From Clostridiales bacterium (GTDB taxonomy: Bacteria; Bacillota; Clostridia; Saccharofermentanales; Saccharofermentanaceae): 64,000 bases of DNA. The number at the start of each line of letters is the position of its first letter. The first letter of the stretch is position 1. The notes beneath the pieces are model-generated. The model was not told the DNA's origin and made no database searches. It saw nothing but the letters and a program-made list of their open reading frames with translations. Both the position numbers and the translations under genes were made by a program. The stretch is from assembly GCA_017513085.1 (NCBI GenBank), contig JAFWDK010000010.1, forward strand, positions 192,001 through 256,000, in the 5' to 3' direction. Positions 1-64,000 of the stretch are shown piece after piece.

Positions 1-1122
1 GTATTCCATGACATGAAGGAACCTCTGTTCTGGATCCACCTCAACATGGATTATCCTTTCAATCTTCAGGGTATCCTTTACTTTCCGAAGACGAACAATG
101 TCTATGAGACGCTGGAAGGCCGTATCAAGATCTACAATCACCAGGTTTTTGTTGCCGATAATATCGAAGAAGTTATTCCGGAATTCCTGTTCTTGCTTCG
201 CGGCTGCCTCGACTGCACGGATCTTCCGCTTAATGTATCCCGTTCGGCTCTCCAGCAGGATGAATATGTCAAGAAACTTTCTTCACACATCATCCGTAAG
301 GTTTCCGATAAGCTCAATGAAGTATTCAAGAATGACCGTAAGGCTTTCGAGGGATACTGGTCCGATATCAGCATCTTCGTCAAGTACGGTATGATGAAGG
401 ATGAGAAGTTCTATGACAAGGTTAAGGACATCTGCTTGTTTAAGACCGTAGATAATGAATTCTTCACGCTCAAAGAACTAACCAAGGATAAGGAAAAGGA
501 TACTGTCCGTTATACCAAGGCTCCGGATCAGCAGGCGGCTTATATTGCGATGGCGAAGGAGAAGGGCTTCGATGTTGTTGTTCTGAACGAAGAGCTTGAC
601 AACAACTTCATTTCTTTCCTTGAGTACAAGCAGAACGATGTGAAGTTCAAGCGTGTTGACGCTGAGCTCGAAGGCGAGAATGCTTCCGAAGATGAGGTAA
701 AAGCACTTGGTGAGCTGTTTAAGGCTGCTACGGCAGACGATAAACTTGAGGTTTCTGCGGTAGCGCTTGGCGCCGATCAGCTCCCTGCGTTTATACGTGA
801 AACTGAAGAAGCACGTCGTATGGCAGAAATGAGAAAGCAGTTTGAGGCGATGCGAACGGGTAAGGAAGATGATCCGTATAAGGATCTCGACTCCATGTTC
901 CCGATCAAGAAGGATCTTGTTTTGAATACGGATCATCCGCTGGTTCTGCGTCTGCGCGGTATGGCTTCTGTGGCAGAAGATAAGGAAAAACTGGATGCGC
1001 TTTGCATGCATCTTTATGATCAGGCGAGACTTGCGCATGGTTCTCTGGATGCGGAAGGTCTCAAGCGATTCCTGAAATATAACAGCGAACTTCTTACTGA
1101 AGTGGCGGAAAAATTGAAATAA
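1..1122 (+). CDS. htpG: Molecular chaperone HtpG (Hsp90), C-terminal part; 5' end lies outside the window
   Basis: Frame is open to base 1. Hsp90 middle-domain motifs are present (LFWIHLN.DYPFNLQGILYFP, IPEFLFLLRG.LD..DLPLNVSRS.LQ, FVKYG). Confidence 0.95.
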   Translation, partial: VFHDMKEPLFWIHLNMDYPFNLQGILYFPKTNNVYETLEGRIKIYNHQVFVADNIEEVIPEFLFLLRGCLDCTDLPLNVSRSALQQDEYVKKLSSHIIRKVSDKLNEVFKNDRKAFEGYWSDISIFVKYGMMKDEKFYDKVKDICLFKTVDNEFFTLKELTKDKEKDTVRYTKAPDQQAAYIAMAKEKGFDVVVLNEELDNNFISFLEYKQNDVKFKRVDAELEGENASEDEVKALGELFKAATADDKLEVSAVALGADQLPAFIRETEEARRMAEMRKQFEAMRTGKEDDPYKDLDSMFPIKKDLVLNTDHPLVLRLRGMASVAEDKEKLDALCMHLYDQARLAHGSLDAEGLKRFLKYNSELLTEVAEKLK

Positions 1123-1128
1123 AACCAT

Positions 1129-1166
1129 AAGATCCCGTTTTCCTTTGAAAAGGAAGCGGGGTTTTG
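1129..1166 (+). terminator. Intrinsic terminator after htpG
   Basis: Inverted repeat CCCGTTTTCC/GGAAGCGGG followed by TTTT. Confidence 0.65.
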
Positions 1167-1217
1167 TGATACCATAGAAACATTAAGGACAGATACAACA
1201 TTTTTGGAGGTTAGTTT

Positions 1218-4200
1218 ATGAGTAATCTGGTTCGAAGAATCTATTCGGAGAAGAAGAAAGAGTTCGCTGTTGAGGCGGCGGGACTGAAGAAGGATGTCTC
1301 CGCAGACTGCGGCGTCAAGACGATCGAAAGTGTGCGTGTTTTCCATAGATACGACGTTTCCGGTCTGAGTGATGAGGAATATGAACTGGCCAAGAATGTT
1401 GTTTTCTCGGAGCCGCCGGTCGATGTGGTTTACGATGAGACCATTGATGTATCTGATGCCGCCTATGTTCTGGCGATCGAGTCTTTGCCGGGACAGTATG
1501 ACCAGCGTGCCGATTCTGCGGCGCAGTGCTGCCAGATCCTGACGCAGAAAGAGAAGCCGCTGGTTCGTGTTGCACGTGTGATCGTGTTCTATGGTACAGT
1601 TACGGATGATCAGAAGAAAGCAATTGCGAAATACCTGATCAACCCGGTGGAGAGCCGTGAGGCGTCCATGGATAAGCCGGACACACTTGAGGAAGTTTTT
1701 GATGTTCCTTCTTCGGTACCTACGATCGAGGGCTTTATCTCCAAATCTAAAGAAGAGCTCTCTGGGCTTCGCAAGACATGGGGTCTTGCGATGTCGGATG
1801 CGGATATTGCATTTACACAGGAATTCTTCCAGTCGATCAAGCGTGATCCGACGATGACGGAGATTCGTGTTCTGGATACTTACTGGTCTGACCACTGCCG
1901 TCATACCACATTCCTTACCGAACTGACGGACGTCAAGATCGACGGCGACAGTGCTTTTGCTGAAGAATTGAAGAGCATCTACGCGAACTATCTGTCCACC
2001 AGAGAAGAGGTATATGGCGAGCGTATCACCAAGAAGCCGGTCTGCCTGATGGATCTGGCGACCATGGCGATGAGAAAACTGAAGAAAGACGGCAAACTTG
2101 CGGATCTTGATGAATCTGAAGAGATCAATGCTTGCTCGATCAAGATCCGGATCGATGTAGATGGTAAGCAAGAAGATTACGTTCTTATGTTTAAGAATGA
2201 GACACATAACCATCCGACGGAGATCGAACCGTTCGGTGGTGCGGCGACCTGCCTTGGCGGTGCGATCCGTGACCCGCTTTCCGGACGTTCCTATGTTTAC
2301 CAGGCTATGCGTGTGACCGGTGCCGGTGATCCGACAGTTCCGGTTTCCATGACTCTCGAAGGAAAGCTTTCGCAGAAGAAACTGGTTCGTACGGCTGCTG
2401 CAGGTTACAGTTCTTATGGTAACCAGATCGGTCTTTGCACGGGTCATGTTGATGAGATCTATCACCCGGGTTATGTGGCGAAGAGAATGGAGATCGGTGC
2501 GGTCGTTGGTGCTGCTCCGGCTGAGAATATCGTACGTGTTCGTCCGAGACCGGGTGACATCGTTGTCCTCCTTGGCGGACGTACGGGCCGTGATGGTATC
2601 GGTGGCGCTACCGGTTCTTCCAAGGCTCATGACGAGAAATCCGTCCTGACTTGTGGTTCGGAAGTGCAGAAGGGTAATCCGCCGACGGAAAGAAAGATCC
2701 AGAGATTGTTCCGTATTCCGGAAGTTTCTAAGATGATCCTTCGCTGTAATGACTTCGGCGCAGGCGGTGTTTCCGTTGCAATCGGTGAGCTGGCGGATGG
2801 TCTGGCGATTGATCTGGATAAAGTTCCGAAGAAGTATGAAGGACTGGATGGAACAGAAATTGCGATTTCCGAGTCTCAAGAGAGAATGGCAGTCGTGATC
2901 GATCCGAAGGATGAAAAAGCATTCTTCGATTATGCTGCTAAAGAAAACCTTGAAGCAACGGTTGTTGCGGTCGTTACGGAAGAACCGGTCATGAAGATGA
3001 CCTGGAAGGGCAACACGATCGTTGAACTCCCAAGAGCTTTTATCGATACGAACGGAGCATCTTCCTATGCGAAGGCTGAAGTTACCGAGCCGGATTTTGC
3101 TAACGGTATTATCGATAAGACAACGGATGCTTTTGTAAATGGCGATTTTGCCGCATCCTTGAAGGCGTCTTTGTCTTCTCTGGACGGCTGCTCGCGTAAA
3201 GGTCTTGTTTCCCGTTTTGACGGAACGATTGGTGCCGGCACGGTATTGATGCCTTTTGGTGGACGTTATCAGTTGTCTCCGGAAGAAGGTATGGCCTGCA
3301 AGATTCCGGTTGAAGAAGGAAAGACCAACGCCGTTTCCGTTATGGCTTATGGTTTTGATCCGTATTTCTCCGAGTGGAGCCCGTTCCATGGCGCTTACCA
3401 TGCTGTGACGGAATCTCTTTTACGTCTGGCTTGCCTCGGATGTGATCCTTTTGCGGCAAGACTGACTTTCCAGGAGTATTTCGAGCGTATGGCCGGTGAA
3501 AAGTCATGGGGCAAGCCGTTGTCGGCTTTGCTGGGTGCTTACCAGGCACAGCTTGACTTCGGTACAGCGTCTATCGGTGGTAAGGATAGTATGTCCGGTT
3601 CTTTTAATGAATTGCATGTTCCGCCGACGCTTGTTTCTTTTGCGGTAGGAATGACTACTACAGATAAAGTGGTTTCTTCTACGCTTTCTTCTGCGGGTGA
3701 GAAACTCTATGCCATCGCGATCAAGCGTGATGCGAACGGTCGTTATGTAAAAGAGCATGCGATCCGTGTCATGAAGTGTCTGACTCAGATCCAGGATCGT
3801 GGCCAGCTCCGTTGTGCAGGTGTGGTTCGTTCTGCGGGTATTGCGGCTCGTGTAGCACAGATGTGCTTCGGTAATAAGCTGGGCTTTGCTTTCGCGGATG
3901 GTATTGATATGGAGTCGCTCTTTAAGCATTCTTTCGGTACGGTACTGCTTTCCGTAAGCGACGGAAATGCTGTCGATAAGATCGAGCAGGTCGGCGGTAA
4001 GCTCCTCGGTAAGACTACAGCGGAGCAGACACTGGTTTGCGCCGGTCAGTCTATTACCGTAGACGATGCGATCGCTGCTTTTGTCGGCAAACTTGAGCCG
4101 ATCTTCCCGACGATCGTAGATGAGGGTGATGCGGTTTCTTATGAGAAGGGTGATTATGCGAAAAATGCTATTACTGCGCCGTCGATCCTGACCGGTGCGA

Positions 4201-5000
4201 AGCCGAAGGTATTCATTCCTGTCTTCCCGGGTACGAACTGTGAGTATGATACTGCTTTTGCCTTCTCGCGTGCTGGTGCGGAGCCGGATGTTATGGTTAT
4301 CCGTAACCGTAATTCCCAGGAGGTTGAGGAGTCCTTCAAGGAGATGAGCGAACGGATCAGAAAAGCGAATATGATCATGATCCCGGGTGGTTTCTCTGCC
4401 GGTGACGAACCGGAAGGATCCGGTAAGTTTATCGCTGCTGCTTTTAGAAATGCCGGCGTGACGGAGTCTGTAAGAGATCTCCTGTTTAACAGAGATGGTC
4501 TGATGCTGGGTATCTGCAACGGATTCCAGGCGCTCATGAAGCTTGGTCTTCTCCCGTATGGCGATATCCTGCCGCTTGAACACGATGGCCCGACTCTGAC
4601 ATTCAATAACATCGGACGTCACCAGAGTGCTTATGTTTCGACAAAGATCGTTTCTAACAATTCTCCATGGCTGTCCTTTACGAATGAGGGTGATATCCAT
4701 GAGATCGCTATCTCGCATGGTGAGGGCCGCTTCTGCGGATCTGAGGCTCTGCTTCGTGAACTCTTTGCTAAGGGTCAGGTAGCTACCCAGTATGTAGACG
4801 ATCAGGGTAACCCGACTATGGATACCGCATTTAACCCGAATGGTTCCATGTGCGCAATCGAAGGTATTATCAGCCCGAATGGACGTATCCTCGGTAAGAT
4901 GGGTCATAGTGAACGTATGGGCAATGGTGTTGCGAAGAATATTCCTGGTCAGAAGGATCAGAAGATTTTCGAGGCCGGTGTCCGGTACTTTATCGGATGA
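1218..5000 (+). CDS. purL: Phosphoribosylformylglycinamidine synthase (large fused PurL)
   Basis: 1260 aa with YWSDHCRH, KNETHNHPT.IEPFGGAAT, and a glutaminase domain (FPGTNCE, GICNGFQ, MGHSER). GGAGG RBS. Confidence 0.97.
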   Translation: MSNLVRRIYSEKKKEFAVEAAGLKKDVSADCGVKTIESVRVFHRYDVSGLSDEEYELAKNVVFSEPPVDVVYDETIDVSDAAYVLAIESLPGQYDQRADSAAQCCQILTQKEKPLVRVARVIVFYGTVTDDQKKAIAKYLINPVESREASMDKPDTLEEVFDVPSSVPTIEGFISKSKEELSGLRKTWGLAMSDADIAFTQEFFQSIKRDPTMTEIRVLDTYWSDHCRHTTFLTELTDVKIDGDSAFAEELKSIYANYLSTREEVYGERITKKPVCLMDLATMAMRKLKKDGKLADLDESEEINACSIKIRIDVDGKQEDYVLMFKNETHNHPTEIEPFGGAATCLGGAIRDPLSGRSYVYQAMRVTGAGDPTVPVSMTLEGKLSQKKLVRTAAAGYSSYGNQIGLCTGHVDEIYHPGYVAKRMEIGAVVGAAPAENIVRVRPRPGDIVVLLGGRTGRDGIGGATGSSKAHDEKSVLTCGSEVQKGNPPTERKIQRLFRIPEVSKMILRCNDFGAGGVSVAIGELADGLAIDLDKVPKKYEGLDGTEIAISESQERMAVVIDPKDEKAFFDYAAKENLEATVVAVVTEEPVMKMTWKGNTIVELPRAFIDTNGASSYAKAEVTEPDFANGIIDKTTDAFVNGDFAASLKASLSSLDGCSRKGLVSRFDGTIGAGTVLMPFGGRYQLSPEEGMACKIPVEEGKTNAVSVMAYGFDPYFSEWSPFHGAYHAVTESLLRLACLGCDPFAARLTFQEYFERMAGEKSWGKPLSALLGAYQAQLDFGTASIGGKDSMSGSFNELHVPPTLVSFAVGMTTTDKVVSSTLSSAGEKLYAIAIKRDANGRYVKEHAIRVMKCLTQIQDRGQLRCAGVVRSAGIAARVAQMCFGNKLGFAFADGIDMESLFKHSFGTVLLSVSDGNAVDKIEQVGGKLLGKTTAEQTLVCAGQSITVDDAIAAFVGKLEPIFPTIVDEGDAVSYEKGDYAKNAITAPSILTGAKPKVFIPVFPGTNCEYDTAFAFSRAGAEPDVMVIRNRNSQEVEESFKEMSERIRKANMIMIPGGFSAGDEPEGSGKFIAAAFRNAGVTESVRDLLFNRDGLMLGICNGFQALMKLGLLPYGDILPLEHDGPTLTFNNIGRHQSAYVSTKIVSNNSPWLSFTNEGDIHEIAISHGEGRFCGSEALLRELFAKGQVATQYVDDQGNPTMDTAFNPNGSMCAIEGIISPNGRILGKMGHSERMGNGVAKNIPGQKDQKIFEAGVRYFIG

Positions 5001-5818
5001 TGAATAAACAGGAAGTTCTGTCTATCTTGGAGCAATATGGTCTTTCGGCCACAAAAAGCCTGGGACAGAACTTTTTGTGCAATCCGGATGTGATCGGCAG
5101 GATCCTGGAACTTGCAGAGATTTCGGATTCGACGCGGGTTCTGGAGATTGGACCCGGTATAGGAGCGCTTTCGGAAGAGGCGGTTTCCCGTGCCGGAAAA
5201 TACGTGGCCGTGGAGATCGATAGATCTTTCTTTGAAAGATTGTCTGCAATCATTGATTCTTGCGGCGGACGTGTGATCTACAGCGACTATCTTCAATTTG
5301 CGCCATCTGATTTAGATCCGTCAGAGGTGCCGGATGTAATCATTTCCAATCTTCCTTATTATGTCATGACGCCGATCATTCTGAAGGTGTTGGCAGATTT
5401 TCCGGAGTGCCGGAAGATGGTATATATGGTTGAAGAAGAAGCTGAAGCAAGGATCTTCGCTAAGCCGGGGACCAAGCAGTATGGACCGCTTGCGGTGCTT
5501 ACTGAGCTTTTTGGAGTGAAAAAGAAAGAATTTATTGTTGACCGCAATAGTTTCGTTCCTCCACCGAACACGACGTCGGCCGTGATTACGATTACACGTC
5601 GCGAGGGGCTTTCGTGGAAGAACGGATGGAGCAGATTTGTGGAGAGTGCTTTTGCTTTACGAAGAAAGACACTGGTCAATAGCCTGTCTGCTGCCGGTAT
5701 TTCCGATAAAGTGAAGGTGGCCGGGGCGCTTCGGGAGATGGGACGTCAGGAAACGGCCCGTGCGGAGGAACTCGGCCCCGATGAGTTTGTCCGGTTATAT
5801 GAGATCTTAACGAAATGA
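4997..5818 (+). CDS. rsmA: 16S rRNA adenine dimethyltransferase RsmA/KsgA
   Basis: KSLGQNFL, VLEIGPGIG, SNLPYY, RRKTL motifs. Confidence 0.95.
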   Translation: MMNKQEVLSILEQYGLSATKSLGQNFLCNPDVIGRILELAEISDSTRVLEIGPGIGALSEEAVSRAGKYVAVEIDRSFFERLSAIIDSCGGRVIYSDYLQFAPSDLDPSEVPDVIISNLPYYVMTPIILKVLADFPECRKMVYMVEEEAEARIFAKPGTKQYGPLAVLTELFGVKKKEFIVDRNSFVPPPNTTSAVITITRREGLSWKNGWSRFVESAFALRRKTLVNSLSAAGISDKVKVAGALREMGRQETARAEELGPDEFVRLYEILTK

Positions 5819-5822
5819 AAGG

Positions 5823-6329
5823 ATGGCAATGATCATGGCATATGAGCGTTTAACCGATTCTTTGTTTGAGAAGTATACGAAATCCGATGAGAAGAAGAGT
5901 AAGCCAAAGGCTAAATCTTCGAAGAAAAAGAAGGATTCACCTTCCATGGGCGAGTATATTCAGCTTCCTCGTGAGGACCCTTCTAAGGCAACTAAAAAAA
6001 CGAAAAAGGGTGATGGTGCTTCGGAGAAGGGTTATCCGCAGAGTATCTACGTGAAGATTGCAGGAATGAATTATCGTTTTTCCGTGGATTCTTCCGTGGA
6101 AAAGGCGAAGACAATGTATACGGCGAAGATCGCCAACGATCTTCTGAATGAGACGCTTGAGGAGAATCCTTTGATTCCGACCAATCAGGCTTTGATACTT
6201 GCGTATATGGAGGCTTGCTTCCGCTGGCAGAACCTTCTTCATGGAGGTGAGGAGGAGAAAAAGCCGGCGCCGCTTCTGCCTTTAGAACAGTATTGTAAAG
6301 AGAACAACATTCCTATGGAGGAGTTATGA
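5823..6329 (+). CDS. Hypothetical protein with a ZapA-like C-terminal half and a lysine-rich N-terminal extension
   Basis: V.IAG.NY segment followed by helices ending in ALILA resembles ZapA. It occupies the zapA-U32-dut position seen in Clostridia. Confidence 0.5.
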   Translation: MAMIMAYERLTDSLFEKYTKSDEKKSKPKAKSSKKKKDSPSMGEYIQLPREDPSKATKKTKKGDGASEKGYPQSIYVKIAGMNYRFSVDSSVEKAKTMYTAKIANDLLNETLEENPLIPTNQALILAYMEACFRWQNLLHGGEEEKKPAPLLPLEQYCKENNIPMEEL

Positions 6330-8785
6330 GAAAACCGGAATTACTGGCACCTGCAGGTTCAATGAGTATGCTTCGCGCAGCTGTCGATGCCGGAGCGGAT
6401 GCGGTCTATCTTGGGCTGAATCAGTATAATGCGCGTATTCATGCGACGAACTTTACTTTGGAGAATCTTTCCGAAGCCTTGGAGTTTGCCCATCTTCGTA
6501 ATACGAGAGTTTATGTGACATTAAATACGCTGGTCGATGACGATGAGATCATTGATGCGGTGGAACTTGCCATGTCTGCCTATGAGAAAGGTGTTGATGC
6601 TTTTCTGGTGCAGGATATCGGTCTTGCGTCTTACCTTGCTGAGCATCTTCCGCAGATCCCTGTGCATGCCAGTACACAGATGAATGTCTTTTCCATGAAA
6701 CAGCTACAGGAAATGCGCGATTTTAAGATCAGTCGTGTTGTTCTTCCTCGTGAGCTTTCTCTGGATGAGATCCGCTCACGTGCGGCTCTATGGCATAGTG
6801 ACGATGTTGAGGTTGAGGTCTTTGTTCACGGCGCTATGTGCGTATGCTATTCCGGGCTTTGTCTTTTCAGTAGCATGAACAAATCAGGATCCCGATCTGG
6901 TAACCGTGGTGCCTGTGCCCAGCCTTGCCGTCAGAGTTATCAGATCTTCGACGGAAACCGCGAGATCGAAACGTATGGCAAACCGCTGCAATCTGGTAAA
7001 CTTCTTTCGCCTAAGGATCAATCGGCATTGCCATATCTTCGTGAACTTATGGAAGCCGGCGTGGATTCTCTTAAGATCGAAGGACGTATGCGCGATGAGA
7101 ATTACTGTACTGCGGTCGTTTCCGCATACCGTCGCATGATCGATGCGATTGCAGAGGATCGCGATACCCAAGAAGTAATGGATCAGGTAAAGAATGATCT
7201 TCTTGTTACGTTTAATCGCGGAGGCGATTTTACGACGCAGTATTTGCAGGGAAAGAAAGGTCCGGATTATCTGTCCGGAGAATATGCCGGAAAATACGGC
7301 CTTTATTGGGGTGAGGTCCTCTCGGTGAATCCTAAGCTCGGTACGATCAATGTGCGTTCGTGGCAGCAGGATGTACCGGAAAAAGGTGATTTCCTTTCTA
7401 TACGGGAGAAGGAGAATGAAGTGGCCAGCTTCCCGATCGGTAAAATCGAAGTTTCCAGAAACTCAGCTCTGGTCAAAGGTCTTCATCCGGATGCGATAAC
7501 TAAACTTAAGCAGGGAATGTCGGTTTACCGGATGAGTAAGCATATCACGGTTTCAAAAGAACAGGTCAGAAGAACTCCGGTTTCCGGTGTTCTTTCTAAG
7601 CATGATGACAAGATCGTTCTGACTCTGAAAGTCACTGAAGGTTTATTTTCCGGCGTAACAGCGGAACATGCTGTCGATGTTCAGGATCTGGGCGATGGGG
7701 CACCTCTTTCTTGGGAAAGAACCATGGATCAGTTGAATAAGACGGGTCAGACACCTTTCCGGCTTTCAGGGCTTGATATGGAAGGGGATTTTCCTATAAG
7801 CCTTCGTATTTCCAGCGTGAATGAACTCCGGAGATGTGCGATGGGAAAGATGGCAGAAGCAATTCTGGATGCATCTTTGGAAAACAGGAGCAGTGCTTTT
7901 GCTGAAGAAGGTGAGACGGAAGAGAACGGGCGGACGGCTCCTGAGAAAAAGCATATCGTGATCGCGGATTACATCGATATGGACCGTATCACGGATGGAT
8001 ATGCCTGCGGTGCCGATCTTTATGTTTTTTCCGTGCTTTCGGTACTGAAGTCCGGACGGATCGGCTGGATCGATGAATTGCTTTCGGAAGAGCCGGGAGC
8101 AAAGATCGCGCTTCGTTTGCCGGGGGCATATAAAGATGAAATGCTGCCGAGTATTGAAAAAGCGTCTGATCTTCTGATGACGCATGCAGGCAAGCGGTTT
8201 GCCGGGTTCTTCGGTACGTTCGCCGATGAGGAGACGATAGGCCTTCTTGCGGGTACGAACATTTATAATCATTTCTCCTATGAGTATTCGTTAAAGCAGG
8301 ATGTGGAGTATATCCTGCCTTCCTACGAGCTTACTAATGAGCAGATCGTGAGAATGGCGCAATTGACCGGCCCGGATAAGAAGACGGCGTATCTCGGTGT
8401 ACACCGTTACGGTCCGGTGGAATGGATGCAGTCTGAATTCTGTCCGCTCGGCAGGCATCAGAAGAACTGTTCATTGTGCCGTGAGCATCCTGAGGTTTCT
8501 TTGGGTGAGAAGATCACGGAGAAGGGAGCTATGCATAACGACTCCAGAGTGGATGTGGTTTGTTATCCCGGTTTCTGCAGAAGTGATCTTTTCGGAACAT
8601 GCAAAAACATGATCAGCGCGAAGACCGTGCAATCGTTGTTGAATCAGCAGGTTCCGGTTGCGTCGGTAGCCAGATTCATGAATGAGGATCAGATGGAGAG
8701 AAGATCGATCGTTGATTCGCTTTTGGATATTGGCGGAGACGATGAGGAATTCTACGAGGAAGGTGAGGACTGGTATGAATATTGA
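6326..8785 (+). CDS. Peptidase U32 family Fe-S protein (RlhA/TrhP-like RNA hydroxylase, long form)
   Basis: PELLAPAG, GADAVYLG, HASTQM, cysteine motif C.CYSG.C...RGACAQPCR, SLKIEGR. Confidence 0.9.
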   Translation: MRKPELLAPAGSMSMLRAAVDAGADAVYLGLNQYNARIHATNFTLENLSEALEFAHLRNTRVYVTLNTLVDDDEIIDAVELAMSAYEKGVDAFLVQDIGLASYLAEHLPQIPVHASTQMNVFSMKQLQEMRDFKISRVVLPRELSLDEIRSRAALWHSDDVEVEVFVHGAMCVCYSGLCLFSSMNKSGSRSGNRGACAQPCRQSYQIFDGNREIETYGKPLQSGKLLSPKDQSALPYLRELMEAGVDSLKIEGRMRDENYCTAVVSAYRRMIDAIAEDRDTQEVMDQVKNDLLVTFNRGGDFTTQYLQGKKGPDYLSGEYAGKYGLYWGEVLSVNPKLGTINVRSWQQDVPEKGDFLSIREKENEVASFPIGKIEVSRNSALVKGLHPDAITKLKQGMSVYRMSKHITVSKEQVRRTPVSGVLSKHDDKIVLTLKVTEGLFSGVTAEHAVDVQDLGDGAPLSWERTMDQLNKTGQTPFRLSGLDMEGDFPISLRISSVNELRRCAMGKMAEAILDASLENRSSAFAEEGETEENGRTAPEKKHIVIADYIDMDRITDGYACGADLYVFSVLSVLKSGRIGWIDELLSEEPGAKIALRLPGAYKDEMLPSIEKASDLLMTHAGKRFAGFFGTFADEETIGLLAGTNIYNHFSYEYSLKQDVEYILPSYELTNEQIVRMAQLTGPDKKTAYLGVHRYGPVEWMQSEFCPLGRHQKNCSLCREHPEVSLGEKITEKGAMHNDSRVDVVCYPGFCRSDLFGTCKNMISAKTVQSLLNQQVPVASVARFMNEDQMERRSIVDSLLDIGGDDEEFYEEGEDWYEY

Positions 8786-9269
8786 GATCTATATTGAAAA
8801 GATCTGTGAGGATGCGGTGATTCCGGCCTATGCACACGATGGAGATGCCGGTATGGATCTTTATAGTGTGGAAGATGTGATCATTGAACCGGGGCAGACT
8901 GTTCTTGTTAAGACCGGTCTCAAGATGGCCATTCCGAAAGGATACGAAGTCCAGGTACGCCCGAGAAGCGGTATTTCGTTAAATACACCGCTTCGTATTC
9001 CGAACAGCCCTGGAACGATCGACAGCGGATATAGAGGAGAAGTCTGTGTGATCATGGAAAATACTTCTCCTTTGGAAAGCAAAGTCGAGGGACAAGTGCT
9101 TTCGCTGAAGGAAAAGGGTAACCAAAAGGGTACTTATAAGATTTCAAAAGGTGACAGGGTCGCCCAGATGGTCGTGGCCGCATATGCATCTGCCGCGTTT
9201 CAGGAATGTAAGGATGTTTCCTTGATCGGAGAAGACCGTATGGGCGGATTTGGTTCTACAGGCGTGTGA
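8775..9269 (+). CDS. dut: dUTP diphosphatase
   Basis: AGMDL, RPRSG, GTIDSGYRGE, RMGGFGSTG. Start placed at ATG 8775 after a GAGG RBS. Confidence 0.95.
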   Translation: MNIEIYIEKICEDAVIPAYAHDGDAGMDLYSVEDVIIEPGQTVLVKTGLKMAIPKGYEVQVRPRSGISLNTPLRIPNSPGTIDSGYRGEVCVIMENTSPLESKVEGQVLSLKEKGNQKGTYKISKGDRVAQMVVAAYASAAFQECKDVSLIGEDRMGGFGSTGV

Positions 9270-9394
9270 GTAGCCGGCTTTTCTTCGTGAGTAGTCAATT
9301 TGCCCTTTGCATGATAAAATAGTATGATTGCTGAAAGGTATATGATCGTGCAGTTTCAGCCTTTCTTAATCATCTTATGTTGTGAGGAAAAAGA

Positions 9395-10414
9395 ATGTAT
9401 CATCAGGGATTGACCAAACGAGAAGGTAAAAGACTTTCGTTTTCAAAACTGATCGTGCGTATGGCACTGATCCTGAGTATCCTGGCAGTTATTGTCGTTT
9501 CCGTTATCGTAATTACTGCTTCGACGGCGAACCATCTCATGAGTATCGATAAGAAGCCGATGAGTAATATTCCGGCAACGATCCTGCCGAGTTATTCTGC
9601 GACGAGCTTTACATCTGCAGATGATCAGACTATTCTTTCCGGTTGGTTTTTTAAAACGGAAGATCCAATCAGTACAGTTATAGTTGTGCATGACACGCAG
9701 TCCAACCGTGTTCCGTTCGGCGTGGAAATGGTTGACTTGATCGATGACTTCATAAGCATGCATTTCAATGTATTCCTGTTCGATATGAGAAATTCCGGTG
9801 AATCCGAAGGTGTGATCTCGGGTTATGGATATCTGGAGTGGCAGGATGTGCTTGGCGCAATCAAGCATGTAAAGAAGATTTCGGTAACTACGGACGTGAT
9901 CCTCTATGGGATCGGATCAGGCTGCAGTGCCTCGCTTCTGGCTTTAGACCGCTTGCCGCCTTCTTCCGAAGCCGAGGTCCTGGAACAATACAGTAAGAAT
10001 ATCGTTGATCTGGGATTTGATGCGTCCTATGTAGCCGGTGTGATCTTTGATTCTCCGGCGAAGAACTCGGACGACTATATCACGCCGTACGTATTCAAAG
10101 AGTCGAAATTTGCTTTTTTGACGCAGTATTTCGTCCCGTATGCGATACGTATTTCTGCCGGTGTATCGGATAATGTCAATCTGGCCACAGAGATCTCCCG
10201 ACTTCCTATTCCTGTCTGTATTATATATGGAGGACGAGATACGTTTGTCGGTGCGGAAAAAGCCGGTCAGATCGTCTCCGAACGTTTGCGTTTAAATCCG
10301 AATACAACTATGGCGAAGATGTTTTCCGGTGCCGGATATGTGGAGTCTTATATGATCGACCCGGTCGAGTACCGTAACACTATCAAAGAATTTCTAAACA
10401 CCTATTTCAAATAA
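9395..10414 (+). CDS. Membrane-anchored alpha/beta-hydrolase-fold protein, catalytic residues apparently lost
   Basis: N-terminal TM helix; LSGWF, FDMRNSGES.G, EWQDV.GAI, DSP motifs. Nucleophile elbow reads GIGSG. Confidence 0.8.
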   Translation: MYHQGLTKREGKRLSFSKLIVRMALILSILAVIVVSVIVITASTANHLMSIDKKPMSNIPATILPSYSATSFTSADDQTILSGWFFKTEDPISTVIVVHDTQSNRVPFGVEMVDLIDDFISMHFNVFLFDMRNSGESEGVISGYGYLEWQDVLGAIKHVKKISVTTDVILYGIGSGCSASLLALDRLPPSSEAEVLEQYSKNIVDLGFDASYVAGVIFDSPAKNSDDYITPYVFKESKFAFLTQYFVPYAIRISAGVSDNVNLATEISRLPIPVCIIYGGRDTFVGAEKAGQIVSERLRLNPNTTMAKMFSGAGYVESYMIDPVEYRNTIKEFLNTYFK

Positions 10415-10427
10415 AAGGAGTCGTTTC

Positions 10428-11432
10428 GTGTCTATTATTACATTGGGAATTGAATCATCTTGTGACGAGACCGCATGTGCAGTGATCGAAGACGGACGTA
10501 TCGTTCGCTCCAGTATTATTGCTTCGCAGGCAGATCTTCACAGCCAGTATGGCGGAGTCGTTCCGGAACTTGCTTCCAGAATGCATGTTGAGGCGATCGT
10601 TCCCTGTATACGCGAGGCCATGAAGCAGGCATCGATCGAGTATTCTGATATAGATGCTGTTTGTGTAACCAAAGGCCCGGGCCTGGTCGGCGCTCTCCTA
10701 GTTGGTGTTTCTGCGGCCAAAGCACTTTGTGAGGTCAAGAAAATTCCGCTTGTTGGTGTAAATCATATGGCCGGACACATAGCGGCGAATTATCTTACGG
10801 ATGTTTCGTGGGAACCTCCGTTCCTTTGTCTGGTGGTTTCCGGTGGGCATAGTGAGATCCTGCTTGTTAAGGATTATGCCGATATGGAGTATATCTGTGC
10901 AACAAGAGATGACGCTGCCGGAGAGGCTTTTGATAAGATCGCGCGTGTGATCGGTCTGGGTTATCCCGGTGGGCCGAAACTCGATAAAGCTAGCCAGACA
11001 GGGGATCCGACGGCGTTTTCTTTTCCTGCCCCCAAGATCAGCGATTCTCTGGATTTTTCTTTCAGTGGAATCAAGACGGCCGCTCTGAATACTATCAATC
11101 AGGTCCGTCTAAAGGGTGAAGATGTGGATGTCAATGATTTTGCCGCATCGTATCAGGATGCGATCTGTTCGATCCTTACGGATCGCTTGTGGAAAGCAGT
11201 CAAGAAGACAAAAATGAAGAAGATATGTCTGGCAGGTGGTGTTTCCGCCAACTCATGTCTTCGTGCCAAAATCACTGAAATGGCACGGAAAAACCATCTG
11301 GAGCTTTGTTTGCCGAAAATGGCTTACTGTACGGACAATGCTGCCATGATCGCCTCGGCAGGATATTATGATTATGTCGCCGGAATACGGGACGGCTTGG
11401 ATATGAATGCCTACCCGTCTTTAGAAATGTAG
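10428..11432 (+). CDS. tsaD: tRNA threonylcarbamoyladenosine biosynthesis protein TsaD
   Basis: LGIESSCDET, GGVVPE.ASR.H, H..GH, VSGGH, DDAAGEAFDK, DNAAMI. Confidence 0.97.
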   Translation: MSIITLGIESSCDETACAVIEDGRIVRSSIIASQADLHSQYGGVVPELASRMHVEAIVPCIREAMKQASIEYSDIDAVCVTKGPGLVGALLVGVSAAKALCEVKKIPLVGVNHMAGHIAANYLTDVSWEPPFLCLVVSGGHSEILLVKDYADMEYICATRDDAAGEAFDKIARVIGLGYPGGPKLDKASQTGDPTAFSFPAPKISDSLDFSFSGIKTAALNTINQVRLKGEDVDVNDFAASYQDAICSILTDRLWKAVKKTKMKKICLAGGVSANSCLRAKITEMARKNHLELCLPKMAYCTDNAAMIASAGYYDYVAGIRDGLDMNAYPSLEM

Positions 11433-11441
11433 GAGGAAAAT

Positions 11442-11921
11442 ATGGCCATTGCTAAAGGAATAAAACTCATAGCCGAGAATCGTAAAGCTTTTCACGACTA
11501 TATCATAGAAGAAAAATATGAAGCCGGAATCGCGCTTTCAGGAACGGAAGTTAAGTCTTTACGGGCCGGGAAAGTTAATCTGAAGGATAGTTATGTCCAG
11601 TGCAAAGAAGGGGAGATATGGCTTATTGGGGTTCATATCAGTCCTTATGACCATGGCAACCGTTATAATCTTGATCCGATGCGTACGAGAAAGCTCCTGA
11701 TGCATAAGAGTGAGATCGTTAAACTGTATTCGATCTGCAAACAGGATGGACTGACCATGGTTCCGACCAAATGCTATTTTAAGGATGGAAAAGTTAAATT
11801 CGAAATCGGTCTTGCTCGAGGAAAGAAGAACTTCGATAAGCGTGATTCTGCCGCAGAAAAGACGGCCAAAAGGGATATTGATCGGGCACTGAAAAATCAA
11901 AAAAAGAATTCTTCATTTTGA
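11442..11921 (+). CDS. smpB: SsrA-binding protein SmpB
   Basis: NRKAFHDY, EAGIAL.GTEVKSLR, RKLL.HK.EI, GKK.FDKR. Confidence 0.98.
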   Translation: MAIAKGIKLIAENRKAFHDYIIEEKYEAGIALSGTEVKSLRAGKVNLKDSYVQCKEGEIWLIGVHISPYDHGNRYNLDPMRTRKLLMHKSEIVKLYSICKQDGLTMVPTKCYFKDGKVKFEIGLARGKKNFDKRDSAAEKTAKRDIDRALKNQKKNSSF

Positions 11922-11998
11922 CGTTTCGCTAAATATTTTGAGTATATCGCATAAATGTAGTATACTTGATGTGAAATAAGCGGAGGAAGAAGTATTTC

Positions 11999-12574
11999 AT
12001 GGGTTTGGATCAGAAAAAGGCGAAAGAGGTTTTTCATCCTCTATATTTTTTGTTTTCCATAGTTATGTGGGTTCTTGTCGTGTCTTGGATGATCGTTATT
12101 TTTTCGTTGTCATCGGAGACAGGGGATGTTTCTTCCGTTCGTTCTCATGATCTTGTGCAGACGATCAACGATAGTATGAAGCTTTATCTGAATGAGGCTT
12201 TTGTCCGTAAATTCGCACATATTATCGAATTCCTTGTTTTATCGATTCTTGCATATATTGCCATGTTTGCAACCAAGCATATTCAGTCTGATGTTTCCTG
12301 GAATGATTCCAAATTCATCCAGATGAAGAGTGATAATGAAGTATATATTGCTTTTGCTTTGTGGGTCACGGCCCTTTCGGCTGTTGCAGACGAGTATCAT
12401 CAGATTTTCGTGGATGGACGTAGCGCCAGTTTCTTCGATGTATTTCTGGATCTGGCAGGCGCGGTCGTTCTGATGGTGATCATTCGGGTGGTTGTCTCCA
12501 TTCGTGTTATTATTCGAAACAAGAAAGAGATCGTCGGCCTAAGAGGTCCGGACGGATCGATGGAGGGCTTCTAA
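11999..12574 (+). CDS. VanZ family membrane protein
   Basis: WM.VIF.LSS, RKFAH..EF, DEYHQ.FV.GR.AS..DV..D motifs. Confidence 0.88.
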   Translation: MGLDQKKAKEVFHPLYFLFSIVMWVLVVSWMIVIFSLSSETGDVSSVRSHDLVQTINDSMKLYLNEAFVRKFAHIIEFLVLSILAYIAMFATKHIQSDVSWNDSKFIQMKSDNEVYIAFALWVTALSAVADEYHQIFVDGRSASFFDVFLDLAGAVVLMVIIRVVVSIRVIIRNKKEIVGLRGPDGSMEGF

Positions 12575-12931
12575 ATGGGCATTTTTGATAGACGTAAGGA
12601 GAAAGAAAAAGAGAAGAAAGAGTCTCCTGAATGGGTCCGTGCATATATGCCGTCTTATTCTTTTATGTCGGATAAGAAGGGAAATCCGTGTGGTGCTTTT
12701 TCCTTGAACGAAGGCATTTCGACTCGCTTCCCCAAGAAACCCGGCGATTTCTATGAGGAAACACCATCTTTTATCATGGTGGTGATCAGTTCCACGGACA
12801 AGAAGATCCTTGGTGAAATTGAGTATGATAAAGCTATCAAACAGCTTGAGAAGTATATGATCGACGAAACTAAGGATGAGATACTGATTCGTGAATTGAC
12901 CTATAAAGAGTTGAAAGAAATACTTGCTTGA
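12575..12931 (+). CDS. Hypothetical protein (118 aa)
   Basis: Starts immediately after the VanZ stop, has a GGAGG RBS, and is followed by a terminator. No family recognised. Confidence 0.7.
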   Translation: MGIFDRRKEKEKEKKESPEWVRAYMPSYSFMSDKKGNPCGAFSLNEGISTRFPKKPGDFYEETPSFIMVVISSTDKKILGEIEYDKAIKQLEKYMIDETKDEILIRELTYKELKEILA

Positions 12932-12948
12932 TTTTTATTTTACGCATA

Positions 12949-12984
12949 AAGAAAGGGCGTTTCCGTTCGGAAACGCCCTTTCTT
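12949..12984. terminator. Bidirectional intrinsic terminator
   Basis: Perfect 16-bp inverted repeat AAGAAAGGGCGTTTCC-GTTC-GGAAACGCCCTTTCTT between convergent genes. Confidence 0.9.
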
Positions 12985-13006
12985 GATCAGTAATAGTATC
13001 TTCCAA

Positions 13007-14236
13007 TCAGTTCATCCAGGAAGTCTTGGAACGTTCCTTGATATCAACCATGCAGAAGTAAGACTTACCGGCATTGATCTCGATCGGCTTGCCGTCCTTA
13101 TCCGTGATCTGGATCATATCCATCGGATTCGGCTTGATCCAGTTGATCTCAACGAGTTTGCCGTTCGATACGTAATAACCCTGTCCGCCAAGTTCCAGAG
13201 AGAAATCCAGACGGCCGGCACCATCATGACGATCGTGGATATTTGTATAAAGCACGAATACGTTAGTGAAGTGGAGCTGTTCATCTGTGGTATCGTCTGT
13301 TTGAGGTGTATCACGATACTGGCTCTTGTAGTAGCAATGATCTTTATCGTTATAAACAAAGTGAGCATCTTTGTTGATCTCAGAGAAGTAAACCTGAAGA
13401 TCCTTACAATCAAATGCATCTTTCATAGGAGCTGTTCCGTCCGGTACGAAATTCATTACCATTGGGATCTCTTCAGTCTTGGTATTGATGCCAAGGAAAT
13501 CGATCGCACGCTGAACCTGCTCACCGTTTGTAACTGCGCAATCCTGCAGAACACGCTTGTCTTCCTTTTTCCAGTGCAGATCACGCCAAGAGAACTTGTT
13601 ACCGTTGAGCTCGATCTTTCCGTCGGTATCTGCCAGCCAGCCAGCATCATATTCATTCATATCAATGTGGTCGATGTTGTATTCCTTGAAGTAGGCAGGG
13701 AATTTAGTCTGGTCAAAACCCCAGTGAACAAGGATCGAATTTGTTCCGTCTGCCAGATCGGCGGCAACTACACGTGCGCTACGGAAAGAACCGATAACTT
13801 CAACCTTGGAAATGTCAGGGAACAGGCACAAAAGTCTTGTCTGGCCACCCTCGGTCTCGTATTCGTAAATGATATCAGCTTTCGCTGTGCCCTTGGAAGG
13901 CGTAGCTGCCTCAAGGTTACTGATCGTACATGCAATGGATCGTTTGCCGACATTCTTTGGATCCATGTCCTGGATTCCAGTGTAAGGATCGAGAGCCAAC
14001 GGGTTCTTCGGATCGATCAATGGATTCTCTGTGACTTCTGCAATAGCCTTGGTTTCCTCGGTTGTTGCATCTGTACTCTCAGTTGTTGTGGTCGCTTCCG
14101 TTGTTGTCGTTGTTGTAGCAGCAGTAGTTGCGGATGTAGTTGTTTCCTCGCTCTTTCCGCAAGAACATAAAGAAAGAGGAGTAATGATCGTAACACCTGC
14201 AATCAAAGCTGCTAACGTTTGAATTTGCTTTTTCAT
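13007..14236 (-). CDS. DUF3048-family lipoprotein with a Thr-rich linker
   Basis: Lipobox-like LCSC, poly-Thr linker, ADIIYEYETEGG.TR, GSFRSAR motifs. Confidence 0.8.
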   Translation of the reverse strand: MKKQIQTLAALIAGVTIITPLSLCSCGKSEETTTSATTAATTTTTTEATTTTESTDATTEETKAIAEVTENPLIDPKNPLALDPYTGIQDMDPKNVGKRSIACTISNLEAATPSKGTAKADIIYEYETEGGQTRLLCLFPDISKVEVIGSFRSARVVAADLADGTNSILVHWGFDQTKFPAYFKEYNIDHIDMNEYDAGWLADTDGKIELNGNKFSWRDLHWKKEDKRVLQDCAVTNGEQVQRAIDFLGINTKTEEIPMVMNFVPDGTAPMKDAFDCKDLQVYFSEINKDAHFVYNDKDHCYYKSQYRDTPQTDDTTDEQLHFTNVFVLYTNIHDRHDGAGRLDFSLELGGQGYYVSNGKLVEINWIKPNPMDMIQITDKDGKPIEINAGKSYFCMVDIKERSKTSWMN

Positions 14237-14353
14237 TTTCTTTCTCCTTCAAATTAATATGTATATTTTAACACAAGATACCGAAATGTATTATTACATT
14301 GAAAAGTCATTGAAAATCATGTAATATTATGCAAGGTTAGAAAGGATGTTTAC

Positions 14354-15478
14354 ATGTCTTCTAGTGAATTTGACAACTATTCCAATAAAGAACAGGGGAC
14401 TTACAGACGCGAAGATAAGTCCGGCAGTTCTTTCGCAAAGAAAATTGTGAAATTCCTTTGTTATGTTTTATGTGCGGTGCTTGGTCTGGGTACCGGTGTA
14501 ATTTTATATGTTTATCGCCTGATGGGCGCGGTAGGATTTGTAAATACTCCATTTGTCAGTAAGAGACAGTATGAAACTATTGATTTTGCCAATCTTGATT
14601 CAATAGATCCGGAAAAGGCAGGCATTTCCTGGTCGGAAGGCGGGCATACCAAAGTATATGTAAATGAGAATTATCCGATTAAGAAGATTTCCCAGAAGGA
14701 TTCGAAAATTGAAAATATCCTGGTCTTTGGCGTAGATTCACGTGGCTCCAACGATGTGAATTGCCGGGCGGATGCCATTTTGGTCGTTTCTATCGACCAT
14801 CGTCACGATACATTGAAGATGATCTCGTTGATGCGTGATACCGGTGTTAAGATCGAAGGAAGATCAAGCGTGGATAAACTTACCCATTCCTATGCCTATG
14901 GCGGTGTCGGACTTTTGATCAATACGATCAACGATAATTTCGGTTTGGACATACAGAGGTTTGTCATGCTGGATTTCGGAAGTTCTTCCAATCTGATCGA
15001 TCTTGTAGGCGGTGTGGATATCCTGGTCAGTGCCAGTGAAGTAAAGTATGCCAACCACAGCATCAATGAAGAAAATATGCTTCTTGGAACGAATGTGCCC
15101 CTGCTTACGCATGAAGGTCTGCAGACACTAAACGGCGTACAGGCTACATCGTGGGCACGTATCCGTAAACTGGATTCTGATTATGTGCGTTCCAGCAGAC
15201 AGAGAACGCTGGCGATTGCGCTTATCCAGAAAGTCGGTGAGCTTGGACGTTTGGAACAGACTGCTTTACTTGAGGATTCGATAGGTATGTTCGAGACCAA
15301 TATGAATCCGCTTGATATGATGCGAATTGCGCTTTCTGCAGTCGAAGTAATGGGAAATATCGAAGAATACCGTGCACCTTGTGATGGTATGTTTACTGTT
15401 CAGCCGGATCCTTGGATCATGTTCGTGGACTGGGATCAGCAGATTTCTGATCTGCATCGTTTCATCTGGGGGGAGTAA
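14354..15478 (+). CDS. LytR-CpsA-Psr (LCP) family cell-wall phosphotransferase
   Basis: TM helix; NILVFGVD.R, RAD, SLMRD, AY.YGG, ARIR..DSD..R..RQR. Confidence 0.93.
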   Translation: MSSSEFDNYSNKEQGTYRREDKSGSSFAKKIVKFLCYVLCAVLGLGTGVILYVYRLMGAVGFVNTPFVSKRQYETIDFANLDSIDPEKAGISWSEGGHTKVYVNENYPIKKISQKDSKIENILVFGVDSRGSNDVNCRADAILVVSIDHRHDTLKMISLMRDTGVKIEGRSSVDKLTHSYAYGGVGLLINTINDNFGLDIQRFVMLDFGSSSNLIDLVGGVDILVSASEVKYANHSINEENMLLGTNVPLLTHEGLQTLNGVQATSWARIRKLDSDYVRSSRQRTLAIALIQKVGELGRLEQTALLEDSIGMFETNMNPLDMMRIALSAVEVMGNIEEYRAPCDGMFTVQPDPWIMFVDWDQQISDLHRFIWGE

Positions 15479-15481
15479 ATA

Positions 15482-17035
15482 ATGAGTAAAACTTCTTCGG
15501 CAGTTGTATGCGAGACAAATCAGATTTTGGGCGCAAATCAGGAAAATGTCTTTTTCCATAGCCTTTTCCGCACTACAGAGGAGTTTCAGAGTTCTTTTGT
15601 ACGCTCTGCCAAGTCGACTTCTCCGATTCAGATCTGTGCTTGCCTTTCGGCACAAGGGGATGATACTCAGGCAGCGTTGACTCTTCAAGGCGTGCTGAGA
15701 AAGTTTCAGGCGCTTGTTGCGCAGACGCAGTTAAAAACGGTTTTGGACTATGATGTTTTTGTTTCTATGGTTGTTTCTACTCTGAATGAATCGGTATGTC
15801 AGGATTCGATCCGGAATAATGGTGCCAAGTTACGTGTTTCCATGTCTATGGTGATCATAGAAGGCGATACACTCCGTGTTATGAATATCGGCAATACGCG
15901 GGTATGGCTGTATAGACAGGGAAAGATGATCTCTCTGACGGAGAGTCAGACTGTTGCGCATCGATATGTTCAGATGGGCGCAATCACGAAAGAACAGGAG
16001 TTTTCCCACGAGGGAAAAAATGAACTGACCCAGTTCCTGGGTCGGTTCCCGCAAGACGGGGAAGTGATCCCGGATAAGAATGTTCACCTGAAACTTCTTG
16101 ATGGTGATGAGATCATCATGCTGGGAACCGGTCTGGATCAGAATATTGAGCCCGCTAAACTTGGATCTGTTATTGCCAGACCATCTGTGCCGGAGACGAA
16201 AGCTTCTGATCTGGTCCACCTTGGTTTGGATAATGGTGTTCAGGCAGGACTTACTGCCTTGGTCATCCGTATAGAAAGTACGTTGATCCTACCAGGAGAT
16301 GCGGATTTTGACAGTTCGTCGATGACTAATAATCTTTCTGTGGCGATGGGCACCGCGGATGCGAAACCGGATCTGGATGCGACGACGCATGTTTCGGAAG
16401 ATACGGTACAGGCTCCGGTCATGCACAAGGAAGAAAAGACCAGAGATTTTTCTTTTCAGCAGGAAGAGAAAACTTCGCATAAAGACCTGTATGAAGATGA
16501 TGAGGAAGATGAAGAAGACGAGTATGAGGAGGACGATGAGGATGAAGACGATGATGAGGACATGATCATCGCCCCTTCACGCGTGAAAGAGAAGAAACCG
16601 AAGAAAAAGAGCAGTGCCTGGCGTTCTGTAATTAAAGGACTGATTATTTTCCTGATTTTTGTCGTAATCGGGTTTGCCGGAATGTATGTGGTTTTCCATG
16701 CCGGTCATTGGACGGGCAAGCTGAAATCTATAACTACGACGACAACGACATCTTCCGACGAAAGTGAGATCGTGGAAGGCCAGGTCGTCTATGCGCTTTA
16801 TGATAATTCGGCTTTATATGTGGAAGAATCCTTGGATAGTCAGGCGATCGATACGTTAGCGAAGGGTGAGGCGGTCACACTCCTGGCGATGAATGATAAT
16901 TTCGCCAAGGTGAAGAAGGAAAACGGTCTGATGGGATATGTTCCGAAAGATATGATCGCTTTTGAAGACCCGACTATAGGCATCAATGATACCAGTGAGT
17001 TTATCGACCCTACACCGATTCCGGCAGAGTCTTGA
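15482..17035 (+). CDS. PP2C-fold domain + acidic linker + TM helix + C-terminal SH3b-like domain
   Basis: PP2C-like segments (NIGNTRV, SLTESQT, ELTQFLG), poly-D/E tract, one hydrophobic helix, SH3b-like end (FAKV....GLMGYVP). Confidence 0.75.
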   Translation: MSKTSSAVVCETNQILGANQENVFFHSLFRTTEEFQSSFVRSAKSTSPIQICACLSAQGDDTQAALTLQGVLRKFQALVAQTQLKTVLDYDVFVSMVVSTLNESVCQDSIRNNGAKLRVSMSMVIIEGDTLRVMNIGNTRVWLYRQGKMISLTESQTVAHRYVQMGAITKEQEFSHEGKNELTQFLGRFPQDGEVIPDKNVHLKLLDGDEIIMLGTGLDQNIEPAKLGSVIARPSVPETKASDLVHLGLDNGVQAGLTALVIRIESTLILPGDADFDSSSMTNNLSVAMGTADAKPDLDATTHVSEDTVQAPVMHKEEKTRDFSFQQEEKTSHKDLYEDDEEDEEDEYEEDDEDEDDDEDMIIAPSRVKEKKPKKKSSAWRSVIKGLIIFLIFVVIGFAGMYVVFHAGHWTGKLKSITTTTTTSSDESEIVEGQVVYALYDNSALYVEESLDSQAIDTLAKGEAVTLLAMNDNFAKVKKENGLMGYVPKDMIAFEDPTIGINDTSEFIDPTPIPAES

Positions 17036-17041
17036 TCTTCG

Positions 17042-18190
17042 TTATTTGAGGCTGACGCTTTTCATTTCTTCGATCTGGAACTCTTCAGTAAGCGGAAGCG
17101 CAACTTCGGATTTTGTCAGAACGGATTTATAGAATCCCAGCACCATATCCACAGACAAATATCCTGAACGTGCGTCGGCAATAGGCTGTGTTCCGGTAGT
17201 TGCGGCAGTATAGAGATCGTGGTAAATGCCGTAATGCGGGTTCTTCGCTACATTGATCGTATAGGAAAGACCCTGTTTCTTAAGATACCTGCGCAAATAT
17301 TTGAAAGCCAGGTTCTTCCCCTTGGGCGTTGTGATGGAATAGGAAGGTTTTCCTTTCCGTAATGCAATTCGCACGCAGGCTTTTTCAGCGTTGATAAAGA
17401 AACTTGCTTCATGATCGTTCGGGAAAGTCGCGGTGGTTCCCTCGACCTGACACAATGCTCCGTTAGCGAAAGTGAAGATACCGAGAGCTGTATCTTCGGC
17501 TTCCATTTCCCGGAAACGGTTGGCAATCATGCCGTTGACCTTCGAAGCTTCTGTATTCATCAGGTAGCACATCAGATCCAGTGCATGAACAGTCTGGTTC
17601 ATTAAAGCACCACCATCGCTCTTCCATGTTCCACGCCAGGCAGCTTGTGTGTAGTATTCGTTTTCGTGTCCCCAACGGACGATGACGGAACCATGTCCGA
17701 CTTTGCCAAACACGCCATTTACCATATCTTCGTGTAGAAGTGATACGATCGGGAAATAGCGGTAAATATGTCCCATCGCGATCTTCAGGCCTTTGCTTTC
17801 CGCCATGTTATAAAGCTCTAAGGCTTCGGTATTGCTCATCGTCATGGGTTTTTCAAGTAGAATATTGGCTCCGGCGAGAAGACAAGCCTTGGCAACTTCG
17901 AAATGCATGCCGGATGGTACCGTTATGGCAACGATATCCGGATGAACGTCTTCCAGCATATCTTTATAGTTGATGTAACTCTTCATGGAAGAGGTCAAAG
18001 CACGCAGCCGGCTTCCTTTGATTTTGGATCCAGAAAGAAGGTTCTGCGGAGCGTCCTGGTTCGTGTCTACCAAAGCACAAAGCTCGATTTGATCCTGTAA
18101 ACGCGATATTGCTTTAATATGCTTAACGCTGACACGACCACATCCGATGATCGCGGCTTTCAGTTTTTTTGTTTGCGGCGTAGTGCTCAT
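17042..18190 (-). CDS. Gfo/Idh/MocA family NAD(P)-dependent oxidoreductase
   Basis: IIGCGRV Rossmann motif, LLEKPM, WRG.W..DGGALMNQ..H..D. Confidence 0.92.
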   Translation of the reverse strand: MSTTPQTKKLKAAIIGCGRVSVKHIKAISRLQDQIELCALVDTNQDAPQNLLSGSKIKGSRLRALTSSMKSYINYKDMLEDVHPDIVAITVPSGMHFEVAKACLLAGANILLEKPMTMSNTEALELYNMAESKGLKIAMGHIYRYFPIVSLLHEDMVNGVFGKVGHGSVIVRWGHENEYYTQAAWRGTWKSDGGALMNQTVHALDLMCYLMNTEASKVNGMIANRFREMEAEDTALGIFTFANGALCQVEGTTATFPNDHEASFFINAEKACVRIALRKGKPSYSITTPKGKNLAFKYLRRYLKKQGLSYTINVAKNPHYGIYHDLYTAATTGTQPIADARSGYLSVDMVLGFYKSVLTKSEVALPLTEEFQIEEMKSVSLK

Positions 18191-18296
18191 ATCCGTTGCC
18201 TGCTTTCCTAAAATACAACGATATTCTATCATATTGAGCCAAAGAGAAGTGTAAAATGTTACAATAATACCAAGAATTGCAATCGGAGGTTAGGCT

Positions 18297-19622
18297 ATGA
18301 ACATGCTGGAACTGATCGAGAAGAAGCGCGATGGTATGGCGCTTTCTCAAGAAGAAATCGCTTTCTTTGTGGATGGGGTTACCCGAAAGACTATTCCGGA
18401 TTATCAGATTTCCGCGTTCCTGATGGCGGTGCTTTGGCGGGGAATGACCGATGAAGAGACAAAAGAACTTACTCTTTCTATGGCCGGATCCGGTGAAATC
18501 TGTGATCTCTCCGGTATTCCCGGGACGAAAGTGGATAAGCACAGTACCGGCGGCGTAGGGGATAAGGTGACACCGATCCTGCTTCCGGTGGTCAGTTCTT
18601 TTGGCGTACCGTGCGTGAAGCTTTCCGGAAGGGGTCTTGGCTTTACAGGGGGAACGATCGATAAATTCGAGTCGATCCAAGGTTTTAATACTACCGTTGA
18701 GCCATCGCAATTCCGGGAAAAGATCGAAAAGTGCGGCATGCTTCTCGGTGGGCAGACGGAGGGTTTGGCCCCTTGTGATAAGTATCTTTATGCGCTTCGG
18801 GATGTGACGGGAACAGTGCCGTCTATTCCTTTGATTGCTTCAAGTATTATGAGTAAGAAAATAGCGGGTGGATCGGATGCGATCGTACTTGATATCACGT
18901 GCGGCAGCGGTGCTTTTATGAAGGATACGGAGTCGGCCGGAGAACTTGCCAGACAGATGCTGGCGATCGGAAAACTTGCCGGAAAACCTGTTTCTTGCGT
19001 TCTTTCTTCTATGGAACAGCCGTTGGGCAGTGCAGTCGGGAATATCCTCGAGATACAGGAGGTCATGGAGACTCTGTCCGGTCACGGCAGAGAGGATGTG
19101 GTTACTGTCGTTCTGACGATGGCTTCAGAGATGCTTAAGCACACTCCGTATGGTAAGGATCTTGATTCTGAGACGTTAAAAGAACGTTGTGCTGAGAAAT
19201 TAAAAAATGGTGAGGCGCTTGAAAAGTTCCGGGAATTGCTTCTTTCTCAGGGCGGAATGCTTGATTCTTCCGGAAACCCTGTGTATGTGGATGAGCCATT
19301 CGAGGTAATGACGGTCTGTGCGCATAAAGATGGATATGTAAAACGCTGTGATGCGCTTGCGGTTGGAGAGGCTTCCTGTCTCCTTGGGGCGGGACGCATG
19401 GAAAAGACCGATATGATCGATATGGGCGCCGGCATCAAGCTTTTTAAGAAGGTGGGCGATCCGGTGAAGCGTGGAGATCATTTGTATTCTTTATTCACAG
19501 GAACCAAAAACACCGTGGACGATGCACGGATCGACGAAGCTCTTCTGAAAATGGAGTCTGCGTATGAGTTCAGCAGCGAACCGGTAAAACCGCTTCAAGA
19601 GATCTTGGGCGTTATTTCTTAG
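18297..19622 (+). CDS. pdp: Pyrimidine-nucleoside (thymidine) phosphorylase
   Basis: VDKHSTGGVGDK, KLSGRGLG.TGGT.DK.ESI, SSIMSKK.A. Confidence 0.95.
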   Translation: MNMLELIEKKRDGMALSQEEIAFFVDGVTRKTIPDYQISAFLMAVLWRGMTDEETKELTLSMAGSGEICDLSGIPGTKVDKHSTGGVGDKVTPILLPVVSSFGVPCVKLSGRGLGFTGGTIDKFESIQGFNTTVEPSQFREKIEKCGMLLGGQTEGLAPCDKYLYALRDVTGTVPSIPLIASSIMSKKIAGGSDAIVLDITCGSGAFMKDTESAGELARQMLAIGKLAGKPVSCVLSSMEQPLGSAVGNILEIQEVMETLSGHGREDVVTVVLTMASEMLKHTPYGKDLDSETLKERCAEKLKNGEALEKFRELLLSQGGMLDSSGNPVYVDEPFEVMTVCAHKDGYVKRCDALAVGEASCLLGAGRMEKTDMIDMGAGIKLFKKVGDPVKRGDHLYSLFTGTKNTVDDARIDEALLKMESAYEFSSEPVKPLQEILGVIS

Positions 19623-19630
19623 TTGACTTG

Positions 19631-19678
19631 TTGCGTCGTAGCAGAATGATTGCTATAATGCAATGAGAACGAATGTTC
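19631..19678 (+). promoter_or_regulatory. SigA-type promoter with a Firmicutes LexA (Cheo) box upstream of ruvC
   Basis: TTGCGT (19631), 17-bp spacer, TG-n-TATAAT (19654), then GAAC-GAAT-GTTC at 19667-19678 matching GAAC-N4-GTTC. Confidence 0.8.
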
Positions 19679-19700
19679 ATTTTTGTTTAGGAGTCAGTAC

Positions 19701-20237
19701 ATGATCATTGTAGGAATCGATCCGGGTTATGCAATTACGGGATTTGGCGTGGTTTCTTATGAGAAGAACCACTTTCAGGTCCTCGATTATGGTGCGATCA
19801 CAACGAAAGCGCATACTCCGTTTGAGCAGCGTCTTCTTACGATCCATCAGCAGATGGATGTACTGATCGAGCGTTTCCATCCGGACGTGATGGCGATTGA
19901 AGAGCTGTTTTTTGCCAGAAATACGACAACGGCAATTGGAACGGCACAGGCTCGTGGTGTTGTTATCCTTGCGGCGGCCGAGGCGAATATTCCGGTTTAT
20001 GAATATACACCGATGCAGATCAAGCAGGCTGTGACCGGGTATGGACGGGCGGATAAGAATCAGGTCTCGCAGATGGTGAAGATGCTATTAAATCTGGAAA
20101 AGATGCCGAAGCCGGATGATGTTACCGACGCCTTGGCAGTTGCGATCTGTCAGGCACATACCGGAATCAACAGAGCTTTTGAAGCGGTTGGCGGCTACCA
20201 GTACGGAAGATATGGAAAAAAGGAGTTTGACTTGTAA
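19701..20237 (+). CDS. ruvC: Holliday junction resolvase RuvC
   Basis: GIDPG, AIEELFF, ARGV, EYTP.QIK.AVTGYG.A.K, DD.TDALA. ATG at 19701 follows an AGGAG RBS. Confidence 0.96.
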   Translation: MIIVGIDPGYAITGFGVVSYEKNHFQVLDYGAITTKAHTPFEQRLLTIHQQMDVLIERFHPDVMAIEELFFARNTTTAIGTAQARGVVILAAAEANIPVYEYTPMQIKQAVTGYGRADKNQVSQMVKMLLNLEKMPKPDDVTDALAVAICQAHTGINRAFEAVGGYQYGRYGKKEFDL

Positions 20238-20845
20238 TGTACGCATATATAAAAGGTGTATTTGTTTCTGCACGTGGGGATGAGATCGTCGTCGAGAATA
20301 ACGGCATCGGGTACCGGATCTACATGCCTATGCTTATGCAAGGAAAAATCGGACATATCGGTGATGAGGTCTGTGTATATACTTATCATTATGTCCGTGA
20401 AGATATTTTTGCTTTGTATGGTTTTCCTTCTCCGGAAGACCAGGATATGTTTGTCTTGTTGCTGTCTGTGAGTGGTATCGGTCCGAAGACGGCGATCGGA
20501 GTGGTCGAACTGCTTGATCCGTCAGAGCTTGCCATGGCTGTGCTTTCCGGTGATGTGAAGAAGATCAGTACAGTTAAGGGGCTGGGAAAGAAATCGGCAG
20601 AGCGTATCGTCCTGGAACTTAAAGATAAGCTCAAGGGATTCGATGTATCCTCTATTCCCAGACAGGATGATGTGGCAGGTGAGATTCCTTCCGCTGGGAT
20701 CGGCGTTTTGGAAGACTGTATTTCCGCACTGGTGGTGTTGGGTTATCCGGCATCTGATGCAAATAAAGCAGCAAGACGTGCTTTTGAAGATGGAATCAGT
20801 GTTGAGGAACTGGTGCGTAAAGCTTTGCGTCTTTTGGCAAAATAA
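20237..20845 (+). CDS. ruvA: Holliday junction branch-migration protein RuvA
   Basis: GIGY, VRED...LYGF, VSGIGPK, GLGKKSAERIVLELKDK. Confidence 0.96.
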   Translation: MYAYIKGVFVSARGDEIVVENNGIGYRIYMPMLMQGKIGHIGDEVCVYTYHYVREDIFALYGFPSPEDQDMFVLLLSVSGIGPKTAIGVVELLDPSELAMAVLSGDVKKISTVKGLGKKSAERIVLELKDKLKGFDVSSIPRQDDVAGEIPSAGIGVLEDCISALVVLGYPASDANKAARRAFEDGISVEELVRKALRLLAK

Positions 20846-20870
20846 TGGTTAGAGTTAGGGGACGGTTTAG

Positions 20871-21983
20871 ATGGATTTTCAGGATTTAGAACAAGATGAG
20901 CGTATGATCGCCCGTGAAAGATTGCCGGAAGATCGGGATGAGAAGGGTCTACGGCCTTTGACCTGGGATGACTATTCCGGTCAGAAACAGGTCACGGATA
21001 ATTTGAAGATCTTTATCGAAGCGGCGATGCGTCGTGGTGAGGCTTTGGACCATTGCCTTCTTTATGGCCCTCCCGGTCTTGGAAAGACGACGCTTGCCGG
21101 TATCATTGCCAATGAGATGGGTGTTAATCTTCGTATTACGACCGGCCCGGCTATTGAGAAGGCAGGAGATCTGGCAGCGCTTCTTACGAATCTTCAAGAG
21201 AGGGAAGTGCTCTTTATCGATGAGATACATCGTTTGAACAGAAGTGTGGAAGAAGTGCTTTATCCCGCGATGGAGGATTTTGCGCTGGATATTATGATCG
21301 GTAAGGGCCCAAGTGCGCGTTCGATCCGTATTGATCTTCCGAAGTTTACTTTAATCGGTGCCACGACGCGTGCGGGTATGCTTTCTGCGCCTCTCCGTGA
21401 CCGTTTTGGTATGGTTCATCGGCTTGAACTTTATAAACCGGAAGAGTTGCGCGTGATCCTGAAAAGGGATGCGGATATACTTGGGATCGGAATCGATGAC
21501 GAAGGCCTGGATTGTCTGGCTTGCCGTTCGCGTGGCACGCCTCGTATTGCGATACGTCTTTTGAAGCGGCTTCGCGATTATGCCGAGGTGCGTGGCGAGG
21601 GCATTATAAATAGGGAAATAGCAGAGTACGGACTTGATCAGTTGGCTATCGACAATATGGGCCTGGATCATACAGACCGGCGGATCATGACCAGTATCGC
21701 TGAGAAGTTTTTGGGCGGACCTGTCGGCCTTGAGACACTGGCCGCATGTACAGGTGAAGATGCGGGAACGATCGAGGATGTGTATGAACCATTTCTCATG
21801 CAGTGTGGTTTTATTGCCAAGACCCCTCGGGGACGTGTTTTGGCTCCGGCCGGCTGGAAACATCTCGGATTGATTTGTCCGGCTGATATTGATAAGAAAC
21901 TTAGTGGTCTTGGTATTTCTTCTTCCGTTAATAATTCGGATAGTCAGATCTCTATCGACGAGATCATGGATAAGAAAGAGTAA
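20871..21983 (+). CDS. ruvB: Holliday junction ATPase RuvB
   Basis: [43 protein letters not shown]. Confidence 0.98.
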
Positions 21984-21996
21984 GGCAAGGTTCGTT

Positions 21997-22581
21997 ATGA
22001 AAGAGAGAGATCTTTTGCTTCATGCTTGTTGTGCGCCTTGCGCAGAGTATCCTGTTTTCGATCTTCAAGGACAGAAGATCGATACTGAAGTATTGTATTT
22101 TAATCCGAATATTCATCCGAAATTTGAGTTTGACAGAAGAAGAGAGCAATTGGAGAAGCTTTCTGAACTGGATGACTTTGTTTGTCATTTTTCCGATGAT
22201 TTCCGCATGGATGACTGGCTGGAGCATAAGTGGGAAGGACAGTTTGCATCACGTTGCCTGATGTGCTATCAGATCCGCATGGACTATGTGGCTGCTTTTG
22301 CAAAAGAACAAGGTTTTCAGCGTTTTTCCACATCCTTGCTGGTCAGTCCGTATCAGAATCATGATGCAATTATTGCGAGTGCTGAGCTGGCATCGCAGAA
22401 ATACGGGATCCCTTTTTTCTATAGCGACTGGAGACCACATTTTAGAGAAGGCCAGAATATGGCTCGTGAACATGGATTATATCGTCAGAAGTATTGCGGC
22501 TGCATTTTTTCTCTGGATGATTCGGATTTTAAAGAAAAGATCATTGCTTCTTTCCCTGATGGTTGGGAAGCGCAGCGCTGA
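21997..22581 (+). CDS. queH: Epoxyqueuosine reductase QueH (DUF208)
   Basis: LLHACCAPC, YFNPNIHP, RC..C, SLLVSP, LYRQ.YCGC.FS. Confidence 0.93.
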   Translation: MKERDLLLHACCAPCAEYPVFDLQGQKIDTEVLYFNPNIHPKFEFDRRREQLEKLSELDDFVCHFSDDFRMDDWLEHKWEGQFASRCLMCYQIRMDYVAAFAKEQGFQRFSTSLLVSPYQNHDAIIASAELASQKYGIPFFYSDWRPHFREGQNMAREHGLYRQKYCGCIFSLDDSDFKEKIIASFPDGWEAQR

Positions 22582-24454
22582 CCAGAAGAGAATTGTACGT
22601 GTCGTAGGTTACCATTCCGGGCTTGGCTTTAGGTAGTTTCTTTACATGAGAAACCGGGCAGTAATCAATATCAACTCGGATGTCGTACTCGGTTTTTGTC
22701 TCTGCCTTTTCGCCGGATAATACCTTATTGCTTCTTGAGTAGTACGCGGCGATCGATGCTGCTTCGACAATGGCTTTGTCAGAAGGGGTTTTACCCTGGG
22801 TGCGAAGGATCACATGTGTGCCGGGCATGTTTTTGGCATGGAACCAGAGATCTTCTTTTTCTGCCACATGAAAAGTCAGATTGTCGTTTTGAATATTGTT
22901 TCGACCGCTTAAAACCTCCAGTCCGCCGTCAACGATGTAACGTCTGGGAGAACTGGAATCTTCGGGTTTCTTCGTAGTTTTAGACTTGTTCTGTTTCTGC
23001 TTGGCTTTCTGTGCCGCTTGACGGAGTGCACGGGAAGACATTTTTCCGGACTTGGACTTCCCGGGATGGTACTTCTCAGATGAGGCGTTTTTCTTGGACT
23101 CTTTAGAAGTACTCTCACGAACACCTTCTTCAGATAATTCAAAAGCTATAGCCTTCAGATCTTCTTCTTCGGATGCTGCGTCAATGGCTTGTATCAATGA
23201 TTGAAAATAACTTATATTGCCAGATTCCTGTTCGATGAAACGCTTGGCGGCATCGCGGCGGCTTATGGCTTTTCTATAGCGACGTAAGAGATTCTGCCCC
23301 TGGTCGGACGCAGATTTGTTCGGATCCAATGAAATGACTGTGTTTTGGCCGAAATCCGGATAATCCGGTATATTGATCTCTAGATCGCCGGGATGAACCA
23401 GATATTGATAGGCTAGAATGAGTTCACCTTGTTCCTTGAGTTTTTCTGCGTCTTTGGTCTCGTTAAGATCATCCTCATGAATAGAAAGCTTCTTGCTTTC
23501 ATGAGAAAGTGCGTATTGAACGATAGAGCGGAGCTGTCTTCTCCGATCTTCGAAATGCTGCTGCCTGTCGTAGTAGCCCCAGACTTCATCCAGCGCTTCG
23601 GAAATCGTGGGAACAGGTTTGATTTTGCCACCATCCTGAATATTTAAAGCGTGCCAGTCACTTGGTTCACCATCAGAAAAAAGAACGCAAGGAGATGGCT
23701 TTACAGAAACAATGTCTGAGATGATGCTTCGCATTACACCGATCAGTTTTTGCTTCTTGCTATCGGACAGCGAAGCAAGGCTTTCGCGAGTATCAAGACC
23801 TGCACGAAAACAGATATCCGATGTTAAAAGCGGGGAGAACCCAAGAAGAGAATCCAGAAGTGCTTTGCCCAAAGGACGGGATTGGGCGGTGTCAAGGATA
23901 GGGAGTTCTTGGCGTTCCAGTTTTTCCAGAGCTTCGGACGGAGAGAGCTTGCCTTGAGACGGCGGAGCTTCATAGATACGCGCCGGCATGATCTCGCGGA
24001 CACGGCTGGTGCTGCTGTCTACGTGAACGACGGCGTCAATGATCCGTTTTTCCTGGTTTAGAAAAATGATATTACTATATCTGCCCATCATTTCGATGAC
24101 AAGGTATTTGGTTGAAGTATCATGCAGTTCATCGGTCGTAGAAACGCTGATCGTGATGATTCGCTCGTAGTCAGGACAGGAAATATCCAGGATTCTGGCT
24201 CCCGAAAGATGTTTTCGCAGAAGCATACAGAAATTCGGCGGCATCTGCGGGTTTTCTTTCATGTTGGCAGTGATCTGCACCCGAGGTGATTTTGGATCGC
24301 ATGAGAGAAGAAGCTTATAGTTTTCCGAATTGGAACGGACAAGCATATAGACTTCAAAACGCGTGGGCTGGTAGATTTTATCGATCCTTGCGCCTGTGAG
24401 TTTTGTCTGTAATTCTTTAGCTAAAAAGTTTGAAGAGATTCCGTCAAGAGGCAT
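22541..24454 (-). CDS. rqcH: NFACT family ribosome-quality-control protein RqcH/Rqc2
   Basis: MPLDG start, KIYQP, FCMLLRKHL, IEMMGRYSNI, GRNN.QND, WFHAK..PGTHV, AAYYS. Confidence 0.93.
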   Translation of the reverse strand: MPLDGISSNFLAKELQTKLTGARIDKIYQPTRFEVYMLVRSNSENYKLLLSCDPKSPRVQITANMKENPQMPPNFCMLLRKHLSGARILDISCPDYERIITISVSTTDELHDTSTKYLVIEMMGRYSNIIFLNQEKRIIDAVVHVDSSTSRVREIMPARIYEAPPSQGKLSPSEALEKLERQELPILDTAQSRPLGKALLDSLLGFSPLLTSDICFRAGLDTRESLASLSDSKKQKLIGVMRSIISDIVSVKPSPCVLFSDGEPSDWHALNIQDGGKIKPVPTISEALDEVWGYYDRQQHFEDRRRQLRSIVQYALSHESKKLSIHEDDLNETKDAEKLKEQGELILAYQYLVHPGDLEINIPDYPDFGQNTVISLDPNKSASDQGQNLLRRYRKAISRRDAAKRFIEQESGNISYFQSLIQAIDAASEEEDLKAIAFELSEEGVRESTSKESKKNASSEKYHPGKSKSGKMSSRALRQAAQKAKQKQNKSKTTKKPEDSSSPRRYIVDGGLEVLSGRNNIQNDNLTFHVAEKEDLWFHAKNMPGTHVILRTQGKTPSDKAIVEAASIAAYYSRSNKVLSGEKAETKTEYDIRVDIDYCPVSHVKKLPKAKPGMVTYDTYNSLLVSAALPNHQGKKQ

Positions 24455-24465
24455 GAGACAGTTCC

Positions 24466-24834
24466 TCACTGATTGTTGGGATCGTCATCGGAGAGATGCT
24501 GTTTTCTGCGTTCGACGATAAGAAAAATGATCCAGCCGAGTACCATTGCGGCTACGATCTCCACTCCAAGTATGGTGAAGAATCGATCATAATGATTCAT
24601 AGATACCAGAAAATCTACGGCAATCAGAAGAAGAATGGCTAATAAAGCATATAGCATCTTTCCCCAGCTTGATGACCAGATAATAGAAAAAAAGGACTCG
24701 CTTTCTTCAGAAACTTCCTGTACGCGTGTTTTTTGCGAACGAGAAGAAGAGCCGGAAGAAGTCTTGCCCGAACGGGGAGACGGCTTACGGTTCGAAGATT
24801 GAGTATTCTTTTTCGCCGGACTTTTCTGAGCCAT
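24466..24834 (-). CDS. Small membrane protein with two TM helices and a basic N-terminus
   Basis: ORF in an operon-like position with two hydrophobic segments. Confidence 0.7.
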   Translation of the reverse strand: MAQKSPAKKNTQSSNRKPSPRSGKTSSGSSSRSQKTRVQEVSEESESFFSIIWSSSWGKMLYALLAILLLIAVDFLVSMNHYDRFFTILGVEIVAAMVLGWIIFLIVERRKQHLSDDDPNNQ

Positions 24835-24839
24835 GTTTC

Positions 24840-26078
24840 TTAAGAATTCGACTCTGTTTCTTTCAGGTCGCCCTTGCTGGCCAGGAGTTTCTTGATCTTG
24901 TCGGTTGGCTTGATCAGATTGGACAGTGACGAGTCATGGTTGATCGCGTCGATGAGAAGCGCTACGAACTTACTCATGTTAACATCCGCAAACCAAGGAG
25001 CGGCAAGCAGTTCCGGTCTTCTGTAGATCAGGTTTGTCGCAAAGACTTTGGAAATGATGCCTTCTTCATAAGCTTTATCAAAATGCTCGACGCCTTCTGT
25101 AAATAAACCGAATGTAACTGCGCAATAGATGTTTCTGGCTCCGCGATGCTTCATCTCGCGTGCGATATCCAGCATGGAATCGCCGGAAGAGATCATGTCA
25201 TCAACGATCAGGATATCAAGACCTTCCACAGATTCACCGAGGAATTCATGAGCGACGATCGGATTACGGCCGTTTACGACACGCGTATAGTCTCTGCGCT
25301 TGTAGAAAGTACCCAGCGGAACACCAAGGATCGATGCAAAGTACATAGCACGTGAGATACCGCCTTCGTCAGGGCTGATAACCATGAAACGGTCTTCGGT
25401 AAAGTGCAGATCAGGAATAGAACGATACATTTCTTTGATGATCTGGTATGTAGCAGACAGGCTCTCAAAACCGGAAGTAGGAATAGCATTGGCTACTCGC
25501 TCGTCGTGGGCATCAAAAGTAATGATGTTTTCGACACCGAGGCCATAGATCTCTTCCAGAGCAAAAGCACAGTCGAGGGATTCACGGGAGTTTCTCTTGT
25601 GCTGACGGCCTTCGTAAAGGAAAGGCATGATAACGTTGATACGACGTGCCTTACCGGAGCATGCGAGAATAACACGCTTGAGATCCTGATAGTGATCGTC
25701 CGGACTCATATGATTGATCTGACCGAACATTTTGTATGTGCAGGAAAAGTTGGTAACGTCACTGATGATGAAGAGGTCATGACCACGCACGGAACTCTGG
25801 ATAACAGCTTTTCCTTCACCGGATGAAAATCTGGTGTTTTCGACAGCTAAACGATAATCCTGACGGTAGAATCCCGGATATTTACTGATAAACTCCTGCT
25901 CCTGGTATTCGGATCTGCGTTTATTCAAGTACCAGTTTACTTTGTCAGTAAACTCGACACTGCCTTTCAGCGGTACCAGTGCGATTGGTCCAACAGGTGC
26001 CATCGGGTTATCCCCGTATTGATTATAACGGGAATAGGCTCTCTCATCAGGACTTTGCATGTTCGGTTCCATAGTCAT
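24840..26078 (-). CDS. prs: Ribose-phosphate pyrophosphokinase
   Basis: RFSSGEGK, VRG.D, MPFLYEGRQHKR, FDAH, SPDEGG, YKRR, IVDDMISSG. Confidence 0.93.
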   Translation of the reverse strand: MTMEPNMQSPDERAYSRYNQYGDNPMAPVGPIALVPLKGSVEFTDKVNWYLNKRRSEYQEQEFISKYPGFYRQDYRLAVENTRFSSGEGKAVIQSSVRGHDLFIISDVTNFSCTYKMFGQINHMSPDDHYQDLKRVILACSGKARRINVIMPFLYEGRQHKRNSRESLDCAFALEEIYGLGVENIITFDAHDERVANAIPTSGFESLSATYQIIKEMYRSIPDLHFTEDRFMVISPDEGGISRAMYFASILGVPLGTFYKRRDYTRVVNGRNPIVAHEFLGESVEGLDILIVDDMISSGDSMLDIAREMKHRGARNIYCAVTFGLFTEGVEHFDKAYEEGIISKVFATNLIYRRPELLAAPWFADVNMSKFVALLIDAINHDSSLSNLIKPTDKIKKLLASKGDLKETESNS

Positions 26079-26093
26079 TTTTCTCCGATCCTT

Positions 26094-27320
26094 TTACAAT
26101 AATTCTTCTAGTCTGACTTGTCCGAGAAGGGAATCAAACCGATCGATCGGATTTGTCAGTTTGCCAATTGATTCGTCAACATTCAGTGCATCGATGATAC
26201 GTGCAACAAATGGAGTCATATTTACATCCACATACCATGGCGCATCCAAAAGCTTTTTCGGACGGTATGTCAGGTTCGAGCAAAGCACCTGCTTGATGAT
26301 GCCCTTCTCGTAAGCTTCATTAAATGGTTCCAGACCCTCCGTAAAAAGTCCGAAAGAAGCAGCGCAATAAATGTTTCCGGCATTCCGTTCACGCATATAT
26401 TGTGCAGTACGGAGCATGGTCTTTCCGGAATTTATCATATCATCGACGATCAGGACATCTTTGCCCTTAGGATCTGCGCCAAGGAATTGGAACGACTTAA
26501 TAAGGTAATTACCATCTTCATCCATGCGGGTATAGTCGCGGTCACGATAGAAGAGCCCAAGATGTAATCCGAGCATGGAAGAATAGAAGATTCCGCGAGA
26601 AACAGCCATCTCGTCAGGACTGATGATCATCATGTTATCCTTGTCGATATGGAGCCCCGGGTTTTTATAGATCAGAGTCTGGATGATCTTATATGCACAC
26701 TTGGGCATTTCAATACCCATGAGAGGCACTGCATTAATGATTCTCGGGTCATGCGGATCGAAAACGATCAGGTTTGCAACACCGAGATTATAAAGATCCT
26801 TCAGCATTTGCGCACAGTCAAGGGACTCGCGTGTTATGCTGTGATCCTGACGGCCTTCGTAAAGAAAAGGCATGATTACATTGATACGCTTGGCTTTCCC
26901 GCTGACTGCCATGATGATTCGGAGAAGATCTCTGAAATGATCATCAGGACTCTTAAAGTGAGGAATGCCGGATAATGTGAAGGATTCATCATGTGAAAGA
27001 ACATCTGTAATGATATAAATATCATGTCCACGGACTGTCTGGTTCAGGGTCACTTTACCTTCACCGGTAGAAAAACGTGTAATAGTAGCAGAAATTGTAA
27101 AATCCCTACGTAAATATCCTGCACTGTTTACGTAAGGACTGGCGTTTTTCTCGTATTTCAGAGCACGTTTTTCGTAGAGAACATCATTGACTTGCTTGAC
27201 AAATTCCTCGTTAGAGGTGTGCGAAATGATTCCTATCGGACCGAAAGGTTCTAGTAAATAACCGCGATAATCTTCGCAAGAAGAGTTAACAGAGCTTGGA
27301 ACACTCGTGTTTTCTGACAT
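26094..27320 (-). CDS. prs: Second, divergent ribose-phosphate pyrophosphokinase paralog
   Basis: RFSTGEGK, MPFLYEGRQD, SPDE, IVDDMINSGKT. ATG 27320 follows GGAGG. Confidence 0.85.
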   Translation of the reverse strand: MSENTSVPSSVNSSCEDYRGYLLEPFGPIGIISHTSNEEFVKQVNDVLYEKRALKYEKNASPYVNSAGYLRRDFTISATITRFSTGEGKVTLNQTVRGHDIYIITDVLSHDESFTLSGIPHFKSPDDHFRDLLRIIMAVSGKAKRINVIMPFLYEGRQDHSITRESLDCAQMLKDLYNLGVANLIVFDPHDPRIINAVPLMGIEMPKCAYKIIQTLIYKNPGLHIDKDNMMIISPDEMAVSRGIFYSSMLGLHLGLFYRDRDYTRMDEDGNYLIKSFQFLGADPKGKDVLIVDDMINSGKTMLRTAQYMRERNAGNIYCAASFGLFTEGLEPFNEAYEKGIIKQVLCSNLTYRPKKLLDAPWYVDVNMTPFVARIIDALNVDESIGKLTNPIDRFDSLLGQVRLEELL

Positions 27321-27518
27321 AGCATCCTCCACAAAACGATATAGTCAAGAAACTACAGTACAAGTATAACGCTTTTTTCTTGATTTTTGTACTGGAAAAA
27401 ACAAACAATTATAAATAAAAAAGCGTGCACTTATGGGTAAAATGCATATAAAAATCATTTGTTGGTTTGCCTTCCGAAAAGGTATGTTACTATATATAGA
27501 TAACAAGGAGGTGCTTAC

Positions 27519-28121
27519 ATGGCCATTAATTTCAGGAAAACGAAATTCTGGGGAGTTGCTTCGGATATCAAGTCCTGTCCGCCGCTGGACCGGCCTGAAA
27601 TCGTGTTTTCGGGAAAATCCAATGTCGGAAAGTCTTCTTTGATCAATGCGCTTGCCGATAATAAGAAACTGGCCCGCGTAAGCGCTACGCCCGGAAAAAC
27701 CAGACTTGTCGTCTATTTTGATGTGGATGAGAAGCTTTACCTGGCTGATCTGCCCGGTTATGGTTATGCAAAAGCACCTAAGGACATTAAAGAGAAGTTT
27801 TCCAAGCTTTGTGACCAGTATTTTATTTCCGGACGTGAGTTTTCACTGGTTTTGCACCTGATCGATATCCGACATGATCCTTCCGCGGATGACATTAAAA
27901 TGTTGGAATATATGAATCACAACGAGATTCCTTATTTTTTGGTCTTTACGAAGTGTGATAAATTGTCGCGGGCACAGATGATGCGGCAGCTTGCTGCTTT
28001 CACGAAGATCCTGGATTTCCATGACAATGCCCATTGTTTTGCAGTTTCGGCTGAGAAAAAGATCGGACTCGAAGATTTGAAGGCCGGAATCGAAGAATTC
28101 TTGCAAGATAAATTAACCTGA
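27519..28121 (+). CDS. engB: Ribosome biogenesis GTPase EngB/YsxC
   Basis: GKSNVGKSSLIN, S.TPGKT, DLPGYGYAK, TKCDKL. Confidence 0.96.
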   Translation: MAINFRKTKFWGVASDIKSCPPLDRPEIVFSGKSNVGKSSLINALADNKKLARVSATPGKTRLVVYFDVDEKLYLADLPGYGYAKAPKDIKEKFSKLCDQYFISGREFSLVLHLIDIRHDPSADDIKMLEYMNHNEIPYFLVFTKCDKLSRAQMMRQLAAFTKILDFHDNAHCFAVSAEKKIGLEDLKAGIEEFLQDKLT

Positions 28122-28255
28122 TCAAGCAATCGTGATTATTATTTGTTGAAAATGCGACAAATTGTGCATGATTGGGACTTTTTGTCGTTTTACACAACTC
28201 CTTTTTTTCAGTGATGTCTTTAGAATATGCATATTCTTGAAAGGACATACCGGCT

Positions 28256-30610
28256 GTGAGCGAAGGGGCATCTATATTTACACATCAGGATAGGGAAGAA
28301 ACTTTTTGGATAGACTGGATAAACAGAGTTTTCAGCTCGTTGATCTGCCGACCATTGGTATATGCTCTGATAATGTGTATGCTAGGCTCGTATTGTGGTT
28401 TTTATTTCTCTTCGCCGCTCCGTTTTGGCTTTTTACCGGTTGTTTCTCTGCTGACGCTTGTTTTTGGATGTAAAAACCGGGGTTGCCGGAAATATACATT
28501 AACGCTGGTTGTTGGTTTTGGCATCTTTATACTATCGTTCATATATTTTACTCATGTTTGTCATCAAGCGGAGCATTTGGAAAATGTGGAGAATTATGAA
28601 GGAAAATGTATGGTTTGTTCCAGAAACGGCTATTTATCCGGTTATAAAAACCTGACGGTCCGGCTTCCCGATGGAGAGAAAGTGAACTGGCTTACCGATT
28701 CTTCTTATGGTTTCGGAGACGAGTTGATCGTAAAAGCCCGGATACAGACTATTCAATCTAAGGGAAACCCGGGAGACGTAAATTATAAGAAAACATTCCG
28801 TAATGCAGGAATCTTTCGCGCAATGAAAGTAGAGAAGGTCATGTCTGTTACTCCCGGTGATCTTTCCATTATCGATAAGGGATTTATTCTTGGTGCAAAG
28901 ATTCGGGAAGGCTGTTTTTCTTTGTGGAACAAATATGCTGACAACATGACGGCCATGTTCCTTGCTGCTATGGTCGTGGGCGACACGTCTCATCTGGACG
29001 AGAGCGTGAAAGAACGGTTTAAAGAATGTAATCTATTTCACTTGCTTGTCGTCTCCGGAGCCCATGTCGGGTATTTTACATCTACGATTGCAGCTCTCTT
29101 TTCTTTTTTGTCGAGAAAAAAGATACTCCGTACTATAGTTCTTGGCATAGCATTGCTTTGGTTTGGCTTTGTCATCGGTTGGTCAAGTTCGGCGACAAGA
29201 AGTATTCTGACTTTCTTGTGTGTTTCGGCTCTTTCATTTGAAAAACGGGGAATAGATCGCATATCTGCATGTGCTTTCAGTGGCCTGGTCCTTTGTATGG
29301 GTAATCCGTATTCCGTGTTTTCTCAAGGCTTGCTTCTATCTTTTGGTGCAACATTCAGTATTATGGTTTTTGAAAAAAGAATCACCTTTTTTATAAGAAA
29401 CAGAATTCATAAGATCCCTGAGGAACTGGTGAGGGCATTTTCGTGCTATATCTGCGCAAATATCGGGATGCTTCCGGTTCTGATCTCAATCGGGAATACT
29501 CAATCTGTTCTGAAGCTGCTTGTTGTTCTTTTGGCGGGATTCCCGGCTGAACTGATCTGCTCTCTTGGCCTTCTTTCTACTGTATTGGCTTGGTTTATGC
29601 CCTGGGGTTGTTTTAATACTATTATGTTTTTCCCGATTCGTGGTTTGGTCAGTTTTTTAGATCTTCTGTCTTTTTGGGGACAGAAGAGGAGTTTCTTTCA
29701 ATTCTCCTGGCAAAATCTTTCATGGGTTTCAATGGGATTGTTCGTAAGTCTGCTCCTATATTGTGTTTGCCACTCCGGGATCCGGAAGAGAATGATGATA
29801 CTTGTTTGTTTAGTTACTTCTTTGGTTACTGTTTTCGAAACATTTCTATTTCGTATGAATGATCCGGTAAAAGTGTATTTTCTGGATGTAGGACAGGGGG
29901 ATTGTGCCTTGATATGTTATGGAGATAAGCATGTCCTGATAGATGGAGGCAATGTTGGTAAGGGTGAGACGATACGTTCAGTCATGAACTTCTTGGATAT
30001 CGGGAGTATCGATCTGGCCTTGGCCTCGCATCTGGATGCGGATCACATTGCCGGTCTTCTTGAGATATACAATTTGGGCCTGATTGAACAGATGTACTCT
30101 CCATTTTGGTCTGAAAGCTCTGAAATGAAGCAGCTCGAACAAGCTGTTGAGAACGTTCCCGAACATGTTGATGTTTTGGCAGCTGGAGATGAGATCCTTA
30201 TCGATGAAGATATTATCTTTCATGTGGTTTGGCCGAAAAAAGCAGTTAACGGCGGGAATGAAGATTCGATGGTTGTCTGGGCGGAAATCCGGGGAACTAA
30301 TATCCTTTTTACCGGAGACATAGGTGAGAAAACCGAAAATGAAGTGATAGACAGCCTTCCCGAGGAGATCGATATTTTGAAGATCCCTCATCATGGCAGC
30401 AGATATTCTGTATCGGATGATTTTTATAATAGTAAAAAAATAGGTGCAGCAGTTATTAGCGTAGGGTATAATCTTTATGGACATCCATCCAGGGAAGTAC
30501 TGGAAATGCTTGAGAACAAAAAAGTGCCTTGTTATCGTACTGATGTGGCAGGGTGTGTCGTTTTGGAGATCGACCAAAATGGATGGAATGTAGATTACTA
30601 TTTTTCTTGA
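28256..30610 (+). CDS. comEC: DNA internalization competence protein ComEC/Rec2
   Basis: Multiple TM helices, HLLVVSGAHV competence motif, MBL domain (FLDVGQGD, SH.D.DH, FTGD, PHHGS, YRTD..G). Confidence 0.93.
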   Translation: MSEGASIFTHQDREETFWIDWINRVFSSLICRPLVYALIMCMLGSYCGFYFSSPLRFGFLPVVSLLTLVFGCKNRGCRKYTLTLVVGFGIFILSFIYFTHVCHQAEHLENVENYEGKCMVCSRNGYLSGYKNLTVRLPDGEKVNWLTDSSYGFGDELIVKARIQTIQSKGNPGDVNYKKTFRNAGIFRAMKVEKVMSVTPGDLSIIDKGFILGAKIREGCFSLWNKYADNMTAMFLAAMVVGDTSHLDESVKERFKECNLFHLLVVSGAHVGYFTSTIAALFSFLSRKKILRTIVLGIALLWFGFVIGWSSSATRSILTFLCVSALSFEKRGIDRISACAFSGLVLCMGNPYSVFSQGLLLSFGATFSIMVFEKRITFFIRNRIHKIPEELVRAFSCYICANIGMLPVLISIGNTQSVLKLLVVLLAGFPAELICSLGLLSTVLAWFMPWGCFNTIMFFPIRGLVSFLDLLSFWGQKRSFFQFSWQNLSWVSMGLFVSLLLYCVCHSGIRKRMMILVCLVTSLVTVFETFLFRMNDPVKVYFLDVGQGDCALICYGDKHVLIDGGNVGKGETIRSVMNFLDIGSIDLALASHLDADHIAGLLEIYNLGLIEQMYSPFWSESSEMKQLEQAVENVPEHVDVLAAGDEILIDEDIIFHVVWPKKAVNGGNEDSMVVWAEIRGTNILFTGDIGEKTENEVIDSLPEEIDILKIPHHGSRYSVSDDFYNSKKIGAAVISVGYNLYGHPSREVLEMLENKKVPCYRTDVAGCVVLEIDQNGWNVDYYFS

Positions 30611-30622
30611 TGTGAGGAAACC

Positions 30623-31666
30623 ATGGCAAAGCAAGAAAAGAACAATTCATGGAAGAGTTTTGTTTCTATAGTAAATGCGGGGAAAAACGACGATTTCGCG
30701 CGCGTTTATCTGATAACCGGCGATGAGAAGTATCTTATCGATCGGACATTAAAGAGTATGAAGAAACTGATCGTGTCTTCCGGCGCGGAGAGTTTGGATT
30801 ACTATTTAAAAGACCTGGGAAATGCCGATCTTCCACTGGAAGAGTTTCAGAGTCTGGTAGGAACTCCGCCTTTTATCTCCAAGCGTAGAATGACTGTTAT
30901 TCGAAATAGTGGTCTTTTTGGGTCAAAAGCCCCTTCATCGTCCAAGGATCAGGATAAATGGAAGGCGGCAATTGCGGCTATTCCTGAGTTTGCAGCTGTT
31001 TTTTTCATTGAAGAAAAAGTCGATAAGCGCAAGAAACAGCTTATTGATGCGATCGCGCAAAATGGCGTGCTTGTTGAAATCGAAATTCAGTCTGAGGATG
31101 TTCTTAAGACGTGGATCAACCAAAGATGCAAGGAAAGTGGAATCAGTATGCATGCGGATTGTGTTTCCAGTTTGATCAGCCGAGTAAACTCTTCTATGCG
31201 GGCAATTGATAATGAGATGAATAAGATTTCATTATATTGTGAAAATACCGGCACGAAGACAGTGACCATGATGCTTTTGGACAAGCTTTGTGTCCCGGAT
31301 GTTCATGCTTCGGTATTTCAAATGACAGATGCGATCGGACAGAAAAACGTAGGTAAGGCATTGGATATCTTTGCGAGTCTTGTGATCCTCAAAGAGCCGA
31401 TCCCTAAGATACGTCTTATGTTGGCAAGACATATCCGTCACCTGATCTGTGCAAAAGAAATCGGTGATGCGCAAGGTCTTGTTGCCAGGCTGAAAGTTCA
31501 TCCTTTTGTGGCTAAAAACCTGGTCAGTCAGTCGAAAGGATTCACCATGACGCAGTTGGAGAAACTGTATAAGCTATGTTTTCAAACTGATTCATGGGTG
31601 AAAAACGGAAAAATGGAAGATCAGCTTGCGATGGAAGTGCTTTTGACAGCGTCCGGAAAGATATAA
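30623..31666 (+). CDS. holA: DNA polymerase III delta subunit
   Basis: VYLITGDE.YL, PF...RR, VDKRKK, NE..K, VF...DAI. Conserved comEC-holA order. Confidence 0.92.
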   Translation: MAKQEKNNSWKSFVSIVNAGKNDDFARVYLITGDEKYLIDRTLKSMKKLIVSSGAESLDYYLKDLGNADLPLEEFQSLVGTPPFISKRRMTVIRNSGLFGSKAPSSSKDQDKWKAAIAAIPEFAAVFFIEEKVDKRKKQLIDAIAQNGVLVEIEIQSEDVLKTWINQRCKESGISMHADCVSSLISRVNSSMRAIDNEMNKISLYCENTGTKTVTMMLLDKLCVPDVHASVFQMTDAIGQKNVGKALDIFASLVILKEPIPKIRLMLARHIRHLICAKEIGDAQGLVARLKVHPFVAKNLVSQSKGFTMTQLEKLYKLCFQTDSWVKNGKMEDQLAMEVLLTASGKI

Positions 31667-31673
31667 TCCAAGA

Positions 31674-31702
31674 TTGACGTAAATCTTGAATTAAGATAGA
31701 AT
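31674..31702 (+). promoter_or_regulatory. SigA-type promoter of icd
   Basis: TTGACG, 17-bp spacer, TAGAAT. The -35 lies within the palindrome CAAGATT-N6-AATCTTG (31669-31688). Confidence 0.6.
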
Positions 31703-31735
31703 AATGCGGTATTTCTAAGCATATCGGAGGAAAAG

Positions 31736-32935
31736 ATGGCTAAGATTCAGATGAAAACTCCTCTCGTCGAGATGGATGGAGATGAAATGACCCGAATCAT
31801 GTGGAAACAGATCAAGGACATTGTGCTTTTGCCTTTCGTTGATCTGAAGACCGAATACTTTGATCTTGGTCTGCCACACAGAGATGAGACGGATGATCAG
31901 GTTACTATTGATGCGGCGAACCGCGCTGTTGAGCTCGGAGTAGCTGTAAAGTGCGCGACGATTACTCCAAACGCCCAGAGAATGGATGAATATAAACTGA
32001 AGCAGATGTGGAAGAGCCCGAATGGTACGATCCGTGCCATTATGGACGGTACGGTATTCCGTGCACCGATCCTTGTTAAGGGCATCAGTCCGTTCGTATC
32101 CTGCTGGAAGAAGCCGATCACTTTGGCCCGTCATGCATATGGCGATGTTTATCGTGATGTGGAAATGTATGTATCCGGTAAGGCTAAGGCCGAACTGGTT
32201 GTTACCTATGAAGATGGACATCAGGAAGTTAAACTGATCCATGATTTCAAAGCTCCTGGCATTATCGAAGGTATGCACAATCTGGATGAGTCTATTTTCG
32301 CATTTGCTCGTTCCTGCTTTATGTATGCACTGGATATCAAGCAAGATCTTTGGTTTGCTACGAAAGATACGATCTCTAAGGTTTATGATCATAGATTTAA
32401 AGATATTTTCCAGGAAGTCTTTGATAATGAGTTTAAAGAGAAGTTCGAAGCCGCCGGCATCAGTTATTTCTATACTCTTATCGATGATGCGGTTGCCCGT
32501 GTTATGCGTTCTGAAGGCGGAATCCTTTGGGCATGCAAGAATTACGATGGTGACGTTATGTCCGACATGGTCGCTTCTGCATGCGGAAGCCTTGCCATGA
32601 TGACCTCTGTTTTGGTTTCCCCGTCTGGAAAGTATGAATATGAAGCAGCTCACGGAACGGTAACCCGTCACTATTACCGTCATCTTAAAGGTGAGAATAC
32701 GTCTACAAATCCGATGGCAACCTTGTTTGCCTGGTCCGGAGCTCTCCGTAAGAGAGGTCAGCTTGATGAACTGCCTGAGTTGGTCGCATTTGCTGATAAG
32801 CTTGAAAAAGCATCGATCGACACGATTGAAGAAGGTATTATCACAGGTGATTTGAACGCTTTGATGGATCATCCGAATAAGAAGGTTGTGAATACTGAAG
32901 AATTCTTAAAGGCAATTGCTGCCAAATTAGCATGA
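31736..32935 (+). CDS. icd: NADP-dependent isocitrate dehydrogenase (type II)
   Basis: [42 protein letters not shown]. Confidence 0.97.
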
Positions 32936-32950
32936 TATGGAGGAATTATT

Positions 32951-33478
32951 ATGAATTATTTTGAGTCTTGGACCAAACATTCTGAAACCGTTGAAAATGA
33001 AGCAGATTATAAGGCTTATATCTCTAAGTACTACGAGTTGGAGAAGAATGCTTATGATGCCATTCTTACAAAGTATCCGGATAACGAGGACCTTCTGAAC
33101 GGTAAAGCAATCGAACTTGCTGAAAAGCTCGGCTTTGCAAAAGATGATATGGAGATCTTTGTTGGTTTCCTTGAGGGAATCGCTTCCAGCTTGACAGAAG
33201 AATATGACTACAAGTCTGTTACGGATGATTCTGAAGTTTCCCTTACAGTTGACTATGAGAAGCTCTACTACAATATGCACGATGCAAAAGCTGAGTGGCT
33301 CTATTCTTTGAAGAGCTGGAAGAATGTTCTTTCTGACGAAAAGATGCTGGAGATCACAAAGCAGTATCGTACAGATAATATCGTTCACGTTGAAAAGATC
33401 GGACGTAACGATCCTTGCCCGTGCGGTTCCGGAAAGAAGTACAAGAAGTGCTGCGGTAAGAAATCCGAGCAGGAGTAA
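32951..33478 (+). CDS. SEC-C motif protein
   Basis: C-terminal [18 protein letters not shown]; GFL.GI..SL and LYYNM..AKA.WLY.L. Confidence 0.9.
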
Positions 33479-33546
33479 TCGTTCTTTCTTATAAAACTGA
33501 ATAGTGTTGTGATATTCGGGCTTTTTGCCCATAGATATCGGGAAAT

Positions 33547-33603
33547 AACCCGGTCATGAAATGATATTTCGATTTAAGAAATGCGTTCATGGCCGGTTTT
33601 TTT
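33547..33603 (+). terminator. Terminator-like hairpin between the SEC-C gene and radC
   Basis: CCGGTCATGAA...TTCATGGCCGG followed by a T7 run. Confidence 0.6.
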
Positions 33604-33624
33604 GCGTAAAGGAGGTGAGAAGAA

Positions 33625-34344
33625 GTGAAAATGTGTGAGATGAATCCTTGTATACGTCCTTATGAACGGCTGGAAGAATTTGGTGCGGAATCTTTATCTG
33701 ATGAAGAATTGCTGGCAATTCTCGTCCGTAGTGGAACGAAAGGTAAATCAGCAAAAGATATTGCAACGGAAGTGCTTTCACAAGTGAATCTGCGTGATGG
33801 GTTGAATGGATTGTCCAGTATTACACTTGAGGAATTAAGTGCACTGGAAGGCATCGGGAGAGTCAAAGCCATATTGATCAAAGCATGCGTGGAGATCGGC
33901 AGGAGATGTGCAATGCAAACCAGTCTTATGGATAAAGTACAGTTTGTGTCATCTGATGTGGCAAAGTCGTTTTTTGCAGCCAAGATGACATTCCTGGAAA
34001 GTGAAGAAGTACATGTTGCTCTTTTGGATGCGAAAAAGCACTTGATTGCGCATGACGTGGTATCCAAAGGCGGATTAAGCAGTATTTCTTTTATTTCAAA
34101 AGAATTGTTCAGAATGGCGGTTCGGGTCAATGCAGCAGCGATGATCGTTGCGCATAATCATCCGAGTGGCGATCCGACGCCAAGCGAAGAAGATGTGGAA
34201 ACAACGAGAGATCTTGTACATTGCGGGCTGATGATCGGAATTGAAGTTGTCGACCACATCATAGTGGGCCGTGGCCTTTCTATAAGTCTGCAGGAACTCG
34301 GCTTATTAAGTCCGACGTACAAGAAGGAAAAGGAGGAAAAATGA
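33625..34344 (+). CDS. radC: RadC (JAB domain) protein
   Basis: RPYERL...GAE.LS..ELLAIL.RSG, GIG.VKA, HNHPSGDPTPS.ED, DHII.G. Confidence 0.95.
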   Translation: MKMCEMNPCIRPYERLEEFGAESLSDEELLAILVRSGTKGKSAKDIATEVLSQVNLRDGLNGLSSITLEELSALEGIGRVKAILIKACVEIGRRCAMQTSLMDKVQFVSSDVAKSFFAAKMTFLESEEVHVALLDAKKHLIAHDVVSKGGLSSISFISKELFRMAVRVNAAAMIVAHNHPSGDPTPSEEDVETTRDLVHCGLMIGIEVVDHIIVGRGLSISLQELGLLSPTYKKEKEEK

Positions 34345-35279
34345 AAACAGAAAAAGATACAAAACAAGGAATGATGTCGTTTGATGAGTTTATGGCAGCT
34401 TTTCGATGTAAGGCAGATGAACGGCTTCAAGTATTCGATGATCAGTATGATATTGATGATGAGGTCGTAATGAAGAATTCGACCGAACTGCATGGTCTCA
34501 TAGTGCGCTCTAAGGGCAAAAACATAGCGCCTGTGTTCTATTATGAGGACTTTTACGGTTCTTATCTGAACGGTGAGAGTGTAGACGAGTGTGTGATGAA
34601 AATGGCGGATTATTTGGCCGGACATGATTTGCCGGGGGATGACTTTGCCAGAAAAATAACTTCCTGGGAGGAGGCAAAGGAGTGTCTGACCGTAAAACTT
34701 ATTAATGCTAATAGAAATCGAAAACTTCTGACAAATGTGCCTTGTAAGCTTTTTGGCGATATGGCGGTCATTGTTCAGATCCTGATCAGCAGTCAGGATT
34801 TCGGCTCCGGGACAGTTACTGTTGATGCGGATCTTATAAAAATGTGGAATGTCGAGGAAGAAGAGCTTTTTAATCGTGCATTCGACAATATGCGTGCATA
34901 CGATCTGAATTTTGAAGACTTGTCAAAATATGCTTCTCCCGATAAAAAAATACCGGATGATTGTCCAAGGATCTATGTATTACGCTATCAGGCTGACATT
35001 TTCGGTGCATCGGCAATGCTGTACACAGATAAATTGCAGGAATTTGCTGAAAAGATGAATTCCGACTTTTATATTATGCCGGTTTCTATCCATGAAGCGC
35101 TCATGATCGAGTACAAAGATGATATTCGCAATGAATTCCTTTTTGGCATGTTGAACTCGATCAATCAGGAACATCCTATACAAGATGATATATTGTCTTA
35201 CGAAGTCTTCCGACTGAAACGGGGAGAAGATGACCTGACTTACATCACTGATGGGCGAAAGCTTTGTATTTTCAGTTAA
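34341..35279 (+). CDS. DUF5688-like hypothetical protein
   Basis: V.KN...L.G, IAP.FY.EDFY, KLIN..RN, FGA..MLY, FYI.P.S.HE motifs. Confidence 0.65.
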   Translation: MKTEKDTKQGMMSFDEFMAAFRCKADERLQVFDDQYDIDDEVVMKNSTELHGLIVRSKGKNIAPVFYYEDFYGSYLNGESVDECVMKMADYLAGHDLPGDDFARKITSWEEAKECLTVKLINANRNRKLLTNVPCKLFGDMAVIVQILISSQDFGSGTVTVDADLIKMWNVEEEELFNRAFDNMRAYDLNFEDLSKYASPDKKIPDDCPRIYVLRYQADIFGASAMLYTDKLQEFAEKMNSDFYIMPVSIHEALMIEYKDDIRNEFLFGMLNSINQEHPIQDDILSYEVFRLKRGEDDLTYITDGRKLCIFS

Positions 35280-35362
35280 TTTGAGATATTCATCGCAAAA
35301 CAGGAAGCATCGTTGAAATTGTGGTATACTTTTATGAAAGTCTAAATATGGAGGTTTTTGGA

Positions 35363-36349
35363 TTGCGTAAGCTTTTTTCAAACAAGTTATTCGTAATTGC
35401 GTTGGTTTCGCTGATACTGATTGCTTTTATCGTATTCAGCTCTATTCCGGGAAGCCCTCTGTCCAACATAACCAAACCTTTATCAATTGTGATCGATCCT
35501 ATTCAGTCTGTGTTTAAGAAGGCCGGTTCCAAGATCTCGGACTTCTACGCGGCAATTGCTGAAGGTATGGAGATCCGTAAGGAAAATGAAGAACTGCGTG
35601 AACAGATAGCCGAATTGGAGTATCAGATACAGCAGGGAGAAGAGGCAAAACTTCGTTGGGAAGAGCTCAAGAGTGCTTTTGCAATTCAAGATACTTTTGA
35701 AAACTATCACATCTACGGTGCTTCCGTGTTGACGCGTGAATCGGATGACTGGTTCAGTGTTATACGGATCAATGTAGGTGAAAGAGATGATTTTGATTCA
35801 AGAACCACGTCTTATGCGGTGGTCGATGCGCAGATGAACCTTGTCGGACGAGTCATGGTTACCGATGAAGATTCATCGAAAGTACTGCCTCTGTTACATG
35901 AGGGATTCTCGTTAAGTGCCAAGGTAAATGTAGTTAATGGCGCACTTGTCATGCTGAATGGCGATATTACACTAAAAAAAGACGGTCTCTGTCTAGTAAC
36001 CAGAATTCCAACCAACACGATCCTTCAAGTGGGCGATGAATTGGTTACGAGTGGAGAAGGTGGCCTTTTTCCGGCAGGTATTCCGATAGGTGTTATTGAG
36101 TCTTTTGATGATTCGGATCCGAATCATCTTTCCGCAACATTGCGTCCTTATGCGTCTTTAGCGGATATTAAAGATGTATTCATTCTTGTTCCTAATCCGA
36201 ACGCAGATAAGCAACAAGAGACTGATCCGGATACTTCAGAGAATACTGTTCCTTCGTCTGTACCAGAGACTTCTGATAATTCTGAGACTATGGATACAGC
36301 AGAGACAAATGATACAACAGTGGTAACAGGCGGAGATACAGAAGCATGA
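35363..36349 (+). CDS. mreC: Rod shape-determining protein MreC
   Basis: TM helix, coiled coil, LVGRV, GD.LVTSG.GG.FP.GIPIG. Start placed at TTG 35363 after GGAGG. Confidence 0.92.
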   Translation: MRKLFSNKLFVIALVSLILIAFIVFSSIPGSPLSNITKPLSIVIDPIQSVFKKAGSKISDFYAAIAEGMEIRKENEELREQIAELEYQIQQGEEAKLRWEELKSAFAIQDTFENYHIYGASVLTRESDDWFSVIRINVGERDDFDSRTTSYAVVDAQMNLVGRVMVTDEDSSKVLPLLHEGFSLSAKVNVVNGALVMLNGDITLKKDGLCLVTRIPTNTILQVGDELVTSGEGGLFPAGIPIGVIESFDDSDPNHLSATLRPYASLADIKDVFILVPNPNADKQQETDPDTSENTVPSSVPETSDNSETMDTAETNDTTVVTGGDTEA

Positions 36350-36963
36350 ACAAGCAGAAGAGGGCGCGCCAGATTCTTTTATATGCTCTATATATAACAA
36401 GCGTATGCTGTCTTCAGGTCACTTTCCCTGGCTTTTTCAGGCTTTTTGGTAGAACTGCTGACTTGATGCTTGTATTTACGGTGTTTGCCGGATATCTTTT
36501 CGGCCCTGTTGACGGTATTGTTGTCGGGCTTATTGTCGGGCTGTTCCGTGACTATTTTTCCGGACCTGTAGTTATGGGTCTGAATCAAGAACCGGTTGCA
36601 TTGCTTGGCATCGGGATGCTATCGTTTATGTACATCGGACTTCTTTCTGCACTTTTGTTTAGAAAAAGATTTCGTCGCAAACTCTTTCTTGGCATACTTC
36701 AGGTTGAACTGATGACGCTGATCTACTATGTAAGTGGTCATGTATTATCATATATCTATTTTTCCGTTTCCAGAACTATGACTTCTTACCATTCCTTGCG
36801 GTATGTAGTCGTTTCATGTATTTTGCCTCAGCTGCTGGTAAATGCTATTGCGGCGTTGCCGATCCTTCTGGTTCTTCGCTTTATCGGACCATATTCAAAA
36901 GGCGTTCGTTCGGCACTGGTTGACGGTTACAGTATGGAGGATAAGCAATGGCAAAGCGTTTAG
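36346..36963 (+). CDS. mreD: Rod shape-determining protein MreD
   Basis: Polytopic membrane protein with DL.LV and G...GL..D.F.G, located between mreC and the PBP gene. Confidence 0.8.
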   Translation: MNKQKRARQILLYALYITSVCCLQVTFPGFFRLFGRTADLMLVFTVFAGYLFGPVDGIVVGLIVGLFRDYFSGPVVMGLNQEPVALLGIGMLSFMYIGLLSALLFRKRFRRKLFLGILQVELMTLIYYVSGHVLSYIYFSVSRTMTSYHSLRYVVVSCILPQLLVNAIAALPILLVLRFIGPYSKGVRSALVDGYSMEDKQWQSV

Positions 36964-39323
36964 ATGATGATAATTTATATGTTTTTGATGAAGATCATGT
37001 ATCGGGAAGCCAGAAGATTAGCAATTCCTCGATGTTTGACTCGATCCTGTCTTTTGTTACGAGCAGATATTTCGTTTTGGGTACGATTTTCTGCGTTTTT
37101 GGCGTTCTGATCCTGATTATGACTGCGTCGCTTCAGTTTTCTGACGAAGCAAAAAAGATTTCGGCAAGCACAGTCGGTGTCGCCCGTCAGTATATTGTTC
37201 CAGCGCCAAGAGGCGATATTGTTGATTCAAAAGGAAGAGTTATTGCTACCAATCAGGAGATCAATACGCTCATGCTTTCCAATGCCGGACTGGATGATAC
37301 GGCATTAAACAGCATGTGTCTGGAGCTTTCGTATCTTTTTGACAAATATAATTGTGTGCCGGTTTCCACTTTGGATGATTACTTTTCGATAGATCCATAC
37401 GCTTTTCAGAAATCCGATGAAGATATTGCACTTTGGCAGACAAACAGGAATCTGTTTGACTTGAAAGAGCCAAATCCTAATACGGTCGTAACTTATTCAG
37501 ATGAGTATGTTAAAAGTGATCCGCAGATCTTTTTCTTATATCTTCGAAGGAAATTCCATCTTGATGAGAATTATACCGAGCAGGAAGCTTATCGCATCAT
37601 AAAGATCCGCTATCAGATATATATGGATAACTGGGCTTTTCAGACAGGAACGCCTGTTTTGATTGCGAAGGATGTTCCGGAAGAACTGATCCGCATACTG
37701 ATGGAGCAGAATTACCATTTTATGGGGATTTTGGCTAATAAAGAGTATCGTCGGGTATATACTCCATTAGCGAAGGTTTCTTCTCATGTAGTTGGATATG
37801 TTGGTAAGATTTCGCAGGAAAAACTTTCGGAATTGCAACCGGTCGGTTATATGGCATCTGATCTTGTTGGCCAGTCTGGTGTCGAGGCCCAGATGGAACG
37901 ATATCTTCATGGCCAGTATGGTGAAAAGCCATATAACGTATGGTCTACAGATCAGGAGAACGGCATATTTTATGATTCGAGCCTCGGTGTTGATCCTAGA
38001 TCCGGTGCACAAATTACACTGACGATTGATACTAACCTTCAGCAGGTTGGAATTGATAGTATTAAAGAGTATATTCAAAAGGCGATTCAAAAAGAGGAAT
38101 CTAAGCCGATAGAAGAACAGAAAAAGACCGCTTCAGCCGGCTCTTTGGTTGTAATGAAAGTCAAAACAGGCGAGATACTTGCTATGTGTTCATATCCGGA
38201 TTATGATCCGAATGATTTCGTCCTTTCCATGGAAGGAGATGTGCAGGCTAAAGAGCAAGTCAAGTATTACCTGGGCATCGATGAATATCAAGATATCACA
38301 AAAGAAGACATGCCACTTTGGAATCGTGCAATTTCTTCTATGTACCCGCCAGGATCAACATTCAAGTTGGTTACGGCATTGACAGCACTTGAGTGTAAGG
38401 TGATTTCTCCGGAAAACAGTGAGGTTAGATGCGTCAGTCCTACTGATTTTGGTGGAATGAAATGGACGTGCCTGGAATATCCTGAGACTGGTCATGGTAT
38501 GTTGGATCTGACTTCCGGACTTGCAACTTCGTGCAATATTTACTTTGCCTCGATCGGTGTCGACTCAACTATCAGCAATATTGATAAGACAGCACAACGA
38601 CTTGGACTTGGAGAATTGACAGGAATCGACCTTCCGGGTGAGTATCCCGGCATTCGCGCAAATCAAGCTAACAAGCGTAGACTTAGAAGCAATTGGACAG
38701 ATGAAGATACGGACTGGCATATTGCGGATACAGCCCAAGCCGCCATAGGACAGTTTGACAACTGCTTTACAGTTATCCAATTGGCTCGGTATGTAGCTGC
38801 AATTGCTACCAATACGCTGGTTACGCCTCATGTAATCGACAAAGTTACCGCTGCCGACGGATCTATCCTTTATGAGGGTCCGAAGGAGGCGATTCCGCTC
38901 AAAATCGACGAGGATTATTTGGAAGCGATTCACAGAGGTATGCTCGCTGCGAGTACCGAAGGAACAGGACAAGAATGGCTTAGTAATTTCCCGATTACGG
39001 TTGCATGTAAAACGGGTACTGCTGAAACAGGATTCGAGGATATCAATATGGAGTACTCGAACGGCGTGTTTATATGCTATGCACCGGCTGAAGATCCTGA
39101 GATCTGTATTGCTCTTTGTATTGAAAGAGGTGAGTGGGGTAGCCGTGTAATTGAAATTGCACGAAAACTCTTAATAGCATATTTCAATGAAAAGGATCCA
39201 AATAAATTGGAGCCTGAAAAGACTCTTCCTCCGATTGGTGACGTTATTGAGGATAGCCAGGCAGGACAGAACGGTACAACAAATGATGATCAGAATGGTG
39301 GTTCGGACAACACGGACAATTAA
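36948..39323 (+). CDS. mrdA: Class B penicillin-binding protein (PBP2/MrdA)
   Basis: APRG.I.D, GSTFK (SxxK), SCN (SxN), KTGT, AAIGQ. Confidence 0.92.
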   Translation: MAKRLDDDNLYVFDEDHVSGSQKISNSSMFDSILSFVTSRYFVLGTIFCVFGVLILIMTASLQFSDEAKKISASTVGVARQYIVPAPRGDIVDSKGRVIATNQEINTLMLSNAGLDDTALNSMCLELSYLFDKYNCVPVSTLDDYFSIDPYAFQKSDEDIALWQTNRNLFDLKEPNPNTVVTYSDEYVKSDPQIFFLYLRRKFHLDENYTEQEAYRIIKIRYQIYMDNWAFQTGTPVLIAKDVPEELIRILMEQNYHFMGILANKEYRRVYTPLAKVSSHVVGYVGKISQEKLSELQPVGYMASDLVGQSGVEAQMERYLHGQYGEKPYNVWSTDQENGIFYDSSLGVDPRSGAQITLTIDTNLQQVGIDSIKEYIQKAIQKEESKPIEEQKKTASAGSLVVMKVKTGEILAMCSYPDYDPNDFVLSMEGDVQAKEQVKYYLGIDEYQDITKEDMPLWNRAISSMYPPGSTFKLVTALTALECKVISPENSEVRCVSPTDFGGMKWTCLEYPETGHGMLDLTSGLATSCNIYFASIGVDSTISNIDKTAQRLGLGELTGIDLPGEYPGIRANQANKRRLRSNWTDEDTDWHIADTAQAAIGQFDNCFTVIQLARYVAAIATNTLVTPHVIDKVTAADGSILYEGPKEAIPLKIDEDYLEAIHRGMLAASTEGTGQEWLSNFPITVACKTGTAETGFEDINMEYSNGVFICYAPAEDPEICIALCIERGEWGSRVIEIARKLLIAYFNEKDPNKLEPEKTLPPIGDVIEDSQAGQNGTTNDDQNGGSDNTDN

Positions 39324-39422
39324 AGTTCTGTTTTGAATTGTTTCGTGCAAAATGATAAATTTTTGTTGCAGATTCTACCTTGAATTAGTAGAATATATAT
39401 ATAAATCGTTGGAGGCAGCTAG

Positions 39423-39825
39423 AATGAAGATAGTTATAATGGCTGATAATCGGAAGAATGAGCTTCTTGTAAATTTTTGTATTGCTTATCGTCAGCTTTT
39501 GTCAAAGCATACCCTGATATCTCTTCACAATACAGCTACTCTTCTTGAATCTGCTGCGGATCTTAGTGTTGTCGGTCTATCGACCGATTATTCCGGCGGT
39601 TTTGATCAGTTGGCATCAAGGGCCGAGTATAACGAGATCGATTCAGTGATCTATCTGCGTGATACGCAGTTGGCAAACTATAATGAGATCAATCCGCTTT
39701 TAAAAGCTTGTGATTACAACAGTATTCCTTATGCTACCAACCTTGCATCGGCTGAAATATTAGTTCTTGCTATCGATCGTGGTGATTTGGATTGGCGTGA
39801 ACTGGTTCGTGATCAGAATTTCTGA
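39423..39825 (+). CDS. mgsA: Methylglyoxal synthase-like protein (degenerate active site)
   Basis: FCIAY..LLSKH, YNEID.VI..RD, CD...IP.ATN.A.AE, RGDLDWR. Confidence 0.75.
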
Positions 39826-39837
39826 TATTGGTGACAG

Positions 39838-40470
39838 ATGAAAGTATTCTCTTTCCCGTATGGTTTAGTACAAGCTAATATGTATGTGCTTGTTTTCGAT
39901 AAAGAGGCTATCGTGATCGATCCGTGTGTTTCTTGGAAAGACACTGATCTTTCGGATTTGTCTATTCGGGCAGTTTTATGTACACACGGTCATTTTGATC
40001 ATATTTCAGCATTAGATGAATATGGAGGAGATCTGACGCTGCCTGTCTTTATTGATAAAAATGATAAAAACATGCTGTCGGATCCAGAATTGAATCACTC
40101 TTCTGATTTTGGCATGAATATACATTATGACGGTGCTGTTGAGGTCTTTTCACAGAGTGAATATTCTAATGAAGATTTTAATATTTCTGAGACATTTTCT
40201 TTGAAAATTGTTTCTACACCTGGTCATACTCCTGGCTCTGTTTGTTTCTTGTTTATAGATCAGGATAAAAAAATGCGTATGTTCACAGGTGATATGCTTT
40301 TTGCAGGAAGCGTTGGCAGAACGGATCTTGGTGGCTCCTTTCAGGATATGAAACGATCGATCAGTAAACTAAAAGAAATGGCGGATGATATAGAATGTTA
40401 TCCTGGGCATGGTGATGTGACCGATCTTGGCCGTGAAAAGCGATATAATCCATATTTCCATGAGTTTTAA
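39838..40470 (+). CDS. MBL-fold metallo-hydrolase (glyoxalase II-like)
   Basis: THGHFDH, TPGHTPGS, FTGD.LF.GS.GRTD, PGHG. Confidence 0.92.
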   Translation: MKVFSFPYGLVQANMYVLVFDKEAIVIDPCVSWKDTDLSDLSIRAVLCTHGHFDHISALDEYGGDLTLPVFIDKNDKNMLSDPELNHSSDFGMNIHYDGAVEVFSQSEYSNEDFNISETFSLKIVSTPGHTPGSVCFLFIDQDKKMRMFTGDMLFAGSVGRTDLGGSFQDMKRSISKLKEMADDIECYPGHGDVTDLGREKRYNPYFHEF

Positions 40471-40476
40471 AAATTG

Positions 40477-40500
40477 CCGGAATTGTTCCGGCTTTTTTTG
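40477..40500 (+). terminator. Intrinsic terminator after the MBL hydrolase
   Basis: GCCGGAA-TTG-TTCCGGC followed by a T-run. Confidence 0.8.
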
Positions 40501-40609
40501 TCATTTGTGGCTCCTATTGACGAAGTTCCATGCTTTTGTCGTTATTTGTCGTTTGTACAATAAGTATGTCATCAGACTGCCTGTTATATTGAAGCAGGAG
40601 GTGATTTCT

Positions 40610-40882
40610 ATGAATACTGTTCAGACGGCAATTGTTTTTGTGGTTGTGTTTCTTGTTCTTTGTATGTTCATCGTAATGAGTCCGCTCATGTATAAAAGAA
40701 CTTTCTATCTGGCGGAGATCTCAGTATCTTCTCAAGATAAGAATAACGAGAAAAAGCGGATATTCGAAGTGGTTCCCAAAACAAACAAAGATAATTACTG
40801 GAATATCGAAAACAGTTGCCCGGAAAAGGCATACAGATTTGCTAAAGGGCTACATGATTCAGTAAACATCATAATTGGATAA
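40610..40882 (+). CDS. Small protein with an N-terminal TM helix, possible pilin-like subunit
   Basis: AGGAGGTG RBS and ATG at 40610; hydrophobic N-terminal helix (TVQTAIVFVVV); first gene of the pilin-like cluster. Confidence 0.6.
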   Translation: MNTVQTAIVFVVVFLVLCMFIVMSPLMYKRTFYLAEISVSSQDKNNEKKRIFEVVPKTNKDNYWNIENSCPEKAYRFAKGLHDSVNIIIG

Positions 40883-40892
40883 AGGAGAAAGT

Positions 40893-42287
40893 ATGAAAAA
40901 GAGATTATTCGGAAGAAAGGGTTCAATCACGATATTTCTATGTATTATCCTTTCTGCAATCATTCTTCTTGAGAGTGTATATATTTCCGGAGCGTATCAA
41001 AGAAAACGCGAGGTCTTGATTACCGAGGCGGTGTCTCACCAGGTGGAACAGGCTTTGTCTCAGTTTGACAGGGATATTCTGGATTGGTACGGTCTATATG
41101 CTATCAAAGAGGTCAAGGAGGGGACGGCTGTTTTCAAAAGTATGACCGCTTCTTTGAAGGATGCATCTTATGCATATGAGATGACACATCCCTTTGATAA
41201 TGATTGTTTGAAAGACTGCATATCTGATTATATGCGTCTTCGAGGGCTTGCCTTTGAAGGGAATGGCATCCTTGACCGTCTGGGTATTTCGATCTCTAAG
41301 ATCAGGGGAAGCAATAACACTGGTGGAGATGGTATTTCCAGCTGGTTACCAACGTTTAAATCAATGTTGGGCAACAAAAAATATGTCAAGACGATTCTCG
41401 ATAAACTGAAAGACACGATCAGAGATGTCGGCCTAGGTGAAAAAATCGACAAATTCAATTCATTTGTCGACAGTGCAAGAATGGTATGGGAGGAGAAAAG
41501 CAGTGCGGTAATTGAATATGGAGATTCTTCCACTACGATTTCTATGTTTGATCCATCCTCGATTTCAGGATTGACGAATCTGTTTGATAAATACATGGAT
41601 GCTGATCTGCCGGGTTTTATTGACAGAATGATCATGAATGAATATGCAACTTTTCAATTTGACTCGAGATTAACAAATATCATAACTGACAACGGAGCGG
41701 TTCCTGAGACGAATATGATAGGAATCCCGTTTGATAAGATGCATTCCGGAAATCATTCTGATCTGGAGTTTCTTCTGGTTGGTTCGGATTCTGAATCGAC
41801 GAATCAATTTGCGGTGAGCAGTCTGCTTCTTGGCATGCGCTTGCTTTTAGATATGGGCTCATTTCTTATGGATGAAGCTAAGAAACAGACGGCATTTGTA
41901 ATTGCAGAAGTCATGACTTTGATCATTGCTTTAGTGTCTTTAGGTACTGTGATCATTGATCCGTTTACCATCCAATATGTGATCCTCTTCATTATGGCCT
42001 ATATTCAGGCGTGGACAGATGTAGTCAAACTTGTTAACGGTATGAGTGTTCCGCTATTTTATAACGATACATTTCCTTCTGTCGGAAGGCTGACTGATAC
42101 CAGTTATCGGGATTATTTCCGCATTGCGCTTTTGTTTGTTCCGGAAGAATGGCTGTTGATAAGAATGCGGTATGTAATACAACGTGATGCCGGTGCGACA
42201 CTTTATACAGGCATCAAAGGCACGGGGAAACTGCAAGATAGCGAGTATCAGGTGGAAAGGAGGTATGAATTGTATGAGAATCATTAG
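40893..42287 (+). CDS. TadG/DUF5702-like minor pilin
   Basis: Basic leader then G|SITIFLCIIL (prepilin-type site); EY....F, LEFLL.G, SYRDY.RI.L motifs. Confidence 0.7.
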   Translation: MKKRLFGRKGSITIFLCIILSAIILLESVYISGAYQRKREVLITEAVSHQVEQALSQFDRDILDWYGLYAIKEVKEGTAVFKSMTASLKDASYAYEMTHPFDNDCLKDCISDYMRLRGLAFEGNGILDRLGISISKIRGSNNTGGDGISSWLPTFKSMLGNKKYVKTILDKLKDTIRDVGLGEKIDKFNSFVDSARMVWEEKSSAVIEYGDSSTTISMFDPSSISGLTNLFDKYMDADLPGFIDRMIMNEYATFQFDSRLTNIITDNGAVPETNMIGIPFDKMHSGNHSDLEFLLVGSDSESTNQFAVSSLLLGMRLLLDMGSFLMDEAKKQTAFVIAEVMTLIIALVSLGTVIIDPFTIQYVILFIMAYIQAWTDVVKLVNGMSVPLFYNDTFPSVGRLTDTSYRDYFRIALLFVPEEWLLIRMRYVIQRDAGATLYTGIKGTGKLQDSEYQVERRYELYENH

Positions 42288-43296
42288 AAAAAGACGGTTG
42301 AGAATCGGTTCGTTTGTATTGGAGGCCAGTATTGCGACACCGATCGTGGTCGTTCTTTTGGCAGCCATGCTATCGTCAATGACTGCGATCAACTCGGAAT
42401 TATACGTCCAAAGAGCAACGGAAAATGTTGTACAGGAGATCAATCTGGCGATTCCGATTGCTTCACAAGGCTTTTCATGTATTGATGATATAGCTAAATT
42501 CTTTGGAGTAGGTGATCTGCTCGATGTTGATACCAAGGATATTGATACATTTTTAGGCGCTTTTGGAGCAGTGAGCGGAGCAACAGACGTTGATTTCGAA
42601 GATATAGTCGGTACTGTTGCGTTTGGCCGATTGGTAAGAGACAGGATCGTGAACGAGTACCGGAAAATATGTAAGAATAATTGGGTCGCTACAGATCTTT
42701 TAAAAACAATGTCTGTATATTTGGACTATGATAAAGAGAAAAAGTGTATCTTTGTCGATGTTTACTATGAGCTATCAGCAGGCAAGATCTCTTTGTTCCG
42801 AAAGTACTGCACAACGGTTTCCATGTATGCAGATCCGATCCAACGTCCGGAACAGGATCCGGGGAATGGCGAGCAGACTGATTCCATATGGGATCAGGAT
42901 AATTTTGGCAGGGGAATTGCGTTAAGAAAGAAATATGGTGGAAATCTACCGCACAACTATCCTGTTATAAGCGCTTTTAAGGATCATGAAGCGACTTCTG
43001 TCAAAAGCATCGATACAACCTCGCCGTACTATCAAAATCTTACAAAACTGACAGGCGTAGTAAAAGGATATATTGATGATCTGGCGGATTTTCAAGGCGC
43101 CAACTGGGGTGATACTTCTATTTCCGGAGATGATATCCACTCGAGAAAACTCATAATCGTCATTCCTGAGAACGGATCGGAAGAGTGTACTGCAGCAATC
43201 GAGCAATTACGCGCATATGCGGAAAGCCGTGGAGTGAAGCTTCAAATCGAATCTTATGGGGAATCCCACAAATATACTCAAGAACCCGAGCAGTAG
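42274..43296 (+). CDS. TadE-like pilin fused to a C-terminal CdiA EC869-like nuclease-fold domain
   Basis: Class III signal RKRRLRIG|SFVLE followed by a TM helix; C-terminal GGNLP.NYPVI..F.....TSVKSIDT...Y...YID.LADF...RKL.IVIP...AES.GVKL.I. Confidence 0.7.
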   Translation: MRIIRKRRLRIGSFVLEASIATPIVVVLLAAMLSSMTAINSELYVQRATENVVQEINLAIPIASQGFSCIDDIAKFFGVGDLLDVDTKDIDTFLGAFGAVSGATDVDFEDIVGTVAFGRLVRDRIVNEYRKICKNNWVATDLLKTMSVYLDYDKEKKCIFVDVYYELSAGKISLFRKYCTTVSMYADPIQRPEQDPGNGEQTDSIWDQDNFGRGIALRKKYGGNLPHNYPVISAFKDHEATSVKSIDTTSPYYQNLTKLTGVVKGYIDDLADFQGANWGDTSISGDDIHSRKLIIVIPENGSEECTAAIEQLRAYAESRGVKLQIESYGESHKYTQEPEQ

Positions 43297-43406
43297 CATT
43301 ATATTATATATAAATATATACAAAAAAAAGTTGTCATTGAGCAAACCTTGCTGTATATTATTAGTGCTGATAATTTGAGTAATTGTGTTTACTTGGAGGA
43401 GAAGAC

Positions 43407-43646
43407 TTGAAACAGGGAAGCGAGCAAGTACGTGAAGTAGGCAGTTCCCGGCAATCCGGCGGATTCAAGGATCGGGAAAGAGATCTTCCGATCGGAGATG
43501 TTTTGCGTAAACATTACCGGGAGCTTATGACCAAGCGTTTGTTGGTTTTAACTGTTGTCATTCTTCTAATCCTTTTGGTGGTCATTTTTACTGTTAATGG
43601 CTTTTTCGGCCGCATGTTTGATACACTGATGGGATTTGTGGATTGA
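43407..43646 (+). CDS. Small membrane protein
   Basis: GGAGG RBS followed by TTG at 43407; single C-terminal TM helix. Confidence 0.6.
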   Translation: MKQGSEQVREVGSSRQSGGFKDRERDLPIGDVLRKHYRELMTKRLLVLTVVILLILLVVIFTVNGFFGRMFDTLMGFVD

Positions 43647-43653
43647 GGTTATT

Positions 43654-43983
43654 GTGAACGACAAGCTTAAAGACAAACATATGGATGATCTTTTTGACGC
43701 GATTCTTACATTGAAGACTCGTGAAGAGTGTTATTCTTTGTTTGAAGATCTTTGCACGATATCTGAGATCAAATCTTTGGCACAAAGGTTTCAAGTAGCG
43801 ATACTTCTTGCTAAAGGGCATACATACTCCGAGATATTCGATGAGACCGGTGTCAGCACAGCGACGATCAGTCGCGTAAAGCGTTGCCTGGATTATGGTG
43901 CCGACGGCTATAGAACCGTTCTTAGCCGTATGGAAATTGATCCTGTCAATGCTGATAAAGGGAAAATGAAAGGGAACGAGTAA
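43654..43983 (+). CDS. YerC/YecD (TrpR-like) HTH protein
   Basis: LF.AIL.L...EEC..LFEDLCT..E...LAQR, TG.STATISRVKR.L.YG..GY. Confidence 0.93.
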   Translation: MNDKLKDKHMDDLFDAILTLKTREECYSLFEDLCTISEIKSLAQRFQVAILLAKGHTYSEIFDETGVSTATISRVKRCLDYGADGYRTVLSRMEIDPVNADKGKMKGNE

Positions 43984-43985
43984 AA

Positions 43986-46811
43986 ATGAGTATTATTACC
44001 AAAATCTTTGGTACGCACAGTGATCACGAGATCAAGCGCATTATGCCGATTGTTGAATCTATAGAGAAGCTTTCTGACCGCTTTTCCGATATGTCTGAGG
44101 CTGAACTTCGTGGTATGTCGGATGTTTTGAAGAAGAGACTTGCCAATGGTGAAACAACTGATGATATCCTTCCTGAAGCTTTCGCTACGATTCGTGAAGC
44201 AGCGTGGAGAGTCTTGGGAATGCGCCCTTACCGAGTACAATTAATTGGTGGTATTATCCTGCATCAGGGTCGTATTGCTGAAATGAAGACCGGTGAAGGT
44301 AAGACTTTGGTTGCTACTCTCCCGGTTTACTTAAATGCGCTGACAGGCAGAGGCGTTCACGTTGTAACTGTAAACGATTACCTGGCTCGACGCGATAGTG
44401 AGTGGATGGGTAAGGTTTACAGATATCTCGGTCTTTCTGTCGGCTTGATCGTTCATGATCTCGACAACACCGAGCGCCGTAAAGCTTATAATTCCGATAT
44501 CACCTACGGAACAAACAATGAATTCGGATTCGATTATCTCCGTGACAACATGGTCGACAAGAAAGAAAAGATGGTTCAGAGAGAATTGGCCTTTGCAATT
44601 GTCGACGAGGTTGATAGTATTCTCATCGATGAAGCTCGTACACCTCTTATTATTTCCGGTATGGGCGGTGAGTCTTCCGATATGTATACGAAAGCGGACC
44701 GCTTTGTTAAGACATTGAAGAAATTTGTCGTAGTTGAAACAGATGAAAAAGTTGATATCGACGATATCAGCGGTGATTGCGACTATGTTGTTGACGAAAA
44801 AGCCAAGACGGCCGTTCTTACTGCAAATGGTATCAGCAAAGCAGAGAAACATTTTAATGTAAAGAATCTTTCCGATCCGGAAAACTTTGACCTGCAGCAC
44901 TATATTAACAATGCTTTGAAGGCTAACGGTACGATGGAGCGTGACCAGAAGTATGTTGTTACCAACGGAGAAGTTATTATCGTTGATGACTTTACCGGTC
45001 GTCTTATGTATGGGCGTCGTTTCAGTGATGGACTCCACCAGGCGATTGAAGCCAAAGAGGGTGTAAAGGTCGAGCGTGAGTCTAAAACATTGGCCACGAT
45101 CACGTTCCAGAACTATTTCCGTATGTATGACAAACTTGCAGGTATGACCGGTACGGCCTACACAGAGGAAGCCGAATTCCGTCAGATCTATAGTTTGGAT
45201 GTTATTCAGATCCCGACAAACAGACCGATTGCACGTATTGATGAACATGATGCTGTTTATAAGAACCAGAGCGGTAAGTATGCAGCTGTTTTGAGACAGG
45301 TTAAGGAAGCTCATGAAAAGGGACAGCCTGTTCTTGTCGGTACTGTTGAAGTTAGCAAATCCGAGTTCTTGTCGAAGATCTTTACCCGTGCAGGTATCAA
45401 GCATGAAGTCCTGAATGCGAAGAACCACTTACGAGAGGCTGAAATCGTTGCACAGGCCGGACGTTATGGTGCGGTTACGATCGCTACGAATATGGCTGGT
45501 CGTGGTACGGATATTCTTCTCGGAGGTAACCCGGAGTTTATGGCTAAGCAGGAAATGCGCAAACTTGGTTATTCCGAGGAATTGATCGATGCATCCACTG
45601 CGTATAATGAGACTGATGATGAGCTGATCCTTGAAGCTCGTCAGCGTTTTACCACTTTGAATAAAGAGTTCAAAGAGAAGATCAAAGAAGAAACAGAAAA
45701 AGTTGTCGAAGCCGGCGGTTTGTTCATTATCGGTACAGAACGACATGAGTCACGTCGTATTGACAATCAGTTGCGTGGTCGTGCCGGTCGTCAGGGTGAC
45801 CCGGGACGTACGAAGTTCTTCCTTGCTCTGGATGATGACTTGATGCGTCTGTTTGGTGGTGAGCGTGCCAATGCTGCTTTTGAGGCACTGGGTGTTGATG
45901 AAACGGTTGAGATCCAGAATGGTCTTCTTTCCAGACAGATCGAGAGTGCGCAGAAAAAGGTTGAGGGTAACAACTTCAGCATTCGCCGTCACGTACTTGA
46001 GTATGACGATGTTATGAACGTTCAGCGTAATCTTATTTATGAGCAGAGACGCAAGGTGCTTGATGGTGATGATATTCACGATACGATCAAGAAAATGCTC
46101 TCTACTGTTGCGGAGAGAACTGTTAGCAACGTTGCCCTTGACGGAACGATCAACAGTGAGGAATGCGTGGGATTAAAGGCTACTATCCTCGATGTATTCG
46201 GAGATGTTGATGTTGTTAACGACCTTTCTAAAGCTGTGAACAATAAGGAATCTGTTGATGCTTCCGAGATTTCTGAAGCTTTGGTTGAGCAGGGTCTTGA
46301 AAAACTTGAGAGTCGTGATGAAGAGCTTACTCCGGAAGTCTTCCGCGAAGCAGAACGTCAGATCTTGTTATTTAATGTTGACCAGAAGTGGATGGATCAT
46401 ATTGATGCTATGGATCAGCTCCGTAATGCTATCGGAATGAGAAGTGTAGGACAGAAGGATCCGGTTGTTGAGTACAGACTCGAGGGTTCTGAGATGTTCG
46501 ATGAGATGAATATGCTCATTCAGAATGATACGGTTCGTCTGATCATGAAGGCCAATATTGAAGCTGGTCAGAAAATTGAGAGAAAGTCTTCTGTTAAGAA
46601 ACTCCAGGAGGGGCACGGAAATTCGCAGTTGGATGCTGTTGCTAAGCGTGCACAGTCAGGCGTGGATGCCAAGGCACATCAGCAGGCTGGAACAACTGAA
46701 AACCGCGAGCCCGCTAAGAGAGACTCTAAGAAGGTAGGACGTAATGATCCGTGTCCTTGTGGATCCGGAAAGAAGTATAAGAATTGCTGCGGAAAGGACG
46801 CGAATGACTGA
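43986..46811 (+). CDS. secA: Preprotein translocase ATPase SecA
   Basis: EMKTGEGKT, VDEVDSILIDEARTPL, ATNMAGRGTD, QLRGRAGRQGDPG, C-terminal SEC-C. Confidence 0.99.
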   Translation: MSIITKIFGTHSDHEIKRIMPIVESIEKLSDRFSDMSEAELRGMSDVLKKRLANGETTDDILPEAFATIREAAWRVLGMRPYRVQLIGGIILHQGRIAEMKTGEGKTLVATLPVYLNALTGRGVHVVTVNDYLARRDSEWMGKVYRYLGLSVGLIVHDLDNTERRKAYNSDITYGTNNEFGFDYLRDNMVDKKEKMVQRELAFAIVDEVDSILIDEARTPLIISGMGGESSDMYTKADRFVKTLKKFVVVETDEKVDIDDISGDCDYVVDEKAKTAVLTANGISKAEKHFNVKNLSDPENFDLQHYINNALKANGTMERDQKYVVTNGEVIIVDDFTGRLMYGRRFSDGLHQAIEAKEGVKVERESKTLATITFQNYFRMYDKLAGMTGTAYTEEAEFRQIYSLDVIQIPTNRPIARIDEHDAVYKNQSGKYAAVLRQVKEAHEKGQPVLVGTVEVSKSEFLSKIFTRAGIKHEVLNAKNHLREAEIVAQAGRYGAVTIATNMAGRGTDILLGGNPEFMAKQEMRKLGYSEELIDASTAYNETDDELILEARQRFTTLNKEFKEKIKEETEKVVEAGGLFIIGTERHESRRIDNQLRGRAGRQGDPGRTKFFLALDDDLMRLFGGERANAAFEALGVDETVEIQNGLLSRQIESAQKKVEGNNFSIRRHVLEYDDVMNVQRNLIYEQRRKVLDGDDIHDTIKKMLSTVAERTVSNVALDGTINSEECVGLKATILDVFGDVDVVNDLSKAVNNKESVDASEISEALVEQGLEKLESRDEELTPEVFREAERQILLFNVDQKWMDHIDAMDQLRNAIGMRSVGQKDPVVEYRLEGSEMFDEMNMLIQNDTVRLIMKANIEAGQKIERKSSVKKLQEGHGNSQLDAVAKRAQSGVDAKAHQQAGTTENREPAKRDSKKVGRNDPCPCGSGKKYKNCCGKDAND

Positions 46812-47637
46812 TCAAGGCATTTTAGATAAAATCAAGGAAGCTGCGGATTATATCTCTGGCGTTTTGCCTGAGATACCGGATACATGCCTGGTTCTTGGAT
46901 CCGGATTGGGTTCTTTGACCGATCGTGTGAATATTCTTTCAACGATTTCTTATTCGCAGATCCCTCACTTTTTTGCAACCACTGTTCCCGGACATGAAGG
47001 CGTGCTTGTATATGGCGAGCTTTCCGGCAAGAAAACTTTGATCATGAAAGGCCGCTTTCATTTCTACGAAGGTCATAGTACACAGGATATTACTTTCTAT
47101 GTCCGTGTTATGGCTAAACTGGGCGTTAAGAATCTTATCCTGACCAATGCTGCCGGTGGAATCAACGAGAAGATGAAGCCAAGTGAGCTGATGGTTATTA
47201 CGGATCATATTTCTTTTTTGTGTGATTCTCCGCTTAGAGGCCCGCATCATGATGAATTCGGCGTTCGTTTCCCTGATCAGACAACTGTTTATGATAAACA
47301 GTTTATTTCGATACTTTCTGATTGCGCACGTGAATTGAATATTCCTTTACATCAGGGTGTGTATATGTATACGAGAGGCCCTCAGTATGAAACACCTGCA
47401 GAAATCCGTGTTTGCAAGGCGATTGGTGCCGATGCGGTCGGTATGTCTACGGTAGCTGAATCTATTTGCGCATCTCAAAGCGGATTGCGCGTTATGGCAG
47501 TTTCTTGTATCACCAATCTTGCTGCCGGTATATCTCCTACGCCTCTTAGTCACAAAGAAGTGATGGAAAATGCGTTAGCTGCTTCAGACAACAGCATTGC
47601 TTTGCTTGAAAAATTCTTTTCAAAATTGGAGGAATAA
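46804..47637 (+). CDS. punA: Trimeric-type purine nucleoside phosphorylase (PNP/MTAP family)
   Basis: VLGSGLG, GRFHFYEG, TNAAGG, GPQYETPAE, VGMST, ITNLAAG, LSH.EV. Confidence 0.92.
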   Translation: MTDQGILDKIKEAADYISGVLPEIPDTCLVLGSGLGSLTDRVNILSTISYSQIPHFFATTVPGHEGVLVYGELSGKKTLIMKGRFHFYEGHSTQDITFYVRVMAKLGVKNLILTNAAGGINEKMKPSELMVITDHISFLCDSPLRGPHHDEFGVRFPDQTTVYDKQFISILSDCARELNIPLHQGVYMYTRGPQYETPAEIRVCKAIGADAVGMSTVAESICASQSGLRVMAVSCITNLAAGISPTPLSHKEVMENALAASDNSIALLEKFFSKLEE

Positions 47638-47638
47638 T

Positions 47639-48901
47639 ATGAGTGAACTGCCTCTTTATGAGATCAAGGATATTGCGTTAGCCCCAAGCGGACACCATAA
47701 GATCGATTGGGCATATAGAAATATGCCTGTCCTTCGTGCTATTGAAAAGGAACTTCAGGAAACAAAGCCTTTTGAGGGATTGAAGATTTCGGTTAGTGTG
47801 CATGTGGAAGCAAAGACGGCATGCCTTGCTTTGGTTCTTCGTGAAGGTGGAGCAGATGTAGCTTTGACTGGATGTAATCCGTTGTCAACTCAGGATGATG
47901 TTGCTGCGGCACTTGTTGAGCGTGGAATGAAAGTTTACTGTATCCATGGCGCAGATCCGGAAACATACAGAAAGCATCTTGCTATGACGCTTGCTTTTGG
48001 ACCGGATATTGTGATTGACGATGGTGGAGATCTTGCCATGTTGCTTCATTCTACCCACAGTCATCTGGTTCCTAAACTTCTTGGTGCATGTGAAGAGACT
48101 ACTACCGGTGTCCACAGACTTAAAATCCTTGAGGAAGAAGGCCGCTTGGCTTATCCGGTAATTGCTGTTAACGATGCTCGTTGTAAACATCTTTTTGATA
48201 ACCGGTTTGGTACCGGTCAATCTGTTTGGACTGCTATAATGGCGACGACAAATCTTGTAGTTGCCGGTAAACAGGTTGTTGTAGCCGGTTTCGGTATGTG
48301 CGGAAAGGGCGTTGCTCTTCGTGCCAAAGGAATGGGCGCCAGAGTTATCGTTACAGAGATCGATCCTGTTAAGGCGTGTGAAGCTATCATGGAAGGTTAT
48401 GAAGTGATGACCATGGATCAGGCTGCTCCTTTGGGCGATGTGTTTGTAACGGTTACAGGTTGCAAAGATGTAATTACTACAAAGCATTTTAAAAAGATGA
48501 AAGATGGCGCAATTTGCTGTAATGCCGGGCATTTTGATGTGGAAATCAACCTTGTGCAGTTGGCTTCTTTGGCTGTGAAAAAAGAAGTTCTTCGAAATAA
48601 TATCGAGGGATACGTGCTAGAGGATGGTCGTACGATTTGTATTCTTGCGGAAGGACGACTTGTTAACCTGGCTTCCGGTGATGGTCATCCTGTTGAGATC
48701 ATGGATATGAGTTTTGCTCTTCAAGCACAGAGCGCTCGGTATATTGCCGAGCATGGCGCTACTTTGGCTAAACATGTATATGATACGCCGGAAGCTATTG
48801 ATAATCGAGTTGGTGAATTCCTCTTAAAGGCTAAAGGGTGTTCAATTGATAAATTGACGCCAGAGCAGGATCATTATATTCATTCTTGGGATCTGGAGTA
48901 A
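47639..48901 (+). CDS. ahcY: Adenosyl/inosyl-homocysteine hydrolase (archaeal/Thermotoga-like short form)
   Basis: CNPLSTQD, DDGGD, EETTTG, KHLFDNR.GTGQS, NAGHF, EGRLVNL, GHP. Confidence 0.95.
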   Translation: MSELPLYEIKDIALAPSGHHKIDWAYRNMPVLRAIEKELQETKPFEGLKISVSVHVEAKTACLALVLREGGADVALTGCNPLSTQDDVAAALVERGMKVYCIHGADPETYRKHLAMTLAFGPDIVIDDGGDLAMLLHSTHSHLVPKLLGACEETTTGVHRLKILEEEGRLAYPVIAVNDARCKHLFDNRFGTGQSVWTAIMATTNLVVAGKQVVVAGFGMCGKGVALRAKGMGARVIVTEIDPVKACEAIMEGYEVMTMDQAAPLGDVFVTVTGCKDVITTKHFKKMKDGAICCNAGHFDVEINLVQLASLAVKKEVLRNNIEGYVLEDGRTICILAEGRLVNLASGDGHPVEIMDMSFALQAQSARYIAEHGATLAKHVYDTPEAIDNRVGEFLLKAKGCSIDKLTPEQDHYIHSWDLE

Positions 48902-48904
48902 AAA

Positions 48905-50227
48905 ATGGGTAAAGCCGTTCTTTTTTCTGATTTTACAATTGTCACATCACACGATGATTATTCCGTAAGTGTTCTGGAACACGCTTATTGCGTGATTTTT
49001 AACGATCGGATACGATATGTTGGCTCTTCTTCAGATGATGCGGGTAAGATTGTTTCTGAAGTTTCCGGAAACGACTATGAAGTATATGATGGTAAGAATA
49101 AGATTCTTTGTCCGACATTTGCCAATGCGCATGCTCATATGTCTATGTCTATCTTCCGTAATATTGCTGATGATTATGCTTTGAATGATTGGCTTTTCGG
49201 AGAGATCATTCCTAGGGAAGATAAGATGATCGAAGGTGATTTCCGATATGGTCATCTGCTCTCTATTGCGGAAATGATCGAGAGTGGAACTGCTTGCGCT
49301 GCTAATATGTATGATGGCGCCTTAATAACAACTCCTGTCTCTTCGGAGGCGGGTTTCCGTGTGCAACAGACTATTATGGGTAAAAAGTGTGTAGACGGGA
49401 AGTGGTCAGCTAACGAGAAAGATGTTGATGAGTTCTATGCTGTATGCAAGAATCTGAATTCTGATCTGATCCAGGGAAGTCTTCTGGTTCATTCTATTTA
49501 TCTTTATCCGGAAGAGCTGTATCCGGCGCTTACAGAACTGGCGCAAAAGTATAAACTGCCAATCAGTGTTCATATTTCCGAGACTTTGGTTGAGAATGAG
49601 AACTGTATGAAGCAGTATGGTTGCTCTCCGGTGGAGAAACTGAATTCATTTAATATGCTTACTGATACTACCGTTGCGGCACACTGTGTTCATTTAAATG
49701 ATGCTGATCGTTCGATCCTTTCTGAGAAGGGCGTGTGGGTTGCGCATAATCCATCTAGTAATATGAAACTTGCGTCCGGATTTGCGGATACCATGTCGAT
49801 GGATAAGATGAGTGTAAGACTTTGCCTGGGTACTGACGGTGCGGCGAGTAATAACAATCAGGATATGTTTATGGAGATGCGACTGGCTGCTTTCATGGCT
49901 AAAGGTTCAACTTTGGATCCGACGATTCTGCCTGCTTCCAAAGTGTTCCATATGGCTACCCGTAATGGATATCTGGCTTGTGGTTTTTCTGACTGTGGTA
50001 TTATAGAAGAAGGCATGAAAGCGGATATTCAAATCATTGATTATGACTGTCCTCAGATGTGGCCTCTCGGAAACCCGGTTTCGGCACTTGTTTATTCCTG
50101 CGGACCAAAGTGTGTCGAGTCTGTCATGATCAACGGAGATTTCGTGTTATATAAGCATGAATTGACAAAGATCGATCTGGAGAGAGTTAAAGCAGAAACC
50201 AAGAAGACGATGGAACGTTTGAGATAA
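48905..50227 (+). CDS. mtaD: MTA/SAH deaminase (MtaD/DadD-like amidohydrolase)
   Basis: NAHAH, DD..L..WL, H.SET..E, AHCV, HNP.SNMKLASG, GTDGAASNN. Confidence 0.88.
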   Translation: MGKAVLFSDFTIVTSHDDYSVSVLEHAYCVIFNDRIRYVGSSSDDAGKIVSEVSGNDYEVYDGKNKILCPTFANAHAHMSMSIFRNIADDYALNDWLFGEIIPREDKMIEGDFRYGHLLSIAEMIESGTACAANMYDGALITTPVSSEAGFRVQQTIMGKKCVDGKWSANEKDVDEFYAVCKNLNSDLIQGSLLVHSIYLYPEELYPALTELAQKYKLPISVHISETLVENENCMKQYGCSPVEKLNSFNMLTDTTVAAHCVHLNDADRSILSEKGVWVAHNPSSNMKLASGFADTMSMDKMSVRLCLGTDGAASNNNQDMFMEMRLAAFMAKGSTLDPTILPASKVFHMATRNGYLACGFSDCGIIEEGMKADIQIIDYDCPQMWPLGNPVSALVYSCGPKCVESVMINGDFVLYKHELTKIDLERVKAETKKTMERLR

Positions 50228-50267
50228 GACTCTCTATCGTATTCAGCGATACGGAGTCTTCCGATAT

Positions 50268-50344
50268 GCGCTTATAGCTCAGCAGGATAGAGCGTCCGCC
50301 TCCTAAGCGGAAGGCCGCTGGTTCGAATCCAGTTAAGTGCACCA
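50268..50344 (+). tRNA. tRNA-Arg (anticodon CCT)
   Basis: Acceptor GCGCTTA/TAAGTGC, anticodon arm TCCGC-CTCCTAA-GCGGA, T-loop GGTTCGAATCC, encoded CCA; 77 nt. Confidence 0.97.
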
Positions 50345-50345
50345 T

Positions 50346-50378
50346 AAAAGGCGTCTCAACATTTTGAGACGCCTTTTT
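50346..50378 (+). terminator. Terminator after tRNA-Arg
   Basis: AAAAGGCGTCTCAA / TTGAGACGCCTTTTT. Confidence 0.88.
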
Positions 50379-50460
50379 CTTTCTTCCCATTCATATAATT
50401 CATGGTATACTTGAAATAGATGTATTCGATACATTTAATACTTGTATAGGGGGGATGGCA

Positions 50461-50625
50461 ATGTTAACAAGCGCATTTTGTTTATCCAAACTTGTCCGAA
50501 CAGGCGATGTTGTTGACGCACTTACGAAATATGGCCCGATTTGCTTATTTGGCATAGGTTTTTTGATTTTTCTGATATTAGCGATCCTCTCTTGGAAAGA
50601 GTATGTACATGGTAAAAGAAAATAA
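50461..50625 (+). CDS. 54-aa single-TM small protein (absent from the supplied ORF track)
   Basis: MLTSAFCLSKLVRTGDVVDALTKYGPICLFGIGFLIFLILAILSWKEYVHGKRK; G-rich RBS, TG-n-TATACT upstream, terminator at the stop. Confidence 0.65.
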   Translation: MLTSAFCLSKLVRTGDVVDALTKYGPICLFGIGFLIFLILAILSWKEYVHGKRK

Positions 50626-50650
50626 AAACTGCCTTTCGGCAGTTTTTATT
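50621..50650. terminator. Bidirectional terminator
   Basis: AATAAAAACTGCC-TTTC-GGCAGTTTTTATT between convergent ORFs. Confidence 0.88.
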
Positions 50651-50663
50651 TTCTTTGATCAAC

Positions 50664-51869
50664 TCATTTTTCATACTCATATATACCCAGCGTGCTGATA
50701 AGCGTCTTGGATATTCCGTTATCCATGCTTTCTATTGATCCGTCATATGTGAATGAAGTAGTGTAGACGAAAGAATAATCAAAATCGGTTTTGAGAAGTT
50801 CGTCCAGAAAACTATCCAGAAATGCCGGTTCAGAAGAGATCTTCCTTGGGTTGCCTTCATATTCGCTCATCATTTTTTGAAGTATAGCCTGAATTGTCGA
50901 GTCAAAGTCTTTTGGTGCGTGAAAGCTTACAGATATGTCGACAGAACTTGTCGATACGGCTTTTTCGTTGACCTGAAATGCGGATTTTTCATAAACTTTG
51001 TCCATGTATGCATATACCTTGTTTAACTGGGAGTCTGTCAGATCTTCCATGTCAAATCCGATGTAATAGATGAAAGATTTTGCAAGCTGTTTACGATAGG
51101 AAAGAATGTAGTTCTGTGCATCTGCCTTTTCGTCGATTTCAAGAATAAGCGACGGGTCATTCTGAGCAACCGCATGGATCGTTATGTTGACATACTCGAT
51201 CGGGTCGAGAGTAAAAAAACAATCCAATGTTATACTTGAGACGACCCGCTCGTTTTCATCGTTTTGCTTCGCTTGAAGCGTGAACGTGCATTTTAGACCA
51301 TCTTTCGATTTGAAACTTTTTGTATAGTTACAATATGCTCCTGCGTCATCGACATTATCAAAGGCAAAACCATCATCTGTGTAGGCATACAGTTCTTTTT
51401 CGGTCGGAATTCGCGTTTCCCAGACAACGATACCTCCGGAAACCATTGAGTTTCCGGAGTATCTGTCCAGTACGATCCGTCCGACCATAGCATCTTCAAG
51501 TTTGACTTGCTCTTTTGAATTATTGAAAATGTCGGCGTAACAGATTTTGGTGATTGTCCCGACAACCTGATGTAGTTCGACTTTGTATTTATACCAAGTA
51601 TGGGGAAGTAGAGTTACTTCTGCGTCTTTCGGGTTGGCATATGACCATCCGTTATTCAAAAAGCTCTTCAGTTGAGTCGGAAACTCATACATTGCTCCTT
51701 GAAGATAAAACTGTCCCATGTTCCCGGCAGAAAGCTTAGAAGGCAACTGCGTACGGATTTCGTTCTGCCAGTCCGTGCTGTCTTTTTTCTTAACCAGACC
51801 ACAGCCTACTGATGAAACGATGATCAGTAGGGATAAAAGGAGAATGGTAATTGACGCTTTATGGCTCAT
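50664..51869 (-). CDS. Uncharacterised lipoprotein (401 aa)
   Basis: Signal peptide with lipobox SVGC. No family confidently recognised. Confidence 0.75.
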   Translation of the reverse strand: MSHKASITILLLSLLIIVSSVGCGLVKKKDSTDWQNEIRTQLPSKLSAGNMGQFYLQGAMYEFPTQLKSFLNNGWSYANPKDAEVTLLPHTWYKYKVELHQVVGTITKICYADIFNNSKEQVKLEDAMVGRIVLDRYSGNSMVSGGIVVWETRIPTEKELYAYTDDGFAFDNVDDAGAYCNYTKSFKSKDGLKCTFTLQAKQNDENERVVSSITLDCFFTLDPIEYVNITIHAVAQNDPSLILEIDEKADAQNYILSYRKQLAKSFIYYIGFDMEDLTDSQLNKVYAYMDKVYEKSAFQVNEKAVSTSSVDISVSFHAPKDFDSTIQAILQKMMSEYEGNPRKISSEPAFLDSFLDELLKTDFDYSFVYTTSFTYDGSIESMDNGISKTLISTLGIYEYEK

Positions 51870-51905
51870 CCGTTGATTTTCCTTCGTTGAAAGATTTACT
51901 AGGTC

Positions 51906-53030
51906 TTAAATATATACGTTTCCCGACGCACTTTCCGGATTGAAGATAGAAGAGGCCTGCTCGTCAGTAAGTGTAATTCCGAACAGATCTTTGTAATAAT
52001 CTTTAGTTTCTTTGGTGATGTCGATATCAGCAAAAAGATCCGGATATGCGCATTTGGCCAGGAAGAGAAGAGTGATAGGTGTATCTGCACCCGGCGTGTA
52101 GCTTCTGTACATACCTAAAGGCATCTTAAAGACCTGCTTGTCCTTAATTGCTTTCACTTCGCTCCAGTCATAGTTTCCGATCGTATTGTCGTAGAGATCC
52201 TGAGGGTATGCCTGGTTAAAGTTGGTAATAAATATCAGATCCGGGTTCCATGTGTAGATCTGTTCAATGTTTACCGCAACCGAGTTGTCTGTCGTTAATT
52301 CTTCGCCTACGTTTACTGCACCGATTGCTTCCGCCCAGAATTCACCGAAGAAAAGCTTTCCGGATGTAGTAATACTGGTGTCGCTGATCTGGAAAAGGAA
52401 GAAAACGCGTCGTTTGTCTTCCGGTTTTAATGAAGAAACACGTTCTTGTACAAGTTTGTAGATTTCATTGGAACGTTTGGCGACTTTGTCAGCCTTTTCG
52501 TTCTCTGCAAAGATCTCACCTAACAGTGCAAACCAGTTATTCAGTGTTTCAATCGTATTGTACTGCCACTTGTTTACGGAAACTCCGATTGCCGCGAATC
52601 CGCGTGATCTTAAAAGTTCGCCTAATTCCTTGTTGGAGCCGCTGTAGAAGACGACATCCGGTTCGAGTTTGGTAAGTTCTTCGATGTTTACATTAGAACC
52701 GTCCATGAACGATGTGGAGGCTTTCAGGATATCCGGATAAAGCTGGCCGAGAAGACCATTCTTGGCTGCGATCATGCTGGCTTCGTTCATTCCAACTATC
52801 TTTTCTGCGGAATCAAAGAAAACGGTCAGTACAGAAGGAAGAGGGAGAATGTCACACACGACAATGCGGTCGATCTTGTTTTTTACTTCGACCTGTACGC
52901 CGTTGTGATCCGTAACGATATGCGTCCCGTTTTCATCTTTCTTTTCCGTTTTTTTGCAAGCCACGCTACTGAAACATACAAGTGCTGTCAGCAAGGCAAG
53001 GATCAAGGAAATACTGCGTTTGAAATTCAT
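51906..53030 (-). CDS. ABC transporter substrate-binding lipoprotein, class III (BtuF/FecB/HmuT-like)
   Basis: Lipobox SVAC; VTD..G..V, IDRIV, N.EEL..L.PD.V, V..EQI..WNPD.I, AIK..QV. Confidence 0.9.
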   Translation of the reverse strand: MNFKRSISLILALLTALVCFSSVACKKTEKKDENGTHIVTDHNGVQVEVKNKIDRIVVCDILPLPSVLTVFFDSAEKIVGMNEASMIAAKNGLLGQLYPDILKASTSFMDGSNVNIEELTKLEPDVVFYSGSNKELGELLRSRGFAAIGVSVNKWQYNTIETLNNWFALLGEIFAENEKADKVAKRSNEIYKLVQERVSSLKPEDKRRVFFLFQISDTSITTSGKLFFGEFWAEAIGAVNVGEELTTDNSVAVNIEQIYTWNPDLIFITNFNQAYPQDLYDNTIGNYDWSEVKAIKDKQVFKMPLGMYRSYTPGADTPITLLFLAKCAYPDLFADIDITKETKDYYKDLFGITLTDEQASSIFNPESASGNVYI

Positions 53031-53050
53031 GTGTTTTTTACCTTCTTTTC

Positions 53051-54190
53051 TTAAAGTTTTTCGGCAATATATGAAATATCACCGATCAAGTTAGGAATAT
53101 CTTTTCGAAAGATCCTTCCGGAGTAGGCTTCATGCGGAAGAGCGATGAATGCTGCCTTTTCCGTCAGAACATTTCGGTAAATAGGGTCGGAAATGACCGT
53201 TCCGGCGCCGCGAAGAGCATCGTCAATGTCTTCTTCGTAAGGCGTGTAACGATCACAAGAACGTAACTTCGGTCCATCGTTGGTGGGACAAAGCACGGAA
53301 AAATGTCTATTGGTTTCCAGGGCAAGTGCTTTTGCCAAGGAAAGTGAAGAAATCTCTTCTCCGATGATGAAGCAGCCGTCTTCCGTTTCAGGATCATTGA
53401 AATCGATTGCCGCTTCTTTTCCGTCAGCGAGAAGAGATAGAGTTTCCAGTATCTTGCCGGTTAACTGAGAGCCATAAGGAACTGCCTCGAGATACGGGGT
53501 CCCGAAAGTCTCTTTCAGGTACTCCGCCGTGGCGCGGCCTGTCGAAGAAACAACCAGGTTTACACTGGCCGAACCGATATTCTCTATGGATTCCCAGGTC
53601 GTATTCATCGCAAGAGTAGCGTTGACTGTCCAGCCGTTTTTCTCGAAAAGCTCCCGAAGCGACTCGCATTGACCGTTGGTGGAGAAATCAAGCGGAGTAA
53701 GCCCGATTATGTTGAGGACGCGATTCCCGCTTGGGGTTATTTCTTTTATTGAAAAGCGCTCAACGATTGCACGTAGTGCCATGGAAGCTCCGGAAACGTA
53801 GGTTTTCATTCCCGTGGTGGAGAAGCCGAATGCCGGGATCCCGGTTTCGTTTTCAATCTGGAATGCGACACTTTCCGCGTCAAAACCTGTCATGGCCGGA
53901 ATCGGTGTTCCCGCAATCGCTATGAAGCGAGGGTGAAAACGCTTAGCTTCTGTGACGATATCCTCGATCAGTTTGTTATCGTCGCCCATGATGGCTTCGA
54001 GTTCTGAGATAGCCGATACGAAAAGCATGCTGTCCATATCGAACCATCTTGGCTCGTCGTGTGTGGTGTAAGTGGAGTTGCAGCCGGATGCATCATGAAT
54101 GATGACCATTCCGCCGAGTTCAAATAGCATTGATGCGACGCCAAAAGCATCTGCACTATATGTAGATAAAATTCTGCTTGTTTGTTTCAT
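53051..54190 (-). CDS. Nitrogenase component 1-like subunit (beta/BchB-like)
   Basis: IIHDASGC, AIMG...KL, AMTG.D, NIIG.TP.D, NLVVS..G..AEYL...FGTPY. ATGA overlap with the upstream gene. Confidence 0.85.
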   Translation of the reverse strand: MKQTSRILSTYSADAFGVASMLFELGGMVIIHDASGCNSTYTTHDEPRWFDMDSMLFVSAISELEAIMGDDNKLIEDIVTEAKRFHPRFIAIAGTPIPAMTGFDAESVAFQIENETGIPAFGFSTTGMKTYVSGASMALRAIVERFSIKEITPSGNRVLNIIGLTPLDFSTNGQCESLRELFEKNGWTVNATLAMNTTWESIENIGSASVNLVVSSTGRATAEYLKETFGTPYLEAVPYGSQLTGKILETLSLLADGKEAAIDFNDPETEDGCFIIGEEISSLSLAKALALETNRHFSVLCPTNDGPKLRSCDRYTPYEEDIDDALRGAGTVISDPIYRNVLTEKAAFIALPHEAYSGRIFRKDIPNLIGDISYIAEKL

Positions 54191-55518
54191 ATACAGCTTT
54201 CGCACCCCCATGCTTTTTTCTGGATCAATGTACGGATGTCTTTTTCGTTTTCAACAGCATCCAGCATCAGGCGGCAAAGCTCAGTGATTGCCTGATAACC
54301 GTACAGACCGCCATTTTCGACAATGTTGACAAAGTGCGGGGCGGTATTGAAATGAGCAGCTTTTTGACCGATACAAAGATAATCAGAAGCCTTCCGGTCG
54401 GAGGCGAAGCGCATTTGCGCATCAAGAGTCGGCCAGATCTCCAGATCCGGTTCTTGCTGACAGAGGTAATCGAAATCGCTTTTTTCTTCGCCGGTAAAAG
54501 AATCCGCATAGACTCTTTTTACATTGAATCCATGAGAAAGAAGGAGACGAGCCAATCCGAGCGGGCGGCTGAAAGCGGCAAAATCAATAGCTATCGGTGT
54601 CTGACCGATCGTTTCTTTCACTTTGGATAATGACTCTTCGCAAAGGGACTCTTCCTTATCAAAGTCGGGAAGCCGGATCGGAACATGAAAGGCCAGTTCC
54701 CGGACATTCTTTCTGATTTCCTCATAACTGAATGTGAAGGGGAGATACAGGAGCTTTCCGCCGAGACGGGCCTGCAGATCTTCTCCGCCGGCCTTGGCAG
54801 ACGGATAATCGGCGATATAGTATTCCGCCGCCGCCATTTCCTGGTACTCCTCATAGGTTTTGCATTCGGTAAGCTCATATATCCGGATTCCTGCTTCGGA
54901 AAGAGCTTTATAGAGGGTACTGTCTTTGGCTGTTGAGAAATCGTTCCCTATAAAAGCAACTGTACCTTTCTGAATCGGCCTTGGTTTGAGAAGACTGTAA
55001 AAACGGCTTCTCATGATCTGGTCCGGTGTCCGTCCACTCTTTCTCATGATCGGATTCATGTAACAGTCGGTGAAATCGATATCCGGATGTTTTTTCCTCA
55101 GCTCACGGTACACAAGCTCCAGATCACAGCCGCAAAAATGATGTACGCAACTTGTATACACCAGAACACACGGCGGTTTTTGCGGGAGTTGATCGATAAT
55201 ATGTGATACGCCATCGACGATCAATTCCTCCATGTTCCCGTCGACAAGGTTTTGTTCCTCGACGGCAACCGTGGAAAAGCGTTTCTCTGCCCGCATTTCA
55301 TAAGCAGTTAGGACAACTCCTCGAAGGCAGCTTGCGGCACATACGAAGATTTCATGCGCTTCCGGAATCAGCATCCCTTGGTGCGCTATGTTCCATGTAC
55401 CACGGGCAGGGGAGGAGAATTCCAGTCCTGCGTGAAAAGGACTCGGGAAATTACAATCCCTGATCTTGATCGGTTCTATATCTACCTCATGTCCATTTAC
55501 TTTTCTTAACATGATCAT
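54187..55518 (-). CDS. Nitrogenase component 1-like subunit (alpha/BchN-like)
   Basis: FVCAASC.RG, LV.GN.E, YTSC.HHF.G.D..., GLYGY..I..L; adjacent to a nifH-like gene. Confidence 0.85.
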
Positions 55519-56270
55519 TCCTCACAGCACTGTAATAAATCCGACGCCAGTTTTCTGTATTCCGAAGCCATATCGCTATCCGGAAATGCTTCGATCACAG
55601 TCTTTCCAAGGTCTTCTGCTTCGGTTACAAGATTGGAACGGGAAAGAGTACCTACGATCTTAGAATGAATATCGTCACAAAGTTCCTGAACCTTAGCTTC
55701 TTCGTCTTTGACGTTTCTTCTGTTCAAGATCACTCCACCGAGAGAGGCATAGCCGCGTCCCTGAAAATTATCCAGTGCCATAGCGATATTGGCAGCGGCA
55801 TGAATCGCCATGTTTTCTCCGGAAGTGATGACAAAGACTTTGTCCGCATAGCCGCCTCGCATCGGCATGGAGAAACCACCGCAGACTACGTCTCCAAGAA
55901 CGTCATAAAGGACAACATCGGGTTTAAATACCTCGTATGCCCCCTTTTCTTTTAACTTGTCCAGTGCGGCGATGATTCCTCGGCCGGCACAGCCAAGCCC
56001 CGGAGTCGGACCACCTGCTTCGACGCAGATCACGCCCTTATAGCCGGTTTTGACCATTTCCTCCAACGTAAGTTCTTTACCACGCTCACGAACAAGTTCC
56101 AGAACCGTTTTCACTTTCTTTTCGCCATGAAGCGAAAGTGTGGAATCTGCTTTTGGATCACAGCCGATCTGCATGACGCGCAAGCCGCGGTCAGCCAATG
56201 CTGCGGAGATATTTGAAACGGTCGTGGATTTTCCGATTCCGCCTTTGCCGTAAATCGCGATTTTGATCAT
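55515..56270 (-). CDS. NifH/BchL/CfbC-like iron protein (group IV nitrogenase-like reductase)
   Basis: [43 protein letters not shown]; both [4Fe-4S] cysteines present. Confidence 0.95.
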
Positions 56271-57334
56271 TATAATTCCTCCTTTGCGTAGGTAACTTTA
56301 CAACTAACGTTCGGTATCAGTGAAAGCTGGTGCGCAAGCATACGGATCCTCTCGGCACTGCCGTCCAGATTGACACTGATGAGATACAGATCTCTCTTTC
56401 TATGGGGCATCCCCATACGACCGAATAAAATATCATTGAAATCGTGAAGAATAGAATTGATCCGTTCTGATTCCTCATATTTACTGCAAATGATAGACAG
56501 TGTCGCCAGGACGTCACAATCTTCTTTGCCGGTATTTTTCTGATCTTCGTGATCGGTCAGAGCAACAGGAATGACATTGGCGATCATATTGTTATCTGTC
56601 TCAAACTGGCCGATATAAGCTTTTACGCCAAAAGCACTCTCAATATTCTCTTCCGTGATGATCTTCGGGGTCGGTCCGAAGAGTACTTTTCCGTGATCGA
56701 TCAGGATCGATTTGGCGGAGCGTCGCAGAGCGTGTTCCGGATAATGCGTGTTGAACAAGATGCCGATACCTTCTGAACTGAGTTTCGTGAGAGTATCCAG
56801 TACGATCATCTGGTTCTTAAAATCCAGATTGGATTCCGGTTCGTCAAGTACGATGATCCCTGCGTGCGAAACAAGTGAACGCGCGATCCTTGTCATCTGG
56901 AGCTCACCACCACTGATCTCGTTGCATTTTCTGTCTCGAAGATGAAGAATATGAAGCCGGTCCAGAGTCTGTTCGGCAAGCTCGATGTCTTTTGCTTTCG
57001 GCGTAGAGAACATGCCGATCTGGTTAGTCATGCCCAGCAAAACAGATTGCAGGACTGTATAACTGCCACCTCGATGGTTATTCTGCGGGACATAGGCAAG
57101 CTTGGACCAAAGCCTGGATGGTTCAAAATCAGAAATGTTTTCGCCGTCCAGAGTACTCATGCCATGCGTCCACTTTAAAAGTCCCATGGAGGCGCGAAGC
57201 AACGTGGTTTTTCCGGCACCGTTCGGCCCGAGGATGCTGACCATCTCGCCACTTTCGACAGAGAAATTCACGTTCTCATATAAACTTTTTCCTTTCTTAT
57301 AGCCGAAAGACGCGTCCTTTATTTCAAATTTCAT
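56270..57334 (-). CDS. FecE/BtuD-type ABC ATPase with a C-terminal TM1266-like (ACT/NikR-C) domain
   Basis: [28 protein letters not shown]-terminus INSILHDF...LFGRMGMP matches the 58337-58603 protein. Confidence 0.92.
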
Positions 57335-58350
57335 AAAGACCAGCCTCCTTTCTTTCTCATCAGGAAAATAAAGAAGGGAGCGCCGATGATGGCGGTCAGT
57401 ATTGAGATCGGAAGTTCAGCAGCGGTCATGGAACGTGCAAGGGTATCTACAATGATCAGAAAAGTACCACCGAATGAAATGCATGCAGGTATCAGATGCC
57501 GGTGGTCATTGCCGAATACCATGCGGCACATATGCGGAACGATCAGTCCGACCCAGCCGACCTGGCCACACATGGAGATTGACGAAGCCGTAGCAATGGT
57601 CGCGCATAAAATAGCAATCATGCGGAGCCGTGGCATATTCACACCGGAAGAACAAGACTCCTCTTCGGACAACAAAAGAAGATTCAATCTCCATCTCAAA
57701 AGAAAAAGCACTGTCAGGCTTAGTGCAATCGGAATCACACCGATCAGCAGGGACGAATAGGTGGCGCTCTGAAGACTGCCCATAAGCCAGTACGTGATAG
57801 AAGGAAGCTGCTGTTCCTGATCCGCTGTGAATTTTACAAGAGAGACTAAAGCGGAGAACAAAGATCCCATGATAATACCGGAAAGAACGATCGTATTCAT
57901 GGCTTGATCTTTTCCTTTGGCGGCAAGGATCGTCAAAAATACGGCAAGACAACCGAATCCAAAAGATACCAGTTGCATCGGGATAAGGGAGAAGCCAAGA
58001 AGAATCGACAACACGGCACCGAAACTGCTTCCGCCTGCAACACCGAGCGTATCAGGTGTTGCCAAAGGATTCTGAAACAGGCTCTGAAAAAGCAGCCCGG
58101 CGCAGGAAAGCGCGCTTCCGACAACGAAAGCTAATAAAATGCGAGGAAGGCGAACGTTCCAGATCGTGATGTATGAAAGTTTGCTGACCTCAAATCCGTC
58201 GCTGAAACGTGACAGGACAGCACGAAAAACATCCGGGACAGAAACTATATACCGTCCTACGCAAAGCGAGAAAAGCAGAGCAAGTACCGGAAGTGCGATG
58301 AGAAGAAGAATATATCCGATTTTCCAGGAATCGTTTTTAGTTGCCATCAT
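57331..58350 (-). CDS. FecCD/BtuC-family ABC permease
   Basis: VRLPR, Q.LFQNPLA.PD.LGV..G, WLMGS, GWVGL.VPH, ELPI.ILTA.IGAPFF. Confidence 0.95.
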   Translation of the reverse strand: MMATKNDSWKIGYILLLIALPVLALLFSLCVGRYIVSVPDVFRAVLSRFSDGFEVSKLSYITIWNVRLPRILLAFVVGSALSCAGLLFQSLFQNPLATPDTLGVAGGSSFGAVLSILLGFSLIPMQLVSFGFGCLAVFLTILAAKGKDQAMNTIVLSGIIMGSLFSALVSLVKFTADQEQQLPSITYWLMGSLQSATYSSLLIGVIPIALSLTVLFLLRWRLNLLLLSEEESCSSGVNMPRLRMIAILCATIATASSISMCGQVGWVGLIVPHMCRMVFGNDHRHLIPACISFGGTFLIIVDTLARSMTAAELPISILTAIIGAPFFIFLMRKKGGWSL

Positions 58351-58603
58351 GGTTGGTTACCACGTTAGAATAAGCTGTTTTGCTGGCGATGCCATCTAAA
58401 CGGCCGATCCGTCCGGACAGTGTATTGATATCGTCCTGCGGAGCGTCGATAGCGATGCTTATGATGCTGATCCCTTTTTCACGATAAGGAATGCCCATTC
58501 TGCCGATGATGTATTTTCCGTATTCGTGCAGGAGAGAATTCAGTTTCTCTACCGATTCGTTTTTTTCAACGATGATGCTGATCACAGCGACTCTGGTTTC
58601 CAT
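58337..58603 (-). CDS. TM1266 family protein (putative iron-only hydrogenase system regulator, ACT/NikR-C fold)
   Basis: METRVAVISIIVE....VE.LN.LLHEY..YIIGRMGIPY......IIS...DAP...IN.LSG.IG.L.G...K; 88 aa. Confidence 0.88.
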   Translation of the reverse strand: METRVAVISIIVEKNESVEKLNSLLHEYGKYIIGRMGIPYREKGISIISIAIDAPQDDINTLSGRIGRLDGIASKTAYSNVVTNHDGN

Positions 58604-58761
58604 AAAAGCCTTTCCGGACGAAAAAAAACATGTCCTTAAAAGACATGGCAACACAAAAATAGCTTAAGCAAGCATATGGTTGTCAGATCTTTCACTCAGT
58701 AATACTTCATGTCAGGCGACATATCTCTAGATAAAGTATCACGGAAACATCAATCAGTCAA
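58604..58761 (-). promoter_or_regulatory. Promoter plus structured 5' leader with an intrinsic terminator (candidate riboswitch/attenuator)
   Basis: Minus-strand TTGACT (58761-58756), 17-bp spacer, TG-n-TACTTT (58738-58733). Hairpin CAUGUC-UUUUAAG-GACAUG-U8 at 58647-58621, upstream of the first start codon. Confidence 0.7.
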
Positions 58762-58771
58762 TGAAATCTGC

Positions 58772-58800
58772 TTGACATATTTACAATAAATCGGTATATT
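58772..58800 (+). promoter_or_regulatory. SigA promoter of tRNA-Thr
   Basis: TTGACA, 17-bp spacer, TATATT. Confidence 0.75.
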
Positions 58801-58820
58801 TGTTGTGCTTCATTGTTGAT

Positions 58821-58895
58821 GCCAATGTGGCTCAGGGGTAGAGCAATTCACTCGTAATGAATAGGCCGTGGGTTCGATTCCCACCATTGGCTCCA
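58821..58895 (+). tRNA. tRNA-Thr (anticodon CGT)
   Basis: Acceptor GCCAATG/CATTGGC, anticodon arm ATTCA-CTCGTAA-TGAAT, GGTTCGATTCC, encoded CCA; 75 nt. Confidence 0.97.
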
Positions 58896-58933
58896 GGACA
58901 CGCGACGATATATATCGATGCGTGTCTTTTTTT
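58896..58933 (+). terminator. Terminator after tRNA-Thr
   Basis: GGACACGCG...TGCGTGTCT followed by a T-run. Confidence 0.8.
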
Positions 58934-58984
58934 GTTTGATTTAATGTATAATAATCTTAGTTCGTTAACAGGAGCAGAAAGTAC

Positions 58985-60397
58985 ATGTTTTCAAAGAGTC
59001 AGGATAATGTATTTACTATGAAGGCACAAAAACTCATGGCGATCTTATTGACTCTGTCTTTTTCTTTAGCTTTATTCGGATGCCGGAAGGTGAACAGTTC
59101 TTTTCCATCTGTAGAAGTAACCAGTACAGAAACTACGGAAACCACGACTGTAACGACAGAAACCAAGCATTTCACACACACGATCTCAATTGCTTCTCCA
59201 TTGTCATATGAGACTTGCGTATACATTGCCAAACTATATGCATTGAAGAACAGCGGTCAGCTGGCTGAGGGAGTCAGTGGTGAGAATATCACATTGGATT
59301 ATTTGGACAGCATCGATCTGCCGTTTGCTTTAAATGTCTATAGTACCGCGGAGACGGGATGTAATGCGGATACTTTACGGCAGTGGCAGGAAAGCGGAAG
59401 TTTGCCGGATATCTTTCTGACTGACAGCTTTGACGAGGTGGTACAGGCAGGTTACGCGATCCCTGTTACGCGTTATCTGTCCGATGAGACGCTTCTGACA
59501 CCAGGAAATATTTATCCTAAGATGCTTGAACAGCTTTATTTGAATAATGAGTATTATGGGATCCCGTATCAGGCTTCGGCTTATCTTATGTATGCCGATA
59601 TGGAAGTCCTGAACCGTGCTGGGATCCAGGAAATCTCCTTTAAGCAGGATCTTAATTCTTTTGGCGCAATCCTCGATACTCTTTCCGGTCTGAATGCGGA
59701 AGCTATGGAGATACTTCCGTTTTATCTTGCACAAGGTTTGATCCCTTATCTTCCGATCTCACTTTATGGTGATACGTATCGCTCTGTCCGTGATGGAAAA
59801 ACGCTGAGCAGCAAGAGCTGGAAAGACAGTTTGGAATACTTGAAGACGGTGGTGGCCTCCGGGAAAGCTTATGAGAGTCTTGACACGGAAACTGTTTCCA
59901 CGTTTTTTCAAGGAATGTCCCCCTTGCTGTCTCGCAAAGTCGGGATCTGGGCAGGTTCTTCCGATGAAGTGTCCCGTTACGACAATTATATGCCCAATAC
60001 GCTTGTGATGATGCAGATTCCTTCAACTGACAAGGAAAACTATTCTCCGGCAATGCTTTCCGTGTATCCTCTGTGCATTTCTTCAAGTTGCGATCAGCCG
60101 GCTGAAACTGTGAAGTTCGCATCCTTTATGGCATTGGATGAGGATGCTCTTTTGCTGGCTTCCAGACTTGACCTGAAGGAAGGATTCCTTCCTGTCGTAT
60201 CTTCTTCGACGGTATGGAAGAATATGGTTTCCACGCAGAAATACGGATCTTTTCTTTCGCCGTTTCAATCTCTTATGCAGGATGCGGTCTATATCCCGGC
60301 TGTGACGGAAAAACAAGAATATGAGGCTGATCTTCAGTATATTGCCACGCATTTGGATTCGCTGATCGTAGAGAAGATCACGGAAGAAACGGAGTAG
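58985..60397 (+). CDS. Extracellular solute-binding lipoprotein (family 1, sugar-type), orphan
   Basis: Lipobox LFGC, Thr linker, SG.LPDIF, YGIPY.....LMY motifs. True start may be a downstream ATG. Confidence 0.75.
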   Translation: MFSKSQDNVFTMKAQKLMAILLTLSFSLALFGCRKVNSSFPSVEVTSTETTETTTVTTETKHFTHTISIASPLSYETCVYIAKLYALKNSGQLAEGVSGENITLDYLDSIDLPFALNVYSTAETGCNADTLRQWQESGSLPDIFLTDSFDEVVQAGYAIPVTRYLSDETLLTPGNIYPKMLEQLYLNNEYYGIPYQASAYLMYADMEVLNRAGIQEISFKQDLNSFGAILDTLSGLNAEAMEILPFYLAQGLIPYLPISLYGDTYRSVRDGKTLSSKSWKDSLEYLKTVVASGKAYESLDTETVSTFFQGMSPLLSRKVGIWAGSSDEVSRYDNYMPNTLVMMQIPSTDKENYSPAMLSVYPLCISSSCDQPAETVKFASFMALDEDALLLASRLDLKEGFLPVVSSSTVWKNMVSTQKYGSFLSPFQSLMQDAVYIPAVTEKQEYEADLQYIATHLDSLIVEKITEETE

Positions 60398-60412
60398 AAG
60401 GGAGGCGCGAAG

Positions 60413-61522
60413 ATGCTGGATATTGCTTTATCTCCGATTCGTATCATGGATGCGGATAGAATTAAGGAAAAAGCTATATTGAGTAGAGTCACGGACGACG
60501 TGCCGTCTTTCATCCGCGCATTGCAAAATGATCCGGATAAGATCTTCTTTGTCGCTTCGGTAAAAGCACTTGACGGTGAGTATATTATGGGTGTTCTGGG
60601 TCTTGAGAATATCTCCAGAAGGAACAGAAGTGCCATGGCCGTCATGTTTTTAGCTGATAATCTTCCTTTTCTGGAAGATAGTGGATATACCGACGACCCG
60701 GCTATGGAGTACTATAAAAAAGCTTGGGACCAGCTTCTCCGCTATGCGTTTTTTCATGAACACATTCATCGTGTCAGCGTGGAAGTCCCGGTCAATGATT
60801 CCCGCTCGGCCCGTATCGTGGAAGAATGCCATATGACGCAGGACGCTGTTCTTGAAGAGGCATTGGTCATCGATGGCGTTTACTCAGATGCCGCCTTGTT
60901 TTCGCTTTTGGATTCGGATTATCCGGACTATTCAGTCGGCTTTGTTGCCTATCAACGAGGCGTAATAGCGATTCGGGGAGATAACGAGACCGTAGAATCA
61001 ACACGATTTTATGCCTACAATGCACAGATCGACGATGATTTGGACCGTAATGTGGCGATCCGTACCGGAATTGCCGATGAGCATGGCGTTTTCAAGCCTT
61101 TTGGATCTCCTGAGTATCAGGAGTTAAAGGAGATTGCTTTCCCGGACGAAGTGCAAAAGTGTATCCACGAGCTTTCCGAGTATTTTTCGAAGAGACGGAC
61201 CAGCTTTACCGTACATACTTTTCCACCTTACGGAAGTGCTTTTCAAAAGAAAGTTTGGGACGAGATCAAGAAGATTCCATATGGTGTGACCCGAAGCTAT
61301 GAGGACATAGCTTTGGCTCTTACCGGAAATGATAAGATCGCGGCACGAAACATGACCAGAGCGGTCGGCTCGGCTTGCCGGGATAATCCGCTACCGATCC
61401 TGGTGCCGTGCCACCGCGTAATTGGTAAAGACGGAAAACTTGTCGGTTTTTCCAGTGGCCTTGAATACAAAGGATATCTGTTGGATCACGAAATGTTCGG
61501 TATCCATATTCTGACAGAGTGA
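60413..61522 (+). CDS. RimJ/RimL-type GNAT-like domain fused to a methylated-DNA-[protein]-cysteine S-methyltransferase (Ogt)
   Basis: N-terminal YAF.....HRV...V...., EEC....DAVL; C-terminal FQ..VW....IPYG.T.SY, RAVG.A...NP.PI.VPCHRV.G..G.L.GF..GL..K..LL.HE. Confidence 0.85.
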   Translation: MLDIALSPIRIMDADRIKEKAILSRVTDDVPSFIRALQNDPDKIFFVASVKALDGEYIMGVLGLENISRRNRSAMAVMFLADNLPFLEDSGYTDDPAMEYYKKAWDQLLRYAFFHEHIHRVSVEVPVNDSRSARIVEECHMTQDAVLEEALVIDGVYSDAALFSLLDSDYPDYSVGFVAYQRGVIAIRGDNETVESTRFYAYNAQIDDDLDRNVAIRTGIADEHGVFKPFGSPEYQELKEIAFPDEVQKCIHELSEYFSKRRTSFTVHTFPPYGSAFQKKVWDEIKKIPYGVTRSYEDIALALTGNDKIAARNMTRAVGSACRDNPLPILVPCHRVIGKDGKLVGFSSGLEYKGYLLDHEMFGIHILTE

Positions 61523-61535
61523 AGGATAAGCATCT

Positions 61536-62252
61536 ATGACTAAAATCTCGATTTCTCCATCAACAATTTTAAATCCTGTTCCGGTCGTTATGGTCTCATG
61601 TGCGGGCAAAGACCCGGAAAAAGAAGGCTTTGGACCGAATATCATTACTGTTGCCTGGGCCGGTACCGTCAATTCAGAGCCTCCGATGGTCTCTATATCG
61701 ATAAGGAAATCCCGCCATTCTCACGATTTGATCTGTGAGACTTCTGAGTTTGTCATCAACCTTGTCTCCCAAAAGCTTGTGAAAGCCTGTGATTACTGTG
61801 GTGTGAGAAGTGGTGCCAAAGAGGATAAGTTTGTTTCGATGAATCTTCATCCGGTCCCGATGCCGGGAGTTTCTTATGCGCCGGCTATATCGGAAGCTCC
61901 GGTCTCGATTGCGTGCAAAGTTAAGGATGTTATTGAACTTGGTTCTCATGATATGTTCCTTGCTGAAGTAACAGGTGTTACGGTCGAAGAATCGCTTATG
62001 GACGAAAAAGGTAAGATATGCCTCGAAAAGACCGGCCTTGTGGCTTATTCGCATGGTGAATACTATCTTTTGGGAGAGGTTTTAGGTTTCTTCGGGTATT
62101 CTGTCGCGTCCAAGGATGCGCTGAGACGCAGGATGCCGAAGAAAACTTCCGGAAAAAAGAAGCCTTCCGGAGCCCCCAAAGGTTATAAAAGCTCCTCCAG
62201 GCCGGTTCGCGACTCGAAAAAACCAAATGGCAAAAACAAAGGAAAACACTGA
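61536..62252 (+). CDS. Flavin reductase-like (flavoredoxin) protein
   Basis: PVPVVMVS, NIIT.AW.G, EFVIN, DYCG..SG...DK, LGSHDMF. Confidence 0.9.
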   Translation: MTKISISPSTILNPVPVVMVSCAGKDPEKEGFGPNIITVAWAGTVNSEPPMVSISIRKSRHSHDLICETSEFVINLVSQKLVKACDYCGVRSGAKEDKFVSMNLHPVPMPGVSYAPAISEAPVSIACKVKDVIELGSHDMFLAEVTGVTVEESLMDEKGKICLEKTGLVAYSHGEYYLLGEVLGFFGYSVASKDALRRRMPKKTSGKKKPSGAPKGYKSSSRPVRDSKKPNGKNKGKH

Positions 62253-62327
62253 TTTTTACTTTCGGGAAGAGTAGTAGTATTTTCACAAAAATGTAATGTT
62301 CCAACATTGTTTTGGTTGTGAAATAAG

Positions 62328-62385
62328 TTGACAATCGAAGTAATTTATATATAAAATTATAGGGTGTTCTTACGGAACACTCTAT
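62328..62385 (+). promoter_or_regulatory. Promoter and 5' hairpin of rny
   Basis: TTGACA at 62328 with an AT-rich -10 near 62350-62357; hairpin ATAGGGTGTTC-TTACG-GAACACTCTAT at 62359-62385. Confidence 0.6.
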
Positions 62386-62406
62386 TTGAATCTTGAAAAT
62401 TAAATA

Positions 62407-63996
62407 TTGGAGGTGAGTACCATAGAACTTTGGTTAGCAATTCTTTTAATTGTAATTGCTTTCGTAGTTGGTGCTCTCATCAGTGTGTTTTTTTCCGTAT
62501 TATATTATCGCAAGGGCATGTCGGCTAAGCAGAAGAAGCTTGAAGAAGATATGACTAAAGCTGAAGAAGATGCTGAGAAAGTAATTGGTGAGGCGCAGAA
62601 AACTGCTGAAAGCAGAAAGAGAGAACTTCTTTTACAGGCTAAGGAGGAGATCACCAACGCTAAGTTGGAATTGGAGCGTGATGTACGCGAAAAGAAATCC
62701 GAGATAGCCAGAGAGAGAAACCGTTTGGATCAGAAGGAGGAATCCCTCAATCGTAAGATCGAAGCCATGGAACAGAAAGAAGAGGCTTTGGATTCACGGG
62801 TGAGCGACGTTATGGCCATGGAGGAAAAGGCCAAGGAACTCGAACACCAGAAAGTGATTGAGTTGGAAAAGGTATCCGGTTTGTCCGTTAGTGATGCCAG
62901 AAATCTTGTTTTGGATGCTGCGAAGCAGGAATATAGCCATGATATGGCGGTAATGCTTAAGCAGATGGAGGAGCAGACGAAGGCTGAAGCGGATAAGCGA
63001 GCACGTGAAGTGGTAGTAAATGCTATTCAGCGTTATGCTTCGGACTATGTTTCCGAGGTGACCGTATCGGTGGTGTCCCTGCCGAATGATGAGATGAAGG
63101 GACGTATTATCGGCCGAGAGGGAAGAAATATTCGTGCAATTGAGACAAGCACAGGAGTAGACATTATTATTGATGATACTCCAGAGGCCGTTATCCTATC
63201 GAGTTTTGACCCGATTCGACGTGAGATTGCGCGTCTTACGATCGAGAGATTGATTTTGGATGGTCGTATCCATCCTGCCAGAATCGAAGAAATGTGTAAT
63301 AAAGCCCGTAAGGAAGTCAACCAGACGATCAAACAAGAAGGTGAGAGAGCCGCGTTTGATACTGGAATTGTCGGGTTGAATCCTGAGATCATTAAGTATC
63401 TTGGACGTTTGCGTTATCGTACGAGTTATGGGCAGAATGTGTTGCAACATTCAATTGAAGTCGCCTGGCTGGCAAGCATGATGGCGGCGGAATTAGGTCT
63501 GGATGAAATGCTTGCTCGTAGAGCAGGTCTTTTACATGATATCGGAAAAGCTGCAGACTTTGAACTTGAGGGTTCTCATATAGAACTTGGTGCAGATATC
63601 GCACGCCGTTATAAAGAAAATGACACGGTGGTCAATGCGATCCAGTCGCACCATGGTGACGTCGAACCGACATCTGAAATCTCGGTGCTGGTTGCTGCTG
63701 CAGATGCTATTTCTGCCGCGAGACCGGGTGCACGTCGTGAAAATATGGAAACGTATGTTAAGAGAATCCAAAAACTTGAAGAGATCGCTACAAGTTTCGA
63801 TGGTGTCGAGAAAGCTTTCGCAATCCAGGCGGGTCGTGAGATCCGCGTAATGGTTAGCCCTGAAAAGGTTTCGGATGACGATATGATCCTTAAGGCTCGT
63901 GACATCTGCAAGAAGATCGAAGAAGAGCTGGATTATCCGGGACAGATCAAGGTCAACATTATTCGAGAGACCCGTGCTTCGGATGTAGCAAAGTAA
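62407..63996 (+). CDS. rny: Ribonuclease Y (start codon uncertain: TTG 62407 or ATA 62422)
   Basis: N-terminal TM, coiled coil, KH domain ([13 protein letters not shown]), HD domain (LLHDIGK), [14 protein letters not shown]. Confidence 0.98.
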
Positions 63997-64000
63997 TGAA

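Follow-up and report, generated by a model that had tools for sequence, protein, structure and literature searches.

A Conserved TadE/F-Type Protein with a Degenerate EC869-Type Nuclease Fold, a Probable Minor Pilin of Clostridial Tad Pili

We describe P0001, a protein encoded in a 64,000-nucleotide stretch of a Clostridiales bacterium genome (hereafter the window; contig JAFWDK010000010.1, positions 192,001 to 256,000), in which a TadE/F-type pilin module is joined through a flexible linker to a C-terminal domain (C-domain) with the fold of EC869-type CDI DNase toxins and a degenerate active site (Table 1). This architecture is a conserved, hitherto undescribed part of Clostridial Tad pili. 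P0001 is probably a minor pilin of an Flp1-type Tad pilus, on which the dead nuclease fold would act as a displayed binding module, and our analysis shows that the nuclease fold of a polymorphic toxin was co-opted a single time as a noncatalytic module of the pilus and has been under strong purifying selection since. Subscription journals and supplements aside, we found no literature on the Pfam families DUF5702 or CDI_toxin_EC869_like (PF21111), both encountered here, or on an EC869-type domain fused to a pilin, and none on TadE/TadF/TadG minor pilins of Firmicutes that covers this architecture by title or abstract.

Table 1. Coordinates of features in and around the P0001 locus (window positions)
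Feature	Position	Strand	Basis
Terminator-like hairpin GCCGGAATTGTTCCGGC followed by TTTTTTT, 3' of the MBL-hydrolase gene	40476..40492	+	pattern match only
Small leaderless pilin-like protein, 90 aa, first gene of the trio	40610..40882	+	
DUF5702 protein, 464 aa, candidate TadG-like large pseudopilin	40893..42287	+	PF18960, E 3e-16
P0001, TadE/F-type modular minor pilin, 340 aa, with C-terminal dead EC869-like nuclease domain	42274..43296	+	
Leader peptide, residues 1-12, MRIIRKRRLRIG, the final residue being the prepilin-peptidase glycine	42274..42309	+	
Pilin module, residues 13-186: alpha1 helix (E at +5) and three-stranded sheet	42310..42831	+	AF2
Pro/Gln/Asp-rich flexible linker, residues 187-202	42832..42879	+	pLDDT <50
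EC869-type PD-(D/E)xK nuclease fold, residues 203-330, degenerate active site	42880..43263	+	
R218 in place of Glu177 (ALRKK)	42925-42927	+	
S233 in place of Asp198 (PVIS)	42970-42972	+	
S242 for Ser209, unchanged	42997-42999	+	
K244 for Lys211, unchanged	43003-43005	+	
Promoter-like site TTGTCA-17-TATATT, 3' of the P0001 stop	43331..43359	+	consensus match only

A modular pilin and its three-gene locus

The open reading frame stands where a preliminary description of this DNA had placed it (42274..43296), with a GGAGG box preceding the ATG at 42274 and orthologues that begin likewise with MRI. The prepilin site recognized in that description, G12|S-F-V-L-E17 with a hydrophobic stretch after it, was confirmed and is conserved over 122 family members, with Gly at position -1 in 112 of them (Ala in 9), Glu at +5 in 121 (Asp in 1) and mostly Lys or Arg at -2 and -3. 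P0001 thus carries the TadE/TadF class III signal of G at -1, E at +5 and a hydrophobic alpha1N helix, sharing the G|xxxxE signal and hydrophobic alpha1 helix with TadE/TadF of Aggregatibacter (PF07811). The Pfam TadE profile itself scores 11 bits on P0001 (E 1.9; cut-off 22.9) and matches 41 of the 122 family members at an E value of 0.01 or lower (best, 2e-9); Pfam and NCBIfam gave no match of the N-methylation type, the signal is of TadE type, and NCBIfam had no family for P0001, the adjacent DUF5702 protein or either of the small open reading frames in the region. The AF2 model of P0001 is of middling confidence (pLDDT, 72; pTM, 0.41), placing a helix at residues 14 to 64 and strands at 143 to 183 of the pilin module, with a pLDDT below 50 for residues 66 to 112, and a comparison of this module with solved structures returned no clear relative (best Z, 6.3 or lower). 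TadE and TadF are cleaved by TadV, and we infer that a prepilin peptidase cleaves P0001 after G12; the genome encodes a Peptidase_A24 protein elsewhere (contig C4, 94916-95281), and tblastn searches with the TadV-like short peptidases of other Clostridial tad loci gave weak matches only (C4, E 0.001; C16, E 0.004).

Canonical TadE/F proteins are about 150 to 200 residues long without an extra domain, whereas P0001 adds a grafted nuclease fold of 128 residues. In the AF2 model, this arrangement of pilin module, linker and PF21111 domain fits a modular pilin in the sense of Raynaud et al. 2021, and passages of that paper (PMC8179133) describe PilB (vWA) and PilC (lectin) of Streptococcus sanguinis as pilin modules that likewise bear a grafted module behind a short linker, the grafted modules being expected at the pilus tip. 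Unlike P0001, PilB and PilC are there T4aP-type pilins with the N-methylation motif (IPR012902), and neither TadE nor a nuclease is mentioned in those passages, Dataset S1 aside.

P0001 is the last of three genes. A terminator-like hairpin likely marks, by its sequence pattern, the 5' boundary of a three-gene pseudopilin operon that opens with the 90-aa protein, which starts M-N-T-V-Q-T-A-I-V-F, continues into a hydrophobic helix and has no Pfam family; in 16 of 20 related loci an orthologue occupies the same position, and the consensus reads M-x-x-T-L-E-x-A-L-V. The DUF5702 protein begins ...GRKG|SITIFLCIILSAIILL, its stop overlaps the P0001 start by 14 nt, and its AF2 model (pLDDT, 74.9; pTM, 0.65) has an N-terminal helix at residues 2 to 56. 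Foldseek found no fold match for that model in the PDB, a result that, like the one for the pilin module, says nothing for a new fold. In each of 20 loci, an open reading frame matched to the DUF5702 protein by BLASTP adjoins the orthologue of P0001; the P0001 gene always lies 3' of the DUF5702 gene, both being preceded in most cases by a small gene for a leaderless pilin-like protein, and the order DUF5702, P0001 and, further on, secA is kept in all 20 loci, which span four families. The 4-kb gap between the MBL-hydrolase and DUF5702 genes of some relatives was considered as a place where tad genes might be hidden, but proved to hold pheS/pheT.

Downstream, a promoter-like site suggests that the following small open reading frame, yerC and secA form a separate transcription unit, though such sites are not enriched in the region (12 found; shuffle mean, 13.5). 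The sole open reading frame between P0001 and yerC/secA encodes 79 aa with a C-terminal hydrophobic stretch and has no Pfam or NCBIfam match, in keeping with the earlier remark that no immunity gene follows. We rejected this frame as an immunity protein, given its hydrophobic stretch and its occurrence in 7 of 20 loci, all of the window's own family, and no immunity-like gene lay 3' of the P0001 orthologues in the 20 syntenic loci. Four sequencing runs contain part of the stretch (shares of 0.12 to 0.51; two ambiguously labelled), none of them listed as RNA.

A toxin nuclease fold without its active site

The fusion of a TadE-type pilin to an EC869-type fold, first proposed from the letters of the sequence, is supported by sequence and fold comparisons. 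PF21111 matches residues 223 to 325 of P0001 (E 2.3e-16; 60.6 bits; cut-off 27), the only match in the genome, and also matches 113 of the 122 family members; phmmer against the PDB retrieved 4g6u_A (E 1.5e-5) and 4zqu_A (E 6.8e-4); Foldseek matched the C-domain to the EC869 fold at E 5.4e-9; and VIA-align superposed the predicted model on 4g6u_A with Z 16.4 and an rmsd of 1.9 Å over 128 residues, and on 4zqu_A with Z 14.4. These profile and model comparisons show, for a domain known from its sequence and predicted structure, descent from the EC869-type CDI DNase fold. The domain lies at residues 203 to 330, just where the preliminary description had put it (about 42880-43260). The two structures, CdiA-CT of E. 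coli EC869/TA271 (orphan 11; 4G6U) and that of Yersinia pseudotuberculosis YPIII (4ZQU), have the same fold at 26 to 27% identity to P0001 and share with it the core motifs W..x..RG, NLP, P.I and S-I-D and the beta-hairpin region, which in P0001 comprises strands 275-278 and 281-284 with F273 and G275 conserved. Automatic names such as "CdiA toxin EC869-like domain-containing protein" wrongly give a pilus subunit the label of a toxin.

Passages of PMC9086364 give the catalytic tetrad of EC869-type nucleases as Glu177/Asp198/Ser209/Lys211, the published position being the 4g6u chain index plus 5 in our phmmer alignment. In that alignment the P0001 tetrad reads R218/S233/S242/K244, bearing out the earlier reading that the Glu and Asp are replaced and the S-x-K retained, and aligned homologues revealed that the acidic residues are lost throughout the pilin-fused clade and not in this copy alone. 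A degenerate tetrad is seen in 159 of the 180 proteins that bear the domain and in every pilin-fused one among them; 134 of these 159 have an N-terminal G-x4-[ED]-hydrophobic signal. An intact E-D-S-K occurs in the other 21, all non-pilin proteins of 130 to 1,416 aa, where the signal expression matched once, internally in an RHS-like protein; intact-tetrad relatives are those borne by long non-pilin proteins. Ser, Gly, Cys or Ala occupies the Asp198 position in all 25 close homologues, and all four tetrad positions vary freely over the pilin-fused clade, the K244 position among K, R, H, T, V and S; one pilin-fused lineage (L045, genome G093) reads E-D-S-V, with only the Lys missing. Because the metal-binding Glu and Asp are lost across this clade, P0001 is not a canonical PD-(D/E)xK nuclease or toxin. 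Judged from sequence, the loss of canonical residues may formally leave room for a noncanonical activity.

The change extends beyond the tetrad. Residues otherwise conserved only in the intact DNases (R234, T241, Y266, W278 and Q305) are also relaxed in the pilin clade, R213, S245 and D247 are near-invariant in toxins and pilin-fused proteins alike, and N210, R218, T249, P251 and N300 are conserved in the pilin clade only, remodelling the former active site. The C-domain of P0001 is acidic (pI 4.99; net charge, -6), and the median pI is 5.35 in the family compared to 9.74 in the 21 intact toxin domains. In a domain tree built without the catalytic columns, the labels changed twice, compared to a mean of 20.1 after shuffling (0 of 500 shuffles as low), and a constraint keeping the intact-tetrad group together was not rejected (p-AU 0.79). 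Mean identity to P0001 over the 122 members is 41% in the C-domain, 18% in the pilin body and 8% in the linker, making the C-domain the most conserved region of the protein and the linker the least. In sum of differences, P0001 departs from EC869 toxins in bearing Arg and Ser for Glu177 and Asp198, in being acidic rather than basic, in having a pilin module in place of a CdiA, RHS or other toxin-delivery region, and in being a core gene without an immunity gene rather than a variable cassette.

Tad loci and a predicted tip complex

Membership in a Tad/Flp pilus, proposed in the preliminary description, is supported by orthologues inside the full tad operons of other Clostridia and by co-occurrence with tadA. 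Four of the eight loci from other families (L039, L040, L044 and L046) contain, in this order, tadZ-like, tadA, tadB, tadC, flp1, TadE-like, DUF5702-like and P0001-like genes, and a fifth (L041) has the same order minus tadA; the position of TadE/TadF genes after flp matches that of the P0001-like genes in such operons. In a class-wide sample of 250 genomes, 249 of them scored for tadA at a threshold of E<=1e-60, a match covering the C-domain was present in 48, of which 47 also have tadA; these make up 47 of the 88 tadA-positive genomes. The homologue and tadA lie within 10 kb on the same contig in at least 10 genomes. Two genomes depart from this pattern, G051 (95% complete), which has a homologue and in which no T2SSE ATPase or Flp1 match was found, and G219, which has a homologue and no tadA at E<=1e-60. 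Outside the class, 301 genomes sampled across the phylum yielded no pilin-fused copy; matches in the phylum sample were confined to the genome of the window itself and to one other (G546), whose copies consist of the C-domain alone. Tad operons are reported in part of PMC3244431 to be most widespread in Clostridia.

Within its own order, the P0001 gene belongs to the core and occurs in single copy, being present in 58 of 60 relatives and, among high-quality genomes, in 48 of 48; unlike TadE/F genes, it stands apart from tadA-C. The trio of pseudopilin genes is found 5' of yerC-secA, while the rest of the split tad locus, consisting of tadZ-like, tadA, a tadBC fusion, flp1 (Flp1_like, PF16982, E 9e-13) and an FHA gene, is on contig C14; three complete genomes (G036, G037 and G039) have the P0001 gene and tadA 400 to 900 kb apart. 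As the P0001 gene never adjoins tadA in this genome or the whole order, the Tad link here rests on homology and co-occurrence. We propose that an ancestral tad operon was split in this genome into the part on C14 and the trio in the window.

A three-chain fold of the 90-aa protein, the DUF5702 protein and P0001 gave an ipSAE of 0.73 (median of 3 runs) against 0.39 for the best of 3 controls; solved complexes reached the mark applied in 116 of 157 cases and mismatched pairs in 2 of 215, in a calibration on pairs, not trimers. At least 84% of contacts were common to the runs, with partner pLDDT of at least 64. All confident contacts of P0001 to both partners fall in residues 14 to 188 and none in 203 to 330, and the 90-aa protein contacts P0001 via residues 5 to 52 and 61 to 82. 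The interface is largely one of hydrophobic helices, and a fold in which chain 2 had been replaced still scored 0.39. The prediction supports a heterotrimer whose alpha1N helices form a bundle, an arrangement that would leave the dead-nuclease domain free.

A close parallel is the tip of the Myxococcus Kil (Tad-like) pilus, for which passages of Herrou et al. 2025 (PMC12075869) describe a set of three neighbouring genes for minor pilins that includes a large one, as here; like the P0001 trio, KilL/KilM/KilN are predicted there to form a heterotrimer through an alpha1N helix bundle with an exposed extra C-terminal domain. In the same passages, the exposed domain is part of the large TadG/KilN subunit, varies between systems and resembles no known fold, whereas the module of P0001 is carried by the TadE/F-like subunit, shows high conservation, has a recognizable dead toxin fold and occurs in a monoderm host. 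We propose that, once cleaved, P0001 would bundle its hydrophobic alpha1 helix with those of the 90-aa and DUF5702/TadG-like proteins into a heterotrimer for priming or for the tip, in line with the proposals made for TadE/F/G and KilL/M/N, from which the C-domain would hang on its flexible linker as a displayed, strongly conserved binding module with a remodelled former active site. As to its ligand, our guess would be a conserved polar or anionic molecule of the envelope or matrix.

Possible roles of the C-domain

The displayed module has to be weighed against a structural role, in which the C-domain would have no external ligand and would cap or plug the priming complex or act as a checkpoint in its assembly, e.g., by docking to the machinery or cell wall, with the kept beta-hairpin making the contact. 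Its very high and uniform conservation would be expected if its partner were internal and not a ligand from the environment, the hairpin is retained from toxins in which it mediates beta-augmentation with CdiI (as given in passages of PMC9086364), and TadE/F of Micrococcus luteus, according to part of PMC4322843, were not detected in pili and are proposed to act at the pilus base. We nevertheless consider this role unlikely, since the long, nonconserved flexible linker accords better with display of the module than with a fixed cap and the three-chain fold, having no confident contact in residues 203 to 330, suggests that the hairpin is not docked on DUF5702 or the small protein. Docking of the toxin hairpin on DUF5702 in particular was not supported, residues without a listed contact being uncertain.

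The preliminary description favored a DNA receptor for transformation. In such a model the dead nuclease at the Tad pilus tip would still bind DNA, capture it from outside the cell and pass it to ComEA/ComEC. The ancestors of the fold are DNases (passages of PMC9086364), R218 and K244 occupy the former active site where a metal site had been, and the genome encodes ComEC, a ComEA-like protein and DprA; in M. luteus, part of PMC4322843 reports that transformation requires Tad/Flp pili, that the tad loci of this species are likewise split and include a tadBC fusion, and that its TadE/F-like genes are essential. If the reading were true, the DNA-binding minor pilins ComP of Neisseria (PMC4906244, in part) and ComZ of Thermus (passages of PMC8179133) would be functional analogues. 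Neither has any sequence or fold relation to P0001. ComP binds DNA through an electropositive surface, whereas the C-domain of P0001 is net negative. Its pI lies far from the toxin median, the DNase-only conserved residues are relaxed and K244 is variable across the family; moreover, the genome already has a dedicated ComEA-like receptor and a PilB/PilT-type system through which DNA might be taken up. The presence of comEC (28256-30610) and radC in the window, cited earlier as a link to transformation, did not hold up, as both lie 8 to 14 kb off in ordinary housekeeping synteny, parted from the P0001 operon by a terminator-like site and several housekeeping genes. The receptor model is thus not supported and seems to us quite improbable, and the broader claim that dead CDI DNases at Clostridial Tad tips are the missing DNA receptor for Tad-dependent transformation is more doubtful still.

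An active pilus-borne toxin or nuclease, cutting by noncanonical residues and either delivered to neighbours or degrading extracellular DNA, had already been thought the less likely reading and we find it very unlikely indeed, for despite the near-invariant R213, S245 and D247, the Glu, Asp and Ser kept in L045 and the part that Myxococcus Tad pili take in contact-dependent killing (passages of PMC12075869), the metal ligand Asp198 is replaced in the close homologues, the tetrad varies freely across the clade, the one PF21111 protein of the genome is a vertically inherited single-copy core gene unlike polymorphic toxins, and no immunity-like gene follows it in any syntenic locus.

With P0001 probably a displayed binding subunit, the analysis bears on the Tad pili of Gram-positive anaerobes, which are almost unstudied. 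It defines a conserved pseudopilin trio of a leaderless mini-pilin, a DUF5702 protein and a TadE-like protein that bears the dead nuclease domain, through which DUF5702 gains a context. Should the DNA-receptor reading prove true, a toxin would have been turned into a gene-uptake organ across much of the gut and rumen Clostridia, comparable to M. luteus. Residues 203 to 340 offer a soluble handle for finding the ligands of Tad pili in gut and rumen communities.

A TadE-like pilin fused to an EC869-like domain

The reading frame of P0001, the third gene of a trio that also holds a small pilin-like gene and a DUF5702 gene, was taken to start at the ATG at 42274, which is preceded by a GGAGG box at suitable spacing and gives a 14-nt overlap with the DUF5702 gene, whose stop lies at 42287; the resulting M-R-I N-terminus is common to all close homologues. 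The translation, MRIIRKRRLRIG up to the prepilin site and SFVLEASIATPIVVVLL after it, agrees with the N-terminal prepilin-site sequence of the preliminary description. In family alignment A2, 112 of the 122 members have G at -1 and 9 have A; K/R prevail at -2 and -3, S occupies +1 in 92 and P occupies +11 in 97, and +5 is acidic throughout (E in 121, D in one). P0001 scored 11 bits against the Pfam TadE model (cut-off 22.9), which at E<=0.01 matched 41 of these 122 proteins (best E 2e-9); PF21111 matched 113. Confidence in the structure models was middling: the AlphaFold2 model of P0001, with 25 homologues as input, had a mean pLDDT of 72.2 and a pTM of 0.41, and showed a long helix (residues 14-64), a low-confidence stretch (66-112), helices, a three-stranded sheet (143-183) and a linker with pLDDT <50 (187-202). 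The pilin module, at this middling confidence, gave no convincing solved-structure match with VIA-align against representatives.

The C-terminal domain matched PF21111 (CDI_toxin_EC869_like) over residues 223-325 (E 2.3e-16, 60.6 bits, cut-off 27), with no other Pfam family on P0001 even at E<=10, and phmmer against PDB sequences recovered the EC869 CdiA-CT chain 4g6u_A (E 1.5e-5) and the Yersinia chain 4zqu_A (E 6.8e-4). Blocks of this domain were modelled at pLDDT 78-91; Foldseek aligned the P0001 model to 4g6u_A (E 5.4e-9, rmsd 1.9 Å over 133 columns) and 4zqu_A (E 3.5e-8), and VIA-align against all representatives gave Z 16.4 for 4g6u_A (rmsd 1.9 Å over 128 residues) and Z 14.4 for 4zqu_A, with the remaining PD-(D/E)xK nucleases lower at Z 5-7. 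Given these Pfam, phmmer, Foldseek and VIA-align matches, the EC869-type resemblance proposed in the preliminary description is real homology.

Loss of the catalytic tetrad

The EC869 toxin group is described in PMC9086364 as having an active site of Glu177, Asp198, Ser209 and Lys211, and its beta-hairpin as reaching into the immunity protein. HMMER alignment to 4g6u_A, in which the published numbering equals the chain index plus 5, places R218, S233, S242 and K244 of P0001 at these positions. Both acidic metal ligands are missing and S-x-K is kept, just as the preliminary description had read the site. Among the 180 fetched proteins that carry the domain, the tetrad is degenerate in 159 and intact (E-D-S-K) in 21. 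None of the 25 sequences of alignment A1 has Asp at the Asp198 position, where S, G, C or A stands instead, and P0001-like copies within tad operons of other families are also degenerate (R-S-S-K, Q-A-S-K, R-A-M-K). By these alignments, the loss is not decay confined to a single copy.

An N-terminal G-x4-[E/D]-hydrophobic signal is present in 134 of the 159 degenerate proteins, the others mostly having A/S at -1 or being fragments. The 21 intact proteins span 130-1416 aa, and their N-terminal parts resemble, on inspection, what we take to be RHS/YD-repeat toxins; the sole match to the signal expression among them falls inside an RHS/YD-like repeat protein. By our reading of the alignment, roughly 15 of the 159 still have an Asp where Asp198 lies but are without the Glu and/or the Lys. 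A shorter, 275-aa pilin-fused variant at locus L045 (G093:C2, locus positions 8023-8850, - strand) has the tetrad E-D-S-V, with only Lys missing, and may represent a stage between an active nuclease and the dead form. In a domain tree computed with the four catalytic columns removed, two changes of the intact/degenerate label sufficed, against a shuffled mean of 20.1, with none of 500 shuffles requiring so few, and an IQ-TREE topology (81 rows) grouping the 21 intact sequences was not rejected (p-AU 0.79). A single origin of the pilin-fused degenerate clade is compatible with, though not proven by, these two results.

A retained domain and its possible role

Mean identity to P0001 across the 122 members is 41% in the C-terminal domain, 18% in the pilin body and 8% in the linker; conservation thus peaks in the domain, which is under selection for something. 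Comparing 130 non-redundant degenerate with 21 intact sequences, we found W206, R213, G214, N224-L225-P226, P230, I232, S245, D247, Y253, F273, G275, R291 and P298 constrained in both groups, E218, D233, R234, T241, S242, Y266, W278 and Q305 only in the intact toxins, and N210, R218, T249, P251, L270 and N300 in the pilin clade alone. In sequence, some of this last group lie on either side of what was the active site, and we read them as a putatively remodelled pocket.

The preliminary description had favoured a DNA receptor. We consider this improbable, as three observations speak against general DNA binding: toxin-only residues are lost, P0001 has an acidic domain (pI 4.99 with a net charge of -6; median pI 5.35 in the degenerate group against 9.74 in the intact group), and the genome has a ComEA-like gene as well as ComEC and DprA. 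We nevertheless retain it as an outside chance because Tad-dependent transformation is documented in Micrococcus luteus, where the TadE/F-like genes are essential, the loci are split and a tadBC fusion occurs (PMC4322843). Nor does a working toxin describe P0001, whose domain is homologous to the EC869-type CDI DNase but which falls short of a functional one in tetrad, delivery context and immunity gene.

All 24 genera and 58 of the 60 relatives have a P0001 homologue, at about one gene per genome, as do all 48 genomes of >=90% completeness and <=5% contamination; the two relatives without one are 88-89% complete, and the window's genome has one PF21111 match. P0001 is thus distributed as a vertically inherited core gene, not a polymorphic toxin cassette. 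Members are named 'hypothetical protein [Clostridiales bacterium]' in public records and 'CdiA toxin EC869-like domain-containing protein' or 'Pilus assembly protein' in automatic Atlas cluster names. A phylum-wide sample of 301 genomes (E<=1e-15) yielded matches only in the window's own genome and in G546, a genome of another class, and no pilin-fused form outside the class; the G546 matches (C16:623-1045 and 4191-4619) cover the C-terminal domain only, lie 3.5 kb apart on one contig, where their ORFs encode 351 and 467 aa, and are probably tandem toxin cassettes.

The pilin trio and a Tad pilus

The window around the trio is ordinary Clostridial housekeeping DNA. Across 20 loci from four families of the window's taxonomic order, P0001 and secA homologues are present in all, a DUF5702-like ORF in all by BLASTP (18 by tblastn), and the small gene, recognised by its place and its hydrophobic N-terminus, in 16, with the consensus M-x-x-T-L-E-x-A-L-V. 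Orthologues of the small gene (L019-L038) encode 82-116 aa and begin like a mature pilin (M-A-x-T-L-E-A-A-L-V), with neither leader nor glycine site, and the protein would therefore not depend on a prepilin peptidase; Gln replaces the +5 Glu in this genus (MNTVQTAIVF). A 4-kb insert ahead of the trio in some relatives was identified as pheS/pheT, which lies between the MBL-hydrolase gene and the trio in L022, L023, L024, L026, L027 and others; in the window's genome the trio is directly 3' of the MBL gene. No family matches the 79-aa ORF, which turned up in 7 of 20 related loci, each of them from the family to which the window belongs, and which probably has nothing to do with the trio. Elsewhere in the window, the NifH-like cluster encodes a nitrogenase-like reductase together with a transporter of its own.

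Features of the window and of the tad-type locus
Feature	Coordinates	Strand	Details
Tandem paralogues	24840-27332	-	two, 412 aa each; each with PRPP-synthetase N-terminal, phosphoribosyltransferase and Pribosyl_synth domains
comEC	28256-30610		adjoins holA
Genes before trio			radC, DUF5688, mreC, mreD-position membrane gene, PBP2, mgsA-like gene, MBL hydrolase
Terminator-like hairpin	40476-40492		ahead of trio; pattern match only
Small pilin-like gene	40610-40882	+	first of trio; 90 aa; N-terminus like leaderless mature pilin
DUF5702 gene	40893-42287		second of trio; PF18960 E 3e-16; N-terminus GRKG, then SITIFLCIILSAIILL
P0001 gene	42274-43296	+	third of trio; 340 aa
Promoter-like site	43331-43359		behind trio; pattern match only
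79-aa ORF	43407-43646	+	between P0001 and yerC; charged N-terminus, C-terminal hydrophobic helix
Genes after trio			79-aa ORF, Trp-repressor/YerC-like gene, secA, PNP, ahcY
NifH-like cluster	53051-58654	-	NifH-like gene, two nitrogenase-component-1-like genes, periplasmic binding protein, FecCD permease, ABC ATPase fused to TM1266-like domain, separate TM1266-like gene
tad-type locus	C14:160586-165782		outside window; tadZ-position gene, tadA (161605-162813), tadB/tadC fusion (530 aa), Flp1_like pilin (60 aa, PF16982 E 9.4e-13), FHA-like gene

The DUF5702 protein was modelled with a 55-residue helix at its start (pLDDT 74.9, pTM 0.65) and had no PDB match in Foldseek. The three trio proteins were folded together, from our own alignments and with leaders removed where a glycine site is present, and gave a median ipSAE of 0.73 over three runs (0.73, 0.73, 0.75), against 0.39 for the best of three controls. 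In the calibration, 116 of 157 solved complexes attained that mark, as did 2 of 215 mismatched pairs; these counts are only approximate for a trimer because pairs of single chains were used. The runs share >=84% of contacts, with partner pLDDT >=64. Confident contacts of P0001 involve residues 14-67 (alpha1), 73-90, 131-136, 155-160 and 179-188, which meet the small protein at its helix (5-52) and at 61-82, and the DUF5702 protein at 13-60 and 75-86; none fall in residues 203-330. Hydrophobic helices pack readily, and the control with the DUF5702 protein replaced still reached 0.39, presumably through the small protein. The model supports the predicted binding of the trio proteins to one another, in an architecture that matches the 'Tips' proposed for KilL/M/N and TadE/F/G, where an alpha1N helix bundle exposes an extra domain (Herrou et al. 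2025, PMC12075869). P0001 would work like a Tad tip subunit (PMC12075869) and like a modular minor pilin (Raynaud et al. 2021, PMC8179133). In open-access literature, judged by title and abstract, we found no paper on a pilin joined to a dead EC869 nuclease.

One of the four T2SSE-type ATPase matches in the window's genome belongs to the tad-type locus on contig C14, which has no pseudopilin genes and is likely the machinery for the window's trio. A 409-aa membrane protein there matches by BLASTP the gene at the equivalent position in other tad loci, and from its C-terminal sequence we take it to be the FHA gene. Within the order, tadA is found in 58 of 60 relatives, as is P0001, always elsewhere in the genome. 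Eight loci were fetched from other families of the class: L039, L040, L044 and L046 carry an uninterrupted run of tadZ-like, tadA, tadB, tadC, flp1, TadE-like (200-228 aa), DUF5702-like (735-994 aa) and P0001-like genes, followed by small membrane proteins and an FHA gene; L041 has the tad run in that order without tadA, and L042, L043 and L045 have pseudopilin genes only. In one sample of 250 class genomes the family profile matched 85, the match covering the C-terminal domain in 48 (by our reading), and tadA (E<=1e-60) was found in 88 of the 249 scored. As to the co-occurrence with tad genes that the preliminary description had suggested examining, 47 of the 48 C-domain-bearing genomes, which as relatives are not independent, are tadA-positive, and in at least 10 genomes the P0001-like gene and tadA lie <=10 kb apart on one contig. 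In two genomes with a homologue tadA went undetected: G219, the exception among the 48 at E<=1e-60, and G051 (95% complete). We conclude that an ancestral Clostridial tad operon had the trio as its pseudopilin section, which in this taxonomic order was relocated beside secA.

Follow-up and report, generated by a model that had tools for sequence, protein, structure and literature searches.

The nitrogenase-like (NFL) enzyme encoded by a seven-gene operon at positions 51906-58603 of the window (the whole 64,000-nucleotide stretch of DNA that was analysed) probably serves H-cluster [2Fe] biosynthesis in organisms that have lost HydG. The comparative data would best fit H-cluster assembly that does without HydG and draws its input either from Hyp proteins or from a compound that the importer takes up. 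The first-pass annotation had offered a link to H-cluster supply as a secondary guess, which is now favoured by HydG complementarity, synteny and an exchange of importer and Hyp genes.

The operon runs on the minus strand throughout, and coordinates and family matches agree that this set of seven co-oriented genes, as first described, is real. A stand-alone TM1266 protein of 88 aa with a small ACT-like fold (58337-58603) is followed by a FecCD/BtuC-type permease (57331-58350; PF01032, 290 bits), an ABC ATPase with a C-terminal TM1266 domain (56270-57334; PF00005, 98.5 bits; PF21699, 57.4 bits), a NifH-like ATP-dependent [4Fe-4S] reductase (55515-56270; PF00142, 293 bits), the divergent component-1 subunits NflD (alpha-like, 54187-55518; PF00148, 61.5 bits) and NflK (beta-like, 53051-54190; PF00148, 128.7 bits), and a lipoprotein class III (Peripla_BP_2) substrate-binding protein (51906-53030; PF01497, 67 bits). 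The overlaps proposed at 57331-57334, 56270 and 55515-55518 were borne out by the gene coordinates, as was that of NflD and NflK at 54187-54190, the start of NflK being placed at 54190 because its orthologues begin MKQT. NflD and NflK are the only PF00148 matches of this genome within the window. Upstream, the operon 5' leader (58604-58820, minus strand) contains a terminator-like hairpin and T-run at 58647-58629; its sequence is kept in the two closest relatives, and an Rfam search returned no family at a meaningful E-value. A longer GTG frame for TM1266, reaching 58654, was considered unlikely given this hairpin and orthologues that begin METRVAV. The gene set, whole or up to a contig end, is also present in 14 of 26 other related loci examined, and its gene order is conserved far beyond chance.

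A NifH-family reductase encoded together with two PF00148 subunits places the enzyme in the NFL superfamily. The NifH-like protein has the P-loop GKGGIGKS and two cluster cysteines (CAGRG and VVCGG); its top PDB matches are NifH (7e-70) and the Fe protein of the methylthio-alkane reductase complex (9e-70), and it falls below the cut-offs of the nifH (327 vs 394) and CfbC (NF033200; 315.7 vs 402) models. NflD is more remote, its best PDB sequence match having an E-value of merely 0.014; in Foldseek searches its AF2 model (pLDDT 93.4) was alike to VnfK, NifN, NifK, MarK and BchN at TM 0.58-0.66 and 12-18% identity. The best PDB match of NflK is NifD (2e-14), with a further match to 9fmg_A (4e-6). 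Residues C60, C64, C124, H126, C219 and C439 are conserved in NflD, and NflK has a single conserved cluster cysteine, C44 (longer-frame numbering), present in 28/28 sequences. Only C64 and C124 of NflD align with cysteines of the NifD/E/K/N proteins of the same genome, the remaining NifD cysteine columns being S, N or Y; two of three alpha-type P-cluster cysteine positions are thus retained and the FeMo-co ligand positions are not. Fusions of D to K and of H to D occur in other genomes. Models for NifD/K, VnfD and AnfD reached at most 22-56 bits against cut-offs of 427-874. CfbD is similarly distant (TIGR03282, 20.9 vs 268.4), and the operon has two different D/K genes rather than a homomeric component. 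Scores and cut-offs for the DPOR/COR models BchL/X, BchN/B and BchY/Z were 196.8/345, 23/324, 60/490 and 18/529. The chains of the Mar complex (Mar chains only, no Isr) gave TM 0.58-0.59 at 12-13% identity, no nearer than Nif or Bch. The first-pass annotation had argued against N2 fixation and for a position outside the characterised NFL clades. The former view is upheld by the loss of the FeMo-co ligands and by scores below every Nif/Vnf/Anf cut-off, the latter by scores below the Nif, CfbCD and DPOR cut-offs and by remote PDB and structural matches.

Evidence for a role in H-cluster assembly comes first from the distribution of HydG. The genome that carries the operon is 99.4% complete and encodes HydA with H-cluster motifs, HydE (564 bits) and HydF (553 bits), with hydE, hydF and hydA remote from the operon. 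The canonical HydEFG system is incomplete in this genome: the best match to the HydG model TIGR03955 (78 vs a cut-off of 312 bits) is the HydE gene, and tblastn with a HydG of the same family yields HydE alone, at 25% identity. Among 27 genomes with the same NFL type, HydE is present in 27, HydF in 25 and HydG in one. The exception (G302) has HydG and HypD, and a binding protein adjoins its NFL genes. In a class sample (299 genomes from the organism's own class), HydE was found in 197 and HydG in 186; within the HydE-positive genomes, HydG occurs in 0/8 with NFL versus 182/189 without it, in sets compared by eye whose totals close (182+4=186). Fisher's test, which ignores kinship, gives p = 1.3e-10 for this association; the NFL-positive genomes of the sample belong to 5 genera only. 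Within a single genus (g2), four species have NFL without HydG and two have HydG without NFL. HydA proteins of one clade (L1 motif TSCSP) occur in genomes of the HydG, Hyp and importer types alike, which argues for a common end product.

These patterns bear on the idea that the NFL enzyme is an accessory or regulatory addition to hydrogenase maturation, for example in repair or redox-poising, and that HydG is absent by an accident of lineage or because the genomes are drafts. Metagenome bins whose completeness is unrated make up many of the carriers; HydE is missing in 4/186 HydG-positive genomes of the class sample, a background of missing genes; and seven genomes (G063, G074, G081, G120, G139, G165 and G269) have HydE with neither HydG nor NFL, several of them incomplete or broken at the hyd locus, with G063 and G074 rated 99% complete. 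Against such accidents, the eight carriers of the class sample are 97-100% complete and include none with HydG, carriers overall extend over a Treponema bin and several Clostridia families, and in genus g2 the exchange takes place gene for gene within a single locus. We therefore regard a mere add-on as quite improbable and retain a direct role in H-cluster biosynthesis.

The locus of genus g2 reads TM1266-HydE-HydG-HydF in L053 versus HypFCDE-TM1266-NflD-NflK-HydF in L039-L042. More broadly, 9 of the 27 loci have hydE or hydF within the NFL operon or adjoining it (L006, L015, L018, L019, L039-L042 and L045). The coupling of transporter and reductase genes, on which the first-pass annotation relied, holds in 15 of the 27 loci and fails in the other 12, whose genomes carry HypFCDE instead. 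Indeed, HypD is absent from the genome in 14/15 importer-type loci, the present genome lacking HypFCDE altogether, while importer-less NFL loci lie in HypD-positive genomes with HypFCDE in 12/12 cases, adjacent in six. In importer-less sister lineages, a second NFL set (NifH2-D2-K2) together with HypFCDE adjoins NflDK. The importer/HypD complementarity amounts to three independent contrasts on well-supported branches and four on all (sign test p 0.25). PF00374, a model that may overlook some group 4 [NiFe] enzymes, detected no [NiFe] large subunit in 11/13 HypD-positive NFL genomes, so that the Hyp genes appear to be without their usual client. Distinct paralogous NFL sets with their own importer occur in G195, which has HydG, and in G287, which has no Hyd maturase; thus, NFL plus importer is not invariably linked to hydrogenase.

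TM1266 proteins are found in three contexts: beside HydG/HydE in ordinary genomes, beside NflD in this operon, and fused to the importer ATPase. The stand-alone protein belongs to its family (PF21699/TIGR03959, 113.8 bits vs a cut-off of 60.8), matches PDB 2nzc_A (E 4.9e-12) and shares 54-83% identity with 14 aligned copies, in which H26 and GRMG are invariant. Identity to the HydG/HydE-linked copies of L053 and L055 is 54% and 67%, and the protein is, as far as sequence tells, the same orthologue that adjoins hydG/hydE in canonical genomes; in the present genome it is not adjacent to hydE/F. By eye, 14 of the first 22 TM1266 matches listed lie about 3 kb or less from HydG/HydE, four lie elsewhere and four could not be judged. 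Of the 24 genomes with TM1266 above the family cut-off and neither HydG nor NFL, 18 also lack HydE (E<=1e-40). On the ATPase, the TM1266 domain occupies residues 277-346 (PF21699; about 56297-56506), and the fusion is retained in 11/13 loci where the entire ATPase gene is visible. We take this small ACT-like C-terminal domain to be similar to the regulatory domains of MetN and ModC, and know of no type II importer described with a regulatory domain of the TM1266 family. TM1266 may be a small ligand-binding unit for an intermediate common to these pathways, which on the ATPase would throttle import in the manner of the MetN and ModC C-terminal domains.

The FecCD permease, ABC ATPase and Peripla_BP_2 binding protein identify a type II (FecCD/BtuCDF-type) ABC importer, sharing these three components with BtuCDF and MolBCA. 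All curated transporter models scored below cut-off, so that no substrate-specific model was attained; the top NCBIfam match of the permease is BtuC (224.6 bits, below the cut-off of 461). The binding protein has the lipobox SSVAC of an extracellular lipoprotein, and therefore uptake from outside is presumably intended. Its PDB matches are 4ovk (5e-46), HI_1472 (1e-20) and the Ni-binding protein 4ino (9e-16), and the closest relatives that have both a name and a solved structure bind molybdate/tungstate (HI_1472) or nickel complexes, not heme or corrinoids. A system that imports and reduces a heme, a corrinoid or a compound derived from chlorophyll, unconnected with hydrogenase, would suit the animal gut habitat and the highest, albeit sub-cut-off, permease and ATPase scores, which are on BtuC, heme and corrinoid transporter models; moreover, tetrapyrroles are the substrates of those characterised NFL enzymes whose interface clusters are simple [4Fe-4S] clusters (PMC13474568). 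Nevertheless, the CfbD and BchN/B models gave 18-60 bits against cut-offs of 268-529, no tetrapyrrole genes were found in any locus mapped, and the strong HydG, HydE, HydF and Hyp patterns would go unexplained. The tetrapyrrole substrate of the first-pass annotation, which the relatives of the binding protein do not favour either, was thus given up as very improbable.

The same relatives, some of them annotated as iron-binding, would fit a simpler function in metal supply, whereby an ordinary iron, nickel or molybdate/tungstate complex is imported, the NFL enzyme uses reduction to release the metal or re-package it for the assembly of hydrogenase or Fe-S clusters, and something else replaces HydG. 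Presumably the fold class that TM1266 shares with metal-sensing domains counts for it as well. However, release of iron from chelates normally needs no ATP-driven low-potential reductase, and metal supply explains neither the exchange of importer and HypFCDE nor the presence of TM1266-NflDK at the operon place of HydG. Metal transport coupled to cofactor assembly has been proposed for related gene sets, in the part of Dos Santos et al. (2012, PMC3464626) available to us. We consider metal supply alone unlikely and return to H-cluster assembly.

The data presented above document gene content, synteny and phyletic patterns, from which we infer the biochemical steps and the nature of the imported compound. 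In our model, the lipoprotein binding protein and the type II ABC importer would take up a small metal complex; the ATP-driven NFL enzyme, comprising the NifH-like reductase and a heterotetramer-type NflD/NflK component, would process it; and the product would pass to HydE and HydF, encoded elsewhere in the genome, and on to HydA. HypFCDE are the makers of Fe-CN/CO units. They and NifH2-D2-K2 are present where the importer is missing, and therefore the importer most likely supplies their product. The present genome, which has the importer version, lacks both HydG and HypCDEF; importer-type genomes have no known source of CO/CN ligands, so that the model depends on the import of a compound that is organometallic or bears cyanide. 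To our knowledge, a compound of the required kind has never been described in nature. We tentatively suggest, as a possibility and not as an expectation, that the importer version salvages a ready-made organometallic iron or iron-cyanide species from gut neighbours via the importer, NflHDK and HydE/HydF.

Maturation of [FeFe]-hydrogenases without a full HydEFG set is an open question, for which the operon is a concrete bacterial candidate: a gene set in two forms that may replace HydG in gut and rumen organisms retaining HydA, HydE and HydF. Alternative maturation has been described as likely in most archaea with [FeFe]-hydrogenases, with reports on some eukaryotes cited, in the portion of Greening et al. 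(Cell 2024, PMC11216029) available to us. If salvage is true, a precursor of a hydrogenase cofactor would be cross-fed in the manner of a vitamin, and if the importer truly carries such a precursor, H2 production in gut communities would hinge on a shared metabolite. NflHDK would then be the first enzyme of the nitrogenase-like kind to act on organometallic iron, and the Hyp version (HypFCDE with NifH2-D2K2 and NflDK) a second, complete pathway for making the H-cluster. A role in H-cluster assembly would also be the first function assigned to what is a deep and uncharacterised branch of this superfamily; a 2026 NFL review (PMC13474568), whose text lacks the terms HydE, HydG, H-cluster and 'hydrogenase matur', calls finding such functions one of the field's greatest challenges.

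Among known systems, HydG occupies the same operon place beside TM1266, HydE and HydF, with a distribution mutually exclusive with that of NFL, but its fold and chemistry are unrelated: it is described as a radical SAM tyrosine lyase that converts tyrosine to an Fe(Cys)(CO)2(CN) unit. We know of no NFL enzyme with such an activity. HypCDEF, which carry out Fe(CN)2CO synthesis for [NiFe]-hydrogenases, adjoin NflDK in importer-less relatives and provide the same kind of ligand as HydG. DPOR, COR and CfbCD likewise combine an ATP-dependent NifH-like reductase with a component 1 of reduced cysteine set, which by analogy suggests a single inter-subunit [4Fe-4S] cluster in NflD/NflK; CfbD, however, is homomeric while NflD and NflK differ, and the tetrapyrrole context is absent here. 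By description, the Group VI NFL of Elusimicrobia (PMC13474568), with very divergent D/K, at most four of six P-cluster cysteines and no FeMo-co ligands, is compatible, although its context is tetrapyrrole genes and not hyd genes. Our first-pass view that the combination has no characterised function holds, yet the co-location of such NifHEN-like genes with ABC transporters and with hydrogenase maturation genes has been known since 2012: the available part of Dos Santos et al. (BMC Genomics 13:162, PMC3464626) reports Firmicutes sets of NifH with two NifE/N-like genes, the alpha-like subunit with two conserved cysteines and the beta-like with one, located with ABC transporters in some genomes; in Coprococcus catus and further Firmicutes they are co-located with genes for hydrogenase maturation, and 'two closely linked copies' are described. 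That part mentions no function, HydG loss, Hyp genes or TM1266; compared by description only, its cysteine pattern and the two-set layout of L039-L043 match. NifN and NifE are among the top structural matches of NflD, yet at 12-18% identity in the matches listed. In the NifH and NifEN system, other enzymes make a metallocofactor precursor, which is then completed by a DK-like scaffold with the Fe protein in its service; L039-L042 resemble it in having one NifH-like gene beside two DK pairs.

The seven genes of the nitrogenase-like (NFL) operon lie on the minus strand at 51906-58603, and gene calls bore out the places and strand read in the first-pass annotation, whose starts at 58603 (TM1266) and 54190 (NflK) were preferred over alternative starts. 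They encode a TM1266-family protein (TIGR03959, 113.8 bits against an NCBIfam cut-off of 60.8), a FecCD permease (Pfam, 290 bits), an ABC ATPase with a second TM1266 domain at residues 277-346 (Pfam/NCBIfam), a NifH-family protein (293 bits) with its P-loop and both cluster cysteines present, the component-1 subunits NflD and NflK (PF00148, 61.5 and 128.7 bits), and a Peripla_BP_2 binding protein in which a lipoprotein signal was found. The operon leader (58604-58820, minus strand) contains a hairpin and T-run at 58647-58629, right before the start codon; its sequence is conserved in the locus of the closest relative (L001) and partly in a second related locus (L002). An Rfam search of the leader for a riboswitch gave no match beyond chance, and the hairpin may serve as an attenuator of the operon.

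The operon and a 401-aa putative lipoprotein ORF (50664-51869, minus strand, 36 bases past the end of the binding-protein gene) lie between two plus-strand tRNA genes, tRNA-Arg(CCT) at 50268-50344 and tRNA-Thr(CGT) at 58821-58895. The tRNA upstream of the operon is shared with L001 and L002, and G+C inside the bracketed block (0.465-0.478) is slightly above that of neighbouring stretches (0.41-0.44); the block may have been inserted. The 401-aa ORF matched no Pfam or NCBIfam family and had no counterpart in any related locus, and it was left out as a component of the system. Beyond the tRNA-Arg gene, a plus-strand amidohydrolase of the TRZ/ATZ group (48905-50227) has 5'-deoxyadenosine and MTA/SAH deaminases among its best NCBIfam matches, all below cut-off.

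None of the curated models for Nif, Vnf, Anf, NifEN, CfbCD, DPOR or COR was reached by the operon proteins, placing the enzyme outside the characterised Nif and CfbCD clades, as had been anticipated. A sequence search of solved structures gave no significant relative for NflD (best E 0.014), and the best match of NflK was NifD (2e-14). The predicted structure of NflD (pLDDT 93.4) has the component-1 fold and is equidistant from VnfK, NifN, NifK, AnfK, MarK and BchN, with TM scores of 0.58-0.66 at 12-18% identity. Aligned with the NifD, NifE, NifK and NifN of its own genome, NflD places C64 and C124 at cluster-ligand cysteines, and NflK keeps one cluster cysteine, C44. FeMo-co ligand positions are not retained, which upholds the earlier view that the system does not fix N2. 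Residues invariant in NflD specifically include H126, and C439 in the disordered C-terminal tail. A search of 1.84 billion representatives at E ≤ 1e-30 gives the NFL family 244 clusters, a moderate number, and D-K and H-D fusions are among its members. In a tree of D subunits the operon's clade forms a single group (SH-aLRT 100), separate from the own genome's Nif proteins and from two other sets described below.

The distribution of these genes was compared with that of the [FeFe]-hydrogenase maturases. In a sample of 299 genomes from the same class, 186 have HydG and 197 have HydE; comparison of the two tables gives 182 genomes with both, 15 with HydE only and four with HydG only. All eight carriers of the NFL clade in this sample, 97-100% complete, fall among the 15 HydE-only genomes. 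The remaining seven HydE-only genomes gave no NFL match, including four also searched with PF00148, and at least three of the seven are interrupted at the hyd locus or less than 95% complete. Fisher's test on the class sample gave 1.3e-10, or about 1e-6 with carriers collapsed to five genera, kinship not being properly corrected in either figure. In 19 further carrier genomes HydE was found in all, HydF in 17 and HydG in one (G302). These patterns favour the suspected tie to H-cluster supply: HydE accompanies NFL in every carrier examined, and HydG is nearly absent.

The organism's own genome (3.06 Mb, 99.4% complete; the window is C5:192001-256000) follows this pattern. It encodes HydE, HydF and a HydA with H-cluster motifs; HydG was not found in it, nor were HypF, HypC, HypD or HypE, and the operon's two TM1266 domains are the only ones in the genome. 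A nifHDKEN-like cluster lies far from the operon (C5:20933-28918), where four PF00148 genes (241-272 bits) come after a NifH gene of 435 bits; the organism may also fix N2. A second distant NFL set, NifH-D'-K' (C23:89433-95715, or L020:5433-11715), shares 28% identity with NflD; a binding protein, a FecCD permease and an ATPase of its own come after it, and the set lacks a TM1266 domain. Because sets of this type also occur in one genome with HydG (G195) and in another with neither HydE nor HydG (G287), their role may be different. The main HydA of the lineage (C5:383851-385620; L056-L059, L062-L064, L074-L078) carries the motif TSCSP in place of the usual TSCCP, whose second cysteine ligates the [4Fe-4S] part of the H-cluster. 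TSCSP was considered as a marker of importer-type genomes and rejected, as it occurs equally in HydG-type (G158, G263, G131), Hyp-type (G305, G309, G312) and importer-type genomes.

Twenty-six related loci were mapped by tblastn, 19 from a scan of species genomes and seven from the class sample, making 27 with the window. A hydE or hydF gene lies within or adjoins the NFL operon at nine of the 27, so that the neighbourhood survey, too, supports the proposed link to the hyd maturases. Two loci (L018, L019) have the order TM1266-FecCD-ATPase-HydE-NifH-NflD-NflK; another ends in SBP-HydF (L015) and a fourth in ATPase-HydE (L045). A stand-alone TM1266 gene is present at 19 of 27 loci, several others being truncated by contig ends, and of 13 loci whose ATPase gene is complete, 11 keep the ATPase-TM1266 fusion. 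In L001 the TM1266 gene matched as two overlapping pieces (L001:5589-5872), pointing to either a frameshift or a sequencing error. An ATC-hydrolase-family gene upstream of TM1266 (L006:5183-5872; at about 3270-3970 in L005, L007 and L009) was rejected as part of the system because its carriers are close kin and the own genome lacks it.

The stand-alone TM1266 protein is 54-83% identical to 14 aligned copies, including the HydG/HydE-linked L053 (54%) and L055 (67%), and the alignment contains one invariant histidine and no conserved cysteine. TM1266 occurs in 190 of the 299 class genomes and appears usually to lie beside hydG or hydE. Eighteen class genomes (including G003, G009 and G014) carry a good TM1266 gene with no HydE (E ≤ 1e-40), HydG or NFL; TM1266 is therefore not strictly bound to maturation, and the family must have another role there. 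A search for hidden NFL genes in 26 other TM1266-positive, HydG-negative genomes found none, except for one true nitrogenase carrier.

Co-conservation of transporter and reductase, which the first-pass annotation had expected, holds at 15 of the 27 loci, where importer genes stand beside the NFL genes, and fails at the other 12, where the importer is missing from the locus. Flanks of the importer-less loci yielded no extra conserved partner, only unrelated genes (amylase, EAL, EamA, isochorismatase, FMN dehydrogenase). Six of the 27 loci carry HypF-HypC-HypD-HypE immediately upstream of the NFL genes, together with a distinct second NFL set, NifH2-D2-K2, beside hypF; in L016 only a K2-like remnant is visible at the contig start. 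The D2 subunits and the C23-type paralogues are the two sets that separate from the NFL clade in the tree. Genus g2, which belongs to the window's own family, shows the order [HydA]-NifH2-D2-K2-HypFCDE-TM1266-NflD-NflK-HydF-[HydE], and two other g2 species have TM1266-HydE-HydG-HydF or TM1266-HydG in its place. HypD is present in all 12 genomes with an importer-less NFL locus and in one of 15 with an importer-bearing locus. Among these 13 HypD-positive carriers, 11 have no [NiFe] large subunit detectable with PF00374, a model that can overlook some group 4 [NiFe] enzymes, and two have a weak N-terminal match. On the D-subunit tree the NFL clade switches importer state four times or more; independent importer/HypD contrasts on well-supported branches number only three, all in the same direction and too few for significance.

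As to what the importer carries, the binding protein has as its top solved relative an unnamed protein from structural genomics (4ovk, 5e-46), followed by the molybdate/tungstate-binding HI_1472 (1e-20) and a Helicobacter nickel-complex-binding protein (9e-16); binders of heme, siderophores and B12 are more distant or absent among the PDB matches. These similarities fit a small metal complex or anion as candidate cargo.

The simplest account of the synteny, the phyletic patterns and the two feeder modules is that the NFL operon replaces HydG. In this model NflHDK and TM1266 would act upstream of HydE and HydF and make HydG dispensable, and their input would come either from HypFCDE with NifH2-D2K2 or from an external compound brought in by the importer. 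The site at which each ligand is made, and whether NflDK would serve as reductase, scaffold or CO source, we can only infer.

The stretch or part of it is present in 20 run rows from 14 studies (gut, sheep gut and plain metagenomes, some bearing no organism label). One metatranscriptome library has contigs on five parts of the operon; because such libraries can hold DNA, this hints only weakly at transcription and is no proof of expression.

In the main texts open to full-text search there was no description of a HydG-independent, NFL-linked or Hyp-linked route, and no report of HydG complementarity, orphan Hyp genes, importer/Hyp alternation or the TM1266 fusion. The terms HydE, HydG, H-cluster and 'hydrogenase matur' are absent from a 2026 NFL review (PMC13474568), and one paper on Methanococcus voltae and one on Heliophilum contain nothing on this system. 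An alternative H-cluster pathway is acknowledged as an open question in PMC11216029. The four features for which no report was found appear to be new; the co-location itself has been known since 2012, when Dos Santos et al. described such genes beside ABC transporters and beside genes for hydrogenase maturation and speculated that they act in metallocluster assembly.

Follow-up and report, generated by a model that had tools for sequence, protein, structure and literature searches.

A conserved leader hairpin of TM1266-family and hydE/hydG genes in Clostridia that precedes a nitrogenase-like operon and may act as an attenuation switch

Leader hairpins that gate a terminator or a ribosome-binding site are a well-known class of mechanism. 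In the pyr operon of Bacillus, the regulator PyrR is encoded by the first gene of the operon. Effector-bound PyrR stabilizes an anti-antiterminator, so that the terminator forms, and three mutually exclusive hairpins are involved. HutP (hut operon) and TRAP (trp operon) are small, oligomeric, ligand-activated proteins that act on leader RNA, and both bind single-stranded triplet repeats. TRAP turns expression OFF, while HutP antiterminates and turns it ON. The hutP gene is located upstream of the terminator that is regulated. Small hairpin and metal-ion riboswitches have a short core, use terminator or ribosome-binding-site platforms and occasionally occur as tandem units.

The leader described here precedes a nitrogenase-like operon and has traits of several of these systems. 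As in the pyr operon, the first gene codes for the candidate regulator (TM1266 family), and the switch proposed below would likewise involve an effector-bound protein, an anti-antiterminator and three mutually exclusive hairpins. The proteins differ: PyrR has a phosphoribosyltransferase fold and another binding loop, while TM1266 is ACT/NikR-C-like, as judged from its match to PDB entry 2nzc, and its RNA binding is putative. A small oligomeric, ligand-activated protein acting on leader RNA would also be reminiscent of HutP and TRAP, and in 23 related loci the candidate regulator gene is upstream of the terminator, as is hutP. The predicted logic is OFF, as for TRAP and opposite to HutP. In contrast to the targets of both proteins, the RNA targeted here would be a structured helix that contains two purine loops. 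The short core, the two platforms and the occasional tandem units are shared with small hairpin and metal-ion riboswitches; unlike those in Rfam, however, the hairpin matches no Rfam 15 model and is devoid of an evident pocket.

The motif CUGA opposite GAAA/GAAG, with its tandem purine-purine pairs, recalls the kink-turn (box C/D) and the hammerhead core. When compared to the known consensus, a kink-turn was rejected (the loops are symmetric, 2x2, and there is no 3-nt bulge); its second G-A pair is missing because most members read GAAAGG. A hammerhead was also rejected, there being no Rfam hammerhead match, two helices instead of three and no cleavage site in terms of the known consensus. A further likeness concerns a protein partner, not the hairpin RNA: the C-terminal domain of MetN, which trans-inhibits an ABC importer, is comparable to the ACT-like sensor fused C-terminally to the ATPase of the present operon.

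TM1266 has a solved structure (2nzc), and we know of no mechanism for it. Parts of a 2026 review (PMC13474568) describe many nitrogenase-like groups as still uncharacterized.

The operon and its leader

The stretch of DNA analyzed (the window, 64,000 nt) contains a seven-gene operon on the minus strand, bounded upstream by a divergent tRNA gene. The features are as follows.

58821..58895, plus strand: tRNA-Thr(CGU), divergent, with its own promoter at 58772-58800; bounds the leader region
58756..58761, minus strand: predicted -35 box TTGACT, read from the sequence (TTGAC kept in 7/7 same-genus leaders)
58733..58741, minus strand: predicted extended -10 element, TG-n-TACTTT, with a 17-nt spacer
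58609..58615, minus strand: ribosome-binding site GGAAAGG, read from the sequence
58337..58603, minus strand: TM1266-family gene (88 aa), first in the operon (PF21699, 110.7 bits; TIGR03959, 114.6 bits at a cut-off of 60.8)
58350-57331, minus strand: FecCD permease
57334-56270, minus strand: ABC ATPase with a C-terminal TM1266-like domain
56270-55515, minus strand: NifH-like gene
55518-54187 and 54211-53051, minus strand: two NifD/K-like genes
53030-51906, minus strand: Peripla_BP_2 binding-protein gene

The six genes downstream of the TM1266 gene span 51906..58350. The TM1266 protein from the window matches PDB entry 2nzc (E 4.9e-12), and its gene is the single standalone TM1266 gene of the genome. 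A second TM1266-like domain is formed by the C-terminal 75 residues of the ABC ATPase (276-350), with 32% identity to the standalone protein. Besides the window's genome, six further species of its genus and a single genome from another family have the operon, and the tRNA adjoins it in 7/7 same-genus loci (Rfam tRNA matches in 4/4 loci scanned). The hydE gene of the window's genome has neither a leader nor the motif described below, and hydG was not found in this genome by a TIGR03955 search.

The -10 element reads TGnTAnnnT in 6/7 same-genus leaders and GGnTAnnnT in one. Based on the promoter prediction, transcription is expected to start near 58727, and the leader between promoter and operon is about 125 nt long. 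The predicted -35 box is absent from the output of a consensus scan. A sequencing run of uncertain kind contributed one 377-nt assembled contig over 58404-58780, and an assembled contig from an RNA library covers 58309-58534; being assembled contigs, they carry no start, end or strand information.

Fold energy was rejected as support for a leader element. The minimum free energy (MFE) of the leader is -25.0 kcal/mol (z = 0.36), a value that 135/200 shuffled sequences reach, and the 5' 88 nt have a z-score of 1.03. The preliminary description of this leader had been built on short complementarities. They exist on the minus strand, including AUGUC at 58722-58718 and GA...CAUAU at 58684-58674, but taken alone, they are not significant. 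What is beyond chance in the leader is a conserved hairpin, not the short complementarities around it.

The leader had not been recognized as a member of a known RNA family, which holds: with Rfam 15, which includes the cobalamin, SAM, TPP, Moco, NiCo and T-box families, there was no match on the leader strand at E <= 10 in the region 57500-60000, the tRNA being the only real match. In 34 related loci scanned at E <= 1 or 5, no match overlapped the hairpin core; weak matches to MicA (L061) and anti-hemB (L047) are below the gathering score and are located over the downstream leader. Eleven nitrogenase-like loci, scanned at the gathering threshold, gave 0 matches. Text searches over the listings of non-subscription journals found no published description of the hairpin.

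A conserved and covarying hairpin

Two elements of the leader make up the hairpin and its surroundings.

58689..58715, minus strand: hairpin core, about 27 nt (R1 match, pair counts, RNAfold and descriptor; see below)
58717..58721, minus strand: 5' strand UGUCG of a weak closing helix, pairing with 58685-58681 (RNAfold, 57-69-nt transcripts)

The core begins with the base pairs C58715-G58689 and U58714-A58690. These are followed by a first internal loop, GA(58713-12)/AA(58692-91), a 3-bp stem, CAU/GUG (58711-09 with 58695-93), a second internal loop, GA(58708-07)/GA(58697-96), and a second 3-bp stem, AGU/ACU (58706-04 with 58700-58698), with a terminal loop of 3 nt (58703-01). What had been described as a purine-rich core is actually a hairpin interrupted by two internal loops of opposed purines. 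The core signature of the family, CUGA(C)...(G)AAAG, is found at 58715-58711 and 58693-58689, and the 3' end of the core is 85 nt 5' of the TM1266 ATG.

Seven aligned same-genus leaders share a conserved 30-nt block, CUGACAURAAGUnnnACURARUGAAAGA. RNAfold returns the same hairpin in 7/7 orthologous leaders, either as the MFE structure or with the motif pairs enforced; in the full-length leader from the window, the motif-enforced fold is 2.6 kcal/mol above the MFE. The closing helix below the core was rejected as a feature of the family (cognate strands -3.25 vs. non-cognate strands -2.95 kcal/mol, permutation p = 0.11).

To build the family, 80 TM1266-family genes were sampled from across the class and their upstream regions extracted. 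Many of these regions contain, in this order, CUGA, a first stem, a loop of opposed purines, a second stem that differs in length between members and (G)AAAG(G), and a terminator is usually found after it. Three models were obtained: R1 (16 seeds) represents the short-stem subtype, including the window; R2 (20 seeds) represents a subtype with a GGG/CCC inner stem; R3 comprises 52 distinct short-stem sequences, with the window among the seeds. The distal stem ranges from 3 bp to an insertion of about 100 nt, and some leaders have tandem hairpin units.

The 52 sequences were aligned by MAFFT without structural input. The C-G and U-A pairs at the base are invariant (52/52 each). Pair 15/38 is CG in 32, UA in 11 and UG in 7 sequences; pair 16/37 is UG in 6/52; pair 19/34 is AU in 35, GC in 15 and GU in 2; and pair 20/33 is AU in 42, UA in 6 and GC in 2. 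Columns 17 and 36 never form a standard pair in this alignment. Compensatory changes are clear in both stems. The covariation score is 0.291, compared to 0.145 +/- 0.013 in shuffles (0/500 reach it), and clearly exceeds every slid control; the smaller alignments give the same picture. The conservation and covariation among homologous TM1266 leaders that the preliminary description had pointed to are, with these numbers, present. The hairpin is a conserved, covarying cis-regulatory leader element, and its G-U pairs, together with the strand specificity reported below, point to an RNA rather than a DNA element.

Each of the three models was run on the same 151 Clostridia genomes (E <= 0.01), with 8 (R1), 16 (R2) and 15 (R3) genomes matched. 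By hand tally, there are 29 motif-bearing genomes besides that of the window. In 24 of these, the match precedes a TM1266 gene on the same strand by no more than about 500 nt; in the other 5, it precedes hydE-hydG or hydG, and the TM1266 gene is at another locus. No match away from TM1266 or hydE/hydG genes was found in the three-model scans of the 151 genomes. Many of the matches in the 29 genomes are model seeds, and the non-seed matches behave alike (R1: four hydE leaders; R2: G042, G061, G162, G177; R3: G049, G051, G073, G099, G116, G158). For 35 of 40 motif-bearing TM1266 leaders a next gene was tallied, among them HydE/HydG-family genes (29), genes for an SsuA-family binding protein (3) and HydF (1).

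In the window, R1 matches 58678-58723 with 46.6 bits, and R3 scores 34.2 bits; these scores are not independent because the window is a seed of both models. The genome of the window has one significant R1 copy. Its other R1 matches (E 3.1 and 6.7), before genes for a CobW-like GTPase and a hydrolase, were taken as noise, and R2 (the long-stem subtype) has no match in this genome. Sequence-only HMMs made without the window's genus left the leader undetected at E <= 10, while in a second build it scored 11.1 bits (E 1.4, rank 2). A structure-aware descriptor, written after the window had been seen, finds 2 sites in the 3.06-Mb genome (both strands) and 0 in 5 block-shuffled genomes; one of the sites is the leader in the window, and the other is inside a transposase-like ORF. 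Because of the rarity of descriptor sites and the position before the only standalone TM1266 gene of the genome, we regard it as well supported that the copy in the window belongs to the TM1266/hyd leader hairpin family.

Homologous nitrogenase-like operons were collected by a NifD-like protein scan of species-representative genomes, which gave 343 relatives, with 80 loci kept. Nearly all of these are labeled as MAGs or uncultured isolates, most of them of rumen, gut or fecal origin, and they include Lachnospiraceae, Oscillospiraceae, Mogibacterium, Anaerovoracaceae and others. TM1266 heads the cluster wherever the contig is long enough (65/80 loci, with one copy frameshifted). The hairpin is beside TM1266 in 62/65 loci, either upstream (39 R3 matches) or between TM1266 and the next gene (23 loci, mostly found by eye and regular expression); the contig end truncates one of the remaining 3, and the other two are without the motif.

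R3 gave 41 matches at E <= 0.01 and 43 at E <= 1 in the 80 loci, all on the operon strand. Those at E <= 0.01 include the 39 upstream of TM1266, one between TM1266 and the permease gene, and one (L172) before a HydE-like gene located immediately 5' of the NifH-like gene. R2 has 0 matches in the 80 loci. The strict descriptor gave 34 matches, 34/34 on the operon strand. Leaders of TM1266 account for 17 of them, the spacer between TM1266 and the permease gene for 1, and overlaps with the start codon of the binding-protein gene for 14, with 2 elsewhere. In these 14 loci, the binding-protein gene, which is the last gene of the cluster, has its start codon inside a second copy of the hairpin.

In the 23 loci with the alternative layout, the hairpin and a terminator are located between TM1266 and the next gene, while the leader of TM1266 itself is short and motif-free. 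Only 3 of these copies reach R3 E <= 1, the other 20 having been found by eye and regular expression. Among the 18 that were aligned (MAFFT), the architecture is kept, with 83.9% of cells paired. A loose regular expression for the motif was rejected as a search tool (232 matches in the 80 loci, too unspecific) and only served to locate copies already seen by eye.

A predicted transcription attenuator

Between the hairpin and the ribosome-binding site, the leader contains a terminator and a pair of strands that may form an antiterminator.

58621..58647, minus strand: intrinsic terminator, stem-loop 58647-58629 CAUGUCUUUUAAGGACAUG, followed by U8 at 58628-58621
58677..58693, minus strand: antiterminator 5' strand GAAAGAUCUGACAACCA, made up of the hairpin 3' half and its flank
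58638..58655, minus strand: antiterminator 3' strand UGUGUUGCCAUGUCUUUU, overlapping the terminator 5' arm

The terminator, already proposed to end 17 nt before the ATG, was confirmed by a consensus scan (58647-58629 plus U8). Its stem has 8 pairs, only 3 of them G-C, with a 3-nt loop, and its end is 17 nt before the ATG at 58603. A scan of 1 kb gave 2 terminator-like sites, as compared to 0.6 +/- 0.8 in shuffles. A terminator-like hairpin is found in only 3/7 same-genus leaders (window, G013 and G020). In the other four (G004, G008, G009 and G021), it is absent, and the conserved block runs directly into the ribosome-binding site, so that the base of the hairpin includes GGAUC or AAGGAUC of this site. 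The preliminary description of a conserved leader coupled to a terminator stands as far as the coupling is concerned; the terminator itself, absent from 4/7 orthologs, is not the conserved part. In a scripted search across the family, a terminator was found in 38/44 motif-bearing leaders.

According to RNAfold, transcripts of 57-69 nt form the hairpin. In transcripts of 91 and 100 nt, 58693-58677 pairs with 58655-58638 (-17.1 and -18.7 kcal/mol), while the 5' half is predicted to fold as a small AUGUC/GACAU hairpin. This antiterminator and the terminator are predicted to be mutually exclusive. The antiterminator had originally been placed elsewhere, with GACAUG (58713-58708) pairing with CAUGUC (58647-58642) of the terminator arm. 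Both motifs are present, and the pairing is possible (RNAduplex, -8.5 kcal/mol), but folding prefers the 3' strand of the hairpin, 58693-58677, as the partner of 58655-58638, and upon inspection G020 is mismatched in the GACAUG/CAUGUC pairing. The suggestion that GACAUG can be sequestered by the 5' AUGUC agrees with the predicted antiterminator conformer, in which GACAU pairs with AUGUC.

The sequence GUGUUGCCAYGUCUUU is kept in the three long leaders. A compensatory change of the antiterminator between the window and G020 was considered, but the two strands still pair, in a register that has shifted, and covariation is not claimed. Across 38 leaders, the 3' core pairs with the terminator 5' arm at a mean of -10.7 kcal/mol, as compared to -8.0 kcal/mol for shuffled arms (mean z -1.14). 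This complementarity is consistent but modest, with z < -1.5 in only 14/38 leaders.

We propose that the leader is a transcription attenuator in which one hairpin copy would act as a sensing anti-antiterminator. A hairpin that is kept closed would make its 3' strand unavailable to the terminator 5' arm; the terminator would then form 17 nt before the start codon, and the operon for TM1266, the ABC importer and the nitrogenase-like proteins would be OFF. When the hairpin is open, the antiterminator would form and permit read-through. In the terminator-less relatives, the base of the hairpin may mask the ribosome-binding site, which would result in the same OFF logic at the level of translation. 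A stabilized hairpin probably means OFF on all three platforms (terminator, ribosome-binding site and start codon). We infer this direction because the 3' half pairs with the terminator 5' arm and because the base covers the ribosome-binding site in the short leaders.

TM1266 as candidate effector and alternative readings

It had been suggested that the switch depends either on a ligand or on the TM1266 protein, and these remain the two leading readings. We favor the latter, to which we assign a probability of about 0.45: a ligand-bound TM1266-family protein would hold the hairpin closed, in a PyrR/TRAP-like feedback on its own operon. In addition, the copy of the sensor domain that is fused to the ABC ATPase may directly inhibit transport. 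TM1266 is preferred as the effector because of gene adjacency, the pseudo-dyad of the helix, residues specific to standalone proteins and the annotation as a regulator without a DNA-binding domain. We take this annotation ("putative iron-only hydrogenase system regulator"), and the lack of a DNA-binding domain, from the family description.

The hairpin stays beside the TM1266 gene on either side, upstream or downstream. When it is downstream, between TM1266 and the next gene, TM1266 is outside the switch and would be made independently of it. Two CUGA/RAAG modules of the helix are related by a pseudo-twofold axis, an arrangement that would fit a protein binding as a dimer. The second hairpin copy at the start codon of the binding-protein gene (14 loci) was also counted in favor of TM1266. 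R4, K43 and a Gly-rich loop (G64, G67, G71) are kept in the standalone TM1266 proteins and absent from 49 ATPase-fused domains. Common to both forms are N22, H26, Y28, GRMGxP, D53 and K75, which are presumed to be the ligand site. As an RNA binder, TM1266 is disfavored by not being basic (mean net charge of about 0) and by not having a known RNA-binding motif. The protein is more likely to bind a small molecule than RNA, since its top conserved motif, GRMGxPYR, is common to the ATPase-fused domain.

Co-occurrence adds little. By hand tally, TM1266 is present in 29/29 motif-bearing genomes, but this is non-discriminating because the motif mostly sits beside that gene. The 5 genomes with the motif at hydE/hydG only are uninformative with respect to the effector. 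Among 11 HydG-positive, TM1266-negative genomes, 0 have a hairpin match (hand tally), which is weak evidence, uncorrected for host kinship.

The strongest alternative is a direct riboswitch, in which a small molecule or metal ion would be bound by the RNA of the hairpin and, by stabilizing it, would lead to the terminator or to occlusion of the ribosome-binding site. TM1266 would merely be the commonest gene of the regulon. We consider this unlikely, though a serious competitor. Its ligand would perhaps be a metal ion or an intermediate of a cofactor. The evidence from structure and platforms is shared with the TM1266 model, and platforms that vary around one core (terminator, occlusion of the ribosome-binding site, overlap with the start codon) are typical of riboswitches. 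Riboswitches of a small hairpin type exist, and tandem G-A pairs are known metal sites. Also consistent with a riboswitch are the copies upstream of hydE/hydG with TM1266 elsewhere, the tandem units in some leaders, and the conserved motif of TM1266, which resembles a ligand site rather than an RNA site. However, the conserved part is just an irregular helix of about 12 bp with symmetric 2x2 purine loops, lacking an obvious pocket or tertiary contact, and its distal stem varies from 3 bp to the insertion of about 100 nt. The element is found beside TM1266 even where this gene is outside the switch, and the 11 TM1266-less genomes without a match speak, weakly, against a protein-independent element.

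Another trans-acting factor, protein or small RNA, might bind the attenuator hairpin, with TM1266 being only a regulated gene. The evidence from the RNA is the same, and nothing in these data links the hairpin to TM1266 physically, but the only constant neighbors are TM1266 and hydE/hydG, which makes such a factor improbable. We regard as slightly more improbable still a conserved 5'-UTR structure without a switching role, such as a hairpin for mRNA stability or processing. The ordinary fold energy of the whole leader and the 4/7 orthologs without a terminator would fit such a structure, while stability alone would hardly account for the invariant unpaired purines and the invariant CU/AG base, and the hairpin systematically overlaps terminator arms, ribosome-binding sites or a start codon. 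A DNA operator, bound by a transcription factor immediately past the promoter and suggested by the position at about +12 to +40 from the predicted start and by the dyad-like symmetry, is highly improbable because of the frequent G-U pairs (UG 7/52 at 15/38 and 6/52 at 16/37) and the strict strand bias (34/34 descriptor and 43/43 R3 matches), and 23 loci have the copy after a gene and before a terminator.

Taken as a whole, the earlier interpretation is partly supported. Its hope that the ligand would reveal the substrate of the operon is weakened because the element elsewhere mostly controls hydE/hydG/TM1266 genes.

New here would be the RNA family, its regulon and the possible role of an ACT-like protein as an RNA-binding effector. 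The hairpin is a handle on two orphans, TM1266 and the nitrogenase-like clades. It is widespread in gut and rumen Clostridia and connects the hydE/hydG/TM1266 genes to those for an ABC importer and for a nitrogenase-like reductase. The question of the effector is directly testable with an RNA of about 60 nt and a protein of 88 aa. Binding by the protein would reveal RNA binding as a new use of the ACT-like fold; binding of a ligand by the RNA would define a new riboswitch class, with a ligand that would report on metallocofactor metabolism in gut and rumen anaerobes.

Tentatively, we suggest that TM1266 proteins may represent a new class of ligand-gated RNA-binding attenuator proteins, with the CUGA/GAAAG hairpin as their operator. 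If so, one sensor fold would control transcription of the H-cluster maturase genes hydE/hydG/hydF in many Clostridia, and the same fold would control both transcription and translation of an uncharacterized nitrogenase-like enzyme with its FecCD-type importer, while the ATPase-fused domain of this fold would control the activity of the transporter itself. The ligand of TM1266 would then link hydrogenase cofactor assembly to the orphan nitrogenase-like system.

Hairpin copies within the nitrogenase-like operons

The conserved leader hairpin is not confined to the position upstream of TM1266. Among the 80 nitrogenase-like loci (L-numbers denote related loci), 23 carry it, together with a terminator, 3' of the TM1266 gene and before the next gene. 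The TM1266 gene of these 23 loci has its own short promoter-proximal leader, which is devoid of the motif. At the end of the operon, the start codon of the gene for the periplasmic binding protein is overlapped by a second hairpin copy in 14 of the 80 loci. These matches were obtained with the strict descriptor, a structure-aware pattern written after the window had been seen, and all 14 are on the operon strand. The binding-protein start of the window itself (53030) was inspected as well, and no second hairpin copy was found there.

Many nitrogenase-like loci show gaps of about 1.1 kb between the ATPase and NifH-like genes, and an extra gene is present upstream of NifH in many nitrogenase-like operons. 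The operon in the window has no extra gene before NifH. HydE is encoded elsewhere in the window's genome (563.6 bits), and HydG was not found in that genome with TIGR03955.

Hairpin copies and the extra gene in nitrogenase-like loci
L183, L188, L193-L195, L200, L203-L213, L216, L218, L221, L222, L226, L227: hairpin between TM1266 and the next gene
L204:8684-8713, operon strand: second hairpin copy, example sequence CUGAUUAUGAAGAG..UCUGAGUAAGAAG
L183, L188, L195, L196, L203, L205, L207, L210, L211, L212, L218, L226, L227, operon strand: second hairpin copy at the equivalent position (strict descriptor)
L172:4014-5240: extra gene, coding for a HydE-like radical SAM protein, with hairpin and terminator directly upstream

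TM1266 and the TM1266-like domain of the ATPase

The TM1266-like domain forms the C-terminal end of the ABC ATPase (window 56270-56495, ATPase residues 276-350) and retains the GRMGxPxR motif. Standalone TM1266 proteins additionally conserve R4, K43, G64, G67 and G71. Within a 299-genome sample of the class, full-length fusions of ATPase and TM1266 were rare, being encountered only in the window's genome and in G292. In G013, a genome from the same genus, matches to the TM1266 gene (L022 / L038 / L148) are split over two reading frames, one giving residues 1-43 and the other residues 37-88, which reflects either a frameshift or an assembly error.

In run X3, a metatranscriptome library, a 226-nt contig covers window 58309-58534 with 2 differences. 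It takes in the 3' portion of TM1266 and the beginning of the permease gene; as an assembled contig, it is uninformative on strand or ends.

A distinct leader before TM1266-hydG

In twelve species from the same genus as the window (L008-L019), hydG comes directly after TM1266 in the gene order. Their leaders are strongly conserved and distinct from the hairpin leader.

L008-L019, about 60-170 nt upstream of TM1266-hydG: conserved leader UUGCCUAAGGGGAAGCGGAAUAACUGCUGAUAGCAAGG, with a terminator

Rfam gave no match in the four of these loci that were scanned, and R1, the model of the short-stem hairpin subtype that includes the window, matched none of the twelve. This leader could be a circularly permuted version of the hairpin core, with the GAAG strand first and the CUGA strand second.

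Leader variants and reach of the regulon

The leaders of L051, L064, L066, L112, L040, L068 and L103 seem to contain, just 5' of the main hairpin, an additional and weaker unit (CUGA/CUAA ... GAAG). In the L060 leader, the distal stem is interrupted by an insertion of ~100 nt.

In three of 35 motif-bearing loci from alignment A7 of TM1266 leaders, TM1266 is followed not by hydE or hydG but by a gene for an SsuA-family binding protein (aliphatic sulfonate type). In a further locus, L023, a lipoprotein-like ORF was seen by eye after TM1266. These neighbours hint at a regulon wider than hydrogenase maturation.
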